Program-made: the position numbers and the translations under genes | In this document: positions 1 through 64,000 of the stretch, piece after piece | Numbering within the stretch: position 1 is the stretch's first letter | Layout: every line of letters begins with the position of its first letter | Source of the DNA: Desulfomicrobium sp. | Lineage (GTDB): Bacteria > Desulfobacterota > Desulfovibrionia > Desulfovibrionales > Desulfomicrobiaceae | NCBI GenBank assembly: GCA_040768745.1 | Contig: JAXGMI010000001.1 | Coordinates: 576,001 to 640,000 of the forward strand | DNA: 64,000 nucleotides | Direction of reading: 5' to 3' | Notes under the pieces: model-generated | What the model saw: the letters and a program-made list of their open reading frames with translations, nothing else | Databases searched by the model: none | What the model was told of the DNA's origin: nothing

Positions 1-236
1 GTCCAGGATGCGAAATCCGCCACGGCTGAGGGCCAGTGGGCATCCAGTCCGGCCAGAAAACGGGCCCCTGGCAGGGGAAAAATCCGGTCCACGTCACTGA
101 GCAGGGATGCCGCGCCCTGGAATGCGTCCAGACAGACCAGATCCACCCGGGATCCACGGGCCCGGAGGCCGCTCAATGCGGGCTGGGTCTGCAGCAAATC
201 GCCGAATCGAGTCAGATTGATGACTACGGTGCGCAT
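1..236 (-). CDS. Glycosyltransferase family 9 (heptosyltransferase-like) protein, N-terminal part; runs off the window start
   Basis: Manual translation from ATG at 236: MRTVVINLTRFGDLLQTQPALSGLRARGSRVDLVCLDAF..., open to position 1. The RxGD-type GT9 N-terminal motif is present. Not in the ORF track. Confidence 0.7.
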   Translation of the reverse strand, partial: MRTVVINLTRFGDLLQTQPALSGLRARGSRVDLVCLDAFQGAASLLSDVDRIFPLPGARFLAGLDAHWPSAVADFASW

Positions 237-247
237 GCCGTGGCGCT

Positions 248-263
248 AACAAAAGCCGTGCCA
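248..263 (-). promoter_or_regulatory. Candidate sigma54 (-24/-12) promoter for the GT9 gene
   Basis: Minus strand reads TGGCACGGCTTTTGTT: a perfect -24 box with GG-N10-GT instead of GG-N10-GC. Confidence 0.35.
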
Positions 264-406
264 GGACGCAGTCATGCCCAATGCATCTGGGGGACGTCGC
301 CTCGGGCCCGCACATCCGTGACCCGGGAAAACGCCTCCTTGACGGGGTGGGAGGCATCTCCTAGTCACACTCCCAGGGAGAACAAACACCATACAAGGAA
401 TCGTTC

Positions 407-1274
407 ATGTTTGCAGATTTTTTCCGTCCTGACCGGCTGGCCCTGGTGCACCGGCTTGTGGACCTGGCCCTGGACGAGGATGGCCGGGACCTGACCTCTG
501 AGGCCCTCTTCGAGAGGACATCCATTCTGCACGCGTCCATCGTGGCCAAGGAGGACTCCCTGGTCGTCGGACTGCCCCTGATCGCCATCATCCTGGAACG
601 CATGCACTGCTCCGAACACCGCATAACCCTGCTGGCCGCCGACGGGCAGGATGTCGTGCGCGGTCAGGAGGTGGCCCGCATCAGCGGCCCGGCCCCGGTC
701 CTGCTCAAGGCCGAGCGGGTGGTCATGAATTTCATCTGTCGCCTGTCAGGCGTGTCCAACGCCACCAGACGCTTCGTCCAGGCCGTGCAGGGAACGTCGG
801 TGCGTGTGCTGGACACCCGCAAGACTACCCCGGGGCACCGCTACCTGGAGAAATACGCCGTGCGCATGGGCGGTGGGCACAACCACCGCGCCAACTTGGA
901 AGAAATGCTCATGCTCAAGGACAACCATATCGATCAGGCCGGCTCCATCACCGCGGCCGTACAACGCCTTGGCCAAGCCTATGCCGTCTGCCCGCCCCTG
1001 GAAATCGAATGCCGGACGTTGGATCATGTCCGTGAAGCCGTGGGTCTCAATCCCCAGCGCATCATGCTCGACAACATGCCCCCCCAGCTTGCGGCCGAGG
1101 CCCTGCGGCTCATCCCCGGGCACATCGAGTCCGAGATCAGCGGCAACGTGACCCTGGCCACAATCCGCGGCCTGGCCGAACTCAGGCCGACCTTCATTTC
1201 TTCAGGCGCCATCACCCATTCCGCCATTGTCGCGGATTTCTCCATGCGCCTGGCCCCGGCACAAGGGAGGGAGC

Positions 1275-1282
<8 letters not shown>
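407..1282 (+). CDS. nadC: Nicotinate-nucleotide diphosphorylase (quinolinate phosphoribosyltransferase)
   Basis: Motifs LDTRKTTPG, GGGHNHR, MLKDNH, IMLDNM; first gene of the nad cluster. Confidence 0.97.
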
Positions 1283-2288
<1,006 letters not shown>

Positions 2289-2297
2289 GAGAATCAC

Positions 2298-3881
2298 ATG
2301 ACCGCCACACGCATCAAAACCGAAATCCTGATCATCGGCTCCGGCATTGCCGGCTGCACCGCGGCTCTCGGCCTGGCAGACAAGGGGCACGAGGTGACCC
2401 TGCTCTCCTCGGGCATGACCCTGGACAACGGGAACACCGCCTTGGCCCAGGGGGGGATCATCTACAAAGGCACGGACGACAGTCCGGAGCAGCTCGCCCG
2501 GGACATCTTCACCGCGGGATGGAACTACAACTACGAATCGGCCGTGCGCCACCTCTGCGAAGAGGGTCCAAAGGCCGTGGAGGAAATCCTCTTCGAGCGC
2601 GTGCATGTGCCCTTCGACCATACAGAGCATGGGGAACTGTACCGGACCAAGGAGGGCGGCCACGGCCTGCACCGGATTCTGACCTGCGCAGACTACACGG
2701 GCCGGGCCATCCAGGACTGCCTGACCAAGGCCGTGGAGTCCCATCCCAATATCCGCATCCTGCGCAGCTGCACGGCCATCGATCTCCTGGCCACACGCCA
2801 TCATTCCACCCAGATCGAATTCCGGTACCAGCTCGTGAACCAGTGCGTCGGGGCCTACGTGTTCAACGCGGAAACGGATGAACCCAACACGATTTTGGCC
2901 GATTACACGGTGCTTTGCACCGGCGGGCTGGGGCAGATATTCCTGCACACCACCAACTCCTCGTCCTCCATTGGGTCAGGAATGGCCATGGCCTACCGCG
3001 CCGGCGTGACCTTGATGAATCTGGAGTACATCCAGTTCCATCCCACTGCCCTTTTCCACCGCTCGGACCGCAAATTCCTCATTTCCGAGGCCGTACGCGG
3101 CGAGGGCGCCCGCCTGTTCAACATCAAGGGCGAACGCTTCATGGCCCGCTACGATGAGCGCATGGAACTCGCGCCCCGGGATATCGTGGCCCGGGCCATT
3201 GTCGATGAAATGCTGAAGACCGGCGAGGACTGCGTCTTTCTGGACGCGGCCAACTACGTGGACAAGAACCTGCGCAAGAGATTCCCGACCATCTACAAGA
3301 AGTGCAAAGAGAACGGGGTGGACATAACCAGGGAGCCCATTCCGGTCGTTCCGGCCGCCCACTATTTTTGCGGCGGAGTCCTGGTCGACAACCGCGGAAG
3401 GACGACCATGGACAGGCTCTACGCGGCCGGGGAGATTGCCTGCACCGGACTGCATGGGGCCAACCGGCTGGCCTCGTCCTCCCTGCTGGAAGGACTGCTC
3501 TGGGGCATGGGCACGGCCAAGGACATCCACCAATGCTACGACGAAGGGCAACGCCTGGACCAGCGTCTGCAGGACTCCATCCCCGACTGGGTCACCTCCG
3601 GCAAGACCGAAATGGAGGACCCCGCCCTCATCAACCAGGACTGGGCCACCATCCGCAGCACCATGTGGAACTACATGGGTATCGTGCGCACCACGTCTCG
3701 TCTGGAACGGGCCTTCGAGGACCTGCGCAACCTGAACAAACGGCTGCACTCCTTCTACAAGTCAATCCGCATCTGCAAGGAATCCGTGGACCTCTTTCAT
3801 GGATGTCAGACCGCCTATATTGTGACCACGGCGGCCCTGCGCAACAAGAACAGCCGCGGCTGCCATTTCCGGAAGGACTAG
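2298..3881 (+). CDS. nadB: L-aspartate oxidase
   Basis: FAD motif GSGIAG, plus AQGG, QFHPT, SEAVRGEG, HYFCGG, GLHGANRLAS, SRGCHFR. Confidence 0.96.
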   Translation: MTATRIKTEILIIGSGIAGCTAALGLADKGHEVTLLSSGMTLDNGNTALAQGGIIYKGTDDSPEQLARDIFTAGWNYNYESAVRHLCEEGPKAVEEILFERVHVPFDHTEHGELYRTKEGGHGLHRILTCADYTGRAIQDCLTKAVESHPNIRILRSCTAIDLLATRHHSTQIEFRYQLVNQCVGAYVFNAETDEPNTILADYTVLCTGGLGQIFLHTTNSSSSIGSGMAMAYRAGVTLMNLEYIQFHPTALFHRSDRKFLISEAVRGEGARLFNIKGERFMARYDERMELAPRDIVARAIVDEMLKTGEDCVFLDAANYVDKNLRKRFPTIYKKCKENGVDITREPIPVVPAAHYFCGGVLVDNRGRTTMDRLYAAGEIACTGLHGANRLASSSLLEGLLWGMGTAKDIHQCYDEGQRLDQRLQDSIPDWVTSGKTEMEDPALINQDWATIRSTMWNYMGIVRTTSRLERAFEDLRNLNKRLHSFYKSIRICKESVDLFHGCQTAYIVTTAALRNKNSRGCHFRKD

Positions 3882-5578
3882 GCTGGGCTGGACAGGGAGC
3901 TGGTCAACAGGTTCCTGAACCGGGCCAGCCCCTGCTCCGCCCTGAACGTTCCCAGAACCTCCACGCCCGTGGTCTGGATCCAGGCCACCAGGACGCCCAG
4001 GCTGACCAGGTTGCGCTGCAGCAAAACATCCTTCTCCCCCACCCGCAACGCCTCCAGGTAATCCCCGCACGAAGACACTGCGAAGCCCTCTCCCTCCAGC
4101 ACGAGGCGCATGATCTCGAGCCGGCGCGCCCGCGCGGCCTTGTCCCCATTCCCGCCCTTGAAGCGGAAGTGGACGTATTTTTCGACCCCATCCTCGCACC
4201 GGCACTCGGCCACATAGAGGTTCTGGCCCAGGCGCAGGGTGCAGTGCATGAAAAACTGGGACAGCACGGCATAACTGCTGGAATGGGGCATGTCCCCTTC
4301 TTCGTCCCGCCTGGCCCCTGCCCAGAGGATGTCCGGGCAGGTCAGCCCCAGCAGCAGGGACCAGGCCGGAATGGAACGCACATCCTCCACGGTGATGACA
4401 CTGCGCTCCGCTGCCGAGGGGAAGAGCCCGCCCCCGAGGTTGAAGGTGTTGATGACCACGGGGATCTCCAGACGCATCTGCTTGATCCCGGCCAGACCCC
4501 GGGCCGGAAGGCCGGCAAAGGCGAAAATCTGGGACAGGCCCCGTTCCAGGCACAGACACACAAGGTCGTGCAGGGAACGGCAGTGCTTCTGACTCAGGAT
4601 CAGCCCCTGGGCCTGGAAGACGTGCAGCTGGGTCACCCGGGGCAGGACCTGCTCCAGGCGCCGTACAAGGGCCGTGGCATCGGGGATGCACGGCAACGGC
4701 GAGGCCGGCAGCGGCTCCACCTGCCCTGCGGGGGTGGCCACCACGGCGAACAGCTCTTCGCCGTCGGCCATGCCCAGGGACAGTCGACCGCACAGAGCCG
4801 GGATGGAGAATTTGCAGGCGGCCGCTTTCTTCCAGGCGTCGACAACCCCCAGGGGCCGGACCGCTTGCTGCTGGCCGATGAGGCGCCAGGTGCTCCCGGA
4901 ACCCGTGAATGCCCACAGGTCCAGGAGCCCTCCCTTGGGGGCCAGTTCCACGGCCGCGATCTCCAGCTCGTCCTCCAGGAGCTGCGGCAGCCGGCCGGCC
5001 TGGATCAATTCCCCGGCCTGCCGGACTGGGCCTTTGGCATCGGGGCATAACCCCAGATCCAGCTCGCGCAGCACGGCATCGAGCTGCGGACGCAGGTCAT
5101 TGGCCTCCACGAAATACGCGTAGAGCGCAGGCATGACGGCCAGGGCCGGAGAGCGTCCCCCGGGAGCCACCAGATGGTCCGGCACCCACTTCAATGCCGC
5201 AGGCCCCTTCAGCAGGGAGAAGGGCACCAGATACGGGGGGGCGGCCGGAACATCCGTCTGGTCCGTGGCCAGGCGGGCATAAAACCCGAGCTTGGCGGAC
5301 CATTCGTGCACGTCCATGAACTCCACCGGGTTCATGATCCGGAGTTGCTCCACGAGGTTGGCAATGACCCCGATCAGCCTGGCCACCAGGTCTGTGACCC
5401 GGCACCAGTCCACCACCGAGCGGCCACCGGCCAGTTCCTCCACCTGGGCGAGCAGTTCGAGGCTCTGGCCCGTCTGGCGCTGCATGGCACTGAAGGCGTT
5501 GTATTTCCGGCGCGGGATGGATCCAGGCGCGAACGACTCGAAGGTCCAGTGGGAAAAAAGCTCGAATTCGCGCATCAT
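3878..5578 (-). CDS. PEP synthase/pyruvate phosphate dikinase-related protein of unknown function
   Basis: Long ORF with probable start MMREFELF. The segments CRSLHDLV and YVHFRFKGG resemble Desulfovibrionales PEP-synthase-related proteins (family recognition only). Confidence 0.55.
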   Translation of the reverse strand: MMREFELFSHWTFESFAPGSIPRRKYNAFSAMQRQTGQSLELLAQVEELAGGRSVVDWCRVTDLVARLIGVIANLVEQLRIMNPVEFMDVHEWSAKLGFYARLATDQTDVPAAPPYLVPFSLLKGPAALKWVPDHLVAPGGRSPALAVMPALYAYFVEANDLRPQLDAVLRELDLGLCPDAKGPVRQAGELIQAGRLPQLLEDELEIAAVELAPKGGLLDLWAFTGSGSTWRLIGQQQAVRPLGVVDAWKKAAACKFSIPALCGRLSLGMADGEELFAVVATPAGQVEPLPASPLPCIPDATALVRRLEQVLPRVTQLHVFQAQGLILSQKHCRSLHDLVCLCLERGLSQIFAFAGLPARGLAGIKQMRLEIPVVINTFNLGGGLFPSAAERSVITVEDVRSIPAWSLLLGLTCPDILWAGARRDEEGDMPHSSSYAVLSQFFMHCTLRLGQNLYVAECRCEDGVEKYVHFRFKGGNGDKAARARRLEIMRLVLEGEGFAVSSCGDYLEALRVGEKDVLLQRNLVSLGVLVAWIQTTGVEVLGTFRAEQGLARFRNLLTSSLSSPA

Positions 5579-5672
5579 GGCATGCCCCCCTCCGAAGCCG
5601 GCCCAAACCTGCGCGGGGGCGATATTTTCGGGTTTTCCCCGGCTGTCGTGGCCCGACGCCGACGCGATACCG

Positions 5673-6332
5673 TCATGGCTGGCCCTTGTCTTCGGTGGTG
5701 TCCGGGGGCGGAGCATCCTGTGTCGACTCTGACGCATCCTGGTCCGGCGAAGGTTTGAGCAGGTCCACGAAGGGGACCATTTCCGTGCCGTCGCCATGTC
5801 TGGTCCAGGCCAGGATGCGCTGGTAGAACGGGAAGCAGCGCATGGCCTTGCCGTAGAGAATACGCGCGGCGATATATACGGGAATGAAAAAGAACGGATA
5901 CGCCACACTCTGGCCCACGCCGGGGAGCGAGAACGGAAGGGCCAGGGGGATTCCCCCGAAACGCAGCTCCATCCAGGCCATGGCGAAGGGCACGGGCCAG
6001 ATGGACAGGGTGAACGCCCCGGCCTGGCTGAAAAAATACTTCCCGAAGGCCTCGTGGGCCTGCTTGTTGACCGCCTTGTACGCCTCCTTGTCGGCGTGGC
6101 GCAGGGCCCGCACCGAAAGGTTGTGGTGGCGGACCATCTCGTCGCGATACCGGCCGTAGAGATTGCGGTTCAGCCTGCGGGCCAGCTGCGAGGTGACATC
6201 ACCCATGATCACGCAGATCAGATTGAGGACAGAGATCCCGAGGAAAAAGCCGACCCACGGGTCGTCCACCAGGCGGAAGGCCCAGATGATGAAGGGATCC
6301 AGGGCCAGGATGAAATTGCGGAGGATATCCAT
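5673..6332 (-). CDS. Conserved hypothetical membrane protein
   Basis: Probable start MDILRNFILALDP; three hydrophobic segments; co-oriented with the TauE gene. Confidence 0.7.
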   Translation of the reverse strand: MDILRNFILALDPFIIWAFRLVDDPWVGFFLGISVLNLICVIMGDVTSQLARRLNRNLYGRYRDEMVRHHNLSVRALRHADKEAYKAVNKQAHEAFGKYFFSQAGAFTLSIWPVPFAMAWMELRFGGIPLALPFSLPGVGQSVAYPFFFIPVYIAARILYGKAMRCFPFYQRILAWTRHGDGTEMVPFVDLLKPSPDQDASESTQDAPPPDTTEDKGQP

Positions 6333-6521
6333 ACCGTTATAAATCCTTGCAGAAGATCTGCCGCGGGGCGTTACGCGGCCCACGGAACAGGCCGGCTCAG
6401 ACCGTTTTCGAGGCACTTTGGGTTCGGGGACTGTGCCCGGTAGTGCGTGCCCACCGGTCGTCCATGGCCTCTCCCGTCCCCCTATCCCAGTCTGCCGGTC
6501 TTGAGCAATTCCGGAGAGGGC

Positions 6522-6553
6522 AAAAAAAAGGCCCCGGCGCGAACCGGGGCCTT
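6522..6553 (-). terminator. Rho-independent terminator after the TauE gene
   Basis: Hairpin aaggccccgg-cgcgaa-ccggggcctt with an A-run on + (U-tract on -). Confidence 0.75.
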
Positions 6554-6581
6554 GTCCAGAACCCTCTGCCAGCCAGTGCGG

Positions 6582-8048
6582 CTAGCCGAACATGCGGATA
6601 TCGAAGAAGCCCCGCAGGACGTAATCGATGCCCACGTAGAAGGCCAGTACGATGAAGAGGCGCTTCAGCCAGGTATCCGAGAAGTACTTGGACGTGTATG
6701 GGCCGACGATGGAGCCGATGGCCACACCGACCATCTCCGTGCCGATCAGGGCCCAGTCTATGGTCGTGCCCTTGGTCATCAGGGTCAGGATGCTGGTGAT
6801 CATGCTGATCAGAACGGCCAGGGCGGAGGTGCCGGCAGCCAGGTACATGGGCAGCTGCGAAATGGCGGTCAGGAAGGGGACCAGCAGGAAGCCGCCGCCG
6901 ACGCCCAGGAAGGCGGCCACAGCGGAGATGACCACGCCGCCGATGATGGGCAGCAGGGGGTTGAAGCTGAACTGGACTCCGCAGAAGGTGAAGTCAACCT
7001 TGCCGAGGCTCATGCCAAGGATCTTCACGCCTGTCGGGGCCGGAGCTCCGCCGGTCTTCTGGGCCTTGACCGCAGCCTCGAATGCCTTGGCAGCTTCCTT
7101 GGCCTTGCTTTTCTTGGCCTGGCCCGCCGCCGAGGTGTCCCAGAACAGGAAGCAGCCCAATCCCAGGACGAAAAGTCCGAACCAGCCCTGGTACTGGGAG
7201 AAGGACACCTTGCCGGCCGTCAGAGTGGCCGAACCCCAGGCGCCCAGCAGGGAGCCCAGACCCAGGGCCAGGGCCAGGGGTAATACCAGGCGGCCCATCT
7301 TGCCGTAGTTGATGGAGGTGATCAATGCGGACAGACCGACCAGGAACTGGTTGGAGGCGCGGATGGAGTCCGTCACGTTCTTGTTCAGCTCAGGGGCGGT
7401 GGTCTTGAAGGTCTTGGCATACGCACCCAGGCCGAAAACCGTCATGTGGCCGACACCAGCCATGACGCCGCCGAAAGCGCCGACAGTGGAGAAAATCCAG
7501 CCTACCCAGATGGCCCAGATCAGGGCCAGGATGATGTTGACCTGCGGTGCTCCAGCAATGCCGAGAAAGCCCGCGGGCTTGGAGGGATCGATCTGGCCCT
7601 TTTCCGTGCCCACCGGGGCCTTGGCAATGGCCTGCTGCAGTTTGCTGCCGGTAGCCGCTGCCTTGGGGGCCTGGGCGGCAGGGGCAACGGCGTCAGAAGC
7701 CTTCTGGGCCGCTGCGGAGGCTGCTTCGGACGCCTTTTCCGCCGCAGGCTTGACCGCCTCGGTGGTCTTTTCCACGGCAGTGGAGGCTGCCTCGGAAGCC
7801 TTTTCCGCCGCAGGCTTGACCGCCTCGGTGGTCTTTTCCACGGCAGTGGACACCGCCTCGGAAGCCTTTTCCACCGCAGGCTTGACCGCCTCGGTGGTCT
7901 TTTCCACGGCAGTGGACACCGCCTCGGAAGCCTTTTCCACCGCAGCGGCGGCGGGTGCGGAAGCGTTGTCCTGGGCCCACACGGGCATCACTGCGCTGGC
8001 CAGCAGAAGAAGAATTGTTGCAACGGCAAGGTGCAAACGTTTTGACAT
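6582..8048 (-). CDS. Sulfite exporter TauE/SafE family protein with signal peptide and repetitive N-terminal extension
   Basis: Motifs STVGAFGG, LGVGGGFLLVP, AAGTS; multiple TM helices; signal peptide ending VWA. Confidence 0.85.
   Translation of the reverse strand: MSKRLHLAVATILLLLASAVMPVWAQDNASAPAAAAVEKASEAVSTAVEKTTEAVKPAVEKASEAVSTAVEKTTEAVKPAAEKASEAASTAVEKTTEAVKPAAEKASEAASAAAQKASDAVAPAAQAPKAAATGSKLQQAIAKAPVGTEKGQIDPSKPAGFLGIAGAPQVNIILALIWAIWVGWIFSTVGAFGGVMAGVGHMTVFGLGAYAKTFKTTAPELNKNVTDSIRASNQFLVGLSALITSINYGKMGRLVLPLALALGLGSLLGAWGSATLTAGKVSFSQYQGWFGLFVLGLGCFLFWDTSAAGQAKKSKAKEAAKAFEAAVKAQKTGGAPAPTGVKILGMSLGKVDFTFCGVQFSFNPLLPIIGGVVISAVAAFLGVGGGFLLVPFLTAISQLPMYLAAGTSALAVLISMITSILTLMTKGTTIDWALIGTEMVGVAIGSIVGPYTSKYFSDTWLKRLFIVLAFYVGIDYVLRGFFDIRMFG
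7716..7945 (-). repeat. 66-bp (22-aa) in-frame tandem repeat, about 3.5 copies
   Basis: gccttttcc recurs at 7732, 7798, 7864, 7930; protein unit AVEKASEAVSTAVEKTTEAVKP. Confidence 0.95.
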
Positions 8049-8332
8049 AAACCCTCCCTTTCGTACCCGGTTGAAAATAAACATTTTTTTAAATTCAGGT
8101 CATGTATCCCCGGGCGGATCCGGCCTGTTGCGCCCGGAGGAATGGCGGCTGATAGCATTTTTCAGAACAAAAAGGCAAACCATGAATGAGGGAGCGGTGG
8201 TTTGATCTTTTCGTCACGTTTTTCACCAGGCAAACCCCAGTTTCCGGCGTGAGGGGGAAGGAATTGCGTTCAAAATTTCACAAGAGAGGCCGTGGACATG
8301 CCCGCCAGGGCCGGAACACAGGAAGGTCCTGA

Positions 8333-9514
8333 TCAGCAGGCCCGGTCCGGATCGGCGCCTCCGCACAGGGCCAGGGCGGTCAGGGCGGCAACGCCGTAGG
8401 GGAAACACCCCTCGTCAGGGTTGAAGCAGGCGTTGTGCAGACCGCCCGAACCGTCCGGCCCCTGCAGGCCACAGCCCAGGAAGAAGAAACAGCCGGGTCT
8501 GAACTGCAGATAGTAGGAAAAGTCCTCCCCGGCCATGGTTGGGAGAATGTGGCTGTCTATCTCCATGCCCGCCCCGCGCACGGCCTGCACCAGGCTCTGC
8601 ACGCTTCCGGCATGGTTCACCAAAACCGGGAACCCCTGCACATACTCCAGGCTGGCCGCTGTCCCTGTTGAACTGCTCACCGCATCGGTCAGACGCGCCA
8701 TTTCTCCGCGCACCAGCGCGCCCACGTCGTCCGCAAGGGTGCGGACCGTGCCCTGCAGGAAAACCGTCTCCGGAATGATATTGTAGGCCGTGCCGGCGTG
8801 GAACCTGGTCACACTGAGCACCGCCGGTTCCAGGGGCGAAACGCGACGCGAAACGATGGACTGCAGCTCACAGACCAGGCGGCTCGCCGCAAGGACGGGA
8901 TCCACGCAGAGGTGCGGAGCCGAGGCGTGCCCACCCTTGCCGGTCAGGATGATGGTGAAGACGTCCGGCCGGGCCATGAGCGCCCCGGTGCGGGTCCCGA
9001 TCCAACCCACCGGCTTTCCCGGCCAAAGATGCAGGCCGAAAATTTCATCCACCCTGTCGAGGCAGCCAGCCTCTATCATGGCCTGCGCTCCACCGGGGTG
9101 GTTTTCCTCGTTGGGCTGGAACAGGAAACGCACATCCCCCCGCAGCCGGCTTTTCCGGGCGGCCAGCAGGCGGGCCGCACCGAGAAGCATGGCCACATGG
9201 GCGTCGTGACCGCACATGTGGCCATGGCCGGGGATCTCGGAGGCAAAATCGAGCCCGGTTTCCTCCTGCATGGGCAGGGCGTCCATGTCTGCCCGCAGGG
9301 CGATGCGGGCCCCCCGCCCCCCCCTCAGATCGGCCACGATGCCGCCGCCCACGTCCTCGCGAACCAGCAGCGGCAGGTTCCGCAGTTCCCGCAGGATCAG
9401 TGCCCTGGTCCGGGGCAGGTCTGTCCCGGTTTCCGGGAACCGGTGCAGCTCCCTGCGGATGGCCCGCACGTATTCCAGATCCGCCTGGCATTGGGCCAGC
9501 AGTCCCGTGGTCAT
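8333..9514 (-). CDS. M20 family amidohydrolase (M20D)
   Basis: Motifs RELHRFPE, ALRADMDALP, HMCGHDAH, FQPNEE, GKGGHA, GEDFS. Confidence 0.92.
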   Translation of the reverse strand: MTTGLLAQCQADLEYVRAIRRELHRFPETGTDLPRTRALILRELRNLPLLVREDVGGGIVADLRGGRGARIALRADMDALPMQEETGLDFASEIPGHGHMCGHDAHVAMLLGAARLLAARKSRLRGDVRFLFQPNEENHPGGAQAMIEAGCLDRVDEIFGLHLWPGKPVGWIGTRTGALMARPDVFTIILTGKGGHASAPHLCVDPVLAASRLVCELQSIVSRRVSPLEPAVLSVTRFHAGTAYNIIPETVFLQGTVRTLADDVGALVRGEMARLTDAVSSSTGTAASLEYVQGFPVLVNHAGSVQSLVQAVRGAGMEIDSHILPTMAGEDFSYYLQFRPGCFFFLGCGLQGPDGSGGLHNACFNPDEGCFPYGVAALTALALCGGADPDRAC

Positions 9515-9709
9515 TGAGCCCCCTGTCCTGGAAAGTATGGCGACCGCCCGGTCTCGCGAGCAGTGGGCACACACTGAACGCTTTGCAAATGTAAATCAAG
9601 GACCGGCGCGGCGCAGTGGGCGGCATTGTCATTCCTTTCGTATTCTAGTAAAAATTATCTGTTTTGCGCATGTCAACATAACCATCACACGCCAGCGCAA
9701 GGAGATACC

Positions 9710-10891
9710 ATGCGATTTCTCGACGAAATGACCGTGAGCGGCAAAAGGGTCCTCATCCGCGTGGACTATAACGTGCCCCTGAAGGGCGATGTCATAGTGG
9801 ACGACAACCGCATCAAGCAGAGCCTTCCGACCTTGAACCTGGCCCTGGACCGCGGGGCCTCCCTGGTCATCTGCTCCCACCTGGGCCGTCCCAAAGGGGC
9901 ACCCGACCCGGCATTCTCCCTCAAACCGGTGGCCGCCCGACTGTCCGAGCTGCTGGGCCGGCAGGTCGTCATGGCCCCGGACTGCATCGGCCCCCAGGTC
10001 CAGGCCATGGCCCAAAGCCTTGCCCCAGGCCAGGTCCTGCTCCTGGAAAACCTGCGCTTCCACCCCGGAGAAACCAAGAACGACCCGGATTTCAGCCGCG
10101 AACTGGCGGGACTGGGCCAGGTCTATGTCAACGATGCCTTTGGCGCCTCGCACCGGGCCCATGCCTCTGTGGTGGGCGTGACCGAATTCATCGACGACTG
10201 CTGCGGCGGGTTGCTGCTCAAAAAGGAATGGCAATACCTCGGCGAGGCCCTCAAAGACCCGCAACGGCCTTTTGCCGCCATCATCGGGGGGGCCAAGGTC
10301 TCCTCCAAACTCGGCATCCTGAAGGCCCTCATGGACAAGGTCGATTCCATGATCGTGGGCGGGGCCATGGCCAACACGTTCCGCAAGGCCCAGGGCTTCG
10401 AAGTGGGCAAATCCCTGGTGGAGGATGAGCTCCTCGAGGACGCCATGGCCATCATGGTCGAGGCCCGGGAAAAAGGCGTCAAGTTCTATCTGCCAGTGGA
10501 CTTCATCCTCGGCACGGATCCCAAGGGCGGAATCGCCTCGGGCGTGCGCACCTACCAGGACATCCCGGCCGGCGAGATGATCCTCGACACCGGCCCGGCC
10601 TCGCACACCCTCTTTGCCGAAGTGATCAAGAACGCCAAGACCGTGATCTGGAACGGCCCCATGGGCGCCTTCGAAAACCCGGCCTTTGCCCAGGGCTCCA
10701 TCAACCTCTGCCGCGTTGTGGCCGCCCTTGACGCCATGACCATTCTGGGCGGGGGCGACACCAACGTCATTGTGGAACAAACCGGCCTGACGGACAAATT
10801 CTCCTTCATTTCCACTGGCGGCGGGTCCTTCCTGGAATTTCTGGAGGGCAAGGAAATGCCGGCCTTCACCGCCCTGGAGAAGAAGTCATGA
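9710..10891 (+). CDS. pgk: Phosphoglycerate kinase
   Basis: Motifs RVDYNVP, SHLGRP, LLENLRF, NDAFG, GGAKVS, ISTGGGS; AAGGAG RBS. Confidence 0.98.
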   Translation: MRFLDEMTVSGKRVLIRVDYNVPLKGDVIVDDNRIKQSLPTLNLALDRGASLVICSHLGRPKGAPDPAFSLKPVAARLSELLGRQVVMAPDCIGPQVQAMAQSLAPGQVLLLENLRFHPGETKNDPDFSRELAGLGQVYVNDAFGASHRAHASVVGVTEFIDDCCGGLLLKKEWQYLGEALKDPQRPFAAIIGGAKVSSKLGILKALMDKVDSMIVGGAMANTFRKAQGFEVGKSLVEDELLEDAMAIMVEAREKGVKFYLPVDFILGTDPKGGIASGVRTYQDIPAGEMILDTGPASHTLFAEVIKNAKTVIWNGPMGAFENPAFAQGSINLCRVVAALDAMTILGGGDTNVIVEQTGLTDKFSFISTGGGSFLEFLEGKEMPAFTALEKKS

Positions 10892-11643
10892 AGAAGCTCA
10901 TGGCCGCCAATTGGAAGATGTACAAGACCGTGGACCAGGGCGTGGCCACGGCCCAGGAGCTGGTGCGCCTGCTGGCCGGCCGGCTGCCCAGCGACAGGGA
11001 GGTGCTCCTCTGCCCCCCGTTCACCATGCTCGAGGGCGTGTCCCGCGTCCTGGCGGACGCCCCAGGCTGCTCCACCGGAGCCCAGAACTTCTACCCTGCG
11101 GCCCAGGGCGCCTTCACCGGCGAGATCGCGCCAGACCAGCTTCTGGCCCTGGGCTGCACCTTTGCCCTGGCCGGACATTCCGAGCGGCGGCACATCATGG
11201 GCGAAAGCGATGAATTCGTGGGCCAGAAGGTGGCCTTTGGCCTCGCGGCCGGCCTCAAGATGATCCTGTGCATCGGAGAGACCATTGCCCAGCGCAGGGC
11301 CGGCCAGGTGGAAGACGTCCTGGAGCGCCAGCTGGAGGCGGGGCTGTCCGGCGGCCTGGGCGCCGCCACGGCCGAGAACCTGGCCGTGGCCTATGAGCCG
11401 GTGTGGGCCATCGGCACGGGCGAGGTGGCCGGCCCTGCGGAAATCCTGTCCGCCCATGCCTGCGTGCGGGACAAACTCAAGGCCATGCTCCCAGCCCAGG
11501 CAGACCAGGTGCGGATCCTGTACGGAGGATCGGTCAAGCCCGACAACGCCGCCACCATCATCCGCCTTGACAACGTGGACGGTGTGTTGGTAGGCGGCGC
11601 AAGTCTCAAAGCAGACAGCTTCAGCCAGATCGTGCTGGCCTAA
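10888..11643 (+). CDS. tpiA: Triosephosphate isomerase
   Basis: Motifs AANWKM, GAFTGE, GHSERR, AYEPVWAIGTG, YGGSVKP, LVGGASL. Confidence 0.98.
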   Translation: MKKLMAANWKMYKTVDQGVATAQELVRLLAGRLPSDREVLLCPPFTMLEGVSRVLADAPGCSTGAQNFYPAAQGAFTGEIAPDQLLALGCTFALAGHSERRHIMGESDEFVGQKVAFGLAAGLKMILCIGETIAQRRAGQVEDVLERQLEAGLSGGLGAATAENLAVAYEPVWAIGTGEVAGPAEILSAHACVRDKLKAMLPAQADQVRILYGGSVKPDNAATIIRLDNVDGVLVGGASLKADSFSQIVLA

Positions 11644-11661
11644 TTCCCAGGAGGTACTTCC

Positions 11662-12012
11662 TTGAATTCTTTAATCATTACCATACACGTCATTGCCTGT
11701 GTCACCCTTGTGGTCCTTGTCCTGCTCCAGTCCGGCAAGGAAGGCATGGGGGTCATTTTCGGCGGTGGCGGCGGGTCCCTGTTCGGATCCTCCGGCGCCG
11801 GAAGCCTGCTCAGCAAACTGACGGCAGGTGCGGCGACCGTGTTTTTCCTTACCTCCATGGTCTTCACCTACATCAGCACTCAGAAGCACACCGCCCCCAG
11901 GGAATCCATCGTCCTGGACATGCCTGTGAACCAGGCCCCGGCAGGGCCGGCAACCGCCCCGGCGCAGGAGCAGAACGCCCAGCAGCCCGCAGGCCAGGAA
12001 AAATCACAGTAA
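11662..12012 (+). CDS. secG: Preprotein translocase subunit SecG
   Basis: LVLLQSGKEG-GGGGGSLFG motif, two TM helices, conserved tpiA-secG-tRNA-Leu synteny; TTG start after AGGAGG. Confidence 0.93.
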   Translation: MNSLIITIHVIACVTLVVLVLLQSGKEGMGVIFGGGGGSLFGSSGAGSLLSKLTAGAATVFFLTSMVFTYISTQKHTAPRESIVLDMPVNQAPAGPATAPAQEQNAQQPAGQEKSQ

Positions 12013-12106
12013 GAAACACTGGACAAACATGGTGGGCATGGCTAAACACTGCATCTCCGGTCGGGGGTGCGGTTTGCGCCGGGAAGATACGGAAAATTCG
12101 AGAGTT

Positions 12107-12191
12107 GTCGAAGTGGTGGAATTGGTAGACACGCTATCTTGAGGGGGTAGTGGGGTATCCCGTGGGGGTTCGAGTCCCCCCTTCGACACCA
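12107..12191 (+). tRNA. tRNA-Leu (anticodon GAG)
   Basis: Acceptor stem GTCGAAG/CTTCGAC plus ACCA; anticodon arm ctatc-ttGAGgg-ggtag; long variable arm; GGTTCGAGTCC T-arm. Confidence 0.96.
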
Positions 12192-12200
12192 GACAAATTC

Positions 12201-12234
12201 GGGCCTTACAGTCAACAACCTGTAAGGCCCTTTT
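12201..12234 (+). terminator. Terminator after tRNA-Leu
   Basis: Hairpin gggccttacag-N8-ctgtaaggccc followed by tttt. Confidence 0.8.
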
Positions 12235-12238
12235 ATTG

Positions 12239-12533
12239 GGCTCATCCGGTTTGAGCGAACGCGCACAGATGGGTTATTACAGCAATACTTCGAATTTTCG
12301 ACAGAATGCACCGGTGTGAACATGACGTTTGATTCGTCATCGAGAGGCGTCTTCGCCGTGGCGATCCATTATGATTTGTCCGATTAAACCGGTGCGTCTT
12401 CATTCACCGAAAATCTGGATTGCTTCGTCGCTGACTCCTCGCTATGATAAAATTCAAATGCTGGTGCCCCGTCTTTTGCAAGTGCAGAGAGACCGAGACC
12501 CATAGACCCGCGGACGCTCAAACCGGATGAACC
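12239..12533. repeat. About 295-bp non-coding element bounded by 25-bp imperfect inverted repeats (MITE-like or IS remnant)
   Basis: GGCTCATCCGGTTTGAGCGAACGCG (12239-12263) versus the reverse complement of 12509-12533, GGTTCATCCGGTTTGAGCGTCCGCG; 16-bp perfect core. Confidence 0.55.
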
Positions 12534-12568
12534 GAGAAAAAAGACGTTTCCACCATTGCGATAGCAGG

Positions 12569-15500
12569 TCATGGTAAACTCTTTTTGAGACCAAACTTGC
12601 GTAATTTCGCGTAGAGCGTAGAGCGTTTGACGCCAAGGATCTGTTCCGCGCCGCCAGGACCGATCACCTTGCCCTGGGTTACCTCCAGCACATGCTTCAT
12701 ATATCGGATCGTCAGTTCCTCCACTGTGGGGAAATCCGCATAGAACGTCTTGAACTCGTTGCTCTCCTCAGGCTGGGACTCCTGTCTGCGCTGCCCCAAC
12801 AGCAGAAGATCCAAAGGGCCTCCAGTATTCAGAATAACTGAACGTTCCACCACGTTTTTCATCTCCCGGATATTGCCATGCCAAGGATAATGCTTGCATT
12901 TTTCGACTACTGTTTGATCCAATGGGGCAAAATGGCGTCCATATCGCGTGCTGAACTGTTCAATAAACAACTTCAGCAGCCCTGGAATGTCATCTTTGCG
13001 CTCACGCAACGGCGGTATCGTGATGGGGATGACGGAAACACGATAGTAAAGATCTTCTCTAAAACGTCCTTCCTGAACCTCATCCCACAAATTTTTGTTC
13101 GTTGCGGCGATCAGGCGGAAATCCGACTCGATATTTCGCGTCCCTCCCACCCGCATGAAAGTATGCTCCTGCAGGACGCGTAGCAACTTTACTTGAAATG
13201 ACAAAGGGATTTCCGCCAGTTCATCGATGAAGAAAGTCCCATTGTTCGCCAGTTCGAACAGGCCAGGCTTCTGCCTGTCAGCTCCGGTAAAAGCGCCTTT
13301 TTCATGGCCGAAAAACTCGCTTTCAAATAGATTTTCCGGGGTGCTGGCAGGGTGGACGGGAATGAAAGCACCTGTTCTGCCACTGAACTCATGAATCCGT
13401 CTGGCCAAGACCTCCTTCCCCACGCCGGTTTCACCAAGAATCAGTATGGTTGCATCGGACGCAGCAGCATGACGGGCCTGTTCCAGCGTTCTACGAAATC
13501 CGACCCCATCGTAATACTTCATGGCGGAATCATATGGCATGGAGAATTCGATATCGCCCATTTGCTGCAGATTACGCGTGCGAACCATGTTCATCCGGGA
13601 CAGAATCTTCAGTTCGCGCTCCATCGCTCGATGAAGACGCTTTTGCGCCTCTGCATCCATGGACACGAACGCGCCGGCAATATGGCTACTCTCCATGAAG
13701 AAACCATGCGTGCCTTCTCCGCAATTGGAAATCCTTAGACGGAGAGAAACCTTTTCCTGCGTGCAGGACAGCAGGCAATCCGGAGTACCGGGATACGCCA
13801 ACTCCTGAAGCCGTGAAGCATACGTCTGGGAGTCAAATTCCTGAGCCTGGACATTGCAGCCAAGTACATACCCCGCCTTGCCGTCCGGAAGTAGCCTACA
13901 CAGGACAGCGCGCTCAGCCCCCATTTCGCGCTGTACGGCATTGAGCAATGCACCTATCTGCGCCTCAACAGGCAGTGCGGGCCCAATATTTCCAATGAGG
14001 TTGAAGCAGCTTTCCAGACAGTCCGCCACCGAAGCCGGAAAAACATGTCCCTGCCATGGCATAAGATGCACAAAAGCATTGGCGGGTTGCAGCGTTGTTG
14101 ATGCAAAATCCGCCTGCGCCGACACCTCCAGCTTTTCGGCCTCTGCAACCCGGCCGCACCGTTTCAGCAGCGGCACAAGAAGCAGGGCGCTTCGGGCGGC
14201 CTCGCGCCTATCTCCACAACTGCGAAACGCCTCATGACTACTACGGAGCAGGCTTATCCCGTTCTCGACATCATCCCCGGCAAGCCGAAGCGCCTTCAGC
14301 CTAAAGGCCATGCCGTGGAGATGCCTGTTCTGTCTGCCAAGCACATTTTCTATTTCTTCATCTAGTCGATAGCCGGGGATGGGGGGCAAGCCCTTCGCCT
14401 CATAACTCGCCAGAAGCTCCAGCACCCATGTCGCCGTGTAGGCAAACCGCCCTATTCCATGTCGAAAACGCGAACGCATGCACTCCATCATGATGCGGTG
14501 CGAAACTTCAAGCTTGTCGGATTGGGCATGATGGAGTGCCAGAGCACGCCAAGCCCAAAGAAAGAGTTTGGGAGAGGATTCGGTATCCACGCAATCAATC
14601 ACGGCGGACAGATACTCCAACCCCTGTTCTGTAATTCCCATCTGCAGAAAATGTACAGCTAGCAAGATCTTCATCCACAGAATTTTATGCCTGTCTCCGC
14701 GTGCCTGCGCTTCGTGCAGGGCACTTTCGCAAATTCCTATACTTTGAGCATACTGGCAAAGTCGGCTTGCTGCCGGAGCCATGTACAACGGATACATTTC
14801 ATTGAAATACATACAGTTGAGCATCTGCGGACAATTATGCGCGAGATCGAAGGCAGAGTAGCACGCACGAAAATCTCCCCGCGCGTAGTAAAGAAAGGAC
14901 AAAAAGTAGCTGACCTGTCCCTCCATGTCGGCATCATCGAGCACTTTGATGGCGTTGAGCCCCTGTTCAAGCAAACTGTTCAGGCTTGTTGGATCTTCCA
15001 CTCCGGAGAGAATTTCCAGGCAGCCTCCCACAAGATTGATCAGAGCCTGGGCCCGCTGATCCCCCAGCATCTTGGCTACGCAGTGCGCCCGTTCCGAGAG
15101 CGCATGCGCCGCAGTCATACACACTCCCAGCGAAAAAGCGTCGCTCTGAGCCATAAGGATTACACTGACATAGTGACGTTTCTCAAGATCGCTCATGCTT
15201 CCATACGGACAGTCTTGCAGGCGGTGCACCAGCAGTTCAAGACAGATTGCCGCCCCGCTAAGATGCGAAGCAACTATCAACCGTTGCAAAAGCGTCTGCA
15301 ACAGGACGCAGGCTTCGAAAACACGCGAGTCGGCAAGCAGGACAAGGGTGCGTCCCGGAAGATCATCCTCGCGCGGGAAATATTTCTTGAATCCGCCGAC
15401 CAGTTCCTGATTGGACGAGGATGCCGCCAGAAGCCAGTGCGTTTGTTCCTCGTCACGTTCAGCAATTCCGAATTCAACCATGTCGTGGAGCAGACTGTTC

Positions 15501-15610
15501 TGCGTTTCGAGTGACAAGCCAAGAAACTGGCTAAGAGAGGCCGTAGTTAGTCCATTCGGAAATTCTCTAAGAAGCAATAGGGTTCGGAACGCGTCGTAGT
15601 TAAATGACAT
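12569..15610 (-). CDS. Large sigma54-dependent transcriptional activator (bEBP) with long helical N-terminal sensory region and C-terminal Fis-type HTH
   Basis: Walker [44 protein letters not shown], and [19 protein letters not shown]. Confidence 0.93.
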
Positions 15611-15629
15611 GACATGGCTCCTTCAGTTT

Positions 15630-15682
15630 TTTCTAAAAACTGGAATTTTGCCAAATTAAGAAAAATTTCTAAATTAAGGAAA
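15630..15682. promoter_or_regulatory. Candidate upstream activator sites: three imperfect repeats at 18-bp spacing
   Basis: tttctaaaaactggaa (15630), ttgccaaattaagaaa (15648), tttctaaattaaggaa (15666). Confidence 0.45.
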
Positions 15683-15742
15683 CATTTTTTTCAATTTTTT
15701 TATAATATACTATATTTAAAAGATATAATTATTTATTTTCTC

Positions 15743-15759
15743 TTGGAACATTTTTTGCT
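15743..15759 (+). promoter_or_regulatory. sigma54 (-24/-12) promoter of the catabolic operon
   Basis: TTGGAACATTTTTTGCT = GG-N10-GC, divergent from the bEBP gene and preceded by an AT-rich tract. Confidence 0.7.
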
Positions 15760-15946
15760 GATTCGAAGGAAAGACCGCGCACGATGTGGCGAGGCCTGAA
15801 ACAGGGCATGCGGTCTCCGAGACATTCGGCTTCTCGGAAAACTGTGGCACGAGATGGCGCCGGGCGAGTCGGCATCACTCGAAACGCAGGTGATAATGGC
15901 TGAAAAATGCTCACCGTCATCCTCAACCCTCAAGGAGTAATGTATT

Positions 15947-16900
15947 ATGCGCCGCATACTGCTGAGTCTCATGGCTTTTTGCATTGCGTTTGTATTCGTT
16001 TCTGCTCCGGCACAGGCCGAGTATCCGGAACGCCCTGTCACCGTCGTTCTCGGCTTCGCCGCCGGTGGAGCCACGGATATTATGGCACGCGCCTTGGCTG
16101 ATCTCCTGTCCAAGGAACTGGGAGACACCTTCATCGTCAAAAACGTCACTGGCGCCGGCGGCACCATGGGCGCAGCCGAACTCGCCAAAGCCAATCCGGA
16201 TGGCTACACTCTAGGCTATTTTCCGGTTGGTACCATGGCCATCCAACCCAATCTTCGTAAGTTGCCTTACAATTGGGATGAGTTCACACCGATTAGCATG
16301 GTTTCTGTCAACCCAGTCGTTCTGGTCACTTCATCCAAGAGCCCTTGGAAGAATTTCCAGGATGCCGTCGATGACATCAAGAAAAATCCCAACAAGTATG
16401 TCTTCGCGAGCAGTGCTCCGGGCAGCTCGCCGCACTTCTGCATGCAGGCGCTGTTCTCGGCCCTGGGCCTGCAGGTTGTTCACATGCCCGCAAACGGATC
16501 CGCTGGGGCCATCCAGGCACTCCAGGCGGGAACCGTGCAGTTTTACGCCGATCCTCCAGTCATCATCAGGCAGTTCGACCTCGTGGGACTGGGGGTGTTC
16601 GGGGACAAGCGCATGCCTGAATACCCAGACATCCCGACATTCCGCGAACTTGGTATCAACGTTCCGAACTTCACGGGTTGGCATGCCTTCTGGGGACCTA
16701 AGAATCTTCCTCCCCAAATTTTGAGCAAGCTTGAAGCCGCAGCCGAGAAGGCTATCAACTCACCTGAATTCAAGCAGATCTGCCAACGTACCGACATGAA
16801 AAATACATTTATGTCTTCCACCGAAACAACTAGCTTCTTCGCCTCGGAATACAACAACTACAAGGCGCTCGCCGACCAACTCGGCATGGTTAAAAATTAG
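15947..16900 (+). CDS. Tripartite tricarboxylate transporter substrate-binding protein (TctC/Bug)
   Basis: Signal peptide, YPERPVTVVLGFAAGGATD, NVTGAGG, PDGYTL, YPDIPTFRELG. Confidence 0.93.
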   Translation: MRRILLSLMAFCIAFVFVSAPAQAEYPERPVTVVLGFAAGGATDIMARALADLLSKELGDTFIVKNVTGAGGTMGAAELAKANPDGYTLGYFPVGTMAIQPNLRKLPYNWDEFTPISMVSVNPVVLVTSSKSPWKNFQDAVDDIKKNPNKYVFASSAPGSSPHFCMQALFSALGLQVVHMPANGSAGAIQALQAGTVQFYADPPVIIRQFDLVGLGVFGDKRMPEYPDIPTFRELGINVPNFTGWHAFWGPKNLPPQILSKLEAAAEKAINSPEFKQICQRTDMKNTFMSSTETTSFFASEYNNYKALADQLGMVKN

Positions 16901-16958
16901 CCCCCAACAGCGACCGGGGGAGGTGAACCTTCCCCGGTGCCAACAAGGAGCGCGCCGT

Positions 16959-17933
16959 ATGGCAGGACATTATTCCAAAGTGGTGGTTTGCGGCGCCGGG
17001 GTCATGGGGCATTCCCTTGCAGTGCTTCACGCCCGAAGATCCGAAGTCTGGCTGACAGACATCAGCGAACAGGCGCTGCGCCGCGCCGTTCCACTAATAC
17101 GCAGTGCGCTTGAGACCATGAACCGGGCTGGCGCGCTTGACGAGGCCCCGGAAACCGTCATGGCGCGCATCTATTGCTCGACAAAACTGGCCAACTGTCT
17201 GCCGGGTGCGGATTTGGTCGTTGAAGCGATCAGTGAAAACGCCGAAACAAAACGCTCCTTTTTTGCTCAGCTTGTTGACGAAAACGACGGTACCGCCATC
17301 CTGGAGAGCCACACAATTGTTGCCAGCAACACGTCCTCTCTGGACATTTTTGCGCTTGCTCCCGCGCCTCTGAAACGTCGGCTTTATGGGGCACATCATT
17401 TCGTGCCGCCACACATCATTCCGCTGACGGAAATAGCGCAGCCCGCTGACCCGTTGCCCGGGGCCACGGACACGCTTCTGGAGCATTACCGGTCTGTCGG
17501 GGCAGTTCCAGTTCTTCTCGACCGCTTTTGCCCGGGATTCATCATCAACCGTATCCAGACAGCCATCCATCGTGAAATGTTCAAGCTGATTGAAGAAAAA
17601 ATCGTCGACGCACAAAAACTTGATCTCGCCGTCAAGGCCAGTTTGGGAATCCGCATTCCCGTTCTCGGCATCCTGAAACGCCTTGATTTCGCCGGGCTGG
17701 ATATCGTTGCGGGAAACATGACGCGCCTTGGGCTGACTCCTCCCGCGGCCATAAGCAAATTGGTCGCAAAAGGGGATTATGGGGTGAAAACCGGTAGGGG
17801 GTTTTACGATTATACCGACCGCACCACGGAATCCATATTCGAGGAACGCGACAAAGCCATGCTGTCAATACGCAGGGCCATGGAAAATGCCAATCTGCTG
17901 CTGCCGCGGCAGGAAAAGGAGCCATCTCTATGA
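16959..17933 (+). CDS. 3-hydroxyacyl-CoA dehydrogenase family NAD-dependent oxidoreductase
   Basis: Motifs GAGVMG, EAISE, SNTSSL, PGFIINR, GVKTGRGFYDY; AAGGAG RBS before ATG 16959. Confidence 0.88.
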   Translation: MAGHYSKVVVCGAGVMGHSLAVLHARRSEVWLTDISEQALRRAVPLIRSALETMNRAGALDEAPETVMARIYCSTKLANCLPGADLVVEAISENAETKRSFFAQLVDENDGTAILESHTIVASNTSSLDIFALAPAPLKRRLYGAHHFVPPHIIPLTEIAQPADPLPGATDTLLEHYRSVGAVPVLLDRFCPGFIINRIQTAIHREMFKLIEEKIVDAQKLDLAVKASLGIRIPVLGILKRLDFAGLDIVAGNMTRLGLTPPAAISKLVAKGDYGVKTGRGFYDYTDRTTESIFEERDKAMLSIRRAMENANLLLPRQEKEPSL

Positions 17934-18382
17934 CGTACCGTTTTCAGGAACTTATGTTTGGCCTGTTCATGCTTGCTGTTGGCGGAGCTTTGATGCTCCA
18001 CTCGTTTTCCCCACAGTACGCATTGATGGCACAGGACATTCAAACCGGCCCCATGTTCTTCCCGCAAATCATTCTGACCATCTGGATCATTTGTGCCGTG
18101 GCGATGATCATTCGCGCATGGGGTGATGACGCAAAGAAGAAAGTGCCTTTCCAATGGCTGCGGGTTGCCGGAGCCGTCGCCATCATGTCCATGTTTATCT
18201 TCTTTTTCGACAAGATCGGTTACTTCCCTTCTGGCTTCTGCTGCTTTTTTGGCCTTGGCCTGATTCTGGGTCATAAGCATCCGGGACGTTTGCTGCTTGT
18301 CAGCATTGTCTACGCGGGATTCACGGATGTCCTGTTCCGGTGGGGTCTTAAACAGTATCTGCCAACCATGTTCGGTCTGTAG
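17930..18382 (+). CDS. Tripartite tricarboxylate transporter small permease TctB
   Basis: 150 aa, about four TM helices, GPMFFP motif; directly before TctA. Confidence 0.85.
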   Translation: MTYRFQELMFGLFMLAVGGALMLHSFSPQYALMAQDIQTGPMFFPQIILTIWIICAVAMIIRAWGDDAKKKVPFQWLRVAGAVAIMSMFIFFFDKIGYFPSGFCCFFGLGLILGHKHPGRLLLVSIVYAGFTDVLFRWGLKQYLPTMFGL

Positions 18383-18393
18383 GGGGTACAGCC

Positions 18394-19902
18394 ATGCTTG
18401 AATCTTTGGCCTCCGCCTTGCAGATGGTTTTTACGTTCGAAGCCATGCTCTGTCTGGTTGCCGGCACTTTTCTCGGGGTCGTCGTAGGTGCGCTCCCCGG
18501 CTTGGGATCAATACTGGGCATCACGCTCTGCCTGCCGTTCACATTCGGCATGAGCAATGCCGCCGCCATTTCCCTATTGCTTGGAGTCTATGCCGGTTCC
18601 GTATACGGGGGGTGCATATCCGCCGTCCTGGTCAACACTCCGGGCACGCCAGCGTCTGCGGCGACAACCTTTGACGGGTTCCCAATGGCACAAAAAGGCT
18701 TCGCCGAAAAAGCCCTGGGGTGGGCCACGCTGGGTTCTGTCTTTGGAGGCATGTTTTCCTGCGTGGTGCTGGTCATGTGCGCGCCGCAGCTTGCCTCCAT
18801 CGCTATGCTATTCGGACCTCCGGAAACCCTCTGTCTCATCTTCATGGGCATGACCTGCATATGCACCGTCGCGATGGGCGACATCTTCAAAGGGGTTCTT
18901 TCCGGCATGATCGGCCTGTTCTTTGCCAGCGTCGGTCAGGACGTCATGACCGGCGACGAACGTTTCACGTTCGGCTTCTTTCCTCTGGCAAGCGGTTTCG
19001 ATCTTGTCGCCGTGCTGGTTGGGGTCTTCGCCCTCAGCGAAGTCTTTGACCGGATTGATGTCGTAATCCGCCAGCAGATCACCAATATCATCAAATGCAA
19101 CGGGCTCAAAATGCCTTCGCTAAGCGAACTGGATAAATCCCGCTGGCTGCTACTCCTCAAATCCTCCGCTATCGGTTCCTTCATCGGCATTCTGCCGGGA
19201 ACGGGCACTTCGGCAGCGGTTTTTCTCAGCTATGGGGAAGCCCAACGCTCCTCTCCGCGGCGTGAGAACTTCGGCAAGGGCGAGCCTGATGGCATCATAG
19301 CTCCCGAAGCGGCCAACAACGCCGTCACCGGCGGCGCGCTGGTACCTTCACTTGCACTGGGGCTTCCCGGCGATGCCGTTACGGCCGTCATGCTGGCCAC
19401 GCTTATCATCCACGGCATCACTCCGGGAGTCCGCCTGATGCAGGACAGCCCCGACATCGTCTACAGCATGTTCCTGTCCCTGTCTTTGGCGAATCTCCTA
19501 ATAATCCCCTTCGGATGGCTGTGTGCGAAGGGCTTCTCCTACATGCTTAAACTTCCGGAATCCATCCTGCTGCCCATCATCACCCTTCTGTGTCTGCTGG
19601 GAACCTTCGGGGTCCGCAACAGTATGGTGGATCTGTGGACCTGCGTGATCATGGGCGCTTTCGGCCTGTTCATGCGTTATTTCAAAATGCCGCCTGCGCC
19701 GCTGGTCATCGGACTTGTACTCGGCCCGCTGTTCGAACTCAGTCTGCGTCAGACCTATCTGCTGAAACAAGGAGAAATGAGCCGAACCCTGACAGAGCAT
19801 CCCATTGCGCTGTTCCTCTTTATTGTGGCCGTCCTCATGCTGGTCTTCCCGATGCTTCGAAGACTGTGGAAAAGAATTAATGTCAATATATCCCATGCAT
19901 AA
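18394..19902 (+). CDS. Tripartite tricarboxylate transporter large permease TctA
   Basis: Motifs VGALPGLG, YGG-NTPGTPAS-DGFPMA, APEAANNA, LGLPGD. Confidence 0.95.
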   Translation: MLESLASALQMVFTFEAMLCLVAGTFLGVVVGALPGLGSILGITLCLPFTFGMSNAAAISLLLGVYAGSVYGGCISAVLVNTPGTPASAATTFDGFPMAQKGFAEKALGWATLGSVFGGMFSCVVLVMCAPQLASIAMLFGPPETLCLIFMGMTCICTVAMGDIFKGVLSGMIGLFFASVGQDVMTGDERFTFGFFPLASGFDLVAVLVGVFALSEVFDRIDVVIRQQITNIIKCNGLKMPSLSELDKSRWLLLLKSSAIGSFIGILPGTGTSAAVFLSYGEAQRSSPRRENFGKGEPDGIIAPEAANNAVTGGALVPSLALGLPGDAVTAVMLATLIIHGITPGVRLMQDSPDIVYSMFLSLSLANLLIIPFGWLCAKGFSYMLKLPESILLPIITLLCLLGTFGVRNSMVDLWTCVIMGAFGLFMRYFKMPPAPLVIGLVLGPLFELSLRQTYLLKQGEMSRTLTEHPIALFLFIVAVLMLVFPMLRRLWKRINVNISHA

Positions 19903-19927
19903 CAACTCTAACAGAGGTGAATAACAT

Positions 19928-20707
19928 ATGAATCTCAATGATAAAGTAACTATTATAACCGGAGGAGGACAGGGGATCGGACGTGCGCTTTCCCTTGGGT
20001 TCGCTGGTTATGGCGCAACTGTGATCGTAGCCGACATCAATGAACAGGGAACGCAAGGAACCGTCGACATAATCCGCAAGGAAGGTGGAAAGGCGCAAGG
20101 TGTTCACTTGGACGTCACAGACGAGGCCTCTGTTCAGGCACTCTTTAAAGTTGCTGTCGAAACCTTTGGCGGTGTGGACATCGTTATCAACAACAGCGGC
20201 GTTGCAGGACCCAAAGGCCAGACGGAATCGGTGACCCTGGACGACTGGCGACAGGCCAACTCCATCAACGTGGACGGCATGTTCCTTATGTGCAAGCACG
20301 CGATCCCGGTACTGCGAAACCGAGGCAAGGGGGTCATTCTTAACGTCTCATCCGTATCCGCCAAACGCCCGCTGATAGAACGCGCAAATTACTGCGCAGC
20401 CAAGGCCGCCGTCATAGGCCTCACACGTTCCCTGGCACTTGAGTGCGGCCAGTGGAATATTCGGGTCAACGCCATTTGCCCCGGCGCTGTTGAAGGGCCG
20501 CGGCAAGATGCCATCCTGCGTCATGCAGCGGCAGCCGCTGGGATCAGCTTTGAGGAAGCCGCAGCCCGCAAAAAGAGTAATTCCCCCCTCAACTCGTTTG
20601 TTCCGCCGTCACACATCGCGGAGGTAGCGGCCTTTCTCTGTTCGGACAAAGCATCTTCAATGACCGGTCAAGACATCAACATTTCCGCAGGCGCATGGAT
20701 GTGCTGA
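19928..20707 (+). CDS. Short-chain dehydrogenase/reductase (SDR)
   Basis: Motifs TGGGQGIG, NNSG, YCAAK, IRVNAICPG. Confidence 0.93.
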   Translation: MNLNDKVTIITGGGQGIGRALSLGFAGYGATVIVADINEQGTQGTVDIIRKEGGKAQGVHLDVTDEASVQALFKVAVETFGGVDIVINNSGVAGPKGQTESVTLDDWRQANSINVDGMFLMCKHAIPVLRNRGKGVILNVSSVSAKRPLIERANYCAAKAAVIGLTRSLALECGQWNIRVNAICPGAVEGPRQDAILRHAAAAAGISFEEAAARKKSNSPLNSFVPPSHIAEVAAFLCSDKASSMTGQDINISAGAWMC

Positions 20708-20761
20708 AGCGCAGGTTGCAAACATTCAATTGAAATAGAAACATATCAAGGAGACTCTCGA

Positions 20762-22345
20762 ATGACACCAGGTCAGCGTTATTTTACTGTATTGGAAAAA
20801 GCCGGAGAACATGGTCGCCGGGAAGATCTGCTTCGACTGAAGCTCTACATTAATGGCGAATGGCGAGAATCCGCCTCCAAGGCTCCCTACCGGGACGGCT
20901 ATAACCCGTCGACGGGCGAAGTGATTGCTAAGATTCCCCAGTGTACCGTGGCCGAACTTGACGAAGCTGTCGCCGCAGCCAAGGCCGCCTATCCGGCATG
21001 GTCACGCACGCCGGTGCGCAGTCGCGTGCAGGTGTTGTTCCGCATGAAGGCATTGATGGATCAGCATGTTGACGAATTGACAACGCTCCTGTGCCGGGAA
21101 CAGGGCAAAACGCGTTCCGAGTCTAAAGGCGACATCGTCAAAGCCATAGAGGTCGTGGAATTTGCCTCCGGGATGCCGCAGCTGATGAAGGGCGAGTCCA
21201 TCATGAACGTCTCCAAGGGCTACGACACGGTGCTTTACCGTGAATCCATGGGCGTCTTCCTCGGACTGGTGCCGTGGAACTTCCCGGCGATGATCCCGCA
21301 CGGCTGGATGATTCCTCTCTGTATTGCCGCAGGGAACACGTTTGTGCTCAAATCCGCGACCAATTGTCCCCAGAGCTCCATGCGCATCATGGAACTCTGG
21401 GAAGAAGCCGGATTGCCCAAAGGTGTCGTGAACATTGTCACTGCCAATGTCTCGGATGTAGAACACCTTATCAAGCACCCCGACATCGTCGGTGTCAGCT
21501 TTGTAGGCTCGACATCCGTGGCCATGACCGTCTACAGTCAGGCCGCCGAGGCCGGCAAACGCGCGCAGTGTCTCGGCGAAGCCAAAAACCACGCCCTTGT
21601 CACGGCCGATGCACATCTCGAGCGGAGCGCTGCAGGCATCATCAATGCATTCTGCGGCTGTGCCGGCGAGCGCTGCATGGCTCTGCCCGTCGTCGTGGCG
21701 GAAGAAGCCATCGCCGACCGCCTTGTGGAACTCTTGGTGAAACAGGCACAGGAACAGACCCTCGGGTGTGCCTATCTGCCGGATACGAAGATGGGGCCAC
21801 TGGTGAATGCCCGCCATAAGGAATCCGTAGAAAAATGGATTGCGAAAGGCCTCGAAGAAGGCGCCAAAATGGTGCTGGATGGCCGAGGCGTAAAAGTTCC
21901 CGGTTATGAAAACGGCTTCTTTGTCGGCCCCACCATCCTTGATCATGTAACTGAAGACATGACCGTCGGCTCGCAGGAAATCTTCGGCCCCGTGCTGTGC
22001 ATTAAGCGCGTGAAGAATTTCGAGGAAGGCTTGGAACTCATGAACCGCAATCCTTTTGCCAACGGTTCTGTCATCTATACCTCTAGCGGTTACTACGCCC
22101 GTGAATTTGCATTTCGCACGCATGGCGGACAAGTAGGCATCAACGTGGGGATTCCTGTTCCCATGAGCATTTTCGGTTTCACCGGTCACAAGAAAAGCTT
22201 CATCGGTGACCTTCATGTCATGGGAATGGACGGCGTGCGCTTCTACACGGAAAGCAAAAATGTCACGAGCACGTGGTTCACGGCGGAAACAGAAGCCAAA
22301 GTCGATACTTGGGACGGTATGGTCGCTGCCGGACATAAAAACTGA
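20762..22345 (+). CDS. CoA-acylating (methyl)malonate-semialdehyde dehydrogenase (MmsA/IolA family)
   Basis: Motifs PWNFPAMIP, FVGST, GEAKNH, GCAGERCMALP, EIFGPV, GQVGINVGIPVP. Confidence 0.9.
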   Translation: MTPGQRYFTVLEKAGEHGRREDLLRLKLYINGEWRESASKAPYRDGYNPSTGEVIAKIPQCTVAELDEAVAAAKAAYPAWSRTPVRSRVQVLFRMKALMDQHVDELTTLLCREQGKTRSESKGDIVKAIEVVEFASGMPQLMKGESIMNVSKGYDTVLYRESMGVFLGLVPWNFPAMIPHGWMIPLCIAAGNTFVLKSATNCPQSSMRIMELWEEAGLPKGVVNIVTANVSDVEHLIKHPDIVGVSFVGSTSVAMTVYSQAAEAGKRAQCLGEAKNHALVTADAHLERSAAGIINAFCGCAGERCMALPVVVAEEAIADRLVELLVKQAQEQTLGCAYLPDTKMGPLVNARHKESVEKWIAKGLEEGAKMVLDGRGVKVPGYENGFFVGPTILDHVTEDMTVGSQEIFGPVLCIKRVKNFEEGLELMNRNPFANGSVIYTSSGYYAREFAFRTHGGQVGINVGIPVPMSIFGFTGHKKSFIGDLHVMGMDGVRFYTESKNVTSTWFTAETEAKVDTWDGMVAAGHKN

Positions 22346-22474
22346 TACCCGGACGGGACGAGACCATTTGAAAGGTGCATGAGGAGTAGTGATGCTATCC
22401 GGATAGATAAAACCTATCATACTCTTCACTAGACAAGAATGAAAAGCATCTAAAAAAACTCGAGGTCATTTGTT

Positions 22475-24151
22475 ATGGCTATGTTGAAGCAGCTTCGCAA
22501 AGGAAGCGAAATTCTGATGGAAATGTTTAAGGGACATGGTGTCACACATGTATTCTATATGGAAGCAGTACTTCGTTACACCATGCTGGAGATGGAGAAG
22601 GTAGGCATTAAGCGCGTTTTGTGTCACTCAGAAAAAGGGGCTGCGTACATGGCAGACGGCTATGCACGGGCCACAGGCAGACCCGGAGTGTGTCTCGCTC
22701 AATCTGTTGGTGCCGCCAATCTGGCTGCTGGATTACAGGACGCATACCTTTCGCATTCTCCAGTTTTGGCGATAACTGGATGCAAGCCTTCAGCTGAAAA
22801 ACATCGAAATACATACCAAGAACTTGATCATTGGCCTCTTTATCAACCCGTTACCAAGTATAATGTATCCATCCAGACAACAGACGAGTTGCCTCAAGCA
22901 CTCAGACAAGCCTTTAGAGAGGCTATGACCGGCGCGCCCGGACCTGTCCATCTGGAGTTTCCTCAGCATCAGGGTATGCATATAGAATTGGGGGAAACTG
23001 AAGGTGGAACGACTGTTGACAAGCGATTCGCCCAATTGCCCCCGTTCAGACCATACCCCGATCCTGCAGATTTGGCCGAGGTTGTTAAGCAAATCTATGA
23101 CGCCGAGCGTCCTGTCTTGGTAATCGGCCTTGGCGCTGTCCTCTCTGGTGCGGGGCCTGAATTAGCCGCCATCATCGATAGATTAGGCATCCCTTTTGCG
23201 ACGACCATGGACGGAAAGGGCCTTGTTCCCGACACGCATCCTCTTTGTGTCGGCCCCATTGGCGGGTATGGCCGCAAGTGCGCAAACGCTATCCTGGCTG
23301 AAGCCGATCTCGTGGTGTTCATCGGGTCTGGCTTGGACGATCAGGTGACTAACAAATGGTCCCTGCCCTCTCAGGACACCCACGTTATCCAAATCGATAT
23401 CGATCCGTCGGAACTGGGGCGCAATTACATGAATAGCGCCAGCATAATGGCAGATGCAAAAGCTGCGGCATCGTCCATCCTGCCATTGCTCACGGGAGCG
23501 CACAAAAGTGTTGCCTGGGCGCAGAAGGCCACGGCAAGTGTCAACGCATGGCGGCAGGCTCAAGCAGAAATCAGGGCAAGCGACAGTTGCCCTATTAGTG
23601 CGGAACGATTGTGCCATGAAGTGCAACAAGCCTTGCCTGCAAATGCCGCACTCGTGGCGGACACAGGATTTTCCGCTATCTGGGCGGGTTCGTTTATCGA
23701 GTTGACACAGCAAGGGCAACGCTTTTTCCGACCTGGCGGCGGTTCTCTTGGTTGGGGGTTCCCTGCATCACTGGGAGTGAAATGCGGCATGCCGGAAAGA
23801 CCCGTTGTATGTTTTACCGGCGACGGCGCCTTCTGGTATCATCTAAATGAACTGGAAACAGCTGTTCGACATAAAATCAATACTGTGACAGTATTGAACA
23901 ATAATGGCGGACTTGGACAATGCTATAGAGGAATAAAAGCTCTTTATAACGGAATAACAGGGCGATCAGAGGATCTTTATGAATATTCGAATGTGAATTT
24001 CGCGGAGCTTGCTGAAAAAATGGGCGCATTTGCTATTCGAGTTAAAAACGCCAAAGACATTGCCCCTGCGTTACGCGAAGCGCTTTCGGCGAATAAGCCT
24101 GCTGTAGTAGAGGTTCTTACAAATATAGCAGGAGACCCACAAGAATATTAA
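22475..24151 (+). CDS. Thiamine diphosphate-dependent enzyme (acetolactate synthase/decarboxylase-like)
   Basis: Motifs HSEKGAAYMADGYAR and PGPVHL, plus the ThDP motif GDGAF...NNN. Confidence 0.9.
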   Translation: MAMLKQLRKGSEILMEMFKGHGVTHVFYMEAVLRYTMLEMEKVGIKRVLCHSEKGAAYMADGYARATGRPGVCLAQSVGAANLAAGLQDAYLSHSPVLAITGCKPSAEKHRNTYQELDHWPLYQPVTKYNVSIQTTDELPQALRQAFREAMTGAPGPVHLEFPQHQGMHIELGETEGGTTVDKRFAQLPPFRPYPDPADLAEVVKQIYDAERPVLVIGLGAVLSGAGPELAAIIDRLGIPFATTMDGKGLVPDTHPLCVGPIGGYGRKCANAILAEADLVVFIGSGLDDQVTNKWSLPSQDTHVIQIDIDPSELGRNYMNSASIMADAKAAASSILPLLTGAHKSVAWAQKATASVNAWRQAQAEIRASDSCPISAERLCHEVQQALPANAALVADTGFSAIWAGSFIELTQQGQRFFRPGGGSLGWGFPASLGVKCGMPERPVVCFTGDGAFWYHLNELETAVRHKINTVTVLNNNGGLGQCYRGIKALYNGITGRSEDLYEYSNVNFAELAEKMGAFAIRVKNAKDIAPALREALSANKPAVVEVLTNIAGDPQEY

Positions 24152-24191
24152 GATAAAACGCGAAAAATTGCACACTATCCTGAAATAGTCG

Positions 24192-24441
24192 CAGCTAGGC
24201 AAGCTTACACAGAATTCGTACATTGAACGGTCCAACAAGACCTACAGGGAAGAGGTCCTGGACTTCTACCTGTTCAAATCCCTCACGGAAGTGAAGGAAA
24301 TTACGGAGAATTGGCTGAGGCAGTACAACGAGGAGCGGCCCTATGAGTCTCTTGGCAATTTGACCCCGGCAGAGTTCCTCATGAAAAATTCACCCAAGGA
24401 AGTCTCTCCTTTTGGAGAGCACTAACTTGGGGAGGTTTACA
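24192..24441 (+). mobile_element. IS3-family remnant: C-terminal transposase fragment plus right end
   Basis: 24192-24425 translates QLGKLTQNSYIERSNKTYREEVLDFYLF...WLRQYNEERPYESLGNLTPAEF, a degenerate IS3 integrase-core C-terminus; the element ends ...GGGGAGGTTTACA. Confidence 0.8.
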
Positions 24442-25355
24442 ACACATTTTACCACGGAGATTCTTATGCGTCTTCTCACCTTGGCAAGTATTGTCTTCAG
24501 TTTGTTGTTTATGGCGCCTCATTCAGGGCAGGCGGCAATCACATTGAAAGCAGCGTATACCAATGTTGAAGAACATCCTCAGGCAGCTGGCTTTGCGCTT
24601 TTCAAAAAGCTTGTGGAAGAACGCAGTAACGGTGAGTTGAAAATCGAGCTGTATGGAAGCGGAAAATTTGGTTATGCAGAAGCTATCATGCAAGGGCTGC
24701 AGATGGGTGTTCTTGCCATAGGCGGTGAATCTCCTGGCAACTACTCTGTCTATGATCCGAGCATAATGGTGCTTGACCTTCCCTATCTGTTTCCGGACTA
24801 CGCATCAGCAGAACGCTTTTTCCTCACCAAGGAAGCCTTTGAGCTGACAAAAGCCTTTGAAAGCAAGGGGGTAACACTGCTCGGCTTTATGCACCTTGGT
24901 TACAGAACCATTTTCAGCAACCGTCCCATCACCTCTCTGGAGGATGCCAAAGGGCTTAAGATACGCACAACCGCATCCAAGGTTGAAATCGAAACAATCA
25001 AGGCGTTTGGCATGAATCCCACGCCGATGTCCTGGGGGGAAGTCTACACCTCGCTTCAACAGAAGACCATTGACGGGATCAATACTGACATCAACTTGGC
25101 GTGGGTAAACAAGTTCTATGAAGTATGCAAGTATGTTACGCTTAGCAATAACAACTACTGCCCACTTATGATTTTTGTATCCAACAGCCATTGGAATAAG
25201 CTTTCTCCTGAGCATCAGAAGATTGTAAAGGAATCCTTTGATGAAGGTCTGGCTTTGCAGCGAAAGCTTATTTTTGAAAATGCCAAAACTCTGTAAGCGC
25301 TCAGACATCCGCATTTTCCACGGGCGTCCCTGACCTGCGATAGAAGCAGGAGTCT

Positions 25356-26909
25356 TTACTTTTTGCGAGGCTTGGGCTTGGGAAGGCTTGGGAGAAGGGA
25401 TTTGTCCACGTGCTGCGGCATGAGCGCCCGCATGTCTTCCGTGGTCCGTGCTGCGGGGAAGCGTTCGAAGAGGAATTTCAGGTAGGCTTGGGGCTCGATC
25501 TCGTTGGCCTTGGCGGTTTCCACCAGGGAAAAGAGCATGGCGCTGGCGTCAGCGCCCTTGGGGACTCCGGCAAAGAGCCAGTTCTTCCGGCCCAGGGCCA
25601 CGGGGCGGATGGCGTTCTCGGCCGTGTTGTTGTCGGGCGTGAGCAATCCGCAGTCCACGTAGCGCACGGCCCGGCTCCACTGGTTGCGGGCGTAGGTCAT
25701 GGCCTGTCCGAGCAGGCTTTTGGGCGGGACGTGGTCGATGCGCTCGTCGAGGATGGCCCGTATTGCGTTGAGGATGGGAACTGCTTGCTCCAAGCGCATT
25801 GGTACCTTTTCCTCCGGCTCCAGTTCTTTGATATTGTGCTCGACCTTGTAGAGCAGACCGATGAGATCCAGGATTTCCTTGGCCGTCCCGTGCGTGATCT
25901 TCTTTGAGGTCGCTTTCTGGACGTCCATGAACTTACGACGGATGTGGGCCATGCAACCGACATGGATGATGCCGTCCGATTCGCCGAGAGCCTGGTACCC
26001 GGAGTAGCCGTCGGTCTGGATGTAGCCCTTGTACTCGCCCAGATACTCCTTGGGGACAGAGCCCGACCTGGTCGGGTCGTAGCAATAGACCACGGTCGGC
26101 CGATCTGGATTGCCGCCACGGAAGAGCCACAGATACGATGTGGAAGTATCGGATCGCCCTGGTTCGTTGAGTACTTGCAGTGTGGTTTCGTCCATGTTGA
26201 TGACCGGGCCGGAGCGGATTTCCGCCTGGAACAGTTCATGGAGCGGCTCCAGCGCCTTGGCCACGGCCATGGCCCATCCGGACATGGAATGACGCGGGAT
26301 GTCCACGCCCAAGCGGGCAAACTGCTTGGTCTGGCGGTAGAACGGCATGGCATCGACGAACTTGGCGGTAATGACCTGGGCCAAGAGGCTCGGCGTGGCG
26401 ATGCCCTTGGGGATGATCTGCGGCGGCATGGGTGCGATACGCACCACCGGCATACCCTCCTCTCCGTCGCAGGCCGGACAGGCGTACTTCGGGCGGATAT
26501 GGCGTTCTACCCGCATGACGGCCGGGACGTAATCGAGCTTTTCGGAGACTTCTTCGCCGATGCGCTTCAGGCAGGCTCCGCAAGAGCAGAGTTTCTGGTC
26601 TTCGGGCAGATCGTGAACGACTTCGATGCGCGGCAGGTGATCCGGCAGAGGCTTGCGTCCCCGCTTGGCTCTGGTGTGGGCCGGGACTTCGACGACGGGC
26701 ATTTCCGCAGGCTTCGCCTCTGCGATCCTAACCAAGGGCAGAGGTAGGATGCCTTGGTAGAGGTCTTTGGATTTCTCGGACTTGGGAGCATACAGGGCGG
26801 CCTGCAACAGGGCCACGCGATCCTGGAGATGGCGGTTTTGCTGGTAGTAATCCCAGACCAGATGCTTGAGTTGCCCGATGTCATCGGGAAGGTTCTCGAT
26901 GTCTCCCAT
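25356..26909 (-). CDS. tnpC: IS66 transposase TnpC
   Basis: Motifs NMDET, QTDGYSGY, CMAHIRRKF, DNNTAENAIRPVALGRKNWLF; CxxC zinc finger. Confidence 0.95.
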   Translation of the reverse strand: MGDIENLPDDIGQLKHLVWDYYQQNRHLQDRVALLQAALYAPKSEKSKDLYQGILPLPLVRIAEAKPAEMPVVEVPAHTRAKRGRKPLPDHLPRIEVVHDLPEDQKLCSCGACLKRIGEEVSEKLDYVPAVMRVERHIRPKYACPACDGEEGMPVVRIAPMPPQIIPKGIATPSLLAQVITAKFVDAMPFYRQTKQFARLGVDIPRHSMSGWAMAVAKALEPLHELFQAEIRSGPVINMDETTLQVLNEPGRSDTSTSYLWLFRGGNPDRPTVVYCYDPTRSGSVPKEYLGEYKGYIQTDGYSGYQALGESDGIIHVGCMAHIRRKFMDVQKATSKKITHGTAKEILDLIGLLYKVEHNIKELEPEEKVPMRLEQAVPILNAIRAILDERIDHVPPKSLLGQAMTYARNQWSRAVRYVDCGLLTPDNNTAENAIRPVALGRKNWLFAGVPKGADASAMLFSLVETAKANEIEPQAYLKFLFERFPAARTTEDMRALMPQHVDKSLLPSLPKPKPRKK

Positions 26910-26956
26910 GCAAGAATATTTAGCAATAATATCTTGAAATAGCAAGATATTTGTCA

Positions 26957-27307
26957 CTATAGAACCGATCTGTAGTACAACCGCTGATGTGCTCCTTGCG
27001 GCGTGAGCGTGAGTCCATCGAGGAGCCAGCCAAGCTGTTGCGGGGTGATATTCATGACCTCTGACGCCCGCTCGGGCCAGCAGAATCGATGCTTCTCCAG
27101 GCGCTTGTGCCAGAGGCAGAAGCCGTTGCGATCCCAGTACAGCACCTTGATGGCGTCGCGCCTGCGGTTGCAGAAGACAAAGAGGTGTCCGGAAAAGGGG
27201 TCCAGATCGAGAATGCCCTGGGCCGTCATGCTCAGTCTGTCGATGCCGGCGCGCATGTCCGTGGTACCGGGGGCGAGATAGACCTTGGCCGCGGGCACCC
27301 TCAGCAT
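26957..27307 (-). CDS. tnpB: IS66 accessory protein TnpB
   Basis: Motifs TDMRAGIDRL, LFVFCNRRRD, KVLYWDRNGFCLWHKRLE. Confidence 0.95.
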   Translation of the reverse strand: MLRVPAAKVYLAPGTTDMRAGIDRLSMTAQGILDLDPFSGHLFVFCNRRRDAIKVLYWDRNGFCLWHKRLEKHRFCWPERASEVMNITPQQLGWLLDGLTLTPQGAHQRLYYRSVL

Positions 27308-27627
27308 CGGGCTTCCAGCACGGTCAGCAGCTTGGTCAGCGTGGCTTCGTCGAAGTCAGCCGGGATATCGAGAGCGTAACGCTTACCGACCAGCAGGCCA
27401 ATGGACGGGGCTTTCGAGGCGAACGTAAGCGGCAACGCCACAAGAGCAGGAATTGAGGTGGATTCGCCACCAGAAGATGATCGGGACTTTGTTATCCAGT
27501 ATTGGAACGTGCTCAAAGCCAAACCATTTTCGCGACAGTATCGGGTCTTGCCGAGGCCACTCTCCCGCCATTGCCGGACATGCGCCATCCAGCGTGCCGC
27601 GTGATTCTGTGCAAATTGAGATTTCAT
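27301..27627 (-). CDS. tnpA: IS66 accessory protein TnpA
   Basis: HTH-like W..SGL...YCRENGLALSTFQYW; first ORF of the IS66 element. Confidence 0.88.
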   Translation of the reverse strand: MKSQFAQNHAARWMAHVRQWRESGLGKTRYCRENGLALSTFQYWITKSRSSSGGESTSIPALVALPLTFASKAPSIGLLVGKRYALDIPADFDEATLTKLLTVLEARC

Positions 27628-27984
27628 GAAGACCTCCTTGAATTGGAGGCCCATTATCTCACATGAAAAATTTATGGATAGATGCGGACAGGTGAGCGCT
27701 TACAAAACTCTCCGAAAAAAGATGGAAGAAGCGGGTGTGAAGTTCATTGATCTGCCTGACGCCGAACTTGCCCGTTGGAAGGATGCAACCAAAACTGTGG
27801 GTGAGAAGGTTAAGGATATCATTCCTCTGGAAAAACAGGAGCGGATTAAGAGCCTTATTAAGTAACTTCGTACAGAGAGATACCATCAACCAAACGAGGC
27901 TCAATCGATCAGGAAAGCTTGTCTCTGACAGCCAGAGGCTTTCCTGATCGATTTTTATATTTTTGGATACCCTCTGGAGGAATC

Positions 27985-28470
27985 ATGAAAGTTATTGAGC
28001 GTCTCGAGGAATACATTCCCATCATTTTCCTCTTCATCCTTTTTATTGTGCTCATTGTACAGACTTTTTTCCGCTACGTCCTTTCTAACTCTCTGCTCTG
28101 GCCGGAAGAGATCGCCCGGTATGCTTTTATTGCCCTTGTCTACTTTGGCTCAGGCGTTTCTGCGAGGGAAGGGCGCCACCTTGAAATCAGTGTGTCGAAG
28201 ACTTTATTAGGAGAAAAAATTAGGCGTATTCTGGTCGTTCTGACTTCCGTCATCACCACCGGCTATTGTATTCTCATGACTATCTGGGGTTTTGACATGG
28301 CAATGTTCGTCAAGGAAAGCCAACAAGTTTCCGCATCTATTCCTATTCCTACTTATATATTTTATCTATGTATCCCTATTGGAATGATTTGGATGGCAAT
28401 AAGAACTATAACATTTGGAAAAAAAGATCTTCGTGCTCACCATACGACAGAAGACATACCAATCATATAG
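27985..28470 (+). CDS. TRAP transporter small permease DctQ
   Basis: RYVLSNSLLWPEEIARY motif, four TM helices; GGAGG RBS. Confidence 0.9.
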   Translation: MKVIERLEEYIPIIFLFILFIVLIVQTFFRYVLSNSLLWPEEIARYAFIALVYFGSGVSAREGRHLEISVSKTLLGEKIRRILVVLTSVITTGYCILMTIWGFDMAMFVKESQQVSASIPIPTYIFYLCIPIGMIWMAIRTITFGKKDLRAHHTTEDIPII

Positions 28471-28502
28471 TATTTTATTTACTATAGACAAGGAACTTCA
28501 TC

Positions 28503-29783
28503 ATGGAATTGCCGATTATAGTCAGTGCTATTTCATTAGTTTTTTTTCTCATAATAAGTGTACCCATCGGTGTTGCTATGGGTCTGTGCGTTGCGCTAGG
28601 GTTGCTTGTGGGCGATCTACCCCCTCAACTCATGATGCAAAAAATGTACATGGCACTGGACAGCTTTCCATTGCTGGCAGTACCTTTATTTATTCTTTCC
28701 GGTGAAATTATGCAGAAAGGTTCCATGGCCAACTCTCTGCTTAAACTTTCTCGCTCGCTGGTTGGCCACATCCATGGTGGCATGGCACATATATCTGTAC
28801 TTACAGCTTTATTTTATGGCGCCCTGTGCGGCTCTGCCCCTGCCACGGTTGCTGCTGTTGGCGGGATTATGATCCCAGCCATGGAAAAGGAAAAATATCC
28901 CCTGCGTTATGCTACTGCCGTCAACACCACGGCAGGCTGTCTGGGCGTGCTTATCCCTCCCAGCGTTCCCCTCATAATTTACGGTACGCAGGCAAACATT
29001 TCAATCAGTGATCTGTTTATTGCCGGTATTATGCCCGGGATATTAGTAGGCGTATTGTTAATTATCATGTGTTATGTCGTATGCAAAATCAAAAAGTACG
29101 GCATAACTCAGCCCAAGGCAACTTTCAAGGATATAATTCTTGGTTTATCTAGTGCTGGCTATGCACTTGTTGTGCCGGTGGTTGTGTTGGGTGGTATTTA
29201 TGGTGGTATTGTCACGCCGACAGAGGCCGGTGCCATTGCAGCCTTTTATGCCTTGATTGTCGAGGTTTTTATTACGCGCTCCCTAAATGCCAAAGGCATT
29301 GTTGATGTCTTTTGGAGTACAGTTGTTTCCACGGCTACCATCTTCTTTATTGTAGCTCCAGCCACGGCGCTTGGTCAGTTGCTCCTTATCTACAACGTTC
29401 CCGACGTCGTGACCGGACTTATGGCAGGGATTATCGACAATAAGTATCTCCTGTTGTCTTTGATCATTGCCATCCTGCTGTTTACGGGAACATTCATGGA
29501 CACGATTTCCAACATCGTCTTGTTTACTCCTCTCTTTATGCCTGCGGTGCTTAAGGCCGGTGTTGATCCCGTGCATTTCGGAGTCATCATGATTGTCGCA
29601 CTTGCCATTGGCTTCCTGACGCCGCCTGTTGGTGTAAACCTTTTTGTCGGGTGTGGAATCAGCAAGCTGAAAATTGAAGTACTGTCTGTTGCTGTCCTAC
29701 CATTTATCGCAGTACTTGCCGTAGCCCTGTTTACTATTGCCTTTATTCCGTCTATTTCTTTGATGCTTGTGCCAGCACGCTAA
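28503..29783 (+). CDS. TRAP transporter large permease DctM
   Basis: Motifs SFPLLAVPLFIL, LIPPS, TPTEAG, GVDPVHFG, TPPVGVNLFV. Confidence 0.95.
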   Translation: MELPIIVSAISLVFFLIISVPIGVAMGLCVALGLLVGDLPPQLMMQKMYMALDSFPLLAVPLFILSGEIMQKGSMANSLLKLSRSLVGHIHGGMAHISVLTALFYGALCGSAPATVAAVGGIMIPAMEKEKYPLRYATAVNTTAGCLGVLIPPSVPLIIYGTQANISISDLFIAGIMPGILVGVLLIIMCYVVCKIKKYGITQPKATFKDIILGLSSAGYALVVPVVVLGGIYGGIVTPTEAGAIAAFYALIVEVFITRSLNAKGIVDVFWSTVVSTATIFFIVAPATALGQLLLIYNVPDVVTGLMAGIIDNKYLLLSLIIAILLFTGTFMDTISNIVLFTPLFMPAVLKAGVDPVHFGVIMIVALAIGFLTPPVGVNLFVGCGISKLKIEVLSVAVLPFIAVLAVALFTIAFIPSISLMLVPAR

Positions 29784-29830
29784 CCTTTTGAGCAAAGGTC
29801 CTGTCTCACCAGCTTGCATATGGAGGCACC

Positions 29831-31093
29831 ATGGATTTATTTGACTACATCATCTCTGGTGCGCGGGTAATAAATCCCGCAACCTGCCTCGATGATGTTA
29901 TGGATATTGCCATTTCCGGCAAGTTGATTGCCCATATGGACAAAACTATTACCAATAATGATCCGCGCTTTGCCACAACAACGAAAATTATTGACGCGTC
30001 ATCTTGCCTTGTTACCCCCGGATGGGTTGATCTTCACTGCCATTTTTATCCTGATGACTATTATGGACTGATGCCTGACGATCCAGGAGTTCTGTCTGGG
30101 TGTACGTCTATTGTGGATGGCGGCAGTGCCGGGATGTTGACCTATAGTTATTTTTTCAACCGGTATATGGACAGGTCAAAGAGTAAAACCTACGCTTTTT
30201 TGCTGCATCATCCTATCGGACAGTTCTTTCAAGAAGAATGCTGGAAAAATGTTTTTGTCAATGCAAAAGCAACAGCAGAGTTTGTCAAGCAGACTCCTCG
30301 AATTGTTGGCCTAAAGGACAAGTTAACTGCCGACTTTGCTTGGTATCAGGGGATTGAGGGCGTGCGCCGTGCAATTGATATCGCTCATCTCTCCGAAAAG
30401 CCGTATGCAGTACATCTTGGCACCTCTACTCATCTCGTCACTCCCGACAAAAATGCTTCCGCCGATGCCGTTGAAAATGCTGTCCGAAGCTGTACGCTCG
30501 AACTGCTTGCCAGTCTTCGCAAGGGGGATATTATCTTTCATGCTTTTACAGGAAAGCTTGGTGGCCTTTTTACGCCCGATGGAGTATATGATCAGGCTGT
30601 GAGGGACGCTCTGAAACGAGGAGTTTTGTTGGATGCAAGTCTGGGCCGTGCCAATTTTGATTTAAACGCGTACACAATTGCTTTTAACAGAGGAATTATC
30701 CCGCACATCATCAGCTCGGATCTTGTGCAATTTGGGCTTCAAGATATTGTTTTCAATATGGGCGCAATCCTTTCTCGGTTTATGGGAAATGGACTTTCTT
30801 TATCAGAAATTATCGCCAGAGCAACACTGCATCCTGCAAAGGCCGTATGTCTTGCTCCAGGGACAGGCGAACTTTATGCTGGCGGCCCGGCAGATATAAC
30901 CGTCACATCTATGGAAGAAGGAGAGTTCATATTTACGGACAAAATGAACGGGACAGAGTTTACCAGCACGCATTTTTTCCGTCCCCGAATAAGCTTTGTC
31001 GACGGCATTCCGTACAAGGTTCATCACCATGGCCTGTCGGGTACTTCCCCATGGACAGGATCGATTTTGCCAGAAGAATATCCTTTCTGTTGA
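29831..31093 (+). CDS. Amidohydrolase-superfamily metallohydrolase (dihydroorotase/deacetylase-like)
   Basis: PGWVDLHCH (HxH motif), DGGSAG, VGLK, FHAFTGK, ISSD, PADIT. Confidence 0.82.
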   Translation: MDLFDYIISGARVINPATCLDDVMDIAISGKLIAHMDKTITNNDPRFATTTKIIDASSCLVTPGWVDLHCHFYPDDYYGLMPDDPGVLSGCTSIVDGGSAGMLTYSYFFNRYMDRSKSKTYAFLLHHPIGQFFQEECWKNVFVNAKATAEFVKQTPRIVGLKDKLTADFAWYQGIEGVRRAIDIAHLSEKPYAVHLGTSTHLVTPDKNASADAVENAVRSCTLELLASLRKGDIIFHAFTGKLGGLFTPDGVYDQAVRDALKRGVLLDASLGRANFDLNAYTIAFNRGIIPHIISSDLVQFGLQDIVFNMGAILSRFMGNGLSLSEIIARATLHPAKAVCLAPGTGELYAGGPADITVTSMEEGEFIFTDKMNGTEFTSTHFFRPRISFVDGIPYKVHHHGLSGTSPWTGSILPEEYPFC

Positions 31094-31353
31094 AGAGGGT
31101 GTTGGAGACGCCACAGCCAAAGATGGTTGATCCATGTTCTCCCGGCAAGATGTGTAAAGCGGCAAAGCGGGACTGTTCGCGGGCGTTCCATTCTGGCTGC
31201 CCGCGAAGCCGCTTACTGGTGTGGACGGGCACCCTGGAGTAGCCCCAAATTCGACCGGAGACCCTGCCAACCGTAAGAAGTAGTGCAAGAGGTATGTCCA
31301 CAGAGTGCTGACGACTATCCAACTGTCGAAGTCGTCAATGGGGTTCAGCGCCG

Positions 31354-33229
31354 CCCAAGTTTGACAGCAATATCGAGCTTATTTGTTTAAAATTAGGATA
31401 TTATCGCTTCGGCGCTAGTTGGAGTTTACACTACATTTCCTTTTTCTCCACGGGTCGGGATCGGCGGGACTCCCAGAGCACGCAGGATCTTTTTCTGCGC
31501 GTCCGTGGGGCGACTAGGAGTCATCAGCGTCTCCTCTCCGACCATGATCTCCCCCATCTTGATCTGACGCAGAAGGCGGATGGCTGTCGGCACAGACACT
31601 GCCATTCCTTTGAGCTTGTTGCGCATCCAGCGCTCTAACTGCAATGCGATCACGCAGACAAACACATGTGCCCTGATTCGCTCCTCAGTCCAGTGATACA
31701 CAGGGCGTAGTTCCAAGGTGCTTTTGAGCGCTCTCCATCCCCGTTCAATTTCAGCAAGCTCTTTGTAATGTTTGATAATGTCTGCGCATGGTGCATCCAT
31801 GTCGGTTGTTTCGAGAAGCAAGACGCCATCGATCTTTTCCTCCCAAGCCCTGCGTTTCCTGTGGGCCTTGACGATGACCTGATCCTGAGTGAGCGCAACT
31901 TGGAACAATGAGAGCAAGCCCTTGTCACGCAGGTAATCCCTGATGCGGTCGTATTGACCCTGTGGGCTTGGTTTGCGTCCCTTGCCTGACCTTGGGGCGA
32001 GTATTTCCCGGATCTTGGCATCGGCCTTGGCAAGGCGCTCCTGGCGGTTCGCCTTGGTTTCGGCTGCGATCTTCGGAGAATAGGCCATAACGAACCGGAC
32101 CCCGCTGCGAACTTCCTCGACAATCTCCTCGTCCTGCCCATTAAACGAGATCTTAAGACGCAACGCCTCGATCACGCTCCGCGCCTCCTCTCCACGACGC
32201 AATGGATGCGCCACGATGAAGCCGAATTCCTCGGCCAGCAACGTCTCGAGATTTTGGTCCGAGAGCATTCCCCTGTCCCCGACAAACACCACGCTGCGTA
32301 GCTTGAAGCGAGTCTTCAGATCCTTCACCACCTCAACCACAGTGGTCTTATCCACGGTGTTCCCCGGAAAGACATGGTGGCAAAGCGGTATGCCGTCCTT
32401 GCCCATGACCACGCCGATGGTGATTTGGCGCCGATCAAACCGGCCATCGCGACTGTATCCGAAGCGCCGAATGTCATCCTCCACCAACGATCGATCCCCG
32501 TCGAACCATGTGGAAGTGATGTCATAGAAGAGCAGGTCGCCTTCCCAATGCGCCTTGGGCATGAAGCGCTTGGCTATCAAGGGCTCCAAAGCTTCCTTCG
32601 CATCCAGCAATCTATCCATGGCGCGCAGGAGATGGTGATAGGCCGGGCGGTGTTGCTCAAATCCAGAAAGCCAGACGCCATCGAGCCAATCCAGTAGCGC
32701 CAGTTTGGAGCACGGATCGCAGAGTCGATTGACGATCAGCAACTTGATCAGTTCAGCATAATCCATCCCGGCCCCGGTCTTTACTCCTGCACGGGCCAGG
32801 GCTTTGGAGAGTCCCAGGATTTCCCAGAGATGTTTGACCGCGTGAACATGTCCGAAATCACGTGCAAACGTGAGGAGCGGCGGTCCAGTCTGAACCGGGT
32901 CTCGACCGAGAGCTTTCTGGAAGCCAGCGATGAGTCTCTCGACCTGGTCTTCGCCCAAACTCTCGATAGTGCCGAGATGAGCCAGGATGCGTGTGCGCGG
33001 AGATCCGCCTTTCTCGGGATCACGGAAAGATTCCGCGATCTGAAGATGGCGGTAGACTTTGTCGCCTCGTTTCTGCTTGGCTATTCGTACAAACATAAAC
33101 TACGAGTAGCATTATTATTCATGAATAGCAATGTTTATGTCTATTTTGTACGTACTACAAATTGGGCATTAAAAAACAATATAAGTCATAACTTCGAGGT
33201 GTTAGCCTCAGGCCGCTGTCAAACTTGGG
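31354..33229 (-). mobile_element. Complete IS1634-family insertion sequence
   Basis: Perfect 15-bp IRs CCCAAGTTTGACAGC (31354-31368) and GCTGTCAAACTTGGG (33215-33229); 6-bp TSD GCGCCG. Confidence 0.93.
31426..33096 (-). CDS. IS1634-family DDE transposase
   Basis: Motifs LFYDITS, FGYSRDGR, FPGNTVD, VFVGDRGM, YKELAEIERGWRALKS, RPVYHW, RIRAHVFVC. Confidence 0.92.
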   Translation of the reverse strand: MFVRIAKQKRGDKVYRHLQIAESFRDPEKGGSPRTRILAHLGTIESLGEDQVERLIAGFQKALGRDPVQTGPPLLTFARDFGHVHAVKHLWEILGLSKALARAGVKTGAGMDYAELIKLLIVNRLCDPCSKLALLDWLDGVWLSGFEQHRPAYHHLLRAMDRLLDAKEALEPLIAKRFMPKAHWEGDLLFYDITSTWFDGDRSLVEDDIRRFGYSRDGRFDRRQITIGVVMGKDGIPLCHHVFPGNTVDKTTVVEVVKDLKTRFKLRSVVFVGDRGMLSDQNLETLLAEEFGFIVAHPLRRGEEARSVIEALRLKISFNGQDEEIVEEVRSGVRFVMAYSPKIAAETKANRQERLAKADAKIREILAPRSGKGRKPSPQGQYDRIRDYLRDKGLLSLFQVALTQDQVIVKAHRKRRAWEEKIDGVLLLETTDMDAPCADIIKHYKELAEIERGWRALKSTLELRPVYHWTEERIRAHVFVCVIALQLERWMRNKLKGMAVSVPTAIRLLRQIKMGEIMVGEETLMTPSRPTDAQKKILRALGVPPIPTRGEKGNVV

Positions 33230-33750
33230 GCGCCGCCGTTGGTCGGTTGCGGACAAGGTTCGAATGGTAGAAGAAGCATCCCAACCGGGGATAAATGTTT
33301 CGTATGTGGCCCGTAAGTACGGCATCGCTCCGAATCTTCTTTTTCGTTGGAAAAAACTCATGAGCGATGGCGGCAAAGTTGCGGTCCAGGCCGACGACAA
33401 CGCTGTGAGTATCAGTGAACCCAAAGCGTTGAAAAAACGAATTCGGGATCTCGAACGTCTTCTTGGCAAAAAGACCATGGAAGCCGAAATCCTGAAGGAA
33501 GCTCTCGAAATCGCCCGCGAAAAAAAACTGATCTCGCGCACGCCGCTGCCCTTCGAGGACGATTCCCTGTGAAACGCATAGCGGAGGCGATGGACGTGCC
33601 CCGATCCCGCCTCATAGAGCGCTTAGGCGACACGAACGCTATGCTGTCAACGGAACTCGAAAACTGACCCACCCGGCCTAATCCTCTGTCTGCATGACCG
33701 GAATCTGCTGGCCGATGATTCCGGACTTGCGCTTGTCCTTAAGTCGGCAA

Positions 33751-34008
33751 CTATCCCCCCGAATCTGAACGACGTGGGCATGGTGCCCCGGCCACGTGCC
33801 GCAGGAGCAGAAGCATCTGGTCTCCGTAATGGGTCAAGTCGCCGGCCTCCCGGCCCTGGTGAAAGGGGGCGAGCTCCGGCTTGACATCGGACGTGACCCG
33901 TCCGTAGCGACGGACGATGGCATCGGTGTCGTAGACCCAGTGCACGCCCAGGGCCAGGGAGTCGGCGGCGAAGGCGGCCAGGATCGCGTTCCGAGGGTTG
34001 CCGTGCAT
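33751..34008 (-). pseudogene. N-terminal fragment of an ADP-ribosylglycohydrolase-family protein, truncated at the island edge
   Basis: ADSLALGVHWVYD...AGDLTHYGDQ is followed by loss of similarity and a stop after 85 aa; AAGGAGG RBS. Confidence 0.65.
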
Positions 34009-34185
34009 GACATGCCTCCTTGTTCAGGTCGGTCTGGGGTCAGTTTTGTCCGGACCGTTCCCGCGACCCTAACCGGAAACAGGGTCCCTGGTCAAAGCAG
34101 CCCGCGCCCCAGGGCCTTCCGCCTCCCCGCGGTGCATCGGGCTTGAGAGCCTGTGCCGCTGAACCTGTACCTGCAAGGGATCCCC

Positions 34186-35085
34186 ATGCGTTTCGGACTG
34201 TGTTGCATTTTCGTGGCCGAACCGGTCAGCTTCCGCACGACCACGGCCAAGGCCTTGTCCGCCCTGACCCGCCGCGAGGCCCTGGCCAGGGTTGCGGGCA
34301 TCTGCCTGCACAACGCCGTGAACCTGCTCCAGGCTGTGCGGACCTGCCAGCGGCTGGGCATCGGGGCCTTCCGCATCACGTCCCCCCTGTTCCCGCGCAT
34401 GACCCACCCGCAGGTCGGCTACAGGCTGGAAGATCTGCCCGAGGCCGAGGCCATCACCAGTCACCTGGAGGCGACCAGAACCTTTGCCCTGGAGCACGAC
34501 ATCCGCCTGAGCTTCCACCCAGACCAGTTCGTGGTCTTGTCCTCACCCCACGCCCACGTTGTCGAGAGTTCCGTCAGGGAGCTGGTGTACCAGGCCTTCC
34601 TGGCCGACATGGTCGGCGCCGACGTCATCAACATCCATGCCGGAGGGGCCTACAACGACAAGACCGCTGCCTTGAAACGCCTGGCCAGCGTGATCAGGGG
34701 CCTCCCCGAAAACGTGGCCTCGCGGCTGACCCTGGAAAACGACGACGTGACCTACACCGTGCGTGACCTGCTGCCCACCTGTGCGGATCTCGGCCTGCCT
34801 CTGGTCTATGACGTCCATCACCACCGCTGCAACCCCGACGGCATGGACGAAGCCGAGGCCACGGGCCTGGCGTCGGCCACATGGAAGGGTCGCGAGCAGT
34901 ACTGCCACCTTTCGTCCCCGCAGGGTGGCTGGCAGGGCAACCCCAGGCCCCACGCGGACTACATCGATCCGGCAGATGTTCCCGCCTGCTGGGTGGGGCG
35001 CCCTGTGACCGTCGACGTGGAGGCCAAGGCCAAGGAGCTGGCCGTGGTCCGCCTGATGGCCCATCTGGAAGGCCGGCCGGCCTGA
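34186..35085 (+). CDS. uvsE: UV DNA damage repair endonuclease
   Basis: Motifs RFGLCC, RLSFHPDQF, INIHAGGAY, RLTLENDD, YDVHHH, HADYI, VEAKAKE. Confidence 0.92.
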   Translation: MRFGLCCIFVAEPVSFRTTTAKALSALTRREALARVAGICLHNAVNLLQAVRTCQRLGIGAFRITSPLFPRMTHPQVGYRLEDLPEAEAITSHLEATRTFALEHDIRLSFHPDQFVVLSSPHAHVVESSVRELVYQAFLADMVGADVINIHAGGAYNDKTAALKRLASVIRGLPENVASRLTLENDDVTYTVRDLLPTCADLGLPLVYDVHHHRCNPDGMDEAEATGLASATWKGREQYCHLSSPQGGWQGNPRPHADYIDPADVPACWVGRPVTVDVEAKAKELAVVRLMAHLEGRPA

Positions 35086-35339
35086 CTTCAGACGGACTCG
35101 GGGATGCACGAACCTGATGGGGCCCCGGACATCCCGGGAGGGATGGTTGGCGGTGTGGGCAGGAAATCCTGCACCCAAGGCGCACGAAGGAATCGGACGA
35201 AACGTGTTTGCCGGCGGGAAAGATTGCCTCCAGCGCACTCTTCCCCGCGGATGGCCAATCGTGAGGGGCGATGGAACCCAAGCCAGGGGGTTTTGCCCCC
35301 CGGCTGGGCAGAAAAACCCGTTCAGCAGGATCGCAACGT

Positions 35340-35690
35340 TCAGACTGCCCTGTCCGCGCTTTTCCTGGCTGGCATGCCCCCCCTGCTTTTGTCTTCTGCC
35401 TGATATCCGAATTCAGATTTCAATGTGTCCCGCACTCTGCAAGCGGCTTTGGCCATTTTTGCTATGGAAATCCCGCCATGTGGGACAGGGATGGCAATCA
35501 GGCTTGCGATATTGCTGATGCCCATAACCTGCTTGAGATTTGTTTCCGACGACAGTGCGTAGTCGATAAGATTGTCAGAATATTTTTCTGTATCCTTGTC
35601 GTAACACTCCCCGGTGATGGAAAATCCAGAATTTCTCATCGCATCTGCCAATCTTATTATGGATTTGTTTCTCACGTTCTTCTCCACCAT
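35340..35690 (-). CDS. Hypothetical protein (AT-rich)
   Basis: Protein-like C-terminal portion of a longer ORF, from MVEKNVRNK; no recognisable motif. Confidence 0.35.
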   Translation of the reverse strand: MVEKNVRNKSIIRLADAMRNSGFSITGECYDKDTEKYSDNLIDYALSSETNLKQVMGISNIASLIAIPVPHGGISIAKMAKAACRVRDTLKSEFGYQAEDKSRGGMPARKSADRAV

Positions 35691-36248
35691 AAAATTGTAC
35701 ATACATTCATGGATAATATCTTGTTTTCGCGACAGCAAAAACGCGAAACACCGAACCTGCATGGAGATGCGCCTGGTTCCGAGGGCCTGCGCCGACTTTT
35801 TCAGGCCTCCCGTCATGCATGCAGCCCCCATGGACCGCCTGGCACCCGCGCTGCCGATCCCCTGCACATGCCGTGGCGTGGATTTCACGGAAAACAGATG
35901 GATCTGCGAAACGATATTCATTCCATGATCAGTGTACCCCATGCACGGCAGAGGAAAAGTATGAATCAGGGGCGGCAGAGTATGATTTTTGCTCACACCT
36001 TGATGCAGCACCGGCGTGCACGTGCTCCGAGGGCGGAGGTTCCTGGGAGACCTGGGCTGACGGGGCGGGCCCACTGACCAGGGAGGGGGGCGGAAAAGGC
36101 ATGCGGGTGGAGCTGCGGGCAGCACGCGGAGGTGACGGGGGGGGACCGGGGCGCAGCGGGTGCGCGCCGGAGGGTGCTCAGGAGACACGGACCGGGCGCG
36201 GGCTGGCAAACGCCCAGAGCCCTTTGCCCGCGACCCATGCCCTGCGGA

Positions 36249-36821
36249 TCAGGGAAAGAACGTGTCGGCGTCCCTGCGCCCCAAGTCGTCCGCTGCAGCC
36301 TGCATTTTCGCAATGATGTGGCGCAGGTCCCCGTCGTCGCCCTGCATGGCCGGAAGCAGGGCCTGAGCGAAGGCGTTTTCTGCCTTGTGCAGGCAATTGC
36401 AGAACAGCAGGTAGTTGGTTTTGCTGGCATAGCCTGCCCGGACCAGCTCCGCGAGGGTGCTTCCGGAAGAGGACAGGAGCAGCCTGTAATGGTCGATGAG
36501 GTGCCCCATCCACTCCGTGTACAGCGGGCGGGCTTCGTCCGGGATGCGTGCCCCTTCCAGGAGTTCGTTCCAGTCCACAGGCGTCCCTGCCCCCTCCGCC
36601 TCAAAGGCCGCATCGAGGGCGCGTCGCCGGGATTTCATGTAGTTTCCGGTGAAATCTTCCAGGCCTTTGGTATACTGCTTCATCTTCTGGGCAAAAAAGA
36701 CGAAGAAGATGGGGAGCAGAATCATCCACAAATGTGGCTTGGGCTTGTCGAACACCAGCAGGGCGAGTTCCCGGGCCATCCGTGTCTCGTGGTCAAGGAT
36801 CAGACGCTTTTTTCGTTCCAT
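36249..36821 (-). CDS. Conserved hypothetical protein with one hydrophobic segment
   Basis: 190-aa ORF with host-like codon usage; KPKPHLWMILLPIFFVFF segment. Confidence 0.75.
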   Translation of the reverse strand: MERKKRLILDHETRMARELALLVFDKPKPHLWMILLPIFFVFFAQKMKQYTKGLEDFTGNYMKSRRRALDAAFEAEGAGTPVDWNELLEGARIPDEARPLYTEWMGHLIDHYRLLLSSSGSTLAELVRAGYASKTNYLLFCNCLHKAENAFAQALLPAMQGDDGDLRHIIAKMQAAADDLGRRDADTFFP

Positions 36822-36993
36822 GGGTCAAAAAACCTTGTGCTTCGGTTTGAAGACGGTACGCGCATGGTTTAGGGCAAACTGCCGCGATCAGCAAATTACT
36901 TGTGCCGCCACCTCCCGCCGGCCGCAGGCAAAAAACACGCCTCCCCCGCCTGTGGGGCGGCTGCGCCTGCCACAATCGCCATGCGCATTTTGG

Positions 36994-37941
36994 TCATGAC
37001 GTTATTTGCCGCTCCGCAGACCCGGTCTGATGCCCGGCCCAGATTCGGGCCAGGGCCATGCCGGACAGGTTCTGCCACAGGCTGAAAATCGCCCCGGGCA
37101 GGGCGGCCTCAGGGCCGAAAAAAACACTGGCCAAGGCGGCGGCCAGACCCGAATTCTGCATGCCGACCTCGATGGATATGGTCCTGGCCGTGATGGTTCT
37201 GGCGCCCAGACCGCGCGCACACCAAAAACCCGCCAGATACCCGAACCCGTTGTGCAGGATGACGGCCAGAATGACCAGGGCCGGAAAATCGAGGATGTTT
37301 TTCTGGTTCAGACCCACCACGCAGGCGATGACCGCGGAGATGGTCAGGACCGAGATCGACGGAAAGATGCGGACCACGGGCTTCAGCCGCTCGCGCAGCA
37401 GATGCCGGAGGATCAGACCGTCCAGGAGGGGGAAGACCACGATCCAGAACACGGACTGGACCATGGCCCAGAAATCCACGTCCACCCGCTGTCCGGCCAC
37501 GAGCTCCATCAGGGCCGGAGTGGCCAAAGGGGCGGCGAGGGTGGAACCCAGGGTCATGACCACGGACAGGGGCACATCCGCCTTGGCAAAATAGGCGATG
37601 ACATTGGAAGCCGTGCCCGAGGGGCAGCATCCCACCAGGATGACGCCCACGGCCGCGCTGGCAGGCAGGTCCAGGAGAAGGCAGACGGCCCAGGCGATGC
37701 CCGGCATGAGCACATACTGCAGCCCCACGCCCAGACCTGCCGCGCGCCACTCCCGGCCCACGCGGACAAAATCCGCAAACTCCAGGGTCAGTCCCATGCC
37801 GAACATGATGAGACCCAGGCCCAGGGAGATGTGCGGAGCAATCCACGAAAAGAGCGGCGGATGCACAAGGGCCAGGACGGAAAATCCAACGGCCAGGACC
37901 AGGTAGTTCCTTTCGATCCAGGCGGCCAGGGTATTCAGCAT
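36994..37941 (-). CDS. Bile acid:sodium symporter (BASS) family transporter
   Basis: Motifs IMFGMGLTL, QYVLMP, GCCPSGTASNV, SIEVGMQNSGLA. Confidence 0.93.
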   Translation of the reverse strand: MLNTLAAWIERNYLVLAVGFSVLALVHPPLFSWIAPHISLGLGLIMFGMGLTLEFADFVRVGREWRAAGLGVGLQYVLMPGIAWAVCLLLDLPASAAVGVILVGCCPSGTASNVIAYFAKADVPLSVVMTLGSTLAAPLATPALMELVAGQRVDVDFWAMVQSVFWIVVFPLLDGLILRHLLRERLKPVVRIFPSISVLTISAVIACVVGLNQKNILDFPALVILAVILHNGFGYLAGFWCARGLGARTITARTISIEVGMQNSGLAAALASVFFGPEAALPGAIFSLWQNLSGMALARIWAGHQTGSAERQITS

Positions 37942-38167
37942 CAGAGCCTCCACGTTGGGGTGGACCGGACATTGCGGTCCGTGCGACAGCTTCGTCGATG
38001 GACGCGCCCTGAGGTCGAGCGAGCGTTCCTTCAGCCCCATGAACTTGCACAACCTATTCAGAACACCCGGGCCCCGACAGGGGCCGCCGCGGCGCAGAAC
38101 GTCGAACTGCGGAAGAAGCGCAGACGGCCTTATTCTATTACCATGCCGTTTTTATTCAAAAATTGGA

Positions 38168-39103
38168 TTACGGCAATTCCACGGCCCAGGACTCCAGCGG
38201 CGGAACCTGGGTCACGACCTTTTCCCGCAGCAGGAAATCGGCGAACCGGGTATAGCGCTTGTGGTCCAATGCCCCGGGGCGGAGGGCGAAACGGGGCACG
38301 GTGTCCTTCCAGGCCCGGCGGTTCAGCTCGTCGTCCAGTCCCTCCCGTCCGCTGCCGACGAAGAGCTTCCAGGATTCCTCGGGATGGTTGACCAGGTACT
38401 GCACCCCTTCTTCCAGGGCATCGACAAACCGGCGCAGCCGGGGGTCGCGGACGCTCCTGGCGGACGACACCAGAATCAGCTCGTCGTAGGGCGGGACCCC
38501 ATGCTCCTCCACGAAAAAGGCCCGGCCCGGGCGTCCTTCGATGTCCATCTGGTTCAGCTCGAAGTTGCGGAACGCCCCGATGACCCCGTCGGTCTGCCCC
38601 GTGAACAGGGACGGCGACAGGGAGAAATTGACATTGACCAGTTTCACGTCGTCGAGGGCCAGCCCCTCCCGTGCCAGCATGACCCTCAGCAGCGCGGTTT
38701 CGAATCCGCCCACCGAATAGCCGATGGTCTTGCCTTTCAGGTCGGCCATGGACGCGATGGGGCCGTCCTTGAGGACCACCAGCGAGTTGAGGGGCGTGGC
38801 GATGAGTGTGGCGATGCGCACCAGGGGCAGGCCTTCGGCCACCTGCATGTGGTGCTGGTGCTGGTAGGACACGGCGATATCGGCCTGGCCTGCGGCCACG
38901 AGCTTGGGCGGGTCATTGGGGTTGGACGGGGCTATGAGCTCCACGTCGAGACCCCTGGCCTTGAAAAAGCCTTTTTCCAGGGCCACATACAGGGGCGCAT
39001 GATCGGGATTGACGAACCAGTCCAGGAGCACGGTCAGTTTTTCGGCCCGGGCCGAAGAGACGCTCAGCGCCAGCGCGGCAAGAAGGAGGCAGAATTGTTT
39101 CAT
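38168..39103 (-). CDS. thiY: ABC transporter substrate-binding protein, NMT1/THI5-like (ThiY-type HMP uptake)
   Basis: Signal peptide, LDWFVNPDHAPLYVA, GAFRNFE, GVPPYDEL; part of the thi operon. Confidence 0.8.
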   Translation of the reverse strand: MKQFCLLLAALALSVSSARAEKLTVLLDWFVNPDHAPLYVALEKGFFKARGLDVELIAPSNPNDPPKLVAAGQADIAVSYQHQHHMQVAEGLPLVRIATLIATPLNSLVVLKDGPIASMADLKGKTIGYSVGGFETALLRVMLAREGLALDDVKLVNVNFSLSPSLFTGQTDGVIGAFRNFELNQMDIEGRPGRAFFVEEHGVPPYDELILVSSARSVRDPRLRRFVDALEEGVQYLVNHPEESWKLFVGSGREGLDDELNRRAWKDTVPRFALRPGALDHKRYTRFADFLLREKVVTQVPPLESWAVELP

Positions 39104-39219
39104 AATTGGTCACCTTGGTTGTGGAAAAGGGTTATGATGTCTCGCGGCCCGGCGGCCGGGGTCCGTTCCCGCATCGGCTTTGGGGCGAGTACGTCTGGGG
39201 GACATGATGTCTCGCGTAT

Positions 39220-39969
39220 TCATGAAATCCCTCCCTGCGGTTGCCAGAAGACAAGCTTGGCCAGCAGGCGGTCGACGAGGAAATAGAGTCCCAGGGACAC
39301 GGCCGCCAGGACAGTCAGGGCCGCGAACATGATATCGATCTGCATGCGCGCGTTGGCGTGCAGCATGTAAAAACCCAGGCCGGCGCTGGAACCGACCCAC
39401 TCGCCGACCACGGCCCCGATGGGCGCCACGGCCGTGGCCACCCTCAATCCCGAGGCAAAGGCGGGCAGGGCCGAGGGAACGATGATGACCGACAGGACCT
39501 TGAGCCTCCGGGCGCCCATGATGCGGGCCAGCTCCAGGAGGTCCGGGTCCGTGCGTTGCATGCCGCTGTAGAAGGACGAGGCCACCGGAAAGAAAATGAT
39601 CAGCACCGCCATGCCCACCTTGGAGGCCATGCCGTACCCGAGCCACAGCACCAGGATCGGGGCCAGGGCAAAAACCGGAATGGCCTGGCTGACCACGAGC
39701 ACGGGCAGCAGCCAGCGCTTGAAGAACGGGGACATGATCATGACCAGGGCGGCCAGTGTGCCCAGGATCGTCCCCAGGGTCAGACCCAGCAGGATTTCCG
39801 CCATGGTCGTGCCAAGGTGCCTGGCCAATGCGGGAAAATGGGTCACGACCGCCTGGCCCACGGGCAGCGGGCCAGGCAGAATGTAGGGGGGAACCCCGCT
39901 CAGACTGACCACGGCCTGCCACAGGAGAAGAAGGCCCAGGGCCAGGATCGTCGGGCGCAGGACGTTCAC
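39220..39969 (-). CDS. thiX: ABC transporter permease (ThiX-type)
   Basis: SQAIPVFALAP, EAA-like loop, GAVVGEWVG. Confidence 0.8.
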   Translation of the reverse strand: MNVLRPTILALGLLLLWQAVVSLSGVPPYILPGPLPVGQAVVTHFPALARHLGTTMAEILLGLTLGTILGTLAALVMIMSPFFKRWLLPVLVVSQAIPVFALAPILVLWLGYGMASKVGMAVLIIFFPVASSFYSGMQRTDPDLLELARIMGARRLKVLSVIIVPSALPAFASGLRVATAVAPIGAVVGEWVGSSAGLGFYMLHANARMQIDIMFAALTVLAAVSLGLYFLVDRLLAKLVFWQPQGGIS

Positions 39970-40709
39970 TCTCCCTCCCTGCTCATGAGCCGTGCCAGCA
40001 AGCCGGCATAGAGGGCGGTCACGCCCGGGTCCCCCGGGTCACGCGGGGGCGGGCCAGACGGGTCGATGGTTTCGAACACCCGCGCGGGTGTTCCGCCGAG
40101 AACCACGACCCGGTGCCCCAGGCGCAGAGCCTCCAGCGGGTCGTGGGTGACCAGGACCACCGTTGCGCCCTGGGTCAGGCGTGCGGCCAGGTTCTGCAGT
40201 CTGAGCCTGGTCAGGGCGTCCAGGGCCGAGAATGGCTCGTCCATGAGGATGACGGGGCGCTCCTCCATGAGGGTGCGCAGGAGGGCCACCCGCTGGCGCA
40301 TGCCCCCGGACAGGGCAGCGGGCATTTTCCCTTCACATCCGGACAGGCCTGCCTCCCGCACCAGGGACAGGGCCTTGTCCCGGTCGCGTTCCCTCAGCTC
40401 GCCCCGCAGCCTGGCCCCGAGCAGGACGTTGTCCAGCAGGTTCAGCCAGGGCAGGAGCAAATCGTTCTGACTCATCCAGGACACCTGGCCGCAGGCATCC
40501 GGCCGGGATGCGAAGCGCACCTCCCCTGCACAGGCGAGGTGCGGCGAACCAGCCAGAAGCCTCAAGAGCGTGGACTTGCCGCATCCGCTGGGGCCCAGGA
40601 TACAGGTCGTCTGCCCCCCGGGAATGTGCAGGGAAAAATCGGCAAACAGGGGCTGGTCTGCATAGTTCAGGTGGATGCGGTCCAGGGTGATACCCGGGGC
40701 GTCCCGCAT
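39966..40709 (-). CDS. thiZ: ABC transporter ATP-binding protein (ThiZ-type)
   Basis: Motifs GPSGCGKST, LSGGMRQR, LMDEPFSALD, VTHD. Confidence 0.8.
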   Translation of the reverse strand: MRDAPGITLDRIHLNYADQPLFADFSLHIPGGQTTCILGPSGCGKSTLLRLLAGSPHLACAGEVRFASRPDACGQVSWMSQNDLLLPWLNLLDNVLLGARLRGELRERDRDKALSLVREAGLSGCEGKMPAALSGGMRQRVALLRTLMEERPVILMDEPFSALDALTRLRLQNLAARLTQGATVVLVTHDPLEALRLGHRVVVLGGTPARVFETIDPSGPPPRDPGDPGVTALYAGLLARLMSREGE

Positions 40710-40907
40710 GTCCACAACACGGGAACGTGAAGCGGCGAAACTATCCATGCAGGAGCCTGTGCCCCGGCCCGCCGGGCAATCTGTGGATGGCCACGGCCAT
40801 TGCCGGCCAGGCACTGCCGGAGACTGCGCCTGGCCCCGCATCTGCGGAAACGGCGTCCTGTTTGACATGGGAGGCAGACCGTGGGGTGGCATGCATGAGG
40901 GGCCGGA

Positions 40908-41723
40908 TCAAAAGAAGCGGAAAAAGTGGTGCACAGGCCCGTGCCCTCGGCCCAGCACGTAATCGGCCCCGGCCCGGATGGCCCCGCTGATGTACTCCTT
41001 GGCCTGGCGCACCGCTGTTTCCACGTCCTGGCCTTTGGCCAAGCCGGCGGCTATGGCCGAGGACAGGGTGCACCCCGTGCCGTGGTTGTTGCGGGTGACA
41101 ATGCGCGGGCCCCGCAGGATCACGGTCCGGCCTTCGTCCCCCAGGTACAGGCAGTCGTCACTGTCCCCTGATTCCAGGTGCCCGCCCTTGATCAACACGT
41201 TGCCGCAGCCAAGGGAAAGCAACTCCACCGCCGCGCTGCGAACCGCATCGCGGGCGTCGATGGCCCGGTTCAGAAGCACCGAGGCCTCAGGCAGGTTGGG
41301 GGTGATGAGGGTGGCCAGAGGGATGAGTTCGAGCTTCAGGGCATCAATGGCCTCGTCCTGCACGAGTTTGTCACCGCTCTGGGCGACCATGACCGGGTCC
41401 AGGACAACGGTTTGCACCCCGTGTTTGACCAGACCCTGGGCCACCGTGCGGATCAGTTCGGGGGAGAAGAGCATGCCTATCTTGACCGCGTCGGCACCGA
41501 TGTCTCCCAGAACGGCGTCCATCTGGGCCGCCACGAAATCCACGGGCACGGCATGGATGCCGCTCACGCCCACCGTGTTCTGGGCCGTCAGCGCAGTGAT
41601 GACGCTTGCTCCATAGCAGCCGTTGGCCGCGATGGTCTTCAGGTCAGCCTGGATGCCCGCCCCGCCGCCGCTGTCAGATCCGGCAATGGTCAGCACCCGA
41701 TGATATGTCTTGTATTGGTTCAT
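40908..41723 (-). CDS. thiD: Hydroxymethylpyrimidine/phosphomethylpyrimidine kinase
   Basis: Motifs IAGSDSGGGAGIQADLKT, TAQNT, DPVMVA, TPNLPEA, HGTGCTLS, GHGPVHHF. Confidence 0.97.
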   Translation of the reverse strand: MNQYKTYHRVLTIAGSDSGGGAGIQADLKTIAANGCYGASVITALTAQNTVGVSGIHAVPVDFVAAQMDAVLGDIGADAVKIGMLFSPELIRTVAQGLVKHGVQTVVLDPVMVAQSGDKLVQDEAIDALKLELIPLATLITPNLPEASVLLNRAIDARDAVRSAAVELLSLGCGNVLIKGGHLESGDSDDCLYLGDEGRTVILRGPRIVTRNNHGTGCTLSSAIAAGLAKGQDVETAVRQAKEYISGAIRAGADYVLGRGHGPVHHFFRFF

Positions 41724-42355
41724 GCTCTTTCCTTGGCTGCACGGATGATGGTTCTGAGATCTGCTGCGGCGGTTTCGGGGCACAGGGCCCCGACAATGGC
41801 CGAAACAACGGCCACTCCGTCACACCCGGCCCGGATGACGTCAGCCGCATTGCCGATGCCGATACCGCCAATGCCCACCAGGGGGATGGATACTGCCGCA
41901 CGAATGGCTGACACTCCCGCCAGCCCCAAGGGCGGAGCCGTGTCGGTCTTGGTCGGGGTGGCGAAGACGGGGCTTATTCCCACATAGTCAGCTCCCTCGG
42001 CCTGGGCACGGACGGCATCCTCCACGCATCCCGCTGAAATGCCGATCAGCATGGATTTGCCCACTATGCGACGGGCGTCTTGGATCAGCATGTCCGACTG
42101 GCCCAGATGCACGGCGTCGGCACCCACGGCCAGGGCCACGTCGATGCGGTCGTTGATGACAAGCGGGATGCCGGTTCCATGCAGAAGTTTGCGCACGGCC
42201 CTGGCCTCGGCCACGAACTCCCGCGTGGTGCCCAGTTTTTCCCGAAGCTGGACGCACGTCACACCACCCGCCACGGCGGCCCGGACGATGTCCACAGTGG
42301 CCCAGCCCTTGGACAGGCCGCGGTCCGTGACCAGATAGAGGGAGAGGTCAGGCAT
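41720..42355 (-). CDS. thiE: Thiamine-phosphate synthase
   Basis: Motifs LYLVTD, VQLREK, INDRIDVA, HLGQSD, TPTK, GIGGI. Confidence 0.96.
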   Translation of the reverse strand: MPDLSLYLVTDRGLSKGWATVDIVRAAVAGGVTCVQLREKLGTTREFVAEARAVRKLLHGTGIPLVINDRIDVALAVGADAVHLGQSDMLIQDARRIVGKSMLIGISAGCVEDAVRAQAEGADYVGISPVFATPTKTDTAPPLGLAGVSAIRAAVSIPLVGIGGIGIGNAADVIRAGCDGVAVVSAIVGALCPETAAADLRTIIRAAKERA

Positions 42356-43163
42356 GGGCACCCTCACGGACACGGCAGCGCTGACAGAGGTCTTCGGGGG
42401 AAAGATTGTGGAGTTCGTCCAGAACATGGATCTGGAACGTGCCCGGCCCGCTCGCTTTTTTCCCGGCCAGTTCCCCTGCGACCCCCAAAAAAGCCAGAGC
42501 CGTGGCTGCGGCGGTCACAGGGTCGGGGTCCACGGCATGGAAGGCCCCGACCAGGGCGGAGGCCGAACAGCCCATACCTGTAACGCAGGACATGAGTTCA
42601 TGCCCGCCCTCGACCAGGAAGGTCCGGAAGCCATCGGTGACCAGATCCGTGGGCCCGGTGATGGCCAGGGTCACGCCCAGCTCGCGGGCCAGAGCCCCTG
42701 CGACCTTGGCCGCGTCTGCAACCGAATGCATGGCATCTACGCCCTTGGTCTGGGTTCCCTGGCCAGCCAGGGACAGGATTTCCGAGGCATTGCCACGCAC
42801 CACGCTGACCCTGGTTTGACCCAGGATGGATTTGGCCGCCCTGGTGCGCAGAGGCGTGGCCCCGGAGCCGACGGGATCAAGGACGATGGGCTTGCCGAGT
42901 TCCGTTGCCTTGCGGCCAGCCTTGAGCATGGACGCAACCCAGACGTCGGTCAGGGTGCCGATGTTCAGGACCAGGGCGGAGGCCATGGCGGCCATGTCCT
43001 CGACCTCGTTGTCCGCATGGGCCATGACCGGGGACGCGCCGCAGGCCAGAAGGGCGTTGGCGCTGTAGTTCATGACCACGAAGTTGGTGATGCTGTGGAC
43101 CAGTGGCCTGGTTCGCCGGATGGCAGACAGGTTCTCGGCGGCTTTGCGGGCAAGATTCGACAC
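42348..43163 (-). CDS. thiM: Hydroxyethylthiazole kinase
   Basis: Motifs PLVHSITNFV, ASPVMAH, LDPVG, RGNASEI, VTGMGC; GTG start with GAGAGG RBS. Confidence 0.95.
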   Translation of the reverse strand: MSNLARKAAENLSAIRRTRPLVHSITNFVVMNYSANALLACGASPVMAHADNEVEDMAAMASALVLNIGTLTDVWVASMLKAGRKATELGKPIVLDPVGSGATPLRTRAAKSILGQTRVSVVRGNASEILSLAGQGTQTKGVDAMHSVADAAKVAGALARELGVTLAITGPTDLVTDGFRTFLVEGGHELMSCVTGMGCSASALVGAFHAVDPDPVTAAATALAFLGVAGELAGKKASGPGTFQIHVLDELHNLSPEDLCQRCRVREGAHA

Positions 43164-43242
43164 ACTGCACCTCTCACTGCAAAAACGATCTGGGGCAGCA
43201 GAGGCGAGGAAAAGAGGATCGGCCGGACAATCCAGCCCCTGT

Positions 43243-43320
43243 CTTGCAATTCCCTTCGCCGGCACGATCCAGATCAGGTTCAACGGGTATCATCTCAGGC
43301 TCCTCGCCACCCCTGCAAAA
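43243..43320 (-). ncRNA. TPP riboswitch (THI element)
   Basis: Minus strand GGGGTG...CTGAGATGATACCCGTTGAACCTGATCTGGATCGTGCCGGCGAAGGGAA, upstream of thiM. Confidence 0.93.
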
Positions 43321-43395
43321 CAGATTTTGTCTAGACCTTAGCAGGCCTGACTGTCAATTGATTCTCAAATTACGTCACCCATTTTTTCATCAATA

Positions 43396-43725
43396 TCAAT
43401 TCGTATCGATGGTGACTATCTTCCACCATTGTGCTTTTTTCCTTGCGACAAACGTCGCCCGAAAGGTCTCGCCCTTCCCGGTGTAGTTCCTCACCGTGGC
43501 CAGCGCCCGGTACGTTCTTCCTTCATCGTTTTGGACAACGATATGCGCCTGGAGTGGATTTTTCAAAGTCCCTCCGCTCACTCTACCGCTGACCGTGACT
43601 TGCCCGCCCTTTTGCCAAGCGTGAACATTGGAAAAAACAAATCCATTTGCTTGCCAAATTCCTTCCGCAAAGCTGCTGATTGCCCAAATCAGGAGGGCCA
43701 GCATGGCCGTGCCCGTCATTTTCAT
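43396..43725 (-). CDS. Small hypothetical secreted protein
   Basis: Signal peptide MKMTGTAMLALLIWAISSFA followed by a beta-rich domain; 109 aa. Confidence 0.6.
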   Translation of the reverse strand: MKMTGTAMLALLIWAISSFAEGIWQANGFVFSNVHAWQKGGQVTVSGRVSGGTLKNPLQAHIVVQNDEGRTYRALATVRNYTGKGETFRATFVARKKAQWWKIVTIDTN

Positions 43726-44048
43726 CGTGGCGCATCCTTTCAGGTTGAGGCTCCCTCTGAATTCGTATGAAAATAATTTGTTCCTGGATTCATGGCAAAC
43801 GGTCCCGTCTGCCGGGCGACATTTTCTGGCCCTCTGTTTTTCGAACGTACGCCCGCATGGAGGGTTACCCCTCTCTTTGGCTTTTCTCAAGGGCAAAGGG
43901 CTCTTTCTACTTCTCACCTGCGCTCGTTGTCTTTGGTTCCAGGGAATCCTTGCTCTCCCTGAATCCGATGTGCCACTTGACGAGCATTTTTTTATTCTTC
44001 CCTATTTGCCTGATTCAAAAAGGTTAAATCAGAACAGCGTACCAGGTA

Positions 44049-44091
44049 AAAAAAGGTTCCGGCAAGTTGCACACTTGCCGGAACCTTTTTT
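44049..44091. terminator. Bidirectional terminator hairpin (native tRNA-Arg terminator displaced by the prophage)
   Basis: 19-bp perfect stem aaaaaaggttccggcaagt / acttgccggaacctttttt. Confidence 0.85.
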
Positions 44092-44142
44092 GAATCTGGT
44101 GCCCCCACCATGACTCGAACATGGGCAAACCAGGATTAGGAA
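44079..44142. repeat. att site, left copy (includes the displaced 3' 46 nt of tRNA-Arg)
   Basis: cggaaccttttttgaatctggtgcccccaccatgactcgaacatgggcaaaccaggattaggaa, identical to 52992-53055. Confidence 0.97.
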
Positions 44143-44235
44143 CCGTCAAGGAATACGGGGAACAGCCAGACACCTTCCGGATTATGTCGGATTTAAGTAC
44201 TTTTTCATGCGAAAAAGTGGCGTTCTGGGTGGCGT

Positions 44236-44832
44236 CTATAGGTCCAATTTTTCGTCATTCTTCCAAAAATTCACTGTTAGGAGGGTGGTTTTTCCGTCCT
44301 TGATTATTTTTGCGATGTAGGTTCCTCGTTTGAGGGATATTTTTTCCGTTTTATTTCCGTTTATTATGTACGGCCCATATTTATTGTTTGTATTTTGATC
44401 AACGAACCAGACTGTTGTTTTTTCTTTCGTAGATACTATTAGTACGTCTTCTTCAGGATGCGTTTTTTTTGATTCAAACGATTTTATAGTTGTATTTAAA
44501 TTTATTGTATTTTCTTCATCTTCTTTTGTTAATCTGTAAATTTCGTTTGATATTGGTCTGCTATTGGTGATTACAATTTGGCCAACATAGTAAACAACGA
44601 ACATAACAGCCATTGCCACAGGGACGCCTAAAAGAAACCCGTTCTTATAAGATGGACGCCATCGTGTGATTCTCCAAGCATTTAAGTTTTCATTCTCTTT
44701 TCTTTTTTTCTCATTAATTACTTCAAGTGCGGAATATAGAGTGCCGCACTTGCAGCAGTATTCAGGAAAAAATTTCAGTTCTTCTTTACTCGGCCTGTGA
44801 TGGCATTGTGGGCAAGTTTTCATTTTTGTCAT
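44236..44832 (-). CDS. Prophage cargo: membrane-anchored protein with N-terminal CxxC/CxxC zinc ribbon
   Basis: CPQC...CCKCG, a single TM helix (FLLGVPVAMAVMFVVYYVG) and a C-terminal beta-rich domain; AT-rich; overlaps the repressor 3' end. Confidence 0.7.
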   Translation of the reverse strand: MTKMKTCPQCHHRPSKEELKFFPEYCCKCGTLYSALEVINEKKRKENENLNAWRITRWRPSYKNGFLLGVPVAMAVMFVVYYVGQIVITNSRPISNEIYRLTKEDEENTINLNTTIKSFESKKTHPEEDVLIVSTKEKTTVWFVDQNTNNKYGPYIINGNKTEKISLKRGTYIAKIIKDGKTTLLTVNFWKNDEKLDL

Positions 44833-45184
44833 TCTCACGAAGCAATTTTTCTAATAATTCTTCCCGTTGAGCTTGTTGAAGAAGACTGTTTTGAGCTTTT
44901 TCAGATAGCCTATCTGCGATCTTTCCAATTTTCAACGCCGTTGGGCTTTGTATGACAGTGTTTGTTTCTCCGGTCAGTAGCCACATAGGATCAACCCCGA
45001 ATTTTTCAATTAACGCAATGATTGTTTTAGATCTCGGTTCAGCCTGTTTGTTTTCCAACCTGCTCCACGCTGGTTGAGACATTCCTAAGGCTTCAGCAAA
45101 ACGATTTGTAGATAACCCGCTTTTTTCACGAGTTATTTTCAGTCTTTCCGCTATTGAATATTTAATGTTTTTTGGTATTGACAT
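44786..45184 (-). CDS. Prophage repressor, XRE/Cro-C1 HTH
   Basis: IAERLKITREKSGLSTNRFAEALGMSQPAWSRLE..EP..FGVDPMWLLTGE; divergent from the phage gene block. Confidence 0.9.
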   Translation of the reverse strand: MSIPKNIKYSIAERLKITREKSGLSTNRFAEALGMSQPAWSRLENKQAEPRSKTIIALIEKFGVDPMWLLTGETNTVIQSPTALKIGKIADRLSEKAQNSLLQQAQREELLEKLLRENDKNENLPTMPSQAE

Positions 45185-45407
45185 GATGCTCAAAAATCAA
45201 TTATTAAATAATCAAAGTTTTTGAATTAATATTCGTAGTTGCTGATAGGCTCTTTTTTTTGGCCAGAATAATGCTTAAAAGTATCAAATTGAGTACTAAA
45301 GTTAGTGAATATTAAGATTTTTCAAGCGGCTGTTGTCGGACTTTTTGACCTTTCTGCCGACTTTTCGAGATTCAAGACCACCTTACCAAAAAATCGGAGA
45401 TCAAGCC

Positions 45408-45707
45408 ATGAACCAGCATCAATTTCCCCCAACTGAGAAGGCTTTTTTTTGTACTGTATGCGGGACCAAGGAAGTTGAGTTGTATTCAGATCTTATTCAA
45501 GGGATTTTAGACAATTCTTATCCAGTAACAGGTGAAGTGTATGTCGAGCAGCCACAAATGTGTATAGGAACGGAAATTTTTTACATTTATATAAAGTTTT
45601 TTCCCAACAAAGAAGAATATCAAAATATTGAGCTTTGCAAAACACATATTAAAGTCTGTTTACAATTTAATCATATCAATCTTCTCAAACAACAACTTGG
45701 CATGTAG
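45408..45707 (+). CDS. Phage hypothetical protein (CxxC motif)
   Basis: GGAG RBS, 99-aa ORF, first gene of the rightward block. Confidence 0.55.
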   Translation: MNQHQFPPTEKAFFCTVCGTKEVELYSDLIQGILDNSYPVTGEVYVEQPQMCIGTEIFYIYIKFFPNKEEYQNIELCKTHIKVCLQFNHINLLKQQLGM

Positions 45708-45719
45708 GAGGAACAACCC

Positions 45720-46004
45720 ATGCAAAACGGTCTCATTTTCTGCGGTGCATTACTCGGCAAAAGTCACATTAAGTGGGGTGCTAAAGCTGACCGAAAGGAA
45801 GGAGAAATGCTTAACCTGTACATATGCCCGAAGGCTTCCAATGGTTCTTTGGATGCCAAGCCCGAGGAGGTGATGGTTTCTACGGATCTTATATCGGATG
45901 TTGAGCGCAGGCTTCTTACAATGAAGCAGTTCGACATTGTGTTTCTTCAGGTCGAAAAGCAGCGTGAACGACTCGTTTTCAAACAGTTTCTTGATCTGAA
46001 ATAG
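45720..46004 (+). CDS. Putative ssDNA-binding protein (gene V positional analogue)
   Basis: 94 aa, beta-rich, AGGAGG RBS, directly before the small coat genes; function assigned from position only. Confidence 0.5.
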   Translation: MQNGLIFCGALLGKSHIKWGAKADRKEGEMLNLYICPKASNGSLDAKPEEVMVSTDLISDVERRLLTMKQFDIVFLQVEKQRERLVFKQFLDLK

Positions 46005-46012
46005 GTGCTATC

Positions 46013-46147
46013 ATGTTGGATTGGTTAATTGAAATCTGGCCCTGGTTTGATCCTGACGCTTTTAACATCGGCGCGGCTGTTGTCATCGCGTGGTGGTTTA
46101 CCGGCGTTACCATTGGTTGGCTTTTCGATCTGATCCGTAAGTCATAG
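46013..46147 (+). CDS. Small hydrophobic protein, pVII/pIX-like minor coat candidate (44 aa)
   Basis: Manual translation MLDWLIEIWPWFDPDAFNIGAAVVIAWWFTGVTIGWLFDLIRKS; AGGTG RBS. Confidence 0.7.
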   Translation: MLDWLIEIWPWFDPDAFNIGAAVVIAWWFTGVTIGWLFDLIRKS

Positions 46148-46157
46148 GTGAAAAAGC

Positions 46158-46235
46158 ATGTCGCGGCGCTTTTATCATAATATGTTGGCCATTCTGGCCG
46201 TGGTCCTGATCCTTTCAACCCTTTTCCTCTTATGA
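46158..46235 (+). CDS. Very small hydrophobic protein, pVII/pIX-like candidate (25 aa)
   Basis: Manual translation MSRRFYHNMLAILAVVLILSTLFLL; AGGTG RBS. Confidence 0.4.
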   Translation: MSRRFYHNMLAILAVVLILSTLFLL

Positions 46236-46244
46236 GGTGTTACC

Positions 46245-46448
46245 ATGTTCAAACGTATTGCTTCCATCGTCGCTGGCGTTTCTGGTGCTGTCCTGGCAGC
46301 TGTCCCCGCTATGGCCGTATCTATTATCGACGTTACAGACATGACCCCTGATGTTTCCATGGTCGGAACTCTCGGCGGTGCTATCTGTACCGGTTTGCTG
46401 GGCATCTGGGGCGTTCGCAAGGTTATTAAGTTGGTTAACCGAAGCTAG
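46245..46448 (+). CDS. Major coat protein (pVIII-like) with signal peptide
   Basis: Signal peptide ending AMA; 43-aa mature part with acidic N-terminus, TM core and basic C-terminus (RKVIKLVNRS). Confidence 0.88.
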   Translation: MFKRIASIVAGVSGAVLAAVPAMAVSIIDVTDMTPDVSMVGTLGGAICTGLLGIWGVRKVIKLVNRS

Positions 46449-46454
46449 TTAGTT

Positions 46455-46489
46455 GGGGCGGGATTGTTGCAGAACTCCCGCCCCTTTTT
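46455..46489 (+). terminator. Terminator directly after the major coat gene
   Basis: ggggcggga-N12-tcccgcccc followed by ttttt; same position as the Ff central terminator. Confidence 0.8.
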
Positions 46490-46510
46490 CTTCATAATGC
46501 TGGGGGAGCC

Positions 46511-46627
46511 ATGAATTCAACTACAGAACTTGTCATATACGCCGTGTCGAATCATGGCGCTATTTTTTCAATGTTCCTTGGCGCTCTTTGTTCGTCTTTT
46601 ATGTGTTGGGGGTTTGGCCGTGGATAA
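46511..46627 (+). CDS. Small hydrophobic phage protein (38 aa)
   Basis: Manual translation MNSTTELVIYAVSNHGAIFSMFLGALCSSFMCWGFGRG; GGGGAG RBS; its stop overlaps the GTG of the next gene. Confidence 0.6.
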   Translation: MNSTTELVIYAVSNHGAIFSMFLGALCSSFMCWGFGRG

Positions 46628-48107
46628 GAGATTGATCAAAATTACATGCCTCTTTCTTATTGCTATAATATCAATCCAGTTCGTTCAGGTAGAAATACAA
46701 AAAGAAAAAGAACGCGAAAACTGGCGACAGTTCCGCCTTTATATGGATGCTCGGAAGTCAGAAGCAAATCCGCTTCTGACTGGTGTTCTGGCTTCTGCTG
46801 CTGCTCCGCATGTGCTGGCTGCTTTGGTCCTCGGCACAAGTGCCTTATGGTGCTGGACTCATGGCGGAAAAGAGGCATGGGTGCAGATGAATCAGGCTAT
46901 TTGTGATGGGGTGGCGGTTACAAAAGAGGCTGTGCAAAAGTGGATTGCTGAGCATAACGGAATAAACACGTCTTCGGGTCCTAGCGATGCTGTCGTTCCG
47001 GTCGGCGGATATGCCCCCCATTACGACGGGTATTCTTACAAGGTTACTAGTTATTCCGGTATTGTAAGTGTGTATTTCACAAACTTTAACGGGAAATCTT
47101 CATTCATACAATCCGGCGCGCTTTATATTAAAATATCCGAAACCGGTATTGATTGGCCGTCTCATAGGTACGTAATCAATCAAAATGATCGCATTCCTAC
47201 ACCTGCGGAATTTAACCCTGCCGACTATCCGCACCTTTTTCAAGGTCCGGCCTTGCTCTCAAATTGCCACGCTGTGGCCGAAAGTAAGCGGGCCCTTTTG
47301 ACTATTCCGGCCCCCACTCCCACGGCTACGGCTCCGGCTGGGGCCTCTTCTGCTCCTCCTGCTGCGATTGTTCCGCCTGTGCATCTGGTGGCCGTGGCCG
47401 CTGATGGGTCAGCTATTGATAACCGTGGCCGCAAATGGCCTCCGCTTCCGGGCGTTATCCCGGATCTGCTGAATCCTCCTTCTTTGGCTCCGGGTGGCTC
47501 TGTGGATGTGCCCCTTGCCCCTGCAGCCCCCGGCGTTGCTCCCGAAACCGTGACCGTGCCTGCTCATATCGGTCAGCCTTTGCTGGATTTGCTGCCAGCA
47601 GGGGCAACAATCAAGCATATCGTACCCGGACAGGGCGTTGTGTATGTGCCTGCTGGCGCTGCCGCCTCGCATCCCGGCATATATCAGCCGCTGCCCCCTG
47701 CCGTAGCAAATAGCCTGCCCGCTACCCTTCCGACTACCGCCGCCCCTGCGGATACCCTGCCGGGTAATCCTACCGCTGAGGCTGAAGCAGATCCCGGAAA
47801 CCCTGCCGACATAGCATTGCCGGACATTCCCGCTTTTGATCCAGAGATGGATTGGGGACAAGAAGAGCCTTGGCCGTGGGATGAGTGGATTTCAATGTTG
47901 CCTTTTATAGACGTATTGGAAGACTCAAGCATTAACCTTTCTGGTGCATCTTCTGTTATTTCCTTTAATTACTCTATGTTAGGGGCTAATAAGACGATTT
48001 CCTATAATTTTTCACAATGGGAAGGTTTGATCAATTCAATGGGTTTTATCATTTATGCATGTTCATGCTGGTATGCTCTACAACTTGCTTTACTAAAGAG
48101 AGATTAA
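46620..48107 (+). CDS. pIII-like adsorption/minor coat protein
   Basis: About 495 aa; N-terminal hydrophobic segment, long Pro/Ala-rich region and C-terminal TM anchor; lies between the pVIII and pVI candidates. Confidence 0.75.
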   Translation: MDKRLIKITCLFLIAIISIQFVQVEIQKEKERENWRQFRLYMDARKSEANPLLTGVLASAAAPHVLAALVLGTSALWCWTHGGKEAWVQMNQAICDGVAVTKEAVQKWIAEHNGINTSSGPSDAVVPVGGYAPHYDGYSYKVTSYSGIVSVYFTNFNGKSSFIQSGALYIKISETGIDWPSHRYVINQNDRIPTPAEFNPADYPHLFQGPALLSNCHAVAESKRALLTIPAPTPTATAPAGASSAPPAAIVPPVHLVAVAADGSAIDNRGRKWPPLPGVIPDLLNPPSLAPGGSVDVPLAPAAPGVAPETVTVPAHIGQPLLDLLPAGATIKHIVPGQGVVYVPAGAAASHPGIYQPLPPAVANSLPATLPTTAAPADTLPGNPTAEAEADPGNPADIALPDIPAFDPEMDWGQEEPWPWDEWISMLPFIDVLEDSSINLSGASSVISFNYSMLGANKTISYNFSQWEGLINSMGFIIYACSCWYALQLALLKRD

Positions 48108-48110
48108 TCC

Positions 48111-48461
48111 ATGCTTGCATTCATTTCTCGGATTATTGGTTGGCTTGCTGCAAAATTTGGTGTTCTTTTTGGTCAAGGTTTTCTAGTTGAGTTAGCCAAA
48201 TGGGCAGCATTTAAGCTGCTTATTACTGCCTTTATTACGGTCGGTATATACATTATTGCTAATAATCTTATTGTCTGGCTCGTGACAACTATTTTGGAGC
48301 AGACAAGTCAATTTGCTTCTCAAGGATCCATGGATTCTCCGGTTATTCAATTAACCGGTCTTGGTGCTTACTTTGCTAATCATTTACGTTTGACCCAGAG
48401 TTTTTCTTTGATTGTTACAGGTTTTACTATTCGTGCTATTCGTCAATTTTTGCCTTTCTGA
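48111..48461 (+). CDS. pVI-like minor coat protein
   Basis: 116-aa hydrophobic protein ending IRAIRQFLPF; follows the pIII-like gene. Confidence 0.78.
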   Translation: MLAFISRIIGWLAAKFGVLFGQGFLVELAKWAAFKLLITAFITVGIYIIANNLIVWLVTTILEQTSQFASQGSMDSPVIQLTGLGAYFANHLRLTQSFSLIVTGFTIRAIRQFLPF

Positions 48462-48528
48462 AACAAGCTGGACGCCCAAGGTAAAGCCCAGCGTAGTATC
48501 AATGTACAAAACGAATCGAGGATCTAAT

Positions 48529-48894
48529 ATGAACCTGCACAAGCTCAAAAAAATGATAAAAAAGCCTGAACCATGGGTAAACATCCATATGGAAACATTT
48601 TATCAACTGTGCATGTTTTATTGTGAAAATGCAGAACAAAAAGATGCATTTGCATTTATAACTAAAATGAACAAAATATCACAGCAAGATATATCAGATA
48701 CAAGGCCTCACACCGTTTTAGAGCATTTGAAAATATACCACGAATTGGTTAAATTCTACAAAGAGAATGCCGATCCTCTTGAGGTTCAAAAACTCCAATG
48801 CCTGATTTTAAGCCATATCCGACGGCTGGAAAAAAGCAAAAACGACCTGGCCAAGTCTCTCGAACGGCATGAACAGCACTTTTTTGTTTTTTGA
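48529..48894 (+). CDS. Phage cargo hypothetical protein inserted between pVI and pI
   Basis: GAGGA RBS; 121-aa helical, charged protein; A-rich coding strand unlike the T-rich neighbours. Confidence 0.6.
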   Translation: MNLHKLKKMIKKPEPWVNIHMETFYQLCMFYCENAEQKDAFAFITKMNKISQQDISDTRPHTVLEHLKIYHELVKFYKENADPLEVQKLQCLILSHIRRLEKSKNDLAKSLERHEQHFFVF

Positions 48895-48899
48895 TTTTG

Positions 48900-48960
48900 A
48901 GTTTTCACCCCATCCCCCTTCACCTCCCTTGAGGGGCGGGGGGGTGAAAACTTTCTCTTT
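48900..48960. other. Long intergenic hairpin (terminator or packaging-signal candidate)
   Basis: 12-bp perfect outer stem agttttcacccc/ggggtgaaaact with an inner stem; followed by a T-rich run and TTGACA at 48959. Confidence 0.55.
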
Positions 48961-49058
48961 GACACGGTTTATCACGAGCTTTGATTTGCAAAGCCAGTGC
49001 CACATGGGTTTATGTGGCTCGGGTTTGCAATCAAAGCGAACCTCTATGCGGGGAGCCT

Positions 49059-50360
49059 ATGTCTATTGAAATTTTGACTGGAGTTCCAGGATCTGGAAAA
49101 ACTTACTTCGCTGTTTCTCGTATCCAAAAGCTACTTACCCTTGAAACCCGGTTTTTGATTTTGCACAACATCGAAGGTCTTTATCCTTCAGATAATCGTT
49201 GTATCTCTAAGGATTGGCTTACCGATGATTTTAACGCCTCTGTCATGGCTGATTATCTTCGGAAGCTTCGGACTGAGTACGAACTAACCTCGGAAGATCC
49301 CATTTACCTATTTATTGACGAAGCACAGCGTTTCTTTCCTCCTGAACTTAAAGATCCCCAAGTTCTATACTTCTTTGATTATCACCGTCACTTTGGCGTG
49401 AATATTGTGCTTATCACGCAACATGAAAAGAAACTTACTTACAAGATCACGACTCTTGCAGAAGTCGAGATTCGCGCCGTTAATTCACGTGTCAATCCGT
49501 TCTCCTCGTTCGTCTATAAACTGTCATCTGGCGGTGAACAATACGGTACAGAAAGACTCACTAAAGACTCATCCGTTTTCCGGCTTTATAAATCGTTTCA
49601 TGCCGGCACTGGCAAAAGCACTAAATCTCGATTCCGCTATCTCGCCCTTGCATTGGTAGTTGCTGCTCCTATTGCTTGGTTGATCTTTTTTCGTGTATTT
49701 GCAAAATCCTTCGGCCTCATCGACAATGAATCTTCTTCACAAAGTGTTTCTGCTCCTCTTCCACCAGTAGAACGCCTCCCACTTTCCTCTACCAGGTCTA
49801 ACGCTGAAGCTTTCCGACCTTCTGTAGTCCAGCCTCAGGAGGATATACGCAAAACGGATTACTTCGGTCCTGAAATCAAGGAATATTCCATCAGTCGTGA
49901 CGCACTTCTCATACCCGTAAATGACATTGGCGATGCCTGGATTTCAGTTGCCCAATTTGTCGAAAAATATCCTCCTCATCTTTATGGTTATGGTTACTTC
50001 CACGCACCAAATAAGCGTTTTGTTCTTCTCTCCGCGACCAATCAGGATCTGATTTTCCCGGTCAAGAATCCAGTTTTTGTACGCTCCTTCATACGTTCTG
50101 AACCTCCTATACCTTCTGATCCGCAACGCCCACCATACCCGATTTATTTTTTGAACATGACTAATCTGCCTGACAAGTACGGCTACACGCGTACCGACTA
50201 CGAACGTGTTTTCCTACAGCAGCGTGGTTTTCAGCATGAGATTGATATGAAACCTGCCGAAACGCCGCCAAGCCCCGGCGAGGAAACGCAGCCGGGCGCG
50301 CAGGCGGGGGCGGCCCCGTCGCCCGTGAATGGGACCTCCCCCAGTTCTAACAGGGGGTGA
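49059..50360 (+). CDS. Zot/pI-like phage assembly ATPase
   Basis: Walker A GVPGSGKT, Walker B LFIDEAQ, HRHFGVNIVLITQ, LYKSF, central TM helix. Confidence 0.93.
   Translation: MSIEILTGVPGSGKTYFAVSRIQKLLTLETRFLILHNIEGLYPSDNRCISKDWLTDDFNASVMADYLRKLRTEYELTSEDPIYLFIDEAQRFFPPELKDPQVLYFFDYHRHFGVNIVLITQHEKKLTYKITTLAEVEIRAVNSRVNPFSSFVYKLSSGGEQYGTERLTKDSSVFRLYKSFHAGTGKSTKSRFRYLALALVVAAPIAWLIFFRVFAKSFGLIDNESSSQSVSAPLPPVERLPLSSTRSNAEAFRPSVVQPQEDIRKTDYFGPEIKEYSISRDALLIPVNDIGDAWISVAQFVEKYPPHLYGYGYFHAPNKRFVLLSATNQDLIFPVKNPVFVRSFIRSEPPIPSDPQRPPYPIYFLNMTNLPDKYGYTRTDYERVFLQQRGFQHEIDMKPAETPPSPGEETQPGAQAGAAPSPVNGTSPSSNRG
50335..50359 (+). promoter_or_regulatory. Predicted double-strand origin (nick hairpin) of Rep_trans/MOBT type
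   Basis: CCCCC-AGTTCTAACA-GGGGG hairpin with CTAA in the loop, about 110 bp upstream of rep. Confidence 0.7.
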
Positions 50361-50430
50361 ACAAATTACATGTATTTAGTTGTATATATAACAGGGGGTG
50401 AACAAATTACATGTATTTAGTTGTATATAT
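50349..50430 (+). repeat. Perfect 41-bp tandem duplication
   Basis: aacagggggtgaacaaattacatgtatttagttgtatatat at 50349-50389 and 50390-50430. Confidence 0.95.
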
Positions 50431-50465
50431 TTAACTGCCTTTAATTAAAAAGTTTTATTTAGAAT

Positions 50466-51578
50466 ATGGGGTTTAATATGCTAGTTTGCAATTCGATAGA
50501 CACTATATGCTTTACGATTAACCTTGACCGTTCAACTCAAATGTACCTTTTGAGCTGGCAGCTTCGGCATAATCTGATTCCAAAAGGCATCTTTCCTACG
50601 GATTGTGGCATTCCCCGTTACAAGTGGGGCCTGGAACATGACGGGATCAGGATCTATTATTCTGATTCCGAGGATCTGAAGCCAAATTGCTATATACGCT
50701 TTTCCTCCGAGTATATTCAACGTGTCGGCTATCATCGCGCATACGCTCGCTGTTGCGGGCTGCTAAAGTCCTTCGGTGTTCATCGCCCCGGTCGAGGTCT
50801 CAAACTCTCTCAGATTGATTTGGCGTTTGACTTTCAGTCAGATCTATCCCTGTATTTGGATAATCCAAAGTATCATGTTACAACACGCCTTCAGAATACT
50901 GTATCACGCCATGAGGCAGACAATCTTGTGTGGCGTCTTTGGGGTGTCGGTGCCTCCCGTGGTTACAAGGTTCGTTGTTACGATAAGTTGCAAGAGTCCC
51001 ATTCTGTTGCTGGTAAAGAATACTGGCATCAGATCTGGATAAATCAGGGCTTCACCCTTGATGCCCCGGTTTGGCGCGTCGAATACGAAATGCACCGTGA
51101 TTTCCTGAAGGAATGGAAAATTGAACGTTTGAGTCATTTTCTGAATTCTCAACTGTCGATTCAGAAGCGTCTTTTTGACCTTTGGTCCATCAAGAATCGT
51201 GATAAAAGTAACGTTAATCGTTGTTCTCATGTTCCCGAATTTCAATATCTGATCGAGCATTTCTGCCGACCTTTCCAAGAACACGAAGTTGATCGCCGTC
51301 CTGAATCCTATGAAAAGGCCGCTGACCAACAGTTAGTTAAAGCTGTTAATGCCCTTGTTTCAGCGGTCGTTAACAAAGCCGCTGCATTCTTCGCTCGAAA
51401 AAAAGAGTGTAAAAACATGGAATTGTATATTCGTCAGCGTCTAGGAGCCTTTAACGGTCTTGTTCGGGATTCAGTTTTGGGGAGTCCCACAGAATTTCTT
51501 TTGGCTGTAACCGCCCTGCTTCAAAAGAAGGGGTTCTACTACACGCCGGCCCATGAGTATTTGGAGGTAGCAGCATGA
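50466..51578 (+). CDS. Rolling-circle replication initiator, Rep_trans-like
   Basis: Motifs LSQIDLAFD, VRCYDKLQE and WRVEYEM match the Rep_trans pattern (RxDxAxD, RxYxKxxE, WxRxE). Confidence 0.82.
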   Translation: MGFNMLVCNSIDTICFTINLDRSTQMYLLSWQLRHNLIPKGIFPTDCGIPRYKWGLEHDGIRIYYSDSEDLKPNCYIRFSSEYIQRVGYHRAYARCCGLLKSFGVHRPGRGLKLSQIDLAFDFQSDLSLYLDNPKYHVTTRLQNTVSRHEADNLVWRLWGVGASRGYKVRCYDKLQESHSVAGKEYWHQIWINQGFTLDAPVWRVEYEMHRDFLKEWKIERLSHFLNSQLSIQKRLFDLWSIKNRDKSNVNRCSHVPEFQYLIEHFCRPFQEHEVDRRPESYEKAADQQLVKAVNALVSAVVNKAAAFFARKKECKNMELYIRQRLGAFNGLVRDSVLGSPTEFLLAVTALLQKKGFYYTPAHEYLEVAA

Positions 51579-51796
51579 TTCACGTCATCGAACGAAACGA
51601 GCAATTCGGCATTCAGATCTACCGAACGAACAGCGTGAACGACGCTTCGACCTTCATTCTTGAGGGCGGCTTCCCAGAGGCCAACGACGCGGTTCAAGAC
51701 ATGGAGGCTGCTTATTTTGATGATCTGTCAGCAGATATTTACGTGGTGATCGATAGCCGAGGGGACCTGTATGACTACGAAGTCATGTCTTTTTGA
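51575..51796 (+). CDS. Phage hypothetical acidic protein
   Basis: GGAGG RBS; ATGA overlap with the rep stop; 73 aa. Confidence 0.65.
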   Translation: MIHVIERNEQFGIQIYRTNSVNDASTFILEGGFPEANDAVQDMEAAYFDDLSADIYVVIDSRGDLYDYEVMSF

Positions 51797-52145
51797 TCTT
51801 GGGGCCCGCCTCGATCGAAAACAGGTCCAGGCACTGCTTGGCATTTCAGAGGATACCCTGTTAGCTGATCCTGTACGATTCGGCGGTGTCTGGCTAGGTC
51901 CTCGAAAGCTGGTGTTCTTTGAAAAACTCATATCCGAAGCGATTAGGGAACTCTATGCCAATCAAAAAGATCAGAAAAAACGGGTTATCGTGGATAGGGC
52001 GGGTGATGCTCCCGAATGGGAAGCGAGTAGAGAAGGCGTTTCCGACGAAGCCGGAGGCGATGAAATGGGAGTCCATCCAGCGGTCCGCGCTTTCGCACAT
52101 GAAAACGGGCCTCACCTGTGGCAAGTGGTTGAACAGAAGAATTGA
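51771..52145 (+). CDS. Putative excisionase-like DNA-binding protein
   Basis: LDRKQVQALLGISEDTL HTH-like segment, GAGGGG RBS, directly upstream of and overlapping the integrase. Confidence 0.5.
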   Translation: MTTKSCLFDLGARLDRKQVQALLGISEDTLLADPVRFGGVWLGPRKLVFFEKLISEAIRELYANQKDQKKRVIVDRAGDAPEWEASREGVSDEAGGDEMGVHPAVRAFAHENGPHLWQVVEQKN

Positions 52146-52986
52146 TGAATACAAAGCCCGTGGCCTTGTTTCGATCGGAGACAAGACGCGGACGTTCTCC
52201 CGGTTCTTCAAGGACGTTGACGAGCATTTGCCCGTTGCGATGGTCACGCCGGAACATGCTTTACGGCATCTTTCAAGGGTGGCCAAAGAGGTATCCGGAG
52301 ACAGGGCGAACAGATCCAAGCGTCACCTGACAGAAGCGTGGTCCTGGGGAGTTCGTTTCCTCGGCCTCCCGTCGTTCAATCCATTCGCTCAAGTCCCTGA
52401 TTATCCCACTCAGTCCAAAGATCTTGTAGTTCCTAAGGAAGACTATTTTTGGGCTGTTGTTGAACAGGCACAAGATCAGCAGGAGAAAACGGCCGTTCTC
52501 TTCTTGTATTATACGGCGTGTCGTCGTGGGGAGCTGTTGCGGCTTCAATGGTCAGAAATAGACTTTGATCGTGAAGCTGTCCGGCTTTCGTGCAGAAAGG
52601 GTCGTAATGCCTCATGGTTTTCAGCGTGGGTGCGAATCCCAGACGAATTGATTCAGGAACTCAAGCGCTGGAAGCTGCAAGCAGGGCCCGGGCCTCAGGT
52701 TTTTCGCCTGCCTCGTGCATTCCACTTTATTCAAGTCCTCTGCCAACGTGCGGGTGTCCCGCAGTTTGGCTTTCATTCCATCCGGCATCTTGTGGCTGTG
52801 CAGCTGTACCGGGCAGGGCACACCGTAGCCGAGATTCAAACACTTCTTCGCCATCGGTCCCCTCAGACCACTGAAATCTATCTTCGGTCCCTCGGGGTGT
52901 TCCAAACCTCTGAAGCGGTCGTTGAGTCGCTCGGGGTGGCGCGTCGGGTGGCGCGGGAAAAAAGAAAGGTTCCGTCGAGCTGCTAA
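51955..52986 (+). CDS. Tyrosine recombinase/integrase
   Basis: Catalytic R (TACRRGE), HxxR (FHSIRH), H (LLRHRS) and Y (TEIYL); ends 5 bp before the att repeat. Confidence 0.93.
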   Translation: MPIKKIRKNGLSWIGRVMLPNGKRVEKAFPTKPEAMKWESIQRSALSHMKTGLTCGKWLNRRIDEYKARGLVSIGDKTRTFSRFFKDVDEHLPVAMVTPEHALRHLSRVAKEVSGDRANRSKRHLTEAWSWGVRFLGLPSFNPFAQVPDYPTQSKDLVVPKEDYFWAVVEQAQDQQEKTAVLFLYYTACRRGELLRLQWSEIDFDREAVRLSCRKGRNASWFSAWVRIPDELIQELKRWKLQAGPGPQVFRLPRAFHFIQVLCQRAGVPQFGFHSIRHLVAVQLYRAGHTVAEIQTLLRHRSPQTTEIYLRSLGVFQTSEAVVESLGVARRVAREKRKVPSSC

Positions 52987-52991
52987 CTACT

Positions 52992-53055
52992 CGGAACCTT
53001 TTTTGAATCTGGTGCCCCCACCATGACTCGAACATGGGCAAACCAGGATTAGGAA
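52992..53055. repeat. att site, right copy (forms the 3' part of the intact tRNA-Arg)
   Basis: Identical to 44079-44142. Confidence 0.97.
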
Positions 53056-53087
53056 TCCTGTGCTCTATCCACCTGAGCTATGGGGGC
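53010..53087 (-). tRNA. tRNA-Arg (anticodon CCT)
   Basis: Minus strand GCCCCCATAGCTCAGGTGGATAGAGCACAGGA-TTCCTAA-TCCTG...GTTCGAGTC...TGGGGGCACCA. Confidence 0.95.
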
Positions 53088-53346
53088 ACACCCGTTGTGG
53101 AGCAAATTTCCTAGGCGAGGCGTGTTCTAAAATCAAGCACAAATCCTCCGGAGGCAGCCGTTTCTCCCGCCAGGACGTACGGGGAAGACTTGCAGAGCAG
53201 ACAGGATCCCTGCCGGATTTTCTGCCTCTTTGCCGACTAGACGGGGCATGAACGCGTTGAACATCCATGCCGCATGGTGTATTTTTGATTCATTGCGCCA
53301 ATCTCATTTCACGGCGGCCTCCAACCGAACCCGACAGGTACTCTTC

Positions 53347-54720
53347 ATGGACACATTTATGGCGGCCTCAGGGCCTGGGAAGGACTCCTACGCGCCGACG
53401 ATCTTCGATTTCGCCATGGCCGGAGGCAAGTTTGTCAGCCTGACAAGCGATGCAGGCTTTGTGGAACTGATCAAGGCCGTCCTCTACCAGGTCCTGGGCC
53501 TGTCCAAAAAATCCTTTGTCCAGTTGAGCAGACTTGAAGACATATATCACCTGCTGCGCAAGGACAGCGAAGGCAGATACGTCATCTGTCTGGAACGCAC
53601 GGCAGCAGGGGTGAACATGGCCCAGGTCATGGAAGGCATCGTGCATATCTGCCCAGGGGCCAAAATTATCGTCCTGACCCAGGAAGTGGACAAATTCTCC
53701 ACAGCCCTGCTGGTGGAACACGGCGCCCACAATATCATCACCAAGCCCATCTCCATCGCCTCGTTCACCGAGAAACTGGCTTTCACCATCGCCCCCCAGG
53801 GCAAGCTGAGCCGCCTCATCGAAAAGGGGAAGAAATTCCTGGACGCTGGAAACTGGGGCGACGCGTTGATGGTGGCCGAGGAAATTCTGGAGCAGAAGCA
53901 CGACAGTGCCGCAGGCTTCATGATCAAGGGCGACGCTTACAAGGGCCTGGAACAGGTCGGCAGGGCCGAAGAGATGTATCTGCGGGCCATCAACAGTGCG
54001 GAATTGTATATCACCCCCCTCAAGCGACTGGCGGAACTCTACGAACAGTCCGGGGACAGGGACAAGCAATTGATCTTCTTGCGCAGACTCAATGAAATCA
54101 GCCCCCTCAATACCCAGCGCATCCTGCAGATCGGGGAACTGGAAATCTCCCGAGGCAATGCAGGCCGGGCCGAGGAAATTTTTGATCAGGCCCTCGACAT
54201 TGCCCAGCGCGAGGCAGCAGGCATGATCTCCGCCTTGTCCTCCCGCATCGCGGACATCTGCGTGAACCTCAACCCCGACCTGGCCGCCCGCTATTCCAAG
54301 AAGGCCCTGGACATGAAAGGGGGTGAGATTTCCGCGGCGGACATCGCCACCGTCAATGTGCTGGGCATTTCCCTGCGCAAGCAGGGTAAGTGGCGGGAGG
54401 CCATCGCCGAATACAGCCGCGTCCTGGCCGTGGTGCCCCATCATGCCGGCCTCTTGTACAACATGGCTCTGGCCTACAGCGAGGGCCGCGAGTCGGCCAA
54501 GGCCCTGGAGATGGTCCGCAGGGCCCTGGAATGCGACCCGAACCTGCCCGCCTCGGGCAAGAACGTGGCCTTCAACATCGGCACCATTTTCCAGAAGGGC
54601 GGCCAGAACGGCACGCCCTATTTCAAGAAGGCCTATGAGCAGGATCCCAATGACCAACGGTTTTGGGAGGCCTTGAAACGCTCCCAGACCATGCACCCGG
54701 GGCAGGACCAGAATCCGTGA
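53347..54720 (+). CDS. Receiver-like domain plus tetratricopeptide repeat protein
   Basis: Receiver features (IIVLT, GAHNIITKP) followed by TPR helices (NVLGISLRKQGKWREAIAEY, LLYNMALAY). Confidence 0.8.
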   Translation: MDTFMAASGPGKDSYAPTIFDFAMAGGKFVSLTSDAGFVELIKAVLYQVLGLSKKSFVQLSRLEDIYHLLRKDSEGRYVICLERTAAGVNMAQVMEGIVHICPGAKIIVLTQEVDKFSTALLVEHGAHNIITKPISIASFTEKLAFTIAPQGKLSRLIEKGKKFLDAGNWGDALMVAEEILEQKHDSAAGFMIKGDAYKGLEQVGRAEEMYLRAINSAELYITPLKRLAELYEQSGDRDKQLIFLRRLNEISPLNTQRILQIGELEISRGNAGRAEEIFDQALDIAQREAAGMISALSSRIADICVNLNPDLAARYSKKALDMKGGEISAADIATVNVLGISLRKQGKWREAIAEYSRVLAVVPHHAGLLYNMALAYSEGRESAKALEMVRRALECDPNLPASGKNVAFNIGTIFQKGGQNGTPYFKKAYEQDPNDQRFWEALKRSQTMHPGQDQNP

Positions 54721-54754
54721 CCCTTTTCCCATTATCATCCCATAAGGAGCAGAC

Positions 54755-56395
54755 ATGGCCATGCATCCCCTTGCCGGCAAACCCGTACCCGAATCCCTGC
54801 GCATCAACGTACCGCGCCTTGTCTCAGACTATTACACGGCACTTCCCGACCCGGACCGGCCCGATCAGGCAGTGGCCTTCGGCACGTCCGGACATCGCGG
54901 TTCTGCCTTCAAAACCTCGTTCAACGAAGCCCACATCCTGGCCATCACCCAGGCCGTATGCGAGTACCGCCAGGACAAAGGCATCGACGGACCGCTTTTC
55001 GTGGGCAAGGACTCCCACGCCCTTTCAGAACCGGCCATGCGCACCGTCCTGGAGGTATTGGCCGCCAACAACGTTCAGTGCCGGTTCCAGAAGGGGTTCG
55101 GACTGACGCCGACACCGGTCATTTCCCACGCCGTGCTGACCTACAACCGTGGCAGGAACGCCGGTCTCGCCGACGGGATGGTCATCACTCCCTCCCACAA
55201 CCCACCTGAGGACGGGGGCATCAAATACAACCCTCCTCATGGCGGTCCTGCAGAAACCGGGGTCACGGCCTGGATCGAGAAACGGGCCAATGCCCTGCTG
55301 TCCGATCCGCGATCCATCGCGCGCGTCCCGTTCAGAAAGGCCCTGCGCGAAAACCTCTGCCAGGAGTACGACTATGTGAGGCCCTATGTGGACGACCTGG
55401 TTCACGCCATCGACATGGAGTCCATCGCCCGTTCCGGCATCGCCATCGGGGTGGATCCCCTGGGCGGGGCCTGCATCGAGTTCTGGAATCCCATTGCCGA
55501 GCGCTACGGATTGGACATCCGGGTGGTCAGCACATCCCTGGATCCGGCCTTCATGTTCATGAGCCTGGACAAGGACGGCAAAATCCGCATGGATTGCTCC
55601 TCGTCCTCGGCCATGGCCAAACTCATCTCCATGAAGGACTCCTTTTCCATCGCCTTTGCCAATGACCCGGACGCGGACCGCCACGGCATCGTGACCAAGC
55701 ATGGGCTCATGAATCCCAACCACTACCTGTCCGTGGCCATCGACTATCTCCTCCAGCACAGGCCCGGGTGGAATGCCACCTCTCAGGTCGGCAAGACCCT
55801 CGTCACCAGTTCCATGGTGGACCGGGTGGTCCAGTCCCATGGCCGACAGGTGCGGGAAGTGCCCGTGGGATTCAAATGGTTTGTGGATGACCTGCTGGCC
55901 GGAACCTGCTGCTTCGGTGGGGAGGAAAGCGCAGGGGCGTCGTTCCTGCGCCGCGACGGCGGGGTCTGGACCACGGACAAAGACGGAATCCTTTTGAATC
56001 TCCTGGCCGCCGAGATCACGGCCGTGACGGGCAGGGATCCGGGCGACATCTACAGGAGTCTGGAAGCCCGCCATGGCAGCCCCCTGTATGAACGGCTGCA
56101 GGCCCCGGCCAACATGGCCCAGAAAAAACTGCTCGCAAGCCTGAAACCCGAACAGGTCTCCTCGGCAAACCTGGCTGGCGAGCCCATCCTGGCCAAAATA
56201 ACCCATGCCCCGGGCAACGGTGCCGCCATTGGCGGACTGAAGGTCGTCACTGCCAACGGCTGGTTCGCTGCTCGCCCCTCAGGCACTGAAGACATGTACA
56301 AGATCTACGTGGAAAGCTTTCTGGGCCGCGAGCACCTGGAACGGATCAAGACCGAGGCTCAGGCCATGGTCGACGGAGTCCTGGCCAAGGCCTGA
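54755..56395 (+). CDS. pgm: Phosphoglucomutase (alpha-D-glucose-1,6-bisphosphate-dependent)
   Basis: Motifs FGTSGHRG, ITPSHNPP, NDPDADRHG, GFKWF, GEESAG, RPSGTE. Confidence 0.97.
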   Translation: MAMHPLAGKPVPESLRINVPRLVSDYYTALPDPDRPDQAVAFGTSGHRGSAFKTSFNEAHILAITQAVCEYRQDKGIDGPLFVGKDSHALSEPAMRTVLEVLAANNVQCRFQKGFGLTPTPVISHAVLTYNRGRNAGLADGMVITPSHNPPEDGGIKYNPPHGGPAETGVTAWIEKRANALLSDPRSIARVPFRKALRENLCQEYDYVRPYVDDLVHAIDMESIARSGIAIGVDPLGGACIEFWNPIAERYGLDIRVVSTSLDPAFMFMSLDKDGKIRMDCSSSSAMAKLISMKDSFSIAFANDPDADRHGIVTKHGLMNPNHYLSVAIDYLLQHRPGWNATSQVGKTLVTSSMVDRVVQSHGRQVREVPVGFKWFVDDLLAGTCCFGGEESAGASFLRRDGGVWTTDKDGILLNLLAAEITAVTGRDPGDIYRSLEARHGSPLYERLQAPANMAQKKLLASLKPEQVSSANLAGEPILAKITHAPGNGAAIGGLKVVTANGWFAARPSGTEDMYKIYVESFLGREHLERIKTEAQAMVDGVLAKA

Positions 56396-56534
56396 ACCCC
56401 CCGGCCTCGGCTTTGGCATGGTCGCATGCGGCCAGCGCGCGATGACGGGGTTTCCCTTGTTCTGGCAGGGAAGCCCCGTCTGTGGCCGGATCCCCCACGC
56501 CGCTCATGTCCCTCGTGTTCGGTACAACCCTTGC

Positions 56535-56797
56535 GCAACGCATATTGCAAAAGCAATAAAAATTGCAGCCAGCATCCTGAGCGAATCAGGGCGTTTCGGG
56601 GCTGGCTCCCTTTTTTGTCAAAATTTGTTGCAAGATTTTCTTCGCCCCTGCGATGCGAACGGGCGCAGCGGCTCACCACCTCTTCCCGCTGCAATCCGCT
56701 GTACATATCTAATATATTGAAATTAAATAACTAATTATTTTTTTCGGGCAGCTGTTCTGAGCCCGCCCGACTTGCCCCCCTTGGCACGATCCTTTCA
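56535..56797 (+). promoter_or_regulatory. Candidate regulatory region: GCAA-N6-TTGC palindromes, AT-rich tract and sigma54-like TGGCACGATCCTTTCA
   Basis: Palindromes at 56535-56548 and 56553-56566, an imperfect one at 56618-56631; -24 box at 56782 with a non-canonical -12 (TC). Confidence 0.45.
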
Positions 56798-56841
56798 AGA
56801 CAGACCGGCAACCAGCACACCAACATCAAGCAGGTGCAACC

Positions 56842-57495
56842 ATGTTTGTCGGTCTCAAGATGCTCAAAAATTTCATTGCAATGCCTCCGGACGCCCTGGC
56901 CGAAGATGCCCTGCGGCTCATGGAAGAACAGCTCTCCCAGATGCTCTTCGTGCTCAGGGAGGGGAAACTCGTGGGCTATGTCCGGCTGGAGGACATCAAG
57001 GCCGCCATGCCGTCGCTCATGACCGGGCTGGACAAGCACGAGATCAACTACCTCCTTTCCAAGCTGACCGTGGACCGGATCATGCGCAAGGACATCACCC
57101 CCATCCCGCCCGAGACCGAAATCGAATCAGCGGCCATGCTCATGCATGACAAGCATTTGGCCGGCTTGGCCGTGGTCAATCCCAACGGGGACCTCATCGG
57201 GTATATCAACCGTACGGTCATGCTCGCGGTGCTGGCAGAGGAAATGGGCTTCGGGCAAGGCGGTTCCCGCATCGTGTTCGAGGTCGAAGACCGCCCCGGA
57301 GTCCTCAAGGAAGTGGCCGGAATCATCGACGCACTGGGTTACTCCATCATCTCCACCGGCACCTTCACCCACAAAACCCGGCGCATGGTGGTCATCCGCG
57401 TGGACACGCCCAACCCTTCCTCCATCGCCGCGGCCCTGCAAAAGACCGGATACGATGTGGTCGGTCCCGAGGACTTCAAGCATGAATGGCAGTAG
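56842..57495 (+). CDS. CBS-pair plus ACT domain protein (AcuB-like)
   Basis: Two CBS repeats and C-terminal ACT motif VEDRPGVLKEV. Confidence 0.88.
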   Translation: MFVGLKMLKNFIAMPPDALAEDALRLMEEQLSQMLFVLREGKLVGYVRLEDIKAAMPSLMTGLDKHEINYLLSKLTVDRIMRKDITPIPPETEIESAAMLMHDKHLAGLAVVNPNGDLIGYINRTVMLAVLAEEMGFGQGGSRIVFEVEDRPGVLKEVAGIIDALGYSIISTGTFTHKTRRMVVIRVDTPNPSSIAAALQKTGYDVVGPEDFKHEWQ

Positions 57496-58276
57496 TCCAC
57501 TGCTGGAAGTCAGGGACGTGACCCTGAATTTCAAGAACGTGTCCGCCCTGTCCCGGGTGTCCTGCACCGTGGCCAAAGGCAGCATCACCTCCCTCATCGG
57601 CCCCAACGGGGCCGGCAAGACCAGCATGCTAAACTGCATCTCCGGACGCTACACCCCGACCAAAGGCTCCATCAGCATGAGAGGGCAGGAACTGGGTGGA
57701 GTGCCGGCCCACAGGCGCACCAAGCTCGGCCTGGCCCGGACCTTCCAGAACATCGCCCTGTTCCGCGGCCTGTCGGTTTTGGACAATCTCATGGTCGGCC
57801 GCCACTCCCGCCTCAGCTATGGCCTGCTGTCCTCCATCTTCTACCTGGGCAAGGCCAGGGCCGAGGAGGATCGGCACCGCTTGCGGGTGGAGGAGATCAT
57901 CGACTTTCTGAACCTCTCTCCGTACCGGCACCAGACAGCCGGGCACCTCCCCTATGGTGTGCAGAAAAAAGTGGAGCTGGGACGGGCCCTGGCCGCCGAG
58001 CCGGAGCTGCTGCTGCTGGACGAGCCCATGGCGGGCATGAACCTCGAAGAAACCGAGGACATGGCCCGCTTCATCCTGGACATCAACGAGGAGTGGGGGG
58101 TGACCGTGTTTCTGGTTGAACATGACATGGGCGTGGTCATGGACCTGTCCCACCATGTCATTGTCCTGGATTTCGGCCGGGTCCTGGCCACTGGCACGCC
58201 GGAGGCCATCCAATCCAATCCCAAAGTCATCAGCGCCTACCTCGGCGACGACGACAGCCTCTTCAAGGGGAGATGA
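57482..58276 (+). CDS. Branched-chain amino acid-type ABC transporter ATP-binding protein (LivG-like)
   Basis: Motifs GPNGAGKT, ARTFQN, LPYG, LLDEP, VEHDM. Confidence 0.92.
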   Translation: MNGSSPLLEVRDVTLNFKNVSALSRVSCTVAKGSITSLIGPNGAGKTSMLNCISGRYTPTKGSISMRGQELGGVPAHRRTKLGLARTFQNIALFRGLSVLDNLMVGRHSRLSYGLLSSIFYLGKARAEEDRHRLRVEEIIDFLNLSPYRHQTAGHLPYGVQKKVELGRALAAEPELLLLDEPMAGMNLEETEDMARFILDINEEWGVTVFLVEHDMGVVMDLSHHVIVLDFGRVLATGTPEAIQSNPKVISAYLGDDDSLFKGR

Positions 58277-60183
58277 TGAGCGCCCCCTATGAAACCACCC
58301 TGCCCAGGCTGCTCCTGGAGAACAGTCGCTCCCGTCCGGACCGCACGGCCCTGCGCGAGAAACACTTCGGCATCTGGCAGCCCTTCTCCTATGCCAGCTA
58401 CTATGCCATCACCGCGGAGTTTGCCGCGGGGCTCAAATCTTTGGGGTTGGGCCGGGGGGACATCATTGTCCTCATCGGCGACAACCGTCCGGAATGGCTG
58501 TGGGCCCAGCTGGCCATCCAGGGCCTGGGGGGAATCTCTCTGGGGCTGTATCAGGATTCCCCGGCCGATGAGATCGGGTACGTCTTCGACCTTTCCAGAG
58601 CCCGACTCGTCGTGGCCGAGGATCAGGAGCAGGTGGACAAGATCCTGTCCATCCGCGAGAACCTGCCCCATCTGCAGTTCGTCATCTACCATGACCCCAA
58701 AGGACTCTCCGTCTACGATGAACCTGGCCTGAAGTCCTTTGACGAGATAAGGGACATGGGCCGGGACCTGGCCGGGGAATTCGAAAAGTGGATCCAGGAT
58801 GTGCAGCCCGACGACACGGCCCTCATCGCCACCACCTCGGGGTCCACCGGGCGACCCAAACTGGCCATGCTCTCGCACAAGAATCTCCTGTCCATGGCCT
58901 GGAACCTCGGCTTGTCGGATCCCAAACGTGCCAGCGACGAATTCGTGTCCTTTCTGCCCCTGGCCTGGATGGGCGAACAGATGATGGCCGTGTCCTCGGC
59001 CCTGCTGTTCGGCTTTTGCGTCAATTTCCCGGAAGAGCCGGACACGGTGCAGGAAAACATCCGCGAAATCGGGCCGCACCTCATTTTCTCTCCGCCCCGG
59101 GTCTGGGAGAACATGGCCGCCAAGGTCAGGGTGCGGATCATGGAGACCTCCCCCTTCAAACGCCTGCTTTTCAACCTGTTCATGCCCGTGGGGACGCGGT
59201 ACGCAAGCCTTCTCCTGCGCGGGGAGAAGCCCGGGCCTGGCCTGGGCATCCTGTACAGGCTTGCTGACTGGGCTCTTTTCCGGGCCCTGCGGGACCGGAT
59301 GGGGTTCACCCGCGTCCGCTCGGCATCCACGGGCGGAGCCCCCCTGGGGCCGGACACCTTCACCTTCTTTCACGCCCTGGGCATCCATCTCAAGCAGATC
59401 TACGGTCAGACCGAGATCGCAGGCATCTCATGCATCCACCGGAATGGCAGGGTCAGTTTCGACACGGTGGGCGAACCCATCGCCGAGACCGAAATCCGCA
59501 TCTCGGACCAGGGTGAAATCCTGTCCCGAAGCCCGGCCGTGTTCCAGGGCTACCTGGGCAATGCCCAGGCCACAGCCGAGACCGTCACTGACGGATGGCT
59601 CCATTCCGGCGACGCAGGGTACTTCAAAGACAACGGACAGCTGGTCATCATCGACCGCCTGTCCGACGTCATGACAACGGCCACTGGCGTGCGATTTTCA
59701 CCCCAGTTCATCGAGAACAAGATCAAGTTCTCGACCTATGTGCAGGAGGCCGTGGTCCTCGGAAACGGGCGGGACTTCATCACCGCCATCATCTGCCTGG
59801 ACGGGGACATTGCCGGTCGCTGGGCCGAATCCCAAGGCCTGACCTACACCACCTACCAGGATCTGGCAGCCAAGCCGGAGCTCTACGACCTGATCGAAGC
59901 GGAAATCCGGGGCGTCAATGCAAGCCTTCCAGACGGGACGGAGATCAAACGCTTCGCCCTGCTCTTCAAGGAACTGGACCCGGACGACGGGGAACTGACC
60001 CGCACCCGCAAGACCCGGCGCAAGGTCATCAACGAGCGGTATGCGGATCTCATCGCGGCCCTCTACGACGACACCACGGAGACCACGGACCTGTGCATCG
60101 CCATCATCTACCAGGATGGCTCCCGCCGCGAGATGACCGGCGCCATCTGCATCCGCGACGTGGCTGCGGAGGGCGGGAAGTGA
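58273..60183 (+). CDS. Long-chain acyl-CoA synthetase-like AMP-binding enzyme
   Basis: Motifs TSGSTGRPK, YGQTE, GWLHSGD, IIDR, ELTRTRK. Confidence 0.9.
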   Translation: MMSAPYETTLPRLLLENSRSRPDRTALREKHFGIWQPFSYASYYAITAEFAAGLKSLGLGRGDIIVLIGDNRPEWLWAQLAIQGLGGISLGLYQDSPADEIGYVFDLSRARLVVAEDQEQVDKILSIRENLPHLQFVIYHDPKGLSVYDEPGLKSFDEIRDMGRDLAGEFEKWIQDVQPDDTALIATTSGSTGRPKLAMLSHKNLLSMAWNLGLSDPKRASDEFVSFLPLAWMGEQMMAVSSALLFGFCVNFPEEPDTVQENIREIGPHLIFSPPRVWENMAAKVRVRIMETSPFKRLLFNLFMPVGTRYASLLLRGEKPGPGLGILYRLADWALFRALRDRMGFTRVRSASTGGAPLGPDTFTFFHALGIHLKQIYGQTEIAGISCIHRNGRVSFDTVGEPIAETEIRISDQGEILSRSPAVFQGYLGNAQATAETVTDGWLHSGDAGYFKDNGQLVIIDRLSDVMTTATGVRFSPQFIENKIKFSTYVQEAVVLGNGRDFITAIICLDGDIAGRWAESQGLTYTTYQDLAAKPELYDLIEAEIRGVNASLPDGTEIKRFALLFKELDPDDGELTRTRKTRRKVINERYADLIAALYDDTTETTDLCIAIIYQDGSRREMTGAICIRDVAAEGGK

Positions 60184-60217
60184 TGGCGGCAAGGACGGGC
60201 ATGGAACGGGAAGGAAG

Positions 60218-60335
60218 ATGGATTCCCGCCTTCGCGGGAATGACGCTTCGGTTGGCGCGAGGCCGGCGCTGTTCCAGTACGGAGTCCGCTTACCCGCCGC
60301 CCGCCGATGTCATCCCCGCGAAGGCGAGGATCCAT
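60218..60335. repeat. Inverted pair of REP-like palindromic elements
   Basis: atggattcccgccttcgcgggaatgac (60218-60244) and gtcatccccgcgaaggcgaggatccat (60309-60335); 24/27 reverse-complementary. Confidence 0.8.
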
Positions 60336-60401
60336 GCCTTCAACTCGACCATAAAACGCCGGGACACGCTTGTCGGCGGCGACAACCCATAAGGTCATCT
60401 C

Positions 60402-61289
60402 ATGGAATACTATCTCCAGCTCATCATCAACGGTCTGGTCGTCGGGTCCATATACAGCCTGGTGGCCCTGGGCTTCGTTGTCATCTTCAAGGCCACCAAG
60501 GTGGTCAACTTCGCCCAGGGGGAACTGGTCATGGTCGGGGCATACGTGTGCTTCGCCATGACCGTGCAGTATCAGCTCCCGTTCCTGGTCTCCTTTCTGC
60601 TGACCCTGGCCTTTGCCACCGTGCTGGCCATTGTGGTGGAGCGCCTGATTCTCAGGCCCCTCATCGGTGAACCCATCATTTCGGTCATCATGGTCACCAT
60701 CGGCCTCTCGTCCATGCTCAAATGCTTCGTGCAGACGATCTGGGGCACCCAGATCCGGGTCTACCCCGCAATCCTCCCGCAGGAGCCGTTCATGGTCCTG
60801 GGGTTGCCCATCGCCCCTGTCTACCTGGCCGCCTTTGGGCTGTCCCTGCTCCTTTTTGCGGTGTTCAGCGTATTCTTCAAATATTCATCCGTCGGCATCG
60901 CCATGCGGGCCACGGCCTTTGATCAACAGGCCGCGCAGTCCATGGGCATCGGCATCAAATCCATCTTTGCCCTGTCCTGGTGCATTGCGGCCGTGGTCTC
61001 CAGCATCGGGGGAATCATCCTGGGCAACATCAACGGAATCAACGTCCAGCTCGGACACCTGGGCCTGAAGGTTTTTCCGGCCGTGATCCTGGGTGGCCTG
61101 GACAGCCTCCTGGGCGCTGCCTTGGGCGGTCTCATCATCGGGGTATTGGAAAACATCTGTGAAGGCGCGGCCAAGGACCTTTTCGGGCTGGGCGGGTTCA
61201 AGGAGGTGGCCTCGTTCATCGTCCTGGTCATCATCCTCATGGTCAAACCCTATGGACTGTTCGGGACCAAGGAGATTGAACGGGTATGA
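60402..61289 (+). CDS. Branched-chain amino acid-type ABC transporter permease (LivH-like)
   Basis: Motifs GSIYSLVALG, NFAQGE, GIAMRA, ILGGL, KPYGLFG. Confidence 0.92.
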   Translation: MEYYLQLIINGLVVGSIYSLVALGFVVIFKATKVVNFAQGELVMVGAYVCFAMTVQYQLPFLVSFLLTLAFATVLAIVVERLILRPLIGEPIISVIMVTIGLSSMLKCFVQTIWGTQIRVYPAILPQEPFMVLGLPIAPVYLAAFGLSLLLFAVFSVFFKYSSVGIAMRATAFDQQAAQSMGIGIKSIFALSWCIAAVVSSIGGIILGNINGINVQLGHLGLKVFPAVILGGLDSLLGAALGGLIIGVLENICEGAAKDLFGLGGFKEVASFIVLVIILMVKPYGLFGTKEIERV

Positions 61290-62335
61290 GCATGCACAAA
61301 TGCGGACTTTTTTACACCAGCTACCGGGCCGAGGATGGGCTCTTCCGCTCGAAATTCCAGAAATCCTGCCTGGCCATCTTCTTCGCCGTTCTTCTGGCCT
61401 GCCCGCAGTTCCTGAATTCCTACGTCGTGTCCATCCTGAACCTGATCCTCATCGCGGTCATCGGGGCCGTGTCCCTCAATCTCCTGACCGGAATCTGCGG
61501 GCAGATGTCCCTGGGCCACGGCGCCTTTGTGGGGATGGGCGCCTATGGGGCGGCCATTCTTTCCAACCTGGGCCTTCCCTTCTTTCCCGCCCTCCTGGGC
61601 GGGGGCTTCGTGGCCGCCTTGGTCGGCATGGTCTTCGGCATCCCGTCCCTTCGCCTCAAGGGCATCTACCTGGCCATCTCCACCCTCGCGGCCCAGCTGA
61701 TCCTGGAATATGTCTTCCTGCATGCCTCTGGTCTGACCGGTGGGGCAAACGGTCTGCCCGTCAATGCCCCGCATGTCCTGGGGTACGCCTTTGATTCGGA
61801 TGCCAGAATTTTCTACCTGATCCTCTTTGTGACCACCCTCTGCGTCCTGGCCGTCAGTAACGTGGCCCGCACCCGCCCTGGCCGGGCTTTCGTGGCCATC
61901 CGGGACTATTATCAGTCGGCCGAGAACGTGGGCGTGAATCTCTTCGCCTTCAAGCTGCAGGCCTTTGGTCTCAGCTCGTTCCTGGCCGGCATCGCGGGCG
62001 GGCTGTGGGCGCACTACACCATGTACATCACGCCGGAGCAGTTCTCCATGGGCCTGTCCATCAGCTACCTGGCCATGATCATCATCGGCGGGATGGGTTC
62101 GGTGCTGGGCTCCATCTTCGGGGCAATTTTCATCACCCTGCTTCCGGAACTTCTGAACCTGCTGATCTCGTCCCTGGGCGGTCTTGCCCCTGACCTCAGT
62201 GCCATCATGATCCCCCTGAAGGAAGGGGTCTTCGGCCTGATGCTGGTCCTGTTCCTCATTTTCGAGCCCGAAGGACTGGTCCGCCAATGGCGCCTGACCA
62301 AGGCCTATTGGAAGCTCTATCCCTTTGCCTATTGA
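61286..62335 (+). CDS. Branched-chain amino acid-type ABC transporter permease (LivM-like)
   Basis: Motifs GQMSLGHGAF, LRLKGIYLAI, GRAFVAIRD, IIGGMGS, PEGL. Confidence 0.92.
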   Translation: MSMHKCGLFYTSYRAEDGLFRSKFQKSCLAIFFAVLLACPQFLNSYVVSILNLILIAVIGAVSLNLLTGICGQMSLGHGAFVGMGAYGAAILSNLGLPFFPALLGGGFVAALVGMVFGIPSLRLKGIYLAISTLAAQLILEYVFLHASGLTGGANGLPVNAPHVLGYAFDSDARIFYLILFVTTLCVLAVSNVARTRPGRAFVAIRDYYQSAENVGVNLFAFKLQAFGLSSFLAGIAGGLWAHYTMYITPEQFSMGLSISYLAMIIIGGMGSVLGSIFGAIFITLLPELLNLLISSLGGLAPDLSAIMIPLKEGVFGLMLVLFLIFEPEGLVRQWRLTKAYWKLYPFAY

Positions 62336-62381
62336 AACTCCGGACCCGCTGTCCGGAATAAACCTTTTGCCCGGAGTAGCT

Positions 62382-63539
62382 ATGAAAAAGCACCTTGTCC
62401 TGATTCTCTTGGTTTTGATGGCAAGCTTGGGCTCGGCCTCAGCCGCCTACAAGGTCGGCATCCTTTCGGACCTGACCGGAGGCACGGCCAGCGTGAGCCC
62501 GCCCTATGGCGAAGGCGTCAAAGCATGCATCGCCTACGTGAACGAGAACGGCGGTATCGCGGGCCAGCCCATCGAATTCATTCAGGTGGACTACGCCTAC
62601 AATGTGCAGCAGGCCCTGGCCGCCTACAAACGCTTCCTCTCCCTCGGCATCGTGGCCTTGCAGGGCTGGGGGACGGGCGACACCGAAGCCCTGGTCAAGT
62701 TCGTGGCCCAGGACAAGATCCCGGTCTTCTCAGCCTCCTACTCGGCACACCTGATGGACCCGGCCAAGGCCCCCTACAATTTCACCTCAGCCCCGGACTA
62801 TTCCACACAGGGCCGGGCCGGCCTCAAATACCTGCGGGAGGCATGGACCCAGCCCCGGCCCCCAAAGCTGGCCTTTGTCTTCCCGGACAACCCTTACGGC
62901 ACCGCGCCCATCCCGGCCATGAAGGAATACGCCAAGGAGCTGGGCTTTGAGGTCGTGGGGCAGGAAAACGTGGACCTGAAGGCCATCGACGCCACCCCGC
63001 AGCTGTTGAGTCTCAAAAAGGCTGGGCCGGATTTCATCTGGACAGGCGGAACCACCCCGTCCACGGCCGTGATCATGAAGGACGCTCAGAAGCTGGGCAT
63101 GACAAGCACCTTCCTGACCAACATCTGGAGCAGTGACGAAGACCTGTTCAAGATGGCCGGCGATGCCGCCAACGGGCATTTCGGACTGCAGGGAGCGGTC
63201 ATCTACGGACAGGATGTCCCGGGCATGGGGCTCATCCGCAAGCTGACCAAGGACACCCCGCAGATGACCCACTACATCCGCGGGTTCGTCTCCATGCTGG
63301 TCATGGCCGAGGGCATGAAGATGGCTGCGGCCAAAGGCGAGGTGACGGGGGAGAGCATCAAGGCGGCGCTGGAAACCATGCGCGATTTCGATCCCATGGG
63401 CCTGGCCCCGGCCGTGAGCTTCTTCCCGGATGACCACCGCCCGAGCATGTCCGTGAACGTCTGCACCTTCAAGAACGGGAAGCTCGAATTCGTGAAGACT
63501 GTGGCCCTGGAGCGCAAGAAGGAATGGCTGGGGCACTAG
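62382..63539 (+). CDS. ABC transporter substrate-binding protein (Leu/Ile/Val-binding fold)
   Basis: Signal peptide, KVGILSDLTG, VNENGGIAG; operon context. Confidence 0.9.
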   Translation: MKKHLVLILLVLMASLGSASAAYKVGILSDLTGGTASVSPPYGEGVKACIAYVNENGGIAGQPIEFIQVDYAYNVQQALAAYKRFLSLGIVALQGWGTGDTEALVKFVAQDKIPVFSASYSAHLMDPAKAPYNFTSAPDYSTQGRAGLKYLREAWTQPRPPKLAFVFPDNPYGTAPIPAMKEYAKELGFEVVGQENVDLKAIDATPQLLSLKKAGPDFIWTGGTTPSTAVIMKDAQKLGMTSTFLTNIWSSDEDLFKMAGDAANGHFGLQGAVIYGQDVPGMGLIRKLTKDTPQMTHYIRGFVSMLVMAEGMKMAAAKGEVTGESIKAALETMRDFDPMGLAPAVSFFPDDHRPSMSVNVCTFKNGKLEFVKTVALERKKEWLGH

Positions 63540-63755
63540 ACGCCCCGGGGCCGATCCCGCCTCTGAGGAAAGGCCCCTATGCCGGATGATCCTGGGCCTG
63601 CCGTAGGACCACGGCCTTTCGGCAGGCTCACCAACGTCCGCCTGTAAAGGACATACTGCTCTGCGGGCAGATCGACATGGTCGTCAGGCTCACGGATGTG
63701 GCCCTACCCAAGCCCGCGCGCACGTTGCATATGAAGGGAGATACGGAAACCCGCC

Positions 63756-64000
63756 ATGAACGTCCTGCAAGTCATGAACCTGGAAGTGGTCTATAACGAC
63801 GTCGTCCTGGTCCTCAAAGGCCTTTCCCTGGATGTGGCCCAGGGCAGCATAACCACCCTGCTCGGCGCCAACGGGGCGGGAAAATCCACCACCCTGAAGG
63901 CCATTTCAGGCCTCCTGGCCGGGGAAAACGGCAAGGTCACATCCGGATCCATCATCTATGACGGGGCAAACATCTCGCGTCTCAGCCCCGAGAAGCTGGT
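63756..64000 (+). CDS. ABC transporter ATP-binding protein (LivF-like), N-terminal part; runs off the window end
   Basis: Manual translation [25 protein letters not shown]...[18 protein letters not shown]. Confidence 0.88.

Follow-up and report, generated by a model that had tools for sequence, protein, structure and literature searches.

The 64,000-nt window (the whole stretch of DNA analyzed) carries an 8.85-kb inovirus prophage in tRNA-Arg(CCT), which was probably inserted by its own integrase and would probably be excised by it. The phage is likely still mobile, given that another metagenome shows this site unoccupied. The host genome (3.09 Mb, 3 contigs), in which the element occurs as a single copy, originates from an anaerobic digester metagenome. 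Judged from its genes, the host is a Desulfomicrobium-like sulfate reducer with Desulfomicrobium as its nearest named relatives: dsrA scored 603 bits, and phosphoglucomutase was 81–85% identical to that of named Desulfomicrobium species, in agreement with the sulfate-reducing Desulfovibrionales host of the original prediction.

The borders and the target comprise the following features:
44048..44092 (no strand): host hairpin immediately beyond attL, bearing T and A runs; fold dG -30.1
44079..44142 (no strand): attL core, the left 64-bp repeat copy; partial tRNA-Arg 3′ end
44143..44235 (no strand): non-coding left end of the element, kept in two related prophages
52961..53005 (no strand): hairpin carried by the phage, also with T and A runs; dG -17.7
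52992..53055 (no strand): attR core, the right 64-bp repeat copy
53010..53087 (-): tRNA-Arg(CCT), intact, integration target (attB), called by ARAGORN

String comparison showed that 44079–44142 and 52992–53055 form a 64-bp perfect direct repeat with a spacing of 8913 bp, bounded by C/T mismatches at 44078/52991 and 44143/53056; a perfect 64-nt match in 64 kb is far beyond chance. As predicted, these two identical copies enclose an uninterrupted gene set, running from repressor to integrase in the order originally described. The right copy corresponds to the 3′ 46 nt of tRNA-Arg(CCT) plus 18 nt downstream, and the 8,849-bp block between the copies has a GC content of 0.36–0.56, versus 0.60–0.70 in the flanking genes. 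A repeat search returned a 95-nt direct repeat (44048–44142/52961–53055, 91% identical) with the same 8913-bp spacing, within which the hairpins 44048–44092 and 52961–53005 are paralogous. Originally, the former likely terminated transcription in both directions downstream of tRNA-Arg; the latter probably acts as the plus-strand terminator of int and, after integration, would stand in for the terminator of the tRNA on the minus strand. The left end was 77% identical by blastn to both related prophages, those of genomes G017 and G013, with conserved blocks in the alignment, and we infer a candidate attP arm for Int/Xis binding.

The early region encodes the following genes:
44236..44838 (-): 200-aa protein; ORF with a zinc ribbon (CxxC...CxxC) near the N-terminus and a single TM segment at residues 64–92
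44786..45193 (-): HTH (XRE/cI-type) repressor candidate, by Pfam and PHROG
45408..45707 (+): opening gene of the rightward operon; ATG 45408 gives 99 aa, TTG 45333 would give 124 aa
45720..46004 (+): 94-aa protein occupying the gene-V position; SD-like motif upstream

The repressor candidate, whose transcription runs away from the structural genes, matched Pfam HTH_31 (4.8e-11) and HTH_3 (7.1e-10), passing the Pfam cut-off at 43 bits, and the PHROG transcriptional repressor profile (1.4e-16); an NCBIfam RstR-family match (4.5e-8) lay under the cut-off of that model. The 200-aa protein showed 36% identity to a G017 ORF in the same location and no significant family in Pfam, PHROG and further family searches. 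Likewise, the first operon gene, with 59% identity in G013 and 60% in L029, had no family in searches including Pfam, and the ESM Atlas gave no usable lead. The 94-aa protein has 17 full-length homologues, and its substitutions relative to G017 show third-position bias ([32,20,52] by codon position). It matched neither Pfam nor PHROG, and its AF2 model was unusable (pLDDT 51.7); its position, together with one Putative_G5P cluster in the ESM Atlas (0.91, 179 shared features, rank 26), makes it a tentative candidate for an ssDNA-binding protein.

Downstream lie the coat and adsorption genes:
46013..46147 (+): 44-aa single-TM protein with SD motif; phrog_1147, 5.2e-6
46158..46235 (+): 25-aa single-TM ORF; 72% identity in G017, SD motif conserved
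46245..46448 (+): major coat protein, pVIII-type, 67 aa, by translation and phrog_2186
46455..46492 (+): hairpin and T-run terminator directly 3′ of the coat gene; dG -21.6
46511..46627 (+): 38-aa single-TM ORF between terminator and pIII, with SD motif
46632..48107 (+): pIII-like adsorption protein; ORF open from 46530, likely start TTG 46632
48111..48461 (+): pVI-like multi-TM minor coat protein, 116 aa; phrog_974, 7.4e-4, and TM segments
48502..48894 (+): accessory (cargo) gene, ~130 aa; ORF open from 48412, varying between phage variants
48899..48953 (+): long GC-rich hairpin between cargo gene and zot; inverted repeat with 23-nt arms, dG -35.5

The coat protein begins with a signal peptide whose last residues are AMA; then come an acidic N-terminus, a hydrophobic core and a basic C-terminus. 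It matched phrog_2186 ‘virion structural protein’ (7.8e-5) and was 80% identical in G017 across residues 22–67 (substitutions [22,13,35]). The 44-aa protein (61% identity in G017, [13,8,28]) and the 38-aa ORF (72%, [7,5,22]) are similarly constrained, and the 61–80% amino acid identity and third-position bias of the 44-aa, 38-aa and coat ORFs indicate that these tiny genes are real. For the 25-aa ORF, the uninformative counts by codon position are [6,4,7]. By position, the 44-aa and 25-aa products are each candidates for pVII/pIX-type minor coat proteins. The terminator predicted after the coat gene proved to be a real hairpin, and G017 carries a hairpin of other sequence in the same location of the alignment; a consensus terminator scan missed 46455–46492, and terminator-like sites were not enriched overall (9 found versus 11.5 expected). 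The pIII-like protein starts with a signal/TM segment, contains linkers rich in Pro/Ala and ends in a TM anchor (residues 504–522 of the 525-aa ORF). Its C-terminal 134 aa are 59% identical to G017, compared with only 28% for the N-terminal part, and searches including Pfam found no family match. The pVI-like protein is 66% identical in G017. The cargo gene is absent in G017 and G013, and its product had no family in searches including Pfam. The hairpin that follows it, which the variant in run X3 has kept, is a candidate for a terminator, a packaging signal or a minus-strand origin.

The remaining genes serve assembly, replication and integration:
49059..50360 (+): Zot/pI morphogenesis ATPase; ORF open from 48981, ATG 49059 with SD motif
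50348..50429 (no strand): perfect 41-bp tandem duplication in the zot–rep spacer, from the repeat search
50478..51578 (+): rolling-circle replication initiator with Rep_trans-like fold; ORF open from 50466, homologues beginning at MLV 50478
51575..51796 (+): 73-aa protein translationally coupled to rep; 81% identity in G013, substitutions [7,7,32]
51771..52145 (+): 124-aa protein upstream of and overlapping int; 90% (G013) and 72% (G017) identity
51955..52986 (+): tyrosine integrase; ORF open from 51919, likely start ATG 51955

For 49059–50360, the Pfam Zot match (7.6e-17, 61.8 bits) lies well over the cut-off of 20.3 bits, and phrog_197 matched at 3.3e-37. The protein has one TM segment (residues 217–244) followed by a C-terminal domain, and its translation contains GVPGSGKT and LFIDEAQ, which we take to be Walker A and Walker B. 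The original prediction of a Rep_trans initiator stands for fold and family profile, but neither Pfam nor PHROGs nor NCBIfam detects the protein, even with the threshold at E 10. Its AF2 model (pLDDT 84.6) matched RepDE/RepSTK1 by Foldseek (E 3e-12) and by VIA (Z 14.9, rmsd 3.6, 215 residues aligned; next unrelated rows Z 7.5). A profile of its family aligned with RepDE (4cwc; E 1.6e-5) over DLAFDF, R(I/V)Y(N/D)K and WRVE.E; the family shows invariant residues, and Y172 in KVRCYDK is the predicted catalytic tyrosine. The 41-bp duplication was considered as a conserved iteron pair and rejected in favor of a strain polymorphism, as the unit is single in sequencing run X3 (joint 50347>50389) and G013 matches just 50389–50459. 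Profile searches found no family for the 73-aa protein.

The integrase matched Pfam Phage_integrase (2.9e-18, 66.7 bits) and phrog_1 (1.1e-39), retains the R...HxxR...Y residues and is 88% identical in G013 and 80% in G017; its place beside the att site in the tRNA agrees with the earlier description of the element as self-integrating. The 124-aa protein, unmatched in Pfam at E 10 and in PHROG at E 5, is by position a candidate excisionase or recombination directionality factor. Outside the int overlap its substitutions show third-position bias ([2,0,12] and [8,5,24]); within the overlap they track the int frame ([6,6,18]).

These genes suggest the following life cycle. The HTH repressor would hold the rightward operon down. 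Upon induction, Int, perhaps with the 124-aa protein, would recombine attL with attR into an 8,913-nt circle, and the Rep_trans-like protein would nick a putative origin for rolling-circle ssDNA synthesis. A small protein, perhaps the 94-aa one, would coat the ssDNA, and the inner-membrane Zot/pI ATPase would export the 43-aa mature coat protein as a filament through the single secretin of the host genome, which would be used because the phage encodes none. The tiny TM proteins would cap one end of the filament and pIII/pVI the other. At integration, the phage would provide the tRNA 3′ end and a substitute terminator, so that the tRNA would stay whole.

Evidence that the phage still moves comes from other metagenomes. 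Run X10 (wastewater, from another study) contains an 890-nt contig at depth 18 that spans 43600–44142 and continues with 16 letters equal to 53056–53071, which occur once in the window; phage pieces in this run have depths of 2–5. This contig is an empty attB, with 44142 joined directly to 53056. The predicted capacity to excise gains indirect support from a natural empty site, but the site could equally represent a never-lysogenized lineage, and would then attest mobility by integration rather than excision. In run X3, from another digester study, identical flanks enclose a ~99% identical backbone in which 46628–47832 (pIII) is replaced by 1286 other letters, beginning right after the stop of the 38-aa ORF, and 48462–48882 (cargo gene) by 180 letters. 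A swapped pIII on so similar a backbone suggests that phages which replicate have recently exchanged genes. Contigs from an RNA library (run X8) cover 7 stretches within 47806–52493, with a contig at 48316–48635 in the cargo gene region; this library may contain DNA.

It is possible, if rather unlikely, that the same inovirus prophage is dead or domesticated, fixed in its lineage without excision or particles, for example through loss of a regulatory site or receptor pairing that would be invisible in ORF integrity. Consistent with this, the predicted read-depth excess did not appear: in the likely source runs, phage contigs had depths of 10–12 versus 16–20 for the flanks (X1) and 15–17 versus 28–31 (X2), thereby giving no sign of episomal amplification, although contig depths in these runs are not copy numbers, according to a warning of the tool. 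Moreover, the 31-letter words of the Logan contigs are shorter than the 64-bp core, so that integrated and excised forms are indistinguishable in X1, X2 and X3. A dead prophage would also fit the reliance on a host secretin that may not be compatible, and decay does occur in this phage group: the closest catalogued relative, the G017 prophage, has an IS in Zot (399-aa transposase ORF) and a Rep frameshifted into two frames. Against that relative, the present element is apparently intact, as predicted, with all ORFs open and att cores identical across 64 nt. The coexistence of lysogenic and empty sites in nature, the pIII-swapped variants on a ~99% identical backbone and coding constraint visible even for 38–44-aa ORFs likewise speak against a dead prophage and for a mobile one.

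We consider it very improbable that the element is not a virus, but an integrative island or rolling-circle plasmid remnant with a Zot-like P-loop ATPase. Of the 14 ORFs scanned, 9 lacked any Pfam match at E 0.01 and just 3 (Zot, integrase and HTH) passed the cut-off, and elsewhere in the order long, unrelated frames also resemble Zot in part. However, the genes follow the complete order of Ff/Pf-type phages: a pVIII-type coat, tiny TM ORFs, an anchored pIII-like protein, pVI and a full-length Zot with its TM segment; all Zot tblastn matches are inoviruses (85 records), and the best BFVD structural matches of Rep are Inoviridae Rep proteins. The filamentous nature originally proposed is thus supported by Zot/pI, the coat, small conserved membrane ORFs and the initiator fold. 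Least credible is an assembly artefact, in which a free phage contig was threaded into the chromosome of this metagenome-assembled genome via the 64-bp repeat: the genome derives from a digester metagenome, and graphs of short words do not resolve the 64-bp core, but G017 (a one-contig genome) and G013 hold related elements in the same tRNA-Arg and orientation with their own att repeats, and the phage end carries a hairpin paralogous to the host terminator, which is what a true attP should show.

There is ample precedent for inoviruses that carry an integrase of their own and insert into tRNA genes (Pf phages; Roux 2019). The available text of Roux 2019 (PMC6813254) describes tRNA- or integrase-associated inovirus prophages across bacteria, with Deltaproteobacteria in its host figure, and IMG/VR already holds one catalogued relative (UViG L022, identical to the G017 prophage); the novelty first claimed was overstated. 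The assignment to the Pf4 type rather than the CTXphi type fares better in part: sequence kinship to Pf phages was absent from the Zot tblastn search, whose matches are Vibrio and gut inoviruses, but the layout is Pf4-like and not CTXphi-like in architecture, as far as the accessible text of PMC7549136 describes it. Pf phages are also mosaics of modules, and so is this group, since G013 has the modules for repressor, Rep and Int in common with it (58–90% amino acid identity) and differs in the morphogenesis module (Zot 24%).

The element is delimited by a direct repeat at a tRNA gene. A repeat search recovered two 95-nt copies, 44048-44142 and 52961-53055, with 91% identity and a spacing of 8913, and string comparison showed that the final 64 nt of both copies (the cores, 44079-44142 and 52992-53055) are identical, with a mismatch immediately outside at either end. 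ARAGORN placed a tRNA-Arg(CCT) at 53010-53087 on the minus strand, so that the right copy comprises 46 nt from the 3′ end of the tRNA and the 18 nt that follow it, and the left copy holds a piece of the tRNA. Such an arrangement is the classic signature of tRNA-gene integration. The element spans 8,849 bp between the cores, or 8,913 nt as a circle, and is single-copy in a three-contig genome of 3,092,487 bases (99.99% complete). GC content is 0.36-0.56 between the repeats, compared with 0.60-0.70 for the flanking genes. The enclosed ORFs are open and follow the order of the original prediction, which had described an uninterrupted gene set.

Principal features between the cores, with the best family matches
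44786-45193, minus strand: XRE-type HTH_31/HTH_3 repressor, RstR-like by a weak NCBIfam match
45408-45707: first-operon ORF (99 aa, or 124 aa)
45720-46004: 94-aa ORF
Coat protein, 67-aa ORF: phrog_2186 "virion structural protein", 7.8e-5
44-aa ORF: PHROGs match, 5.2e-6
116-aa ORF, pVI-like: PHROGs match, 7.4e-4
48502-48894: accessory ORF (cargo gene)
48981-50360: Zot, E 7.6e-17, 61.8 bits against a cut-off of 20.3; PHROG phrog_197 Zot-like, 3.3e-37
50478-51578: replication initiator (Rep), 370 aa
51771-52145: ORF preceding the integrase gene (pre-int ORF), 124 aa
51919-52986: Phage_integrase, 66.7 bits against a cut-off of 27.1; PHROGs integrase, 1.1e-39

Three of the 14 element ORFs scanned passed Pfam cut-offs, namely Zot, Phage_integrase and HTH_31/HTH_3. 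The PHROGs matches of the 67-aa, 44-aa and 116-aa ORFs are weaker than those of Zot and the integrase but appear sensible. The initial assignment to the inoviruses, which depended on a Zot gene, held up in the profile searches: the ORF encodes a pI/Zot ATPase with one transmembrane (TM) segment at residues 217-244 and with Walker A and B motifs legible in the translation. Major coat proteins of the pVIII pattern are small and carry a signal peptide, an acidic N-terminus, a hydrophobic core and a basic C-terminus; in the 67-aa coat translation, a signal peptide with AMA at its end is followed by acidic residues, a hydrophobic core and a basic tail, and the protein is 80% identical in G017, a genome of the same genus with a related prophage. 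A T-run hairpin (46455-46492, dG -21.6) follows the coat gene, and the hairpin at the same spot in G017 differs in sequence. The pIII-like ORF of 525 aa, which found no family match in Pfam or PHROGs, has an N-terminal signal/TM segment, Pro/Ala-rich linkers and a C-terminal TM segment at residues 504-522, a layout that would be expected of pIII. The genes for coat, adsorption protein, pVI and pI lie on one strand, in line with the inovirus criterion. No secretin is encoded by the phage, and a single Secretin-domain gene is present in the host genome. The inovirus traits found are the Zot ATPase, the coat, the genome size and order and a rolling-circle initiator, and a filamentous virion with circular ssDNA, leaving the cell by the host secretin without lysis, would be predicted; the available part of PMC8269241 gives inovirus genomes as about 5-15 kb. 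We conclude that the element is a real, intact inovirus prophage.

It had also been predicted that routine annotation would miss genuine structural genes, and conservation in G017 bears this out for three ORFs of 25 to 44 codons. The 44-, 25- and 38-codon ORFs each have a Shine-Dalgarno-like motif and a TM segment, and their products share 61%, 72% and 72% identity, respectively, with those of the same-position G017 ORFs. Substitutions by codon position fall mostly in the third for the 44-aa ORF (13, 8, 28), the 38-aa ORF (7, 5, 22) and the coat gene (22, 13, 35); the 25-aa ORF (6, 4, 7) is too short to tell.

The 94-aa ORF, a candidate single-stranded DNA-binding protein, is by its conservation pattern a real gene, with 17 full-length homologues and a third-position substitution bias. 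It had no Pfam or PHROGs match, a Pfam scan of the 15 members of its family yielded two chance matches and nothing else, and its AF2 model reached a pLDDT of 51.7; one Putative_G5P cluster row (PF17426) appeared in the ESM Atlas at rank 26, with a score of 0.91 and 179 shared features. ESM Atlas scores for the 99-aa first-operon ORF were at most 0.86. The pre-int ORF, a candidate excisionase gene by position, is 90% identical in G013, a second same-genus genome with a related prophage, and 72% identical in G017. Outside its overlap with int it evolves as coding sequence (substitutions 2, 0, 12 and 8, 5, 24), and within the 190-nt overlap substitutions track the int frame (6, 6, 18), divergence there being below that of the rest of int (7% versus 20% for G013; 16% versus 27% for G017). 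Searches for an HTH_17/MerR excisionase found neither this nor any other family in Pfam (E 10) or PHROGs (E 5) for 51771-52145, 51575-51796 or 45408-45707. The spacer between zot and rep was considered as a replication origin and found to be unsupported: its perfect 41-bp tandem pair (50348-50429) is a strain polymorphism rather than a conserved feature, with one unit in X3, a run from another digester study, and a match to one unit only in G013. The spacer folds weakly (dG -15.6), and G017 lacks it, its Zot and Rep frames overlapping.

About 90 non-coding nt just inside attL are kept in all three elements (this one and those of G017 and G013), as might be expected for attP arms. The hairpins of the phage end (52961-53005, dG -17.7) and of the host side (44048-44092, dG -30.1) are paralogous; the former would terminate int transcripts on one strand and give the tRNA a replacement terminator on the other. 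Consensus promoters and terminators were not more frequent than expected (10 versus 13.7 and 9 versus 11.5, respectively), and a PADLOC scan for defence genes returned generic HTH matches only. To the right of the tRNA and outside the element, 53230-54720 is a host gene for a 496-aa protein with C-terminal TPR repeats, whose N-terminal part is weakly receiver-domain-like (Response_reg E 0.0079, under its cut-off).

The replication initiator escaped every family library searched. Even at E 10, Rep matched no family in Pfam, PHROGs or NCBIfam, and it had nothing among PDB sequences (phmmer) and no tblastn match at E 1 in 50,697 phage records; at a PHROG threshold of E 5, the sole row of interest was a "replication initiation protein" at E 0.19. 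A word-indexed search recovered 35 homologous proteins, none with a precomputed Pfam domain, and the two named ones are hypothetical proteins from a Deltaproteobacteria MAG and a Desulfovibrionales bacterium. At E <= 1e-3, <= 1e-10 and <= 1e-30, an exhaustive HMMER search recovered 336, 21 and 8 clusters, respectively. In an alignment of 27 sequences, the motifs S-Q-x-D-x-x-F-D-F, K-V-R-x-Y-D-K-x-x-E and W-R-x-E-x-E-x-x-R are invariant, as are residues Y172, D173, K174, R204, E206 and E208.

An AlphaFold model built from this alignment (mean pLDDT 84.6) predicts the fold of Rep_trans initiators. Its top Foldseek matches were staphylococcal RepDE and Geobacillus RepSTK1 (E 3e-12 to 5e-11, probability 1.00); TBP-like folds ranked well below these, and VIA-align gave Z scores of 14.9, 14.3 and 13.5 (rmsd 3.5-3.6 A over 209-215 residues) versus 7.5 for the next row. 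The best structural matches in BFVD were Inoviridae Rep proteins. Compared with RepD/RepDE of the pC221/pT181 group and RepSTK1 (4cwe, 4cwc, 4cij), Rep shares the fold over residues 5-271, the best alignment being to RepDE (Z 14.9, rmsd 3.6 A, 215 residues), and the motifs DLAFDF, R-x-Y-(N/D)-K and WRVE-x-E of Rep and RepDE align. Rep differs from RepDE and RepSTK1 in sequence, at 14-20% identity, and in an additional helical C-terminal part of ~100 residues. The Rep family profile also matched the RepDE sequence (4cwc) at E 1.6e-5, with all three motifs aligned and the Tyr of R-I-Y-N-K paired with Y172; in RepD, the Tyr of the R-x-Y-x-K motif is the catalytic residue. Because structure and profile matched where Pfam did not, the proposed Rep_trans label is right as fold and mechanism (RepDE/RepSTK1) but beyond the current Pfam model PF02486, which gave no match at E 10.

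Pfam returned nothing for 27 of 30 distant Rep relatives; one matched Rep_trans at 28.8 bits (cut-off 29.6) and two matched Phage_CRI at 20.8 and 24.0 bits (cut-off 21.7). These distant relatives (P0053-P0196) form a sizeable, mostly unannotated group of initiators bridging two Pfam families. Loci encoding Rep relatives numbered one in IMG/VR, one in GTDB (the 2.6-kb L023) and four in JGI metagenomes, with no circularity seen among the four JGI loci. L023 (RZYD01000382.1, 2,636 nt), which encodes a 51%-identical Rep, is labelled as a Bacteroidia MAG, as is the P0046 contig, which encodes an 81%-identical homologue of the 94-aa ORF; both are probably mis-binned small phage contigs and do not point to a Bacteroidia host.

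The host of the element itself had been described as a probable sulfate reducer of the Desulfovibrionales. Its dsrA scores above the equivalog cut-off (603 versus 393 bits) and has a dsrB-like neighbour, and the phosphoglucomutase adjoining the element is 81-85% identical to proteins of Desulfomicrobium escambiense, salsuginis, apsheronum, macestii, norvegicum and orale. These results corroborate the description and narrow it to a Desulfomicrobium-like species.

Public sequencing runs were searched through Logan contigs. Region 43600-53500 is complete in two anaerobic-digester runs (X1 and X2), possibly the source of the genome, and partial in runs of eight other studies. Logan contigs are built from 31-letter words, shorter than the 64-bp core, and integrated and excised forms are indistinguishable in X1, X2 and X3 because contigs break inside the core. 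In X10, a wastewater run from another study, an 890-nt contig at depth 18 covers 43600-44142 without difference and then continues for 16 letters equal to 53056-53071, a string occurring once in the window. This contig joins the left flank through one core to the tRNA body and is an empty attB, on an exact match of 16 letters at the joint, below the 31 letters asked of a bridging record. Phage pieces in the same run have a depth of 2-5 and more differences, and the presence of the element at the site is polymorphic. In another run, X7, the left-flank contig also extends 16 letters past 44142; it is left out of the empty sites. GC is only 51-55% in the final ~1 kb of host flank ahead of attL (43000-44047), which includes a minus-strand ORF (43396-43917) whose 173-aa product has a hydrophobic segment at the N-terminus and matches no family significantly. 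Since this flank is contiguous with the tRNA in the X10 empty-site contig, it is not part of the phage; it may be an older insertion.

A natural variant of the element was found in X3. Both flanks are identical there and the backbone differs at a few dozen positions, with 46628-47832 (residues 33-434 of the 525-aa pIII-like ORF) swapped for 1286 other letters, 48462-48882 (the cargo ORF) swapped for 180 letters, and one 41-bp unit absent. At 48462-48492, contigs from X1, X2 and X10 match for ~31 nt and then run into unrelated sequence on both sides, with raised bin depth. This pattern suggests a junction, just past the stop codon of pVI, that another element has in common and that acts as a cassette-exchange point. 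X8 is an RNA library (metatranscriptome) of the study that likely supplied the genome; its seven listed contigs on the element fall between 47806 and 52493 and span the pIII 3′ end, pVI, the cargo gene, Zot, Rep, the two ORFs that precede int (73 aa and 124 aa) and int itself. DNA is possible in such libraries, and the lack of listed contigs on 44593-47571 is an absence of cover and not evidence.

No excess of read depth over the prophage was seen: depths, which are per contig and not copy numbers, were 10-12 for phage versus 16-20 for flank in X1 and 15-17 versus 28-31 in X2. As phage contigs were not deeper than the flanks, there is no sign of an amplified episome in these two runs. No circular or back-going joint was found in the eight runs examined. 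Homologue-bearing Logan contigs of 8.3-9.3 kb are near unit length, and graph breaks at att would explain them as readily as free circles.

Related prophages occupy the same tRNA-Arg in G017 and G013. The G017 prophage has a homologous structural module in the same order, with amino acid identities of 61% (44-aa ORF), 72% (25-aa), 80% (coat), 72% (38-aa), 66% (pVI), 68% (Zot) and 80% (Int). It differs in having its Zot interrupted by an oppositely oriented transposase ORF of 399 aa and its Rep spread over two frames. It also has no counterparts of the 99/124-aa, 73-aa and cargo ORFs, and identity in the N-terminal part of pIII is only 28%. This decayed element is 100% identical to the sole IMG/VR match, UViG L022 (10,937 nt), in which the DDE-type transposase-like ORF of 399 aa in Zot maps to 6155-7354 on the minus strand and Rep is split into frames of 300 aa and 109 aa; IMG/VR lists this decayed copy as a viral genome. 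The G013 prophage and L029, a metagenome contig 92-94% identical to it, share the other modules: repressor 58%, 124-aa ORF 59%, 94-aa ORF 84%, Rep 79%, 73-aa ORF 81%, pre-int 124-aa ORF 90% and Int 88%. Their morphogenesis module, in contrast, is unrelated, with Zot at 24% and no match for coat, pIII, pVI or the tiny ORFs, and the att-to-att interval in G013 is longer, at about 15.5 kb.

In several genomes of the genus, between two and five partial 3′ copies of tRNA-Arg(CCT) are clustered in stretches of a few kb to 20 kb:

Stacked tRNA-Arg fragments in genomes of the genus (genome:contig:positions)
G024:C1:824616-831599
G015:C1:847614-861317
G021:C167:34519-42128
G013:C21:3579-23374

Given multiple 3′ fragments per genome, tRNA-Arg(CCT) is an integration hot spot in which different islands lie in tandem. 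Across the order, Zot matches at E <= 1e-3 occurred in 10 of 301 species genomes and were full-length only in G000, G010, G013, G017 and G094. In G094, which belongs to another family, two identical-scoring Zot domains (C44:18057-18533 and 26789-27265) lie 8.7 kb apart, a pair that would fit tandem inovirus prophages.

The element is probably mobile. In the mechanism we propose, Int would recombine the 64-bp cores, the HTH repressor would govern the divergent operon, Rep would nick an origin, and Zot/pI together with the host secretin would extrude the filament. A fuller picture, plausible to us if just short of an even chance, is that of a live, chronically shed Desulfomicrobium filamentous phage whose digester and wastewater population exchanges the receptor-binding part of pIII and the cargo gene on a near-identical backbone, and whose Rep_trans-like initiator belongs to a group of 336 clusters unseen by family libraries. 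If true, it would be the first experimentally tractable inovirus for sulfate-reducing bacteria and might serve as a vector for gene delivery or display. Sulfide production, corrosion and souring in digesters and oil systems are driven by sulfate reducers, for which few genetic tools exist. The element is a candidate for induction, for an integrative vector and for the study of how chronic phages shape Desulfomicrobium populations, and the natural lysogenic and empty sites and the pIII variants raise its value. It also exposes a Rep_trans-like clade missed by Pfam, PHROGs and NCBIfam, along with three conserved genes which, at 25-44 codons, would be lost in routine gene calling.

Self-integrating tRNA inoviruses are an established phenomenon, known from Roux 2019 and the Pf phages. 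As far as the available part of Roux 2019 (PMC6813254) goes, it describes thousands of inovirus sequences, some of them prophages with att repeats in a tRNA or adjoining an integrase, and its host figure shows Deltaproteobacteria clades. Our full-text literature search, judged in part on titles and the openings of abstracts, found no paper on filamentous phages of sulfate reducers or Desulfomicrobium, although the Roux 2019 supplements may list such hosts; the available portions of PMC8269241 and PMC13649929 report no filamentous phage of Desulfovibrio-type hosts. At the sequence level, whole-element megablast against the phage collection gave no match, and a Zot tblastn returned 85 phage records (Vibrio, gut and other inoviruses), none of them under Pseudomonas, giving no sign of kinship to Pf phages. 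With CTXphi of Vibrio cholerae the element shares a Zot-family pI, an RstR-like HTH repressor (by the weak NCBIfam match), the lack of a phage secretin and the integrated prophage state. CTXphi, which has no integrase, is integrated at dif by host XerCD; the element encodes an integrase and uses an att site in a tRNA.

The closer parallel in organization is with the Pf-tRNA prophages of Pseudomonas aeruginosa, as far as the accessible text describes them. Pf phages encode integrases that insert them into tRNA genes, and their attP is a tRNA 3′ fragment, of 27 bp of tRNA-Gly in Pf4 and 46 bp of tRNA-Met in Pf6 (PMC7549136, in the part available). The element departs from them in its anaerobic Desulfomicrobium-like host, its XRE-type repressor and the lack of a detectable HTH_17 excisionase (XisF4, XisF5 and Xis-Met in Pf). 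It has in common with them, on the same partial account, a tyrosine integrase and a repressor at opposite boundaries, an attP derived from a tRNA 3′ end (46 nt of tRNA plus 18 nt in the element), and the order G5P, small ORFs, G8P, G3P, G6P, G1P, replication initiator and Int, with G5P only a candidate in the element. In both, structural and integration modules vary independently of each other, and the module shuffling seen here mirrors the two structural lineages that Pf phages carry across integration types, as set out in the available part of PMC7549136.
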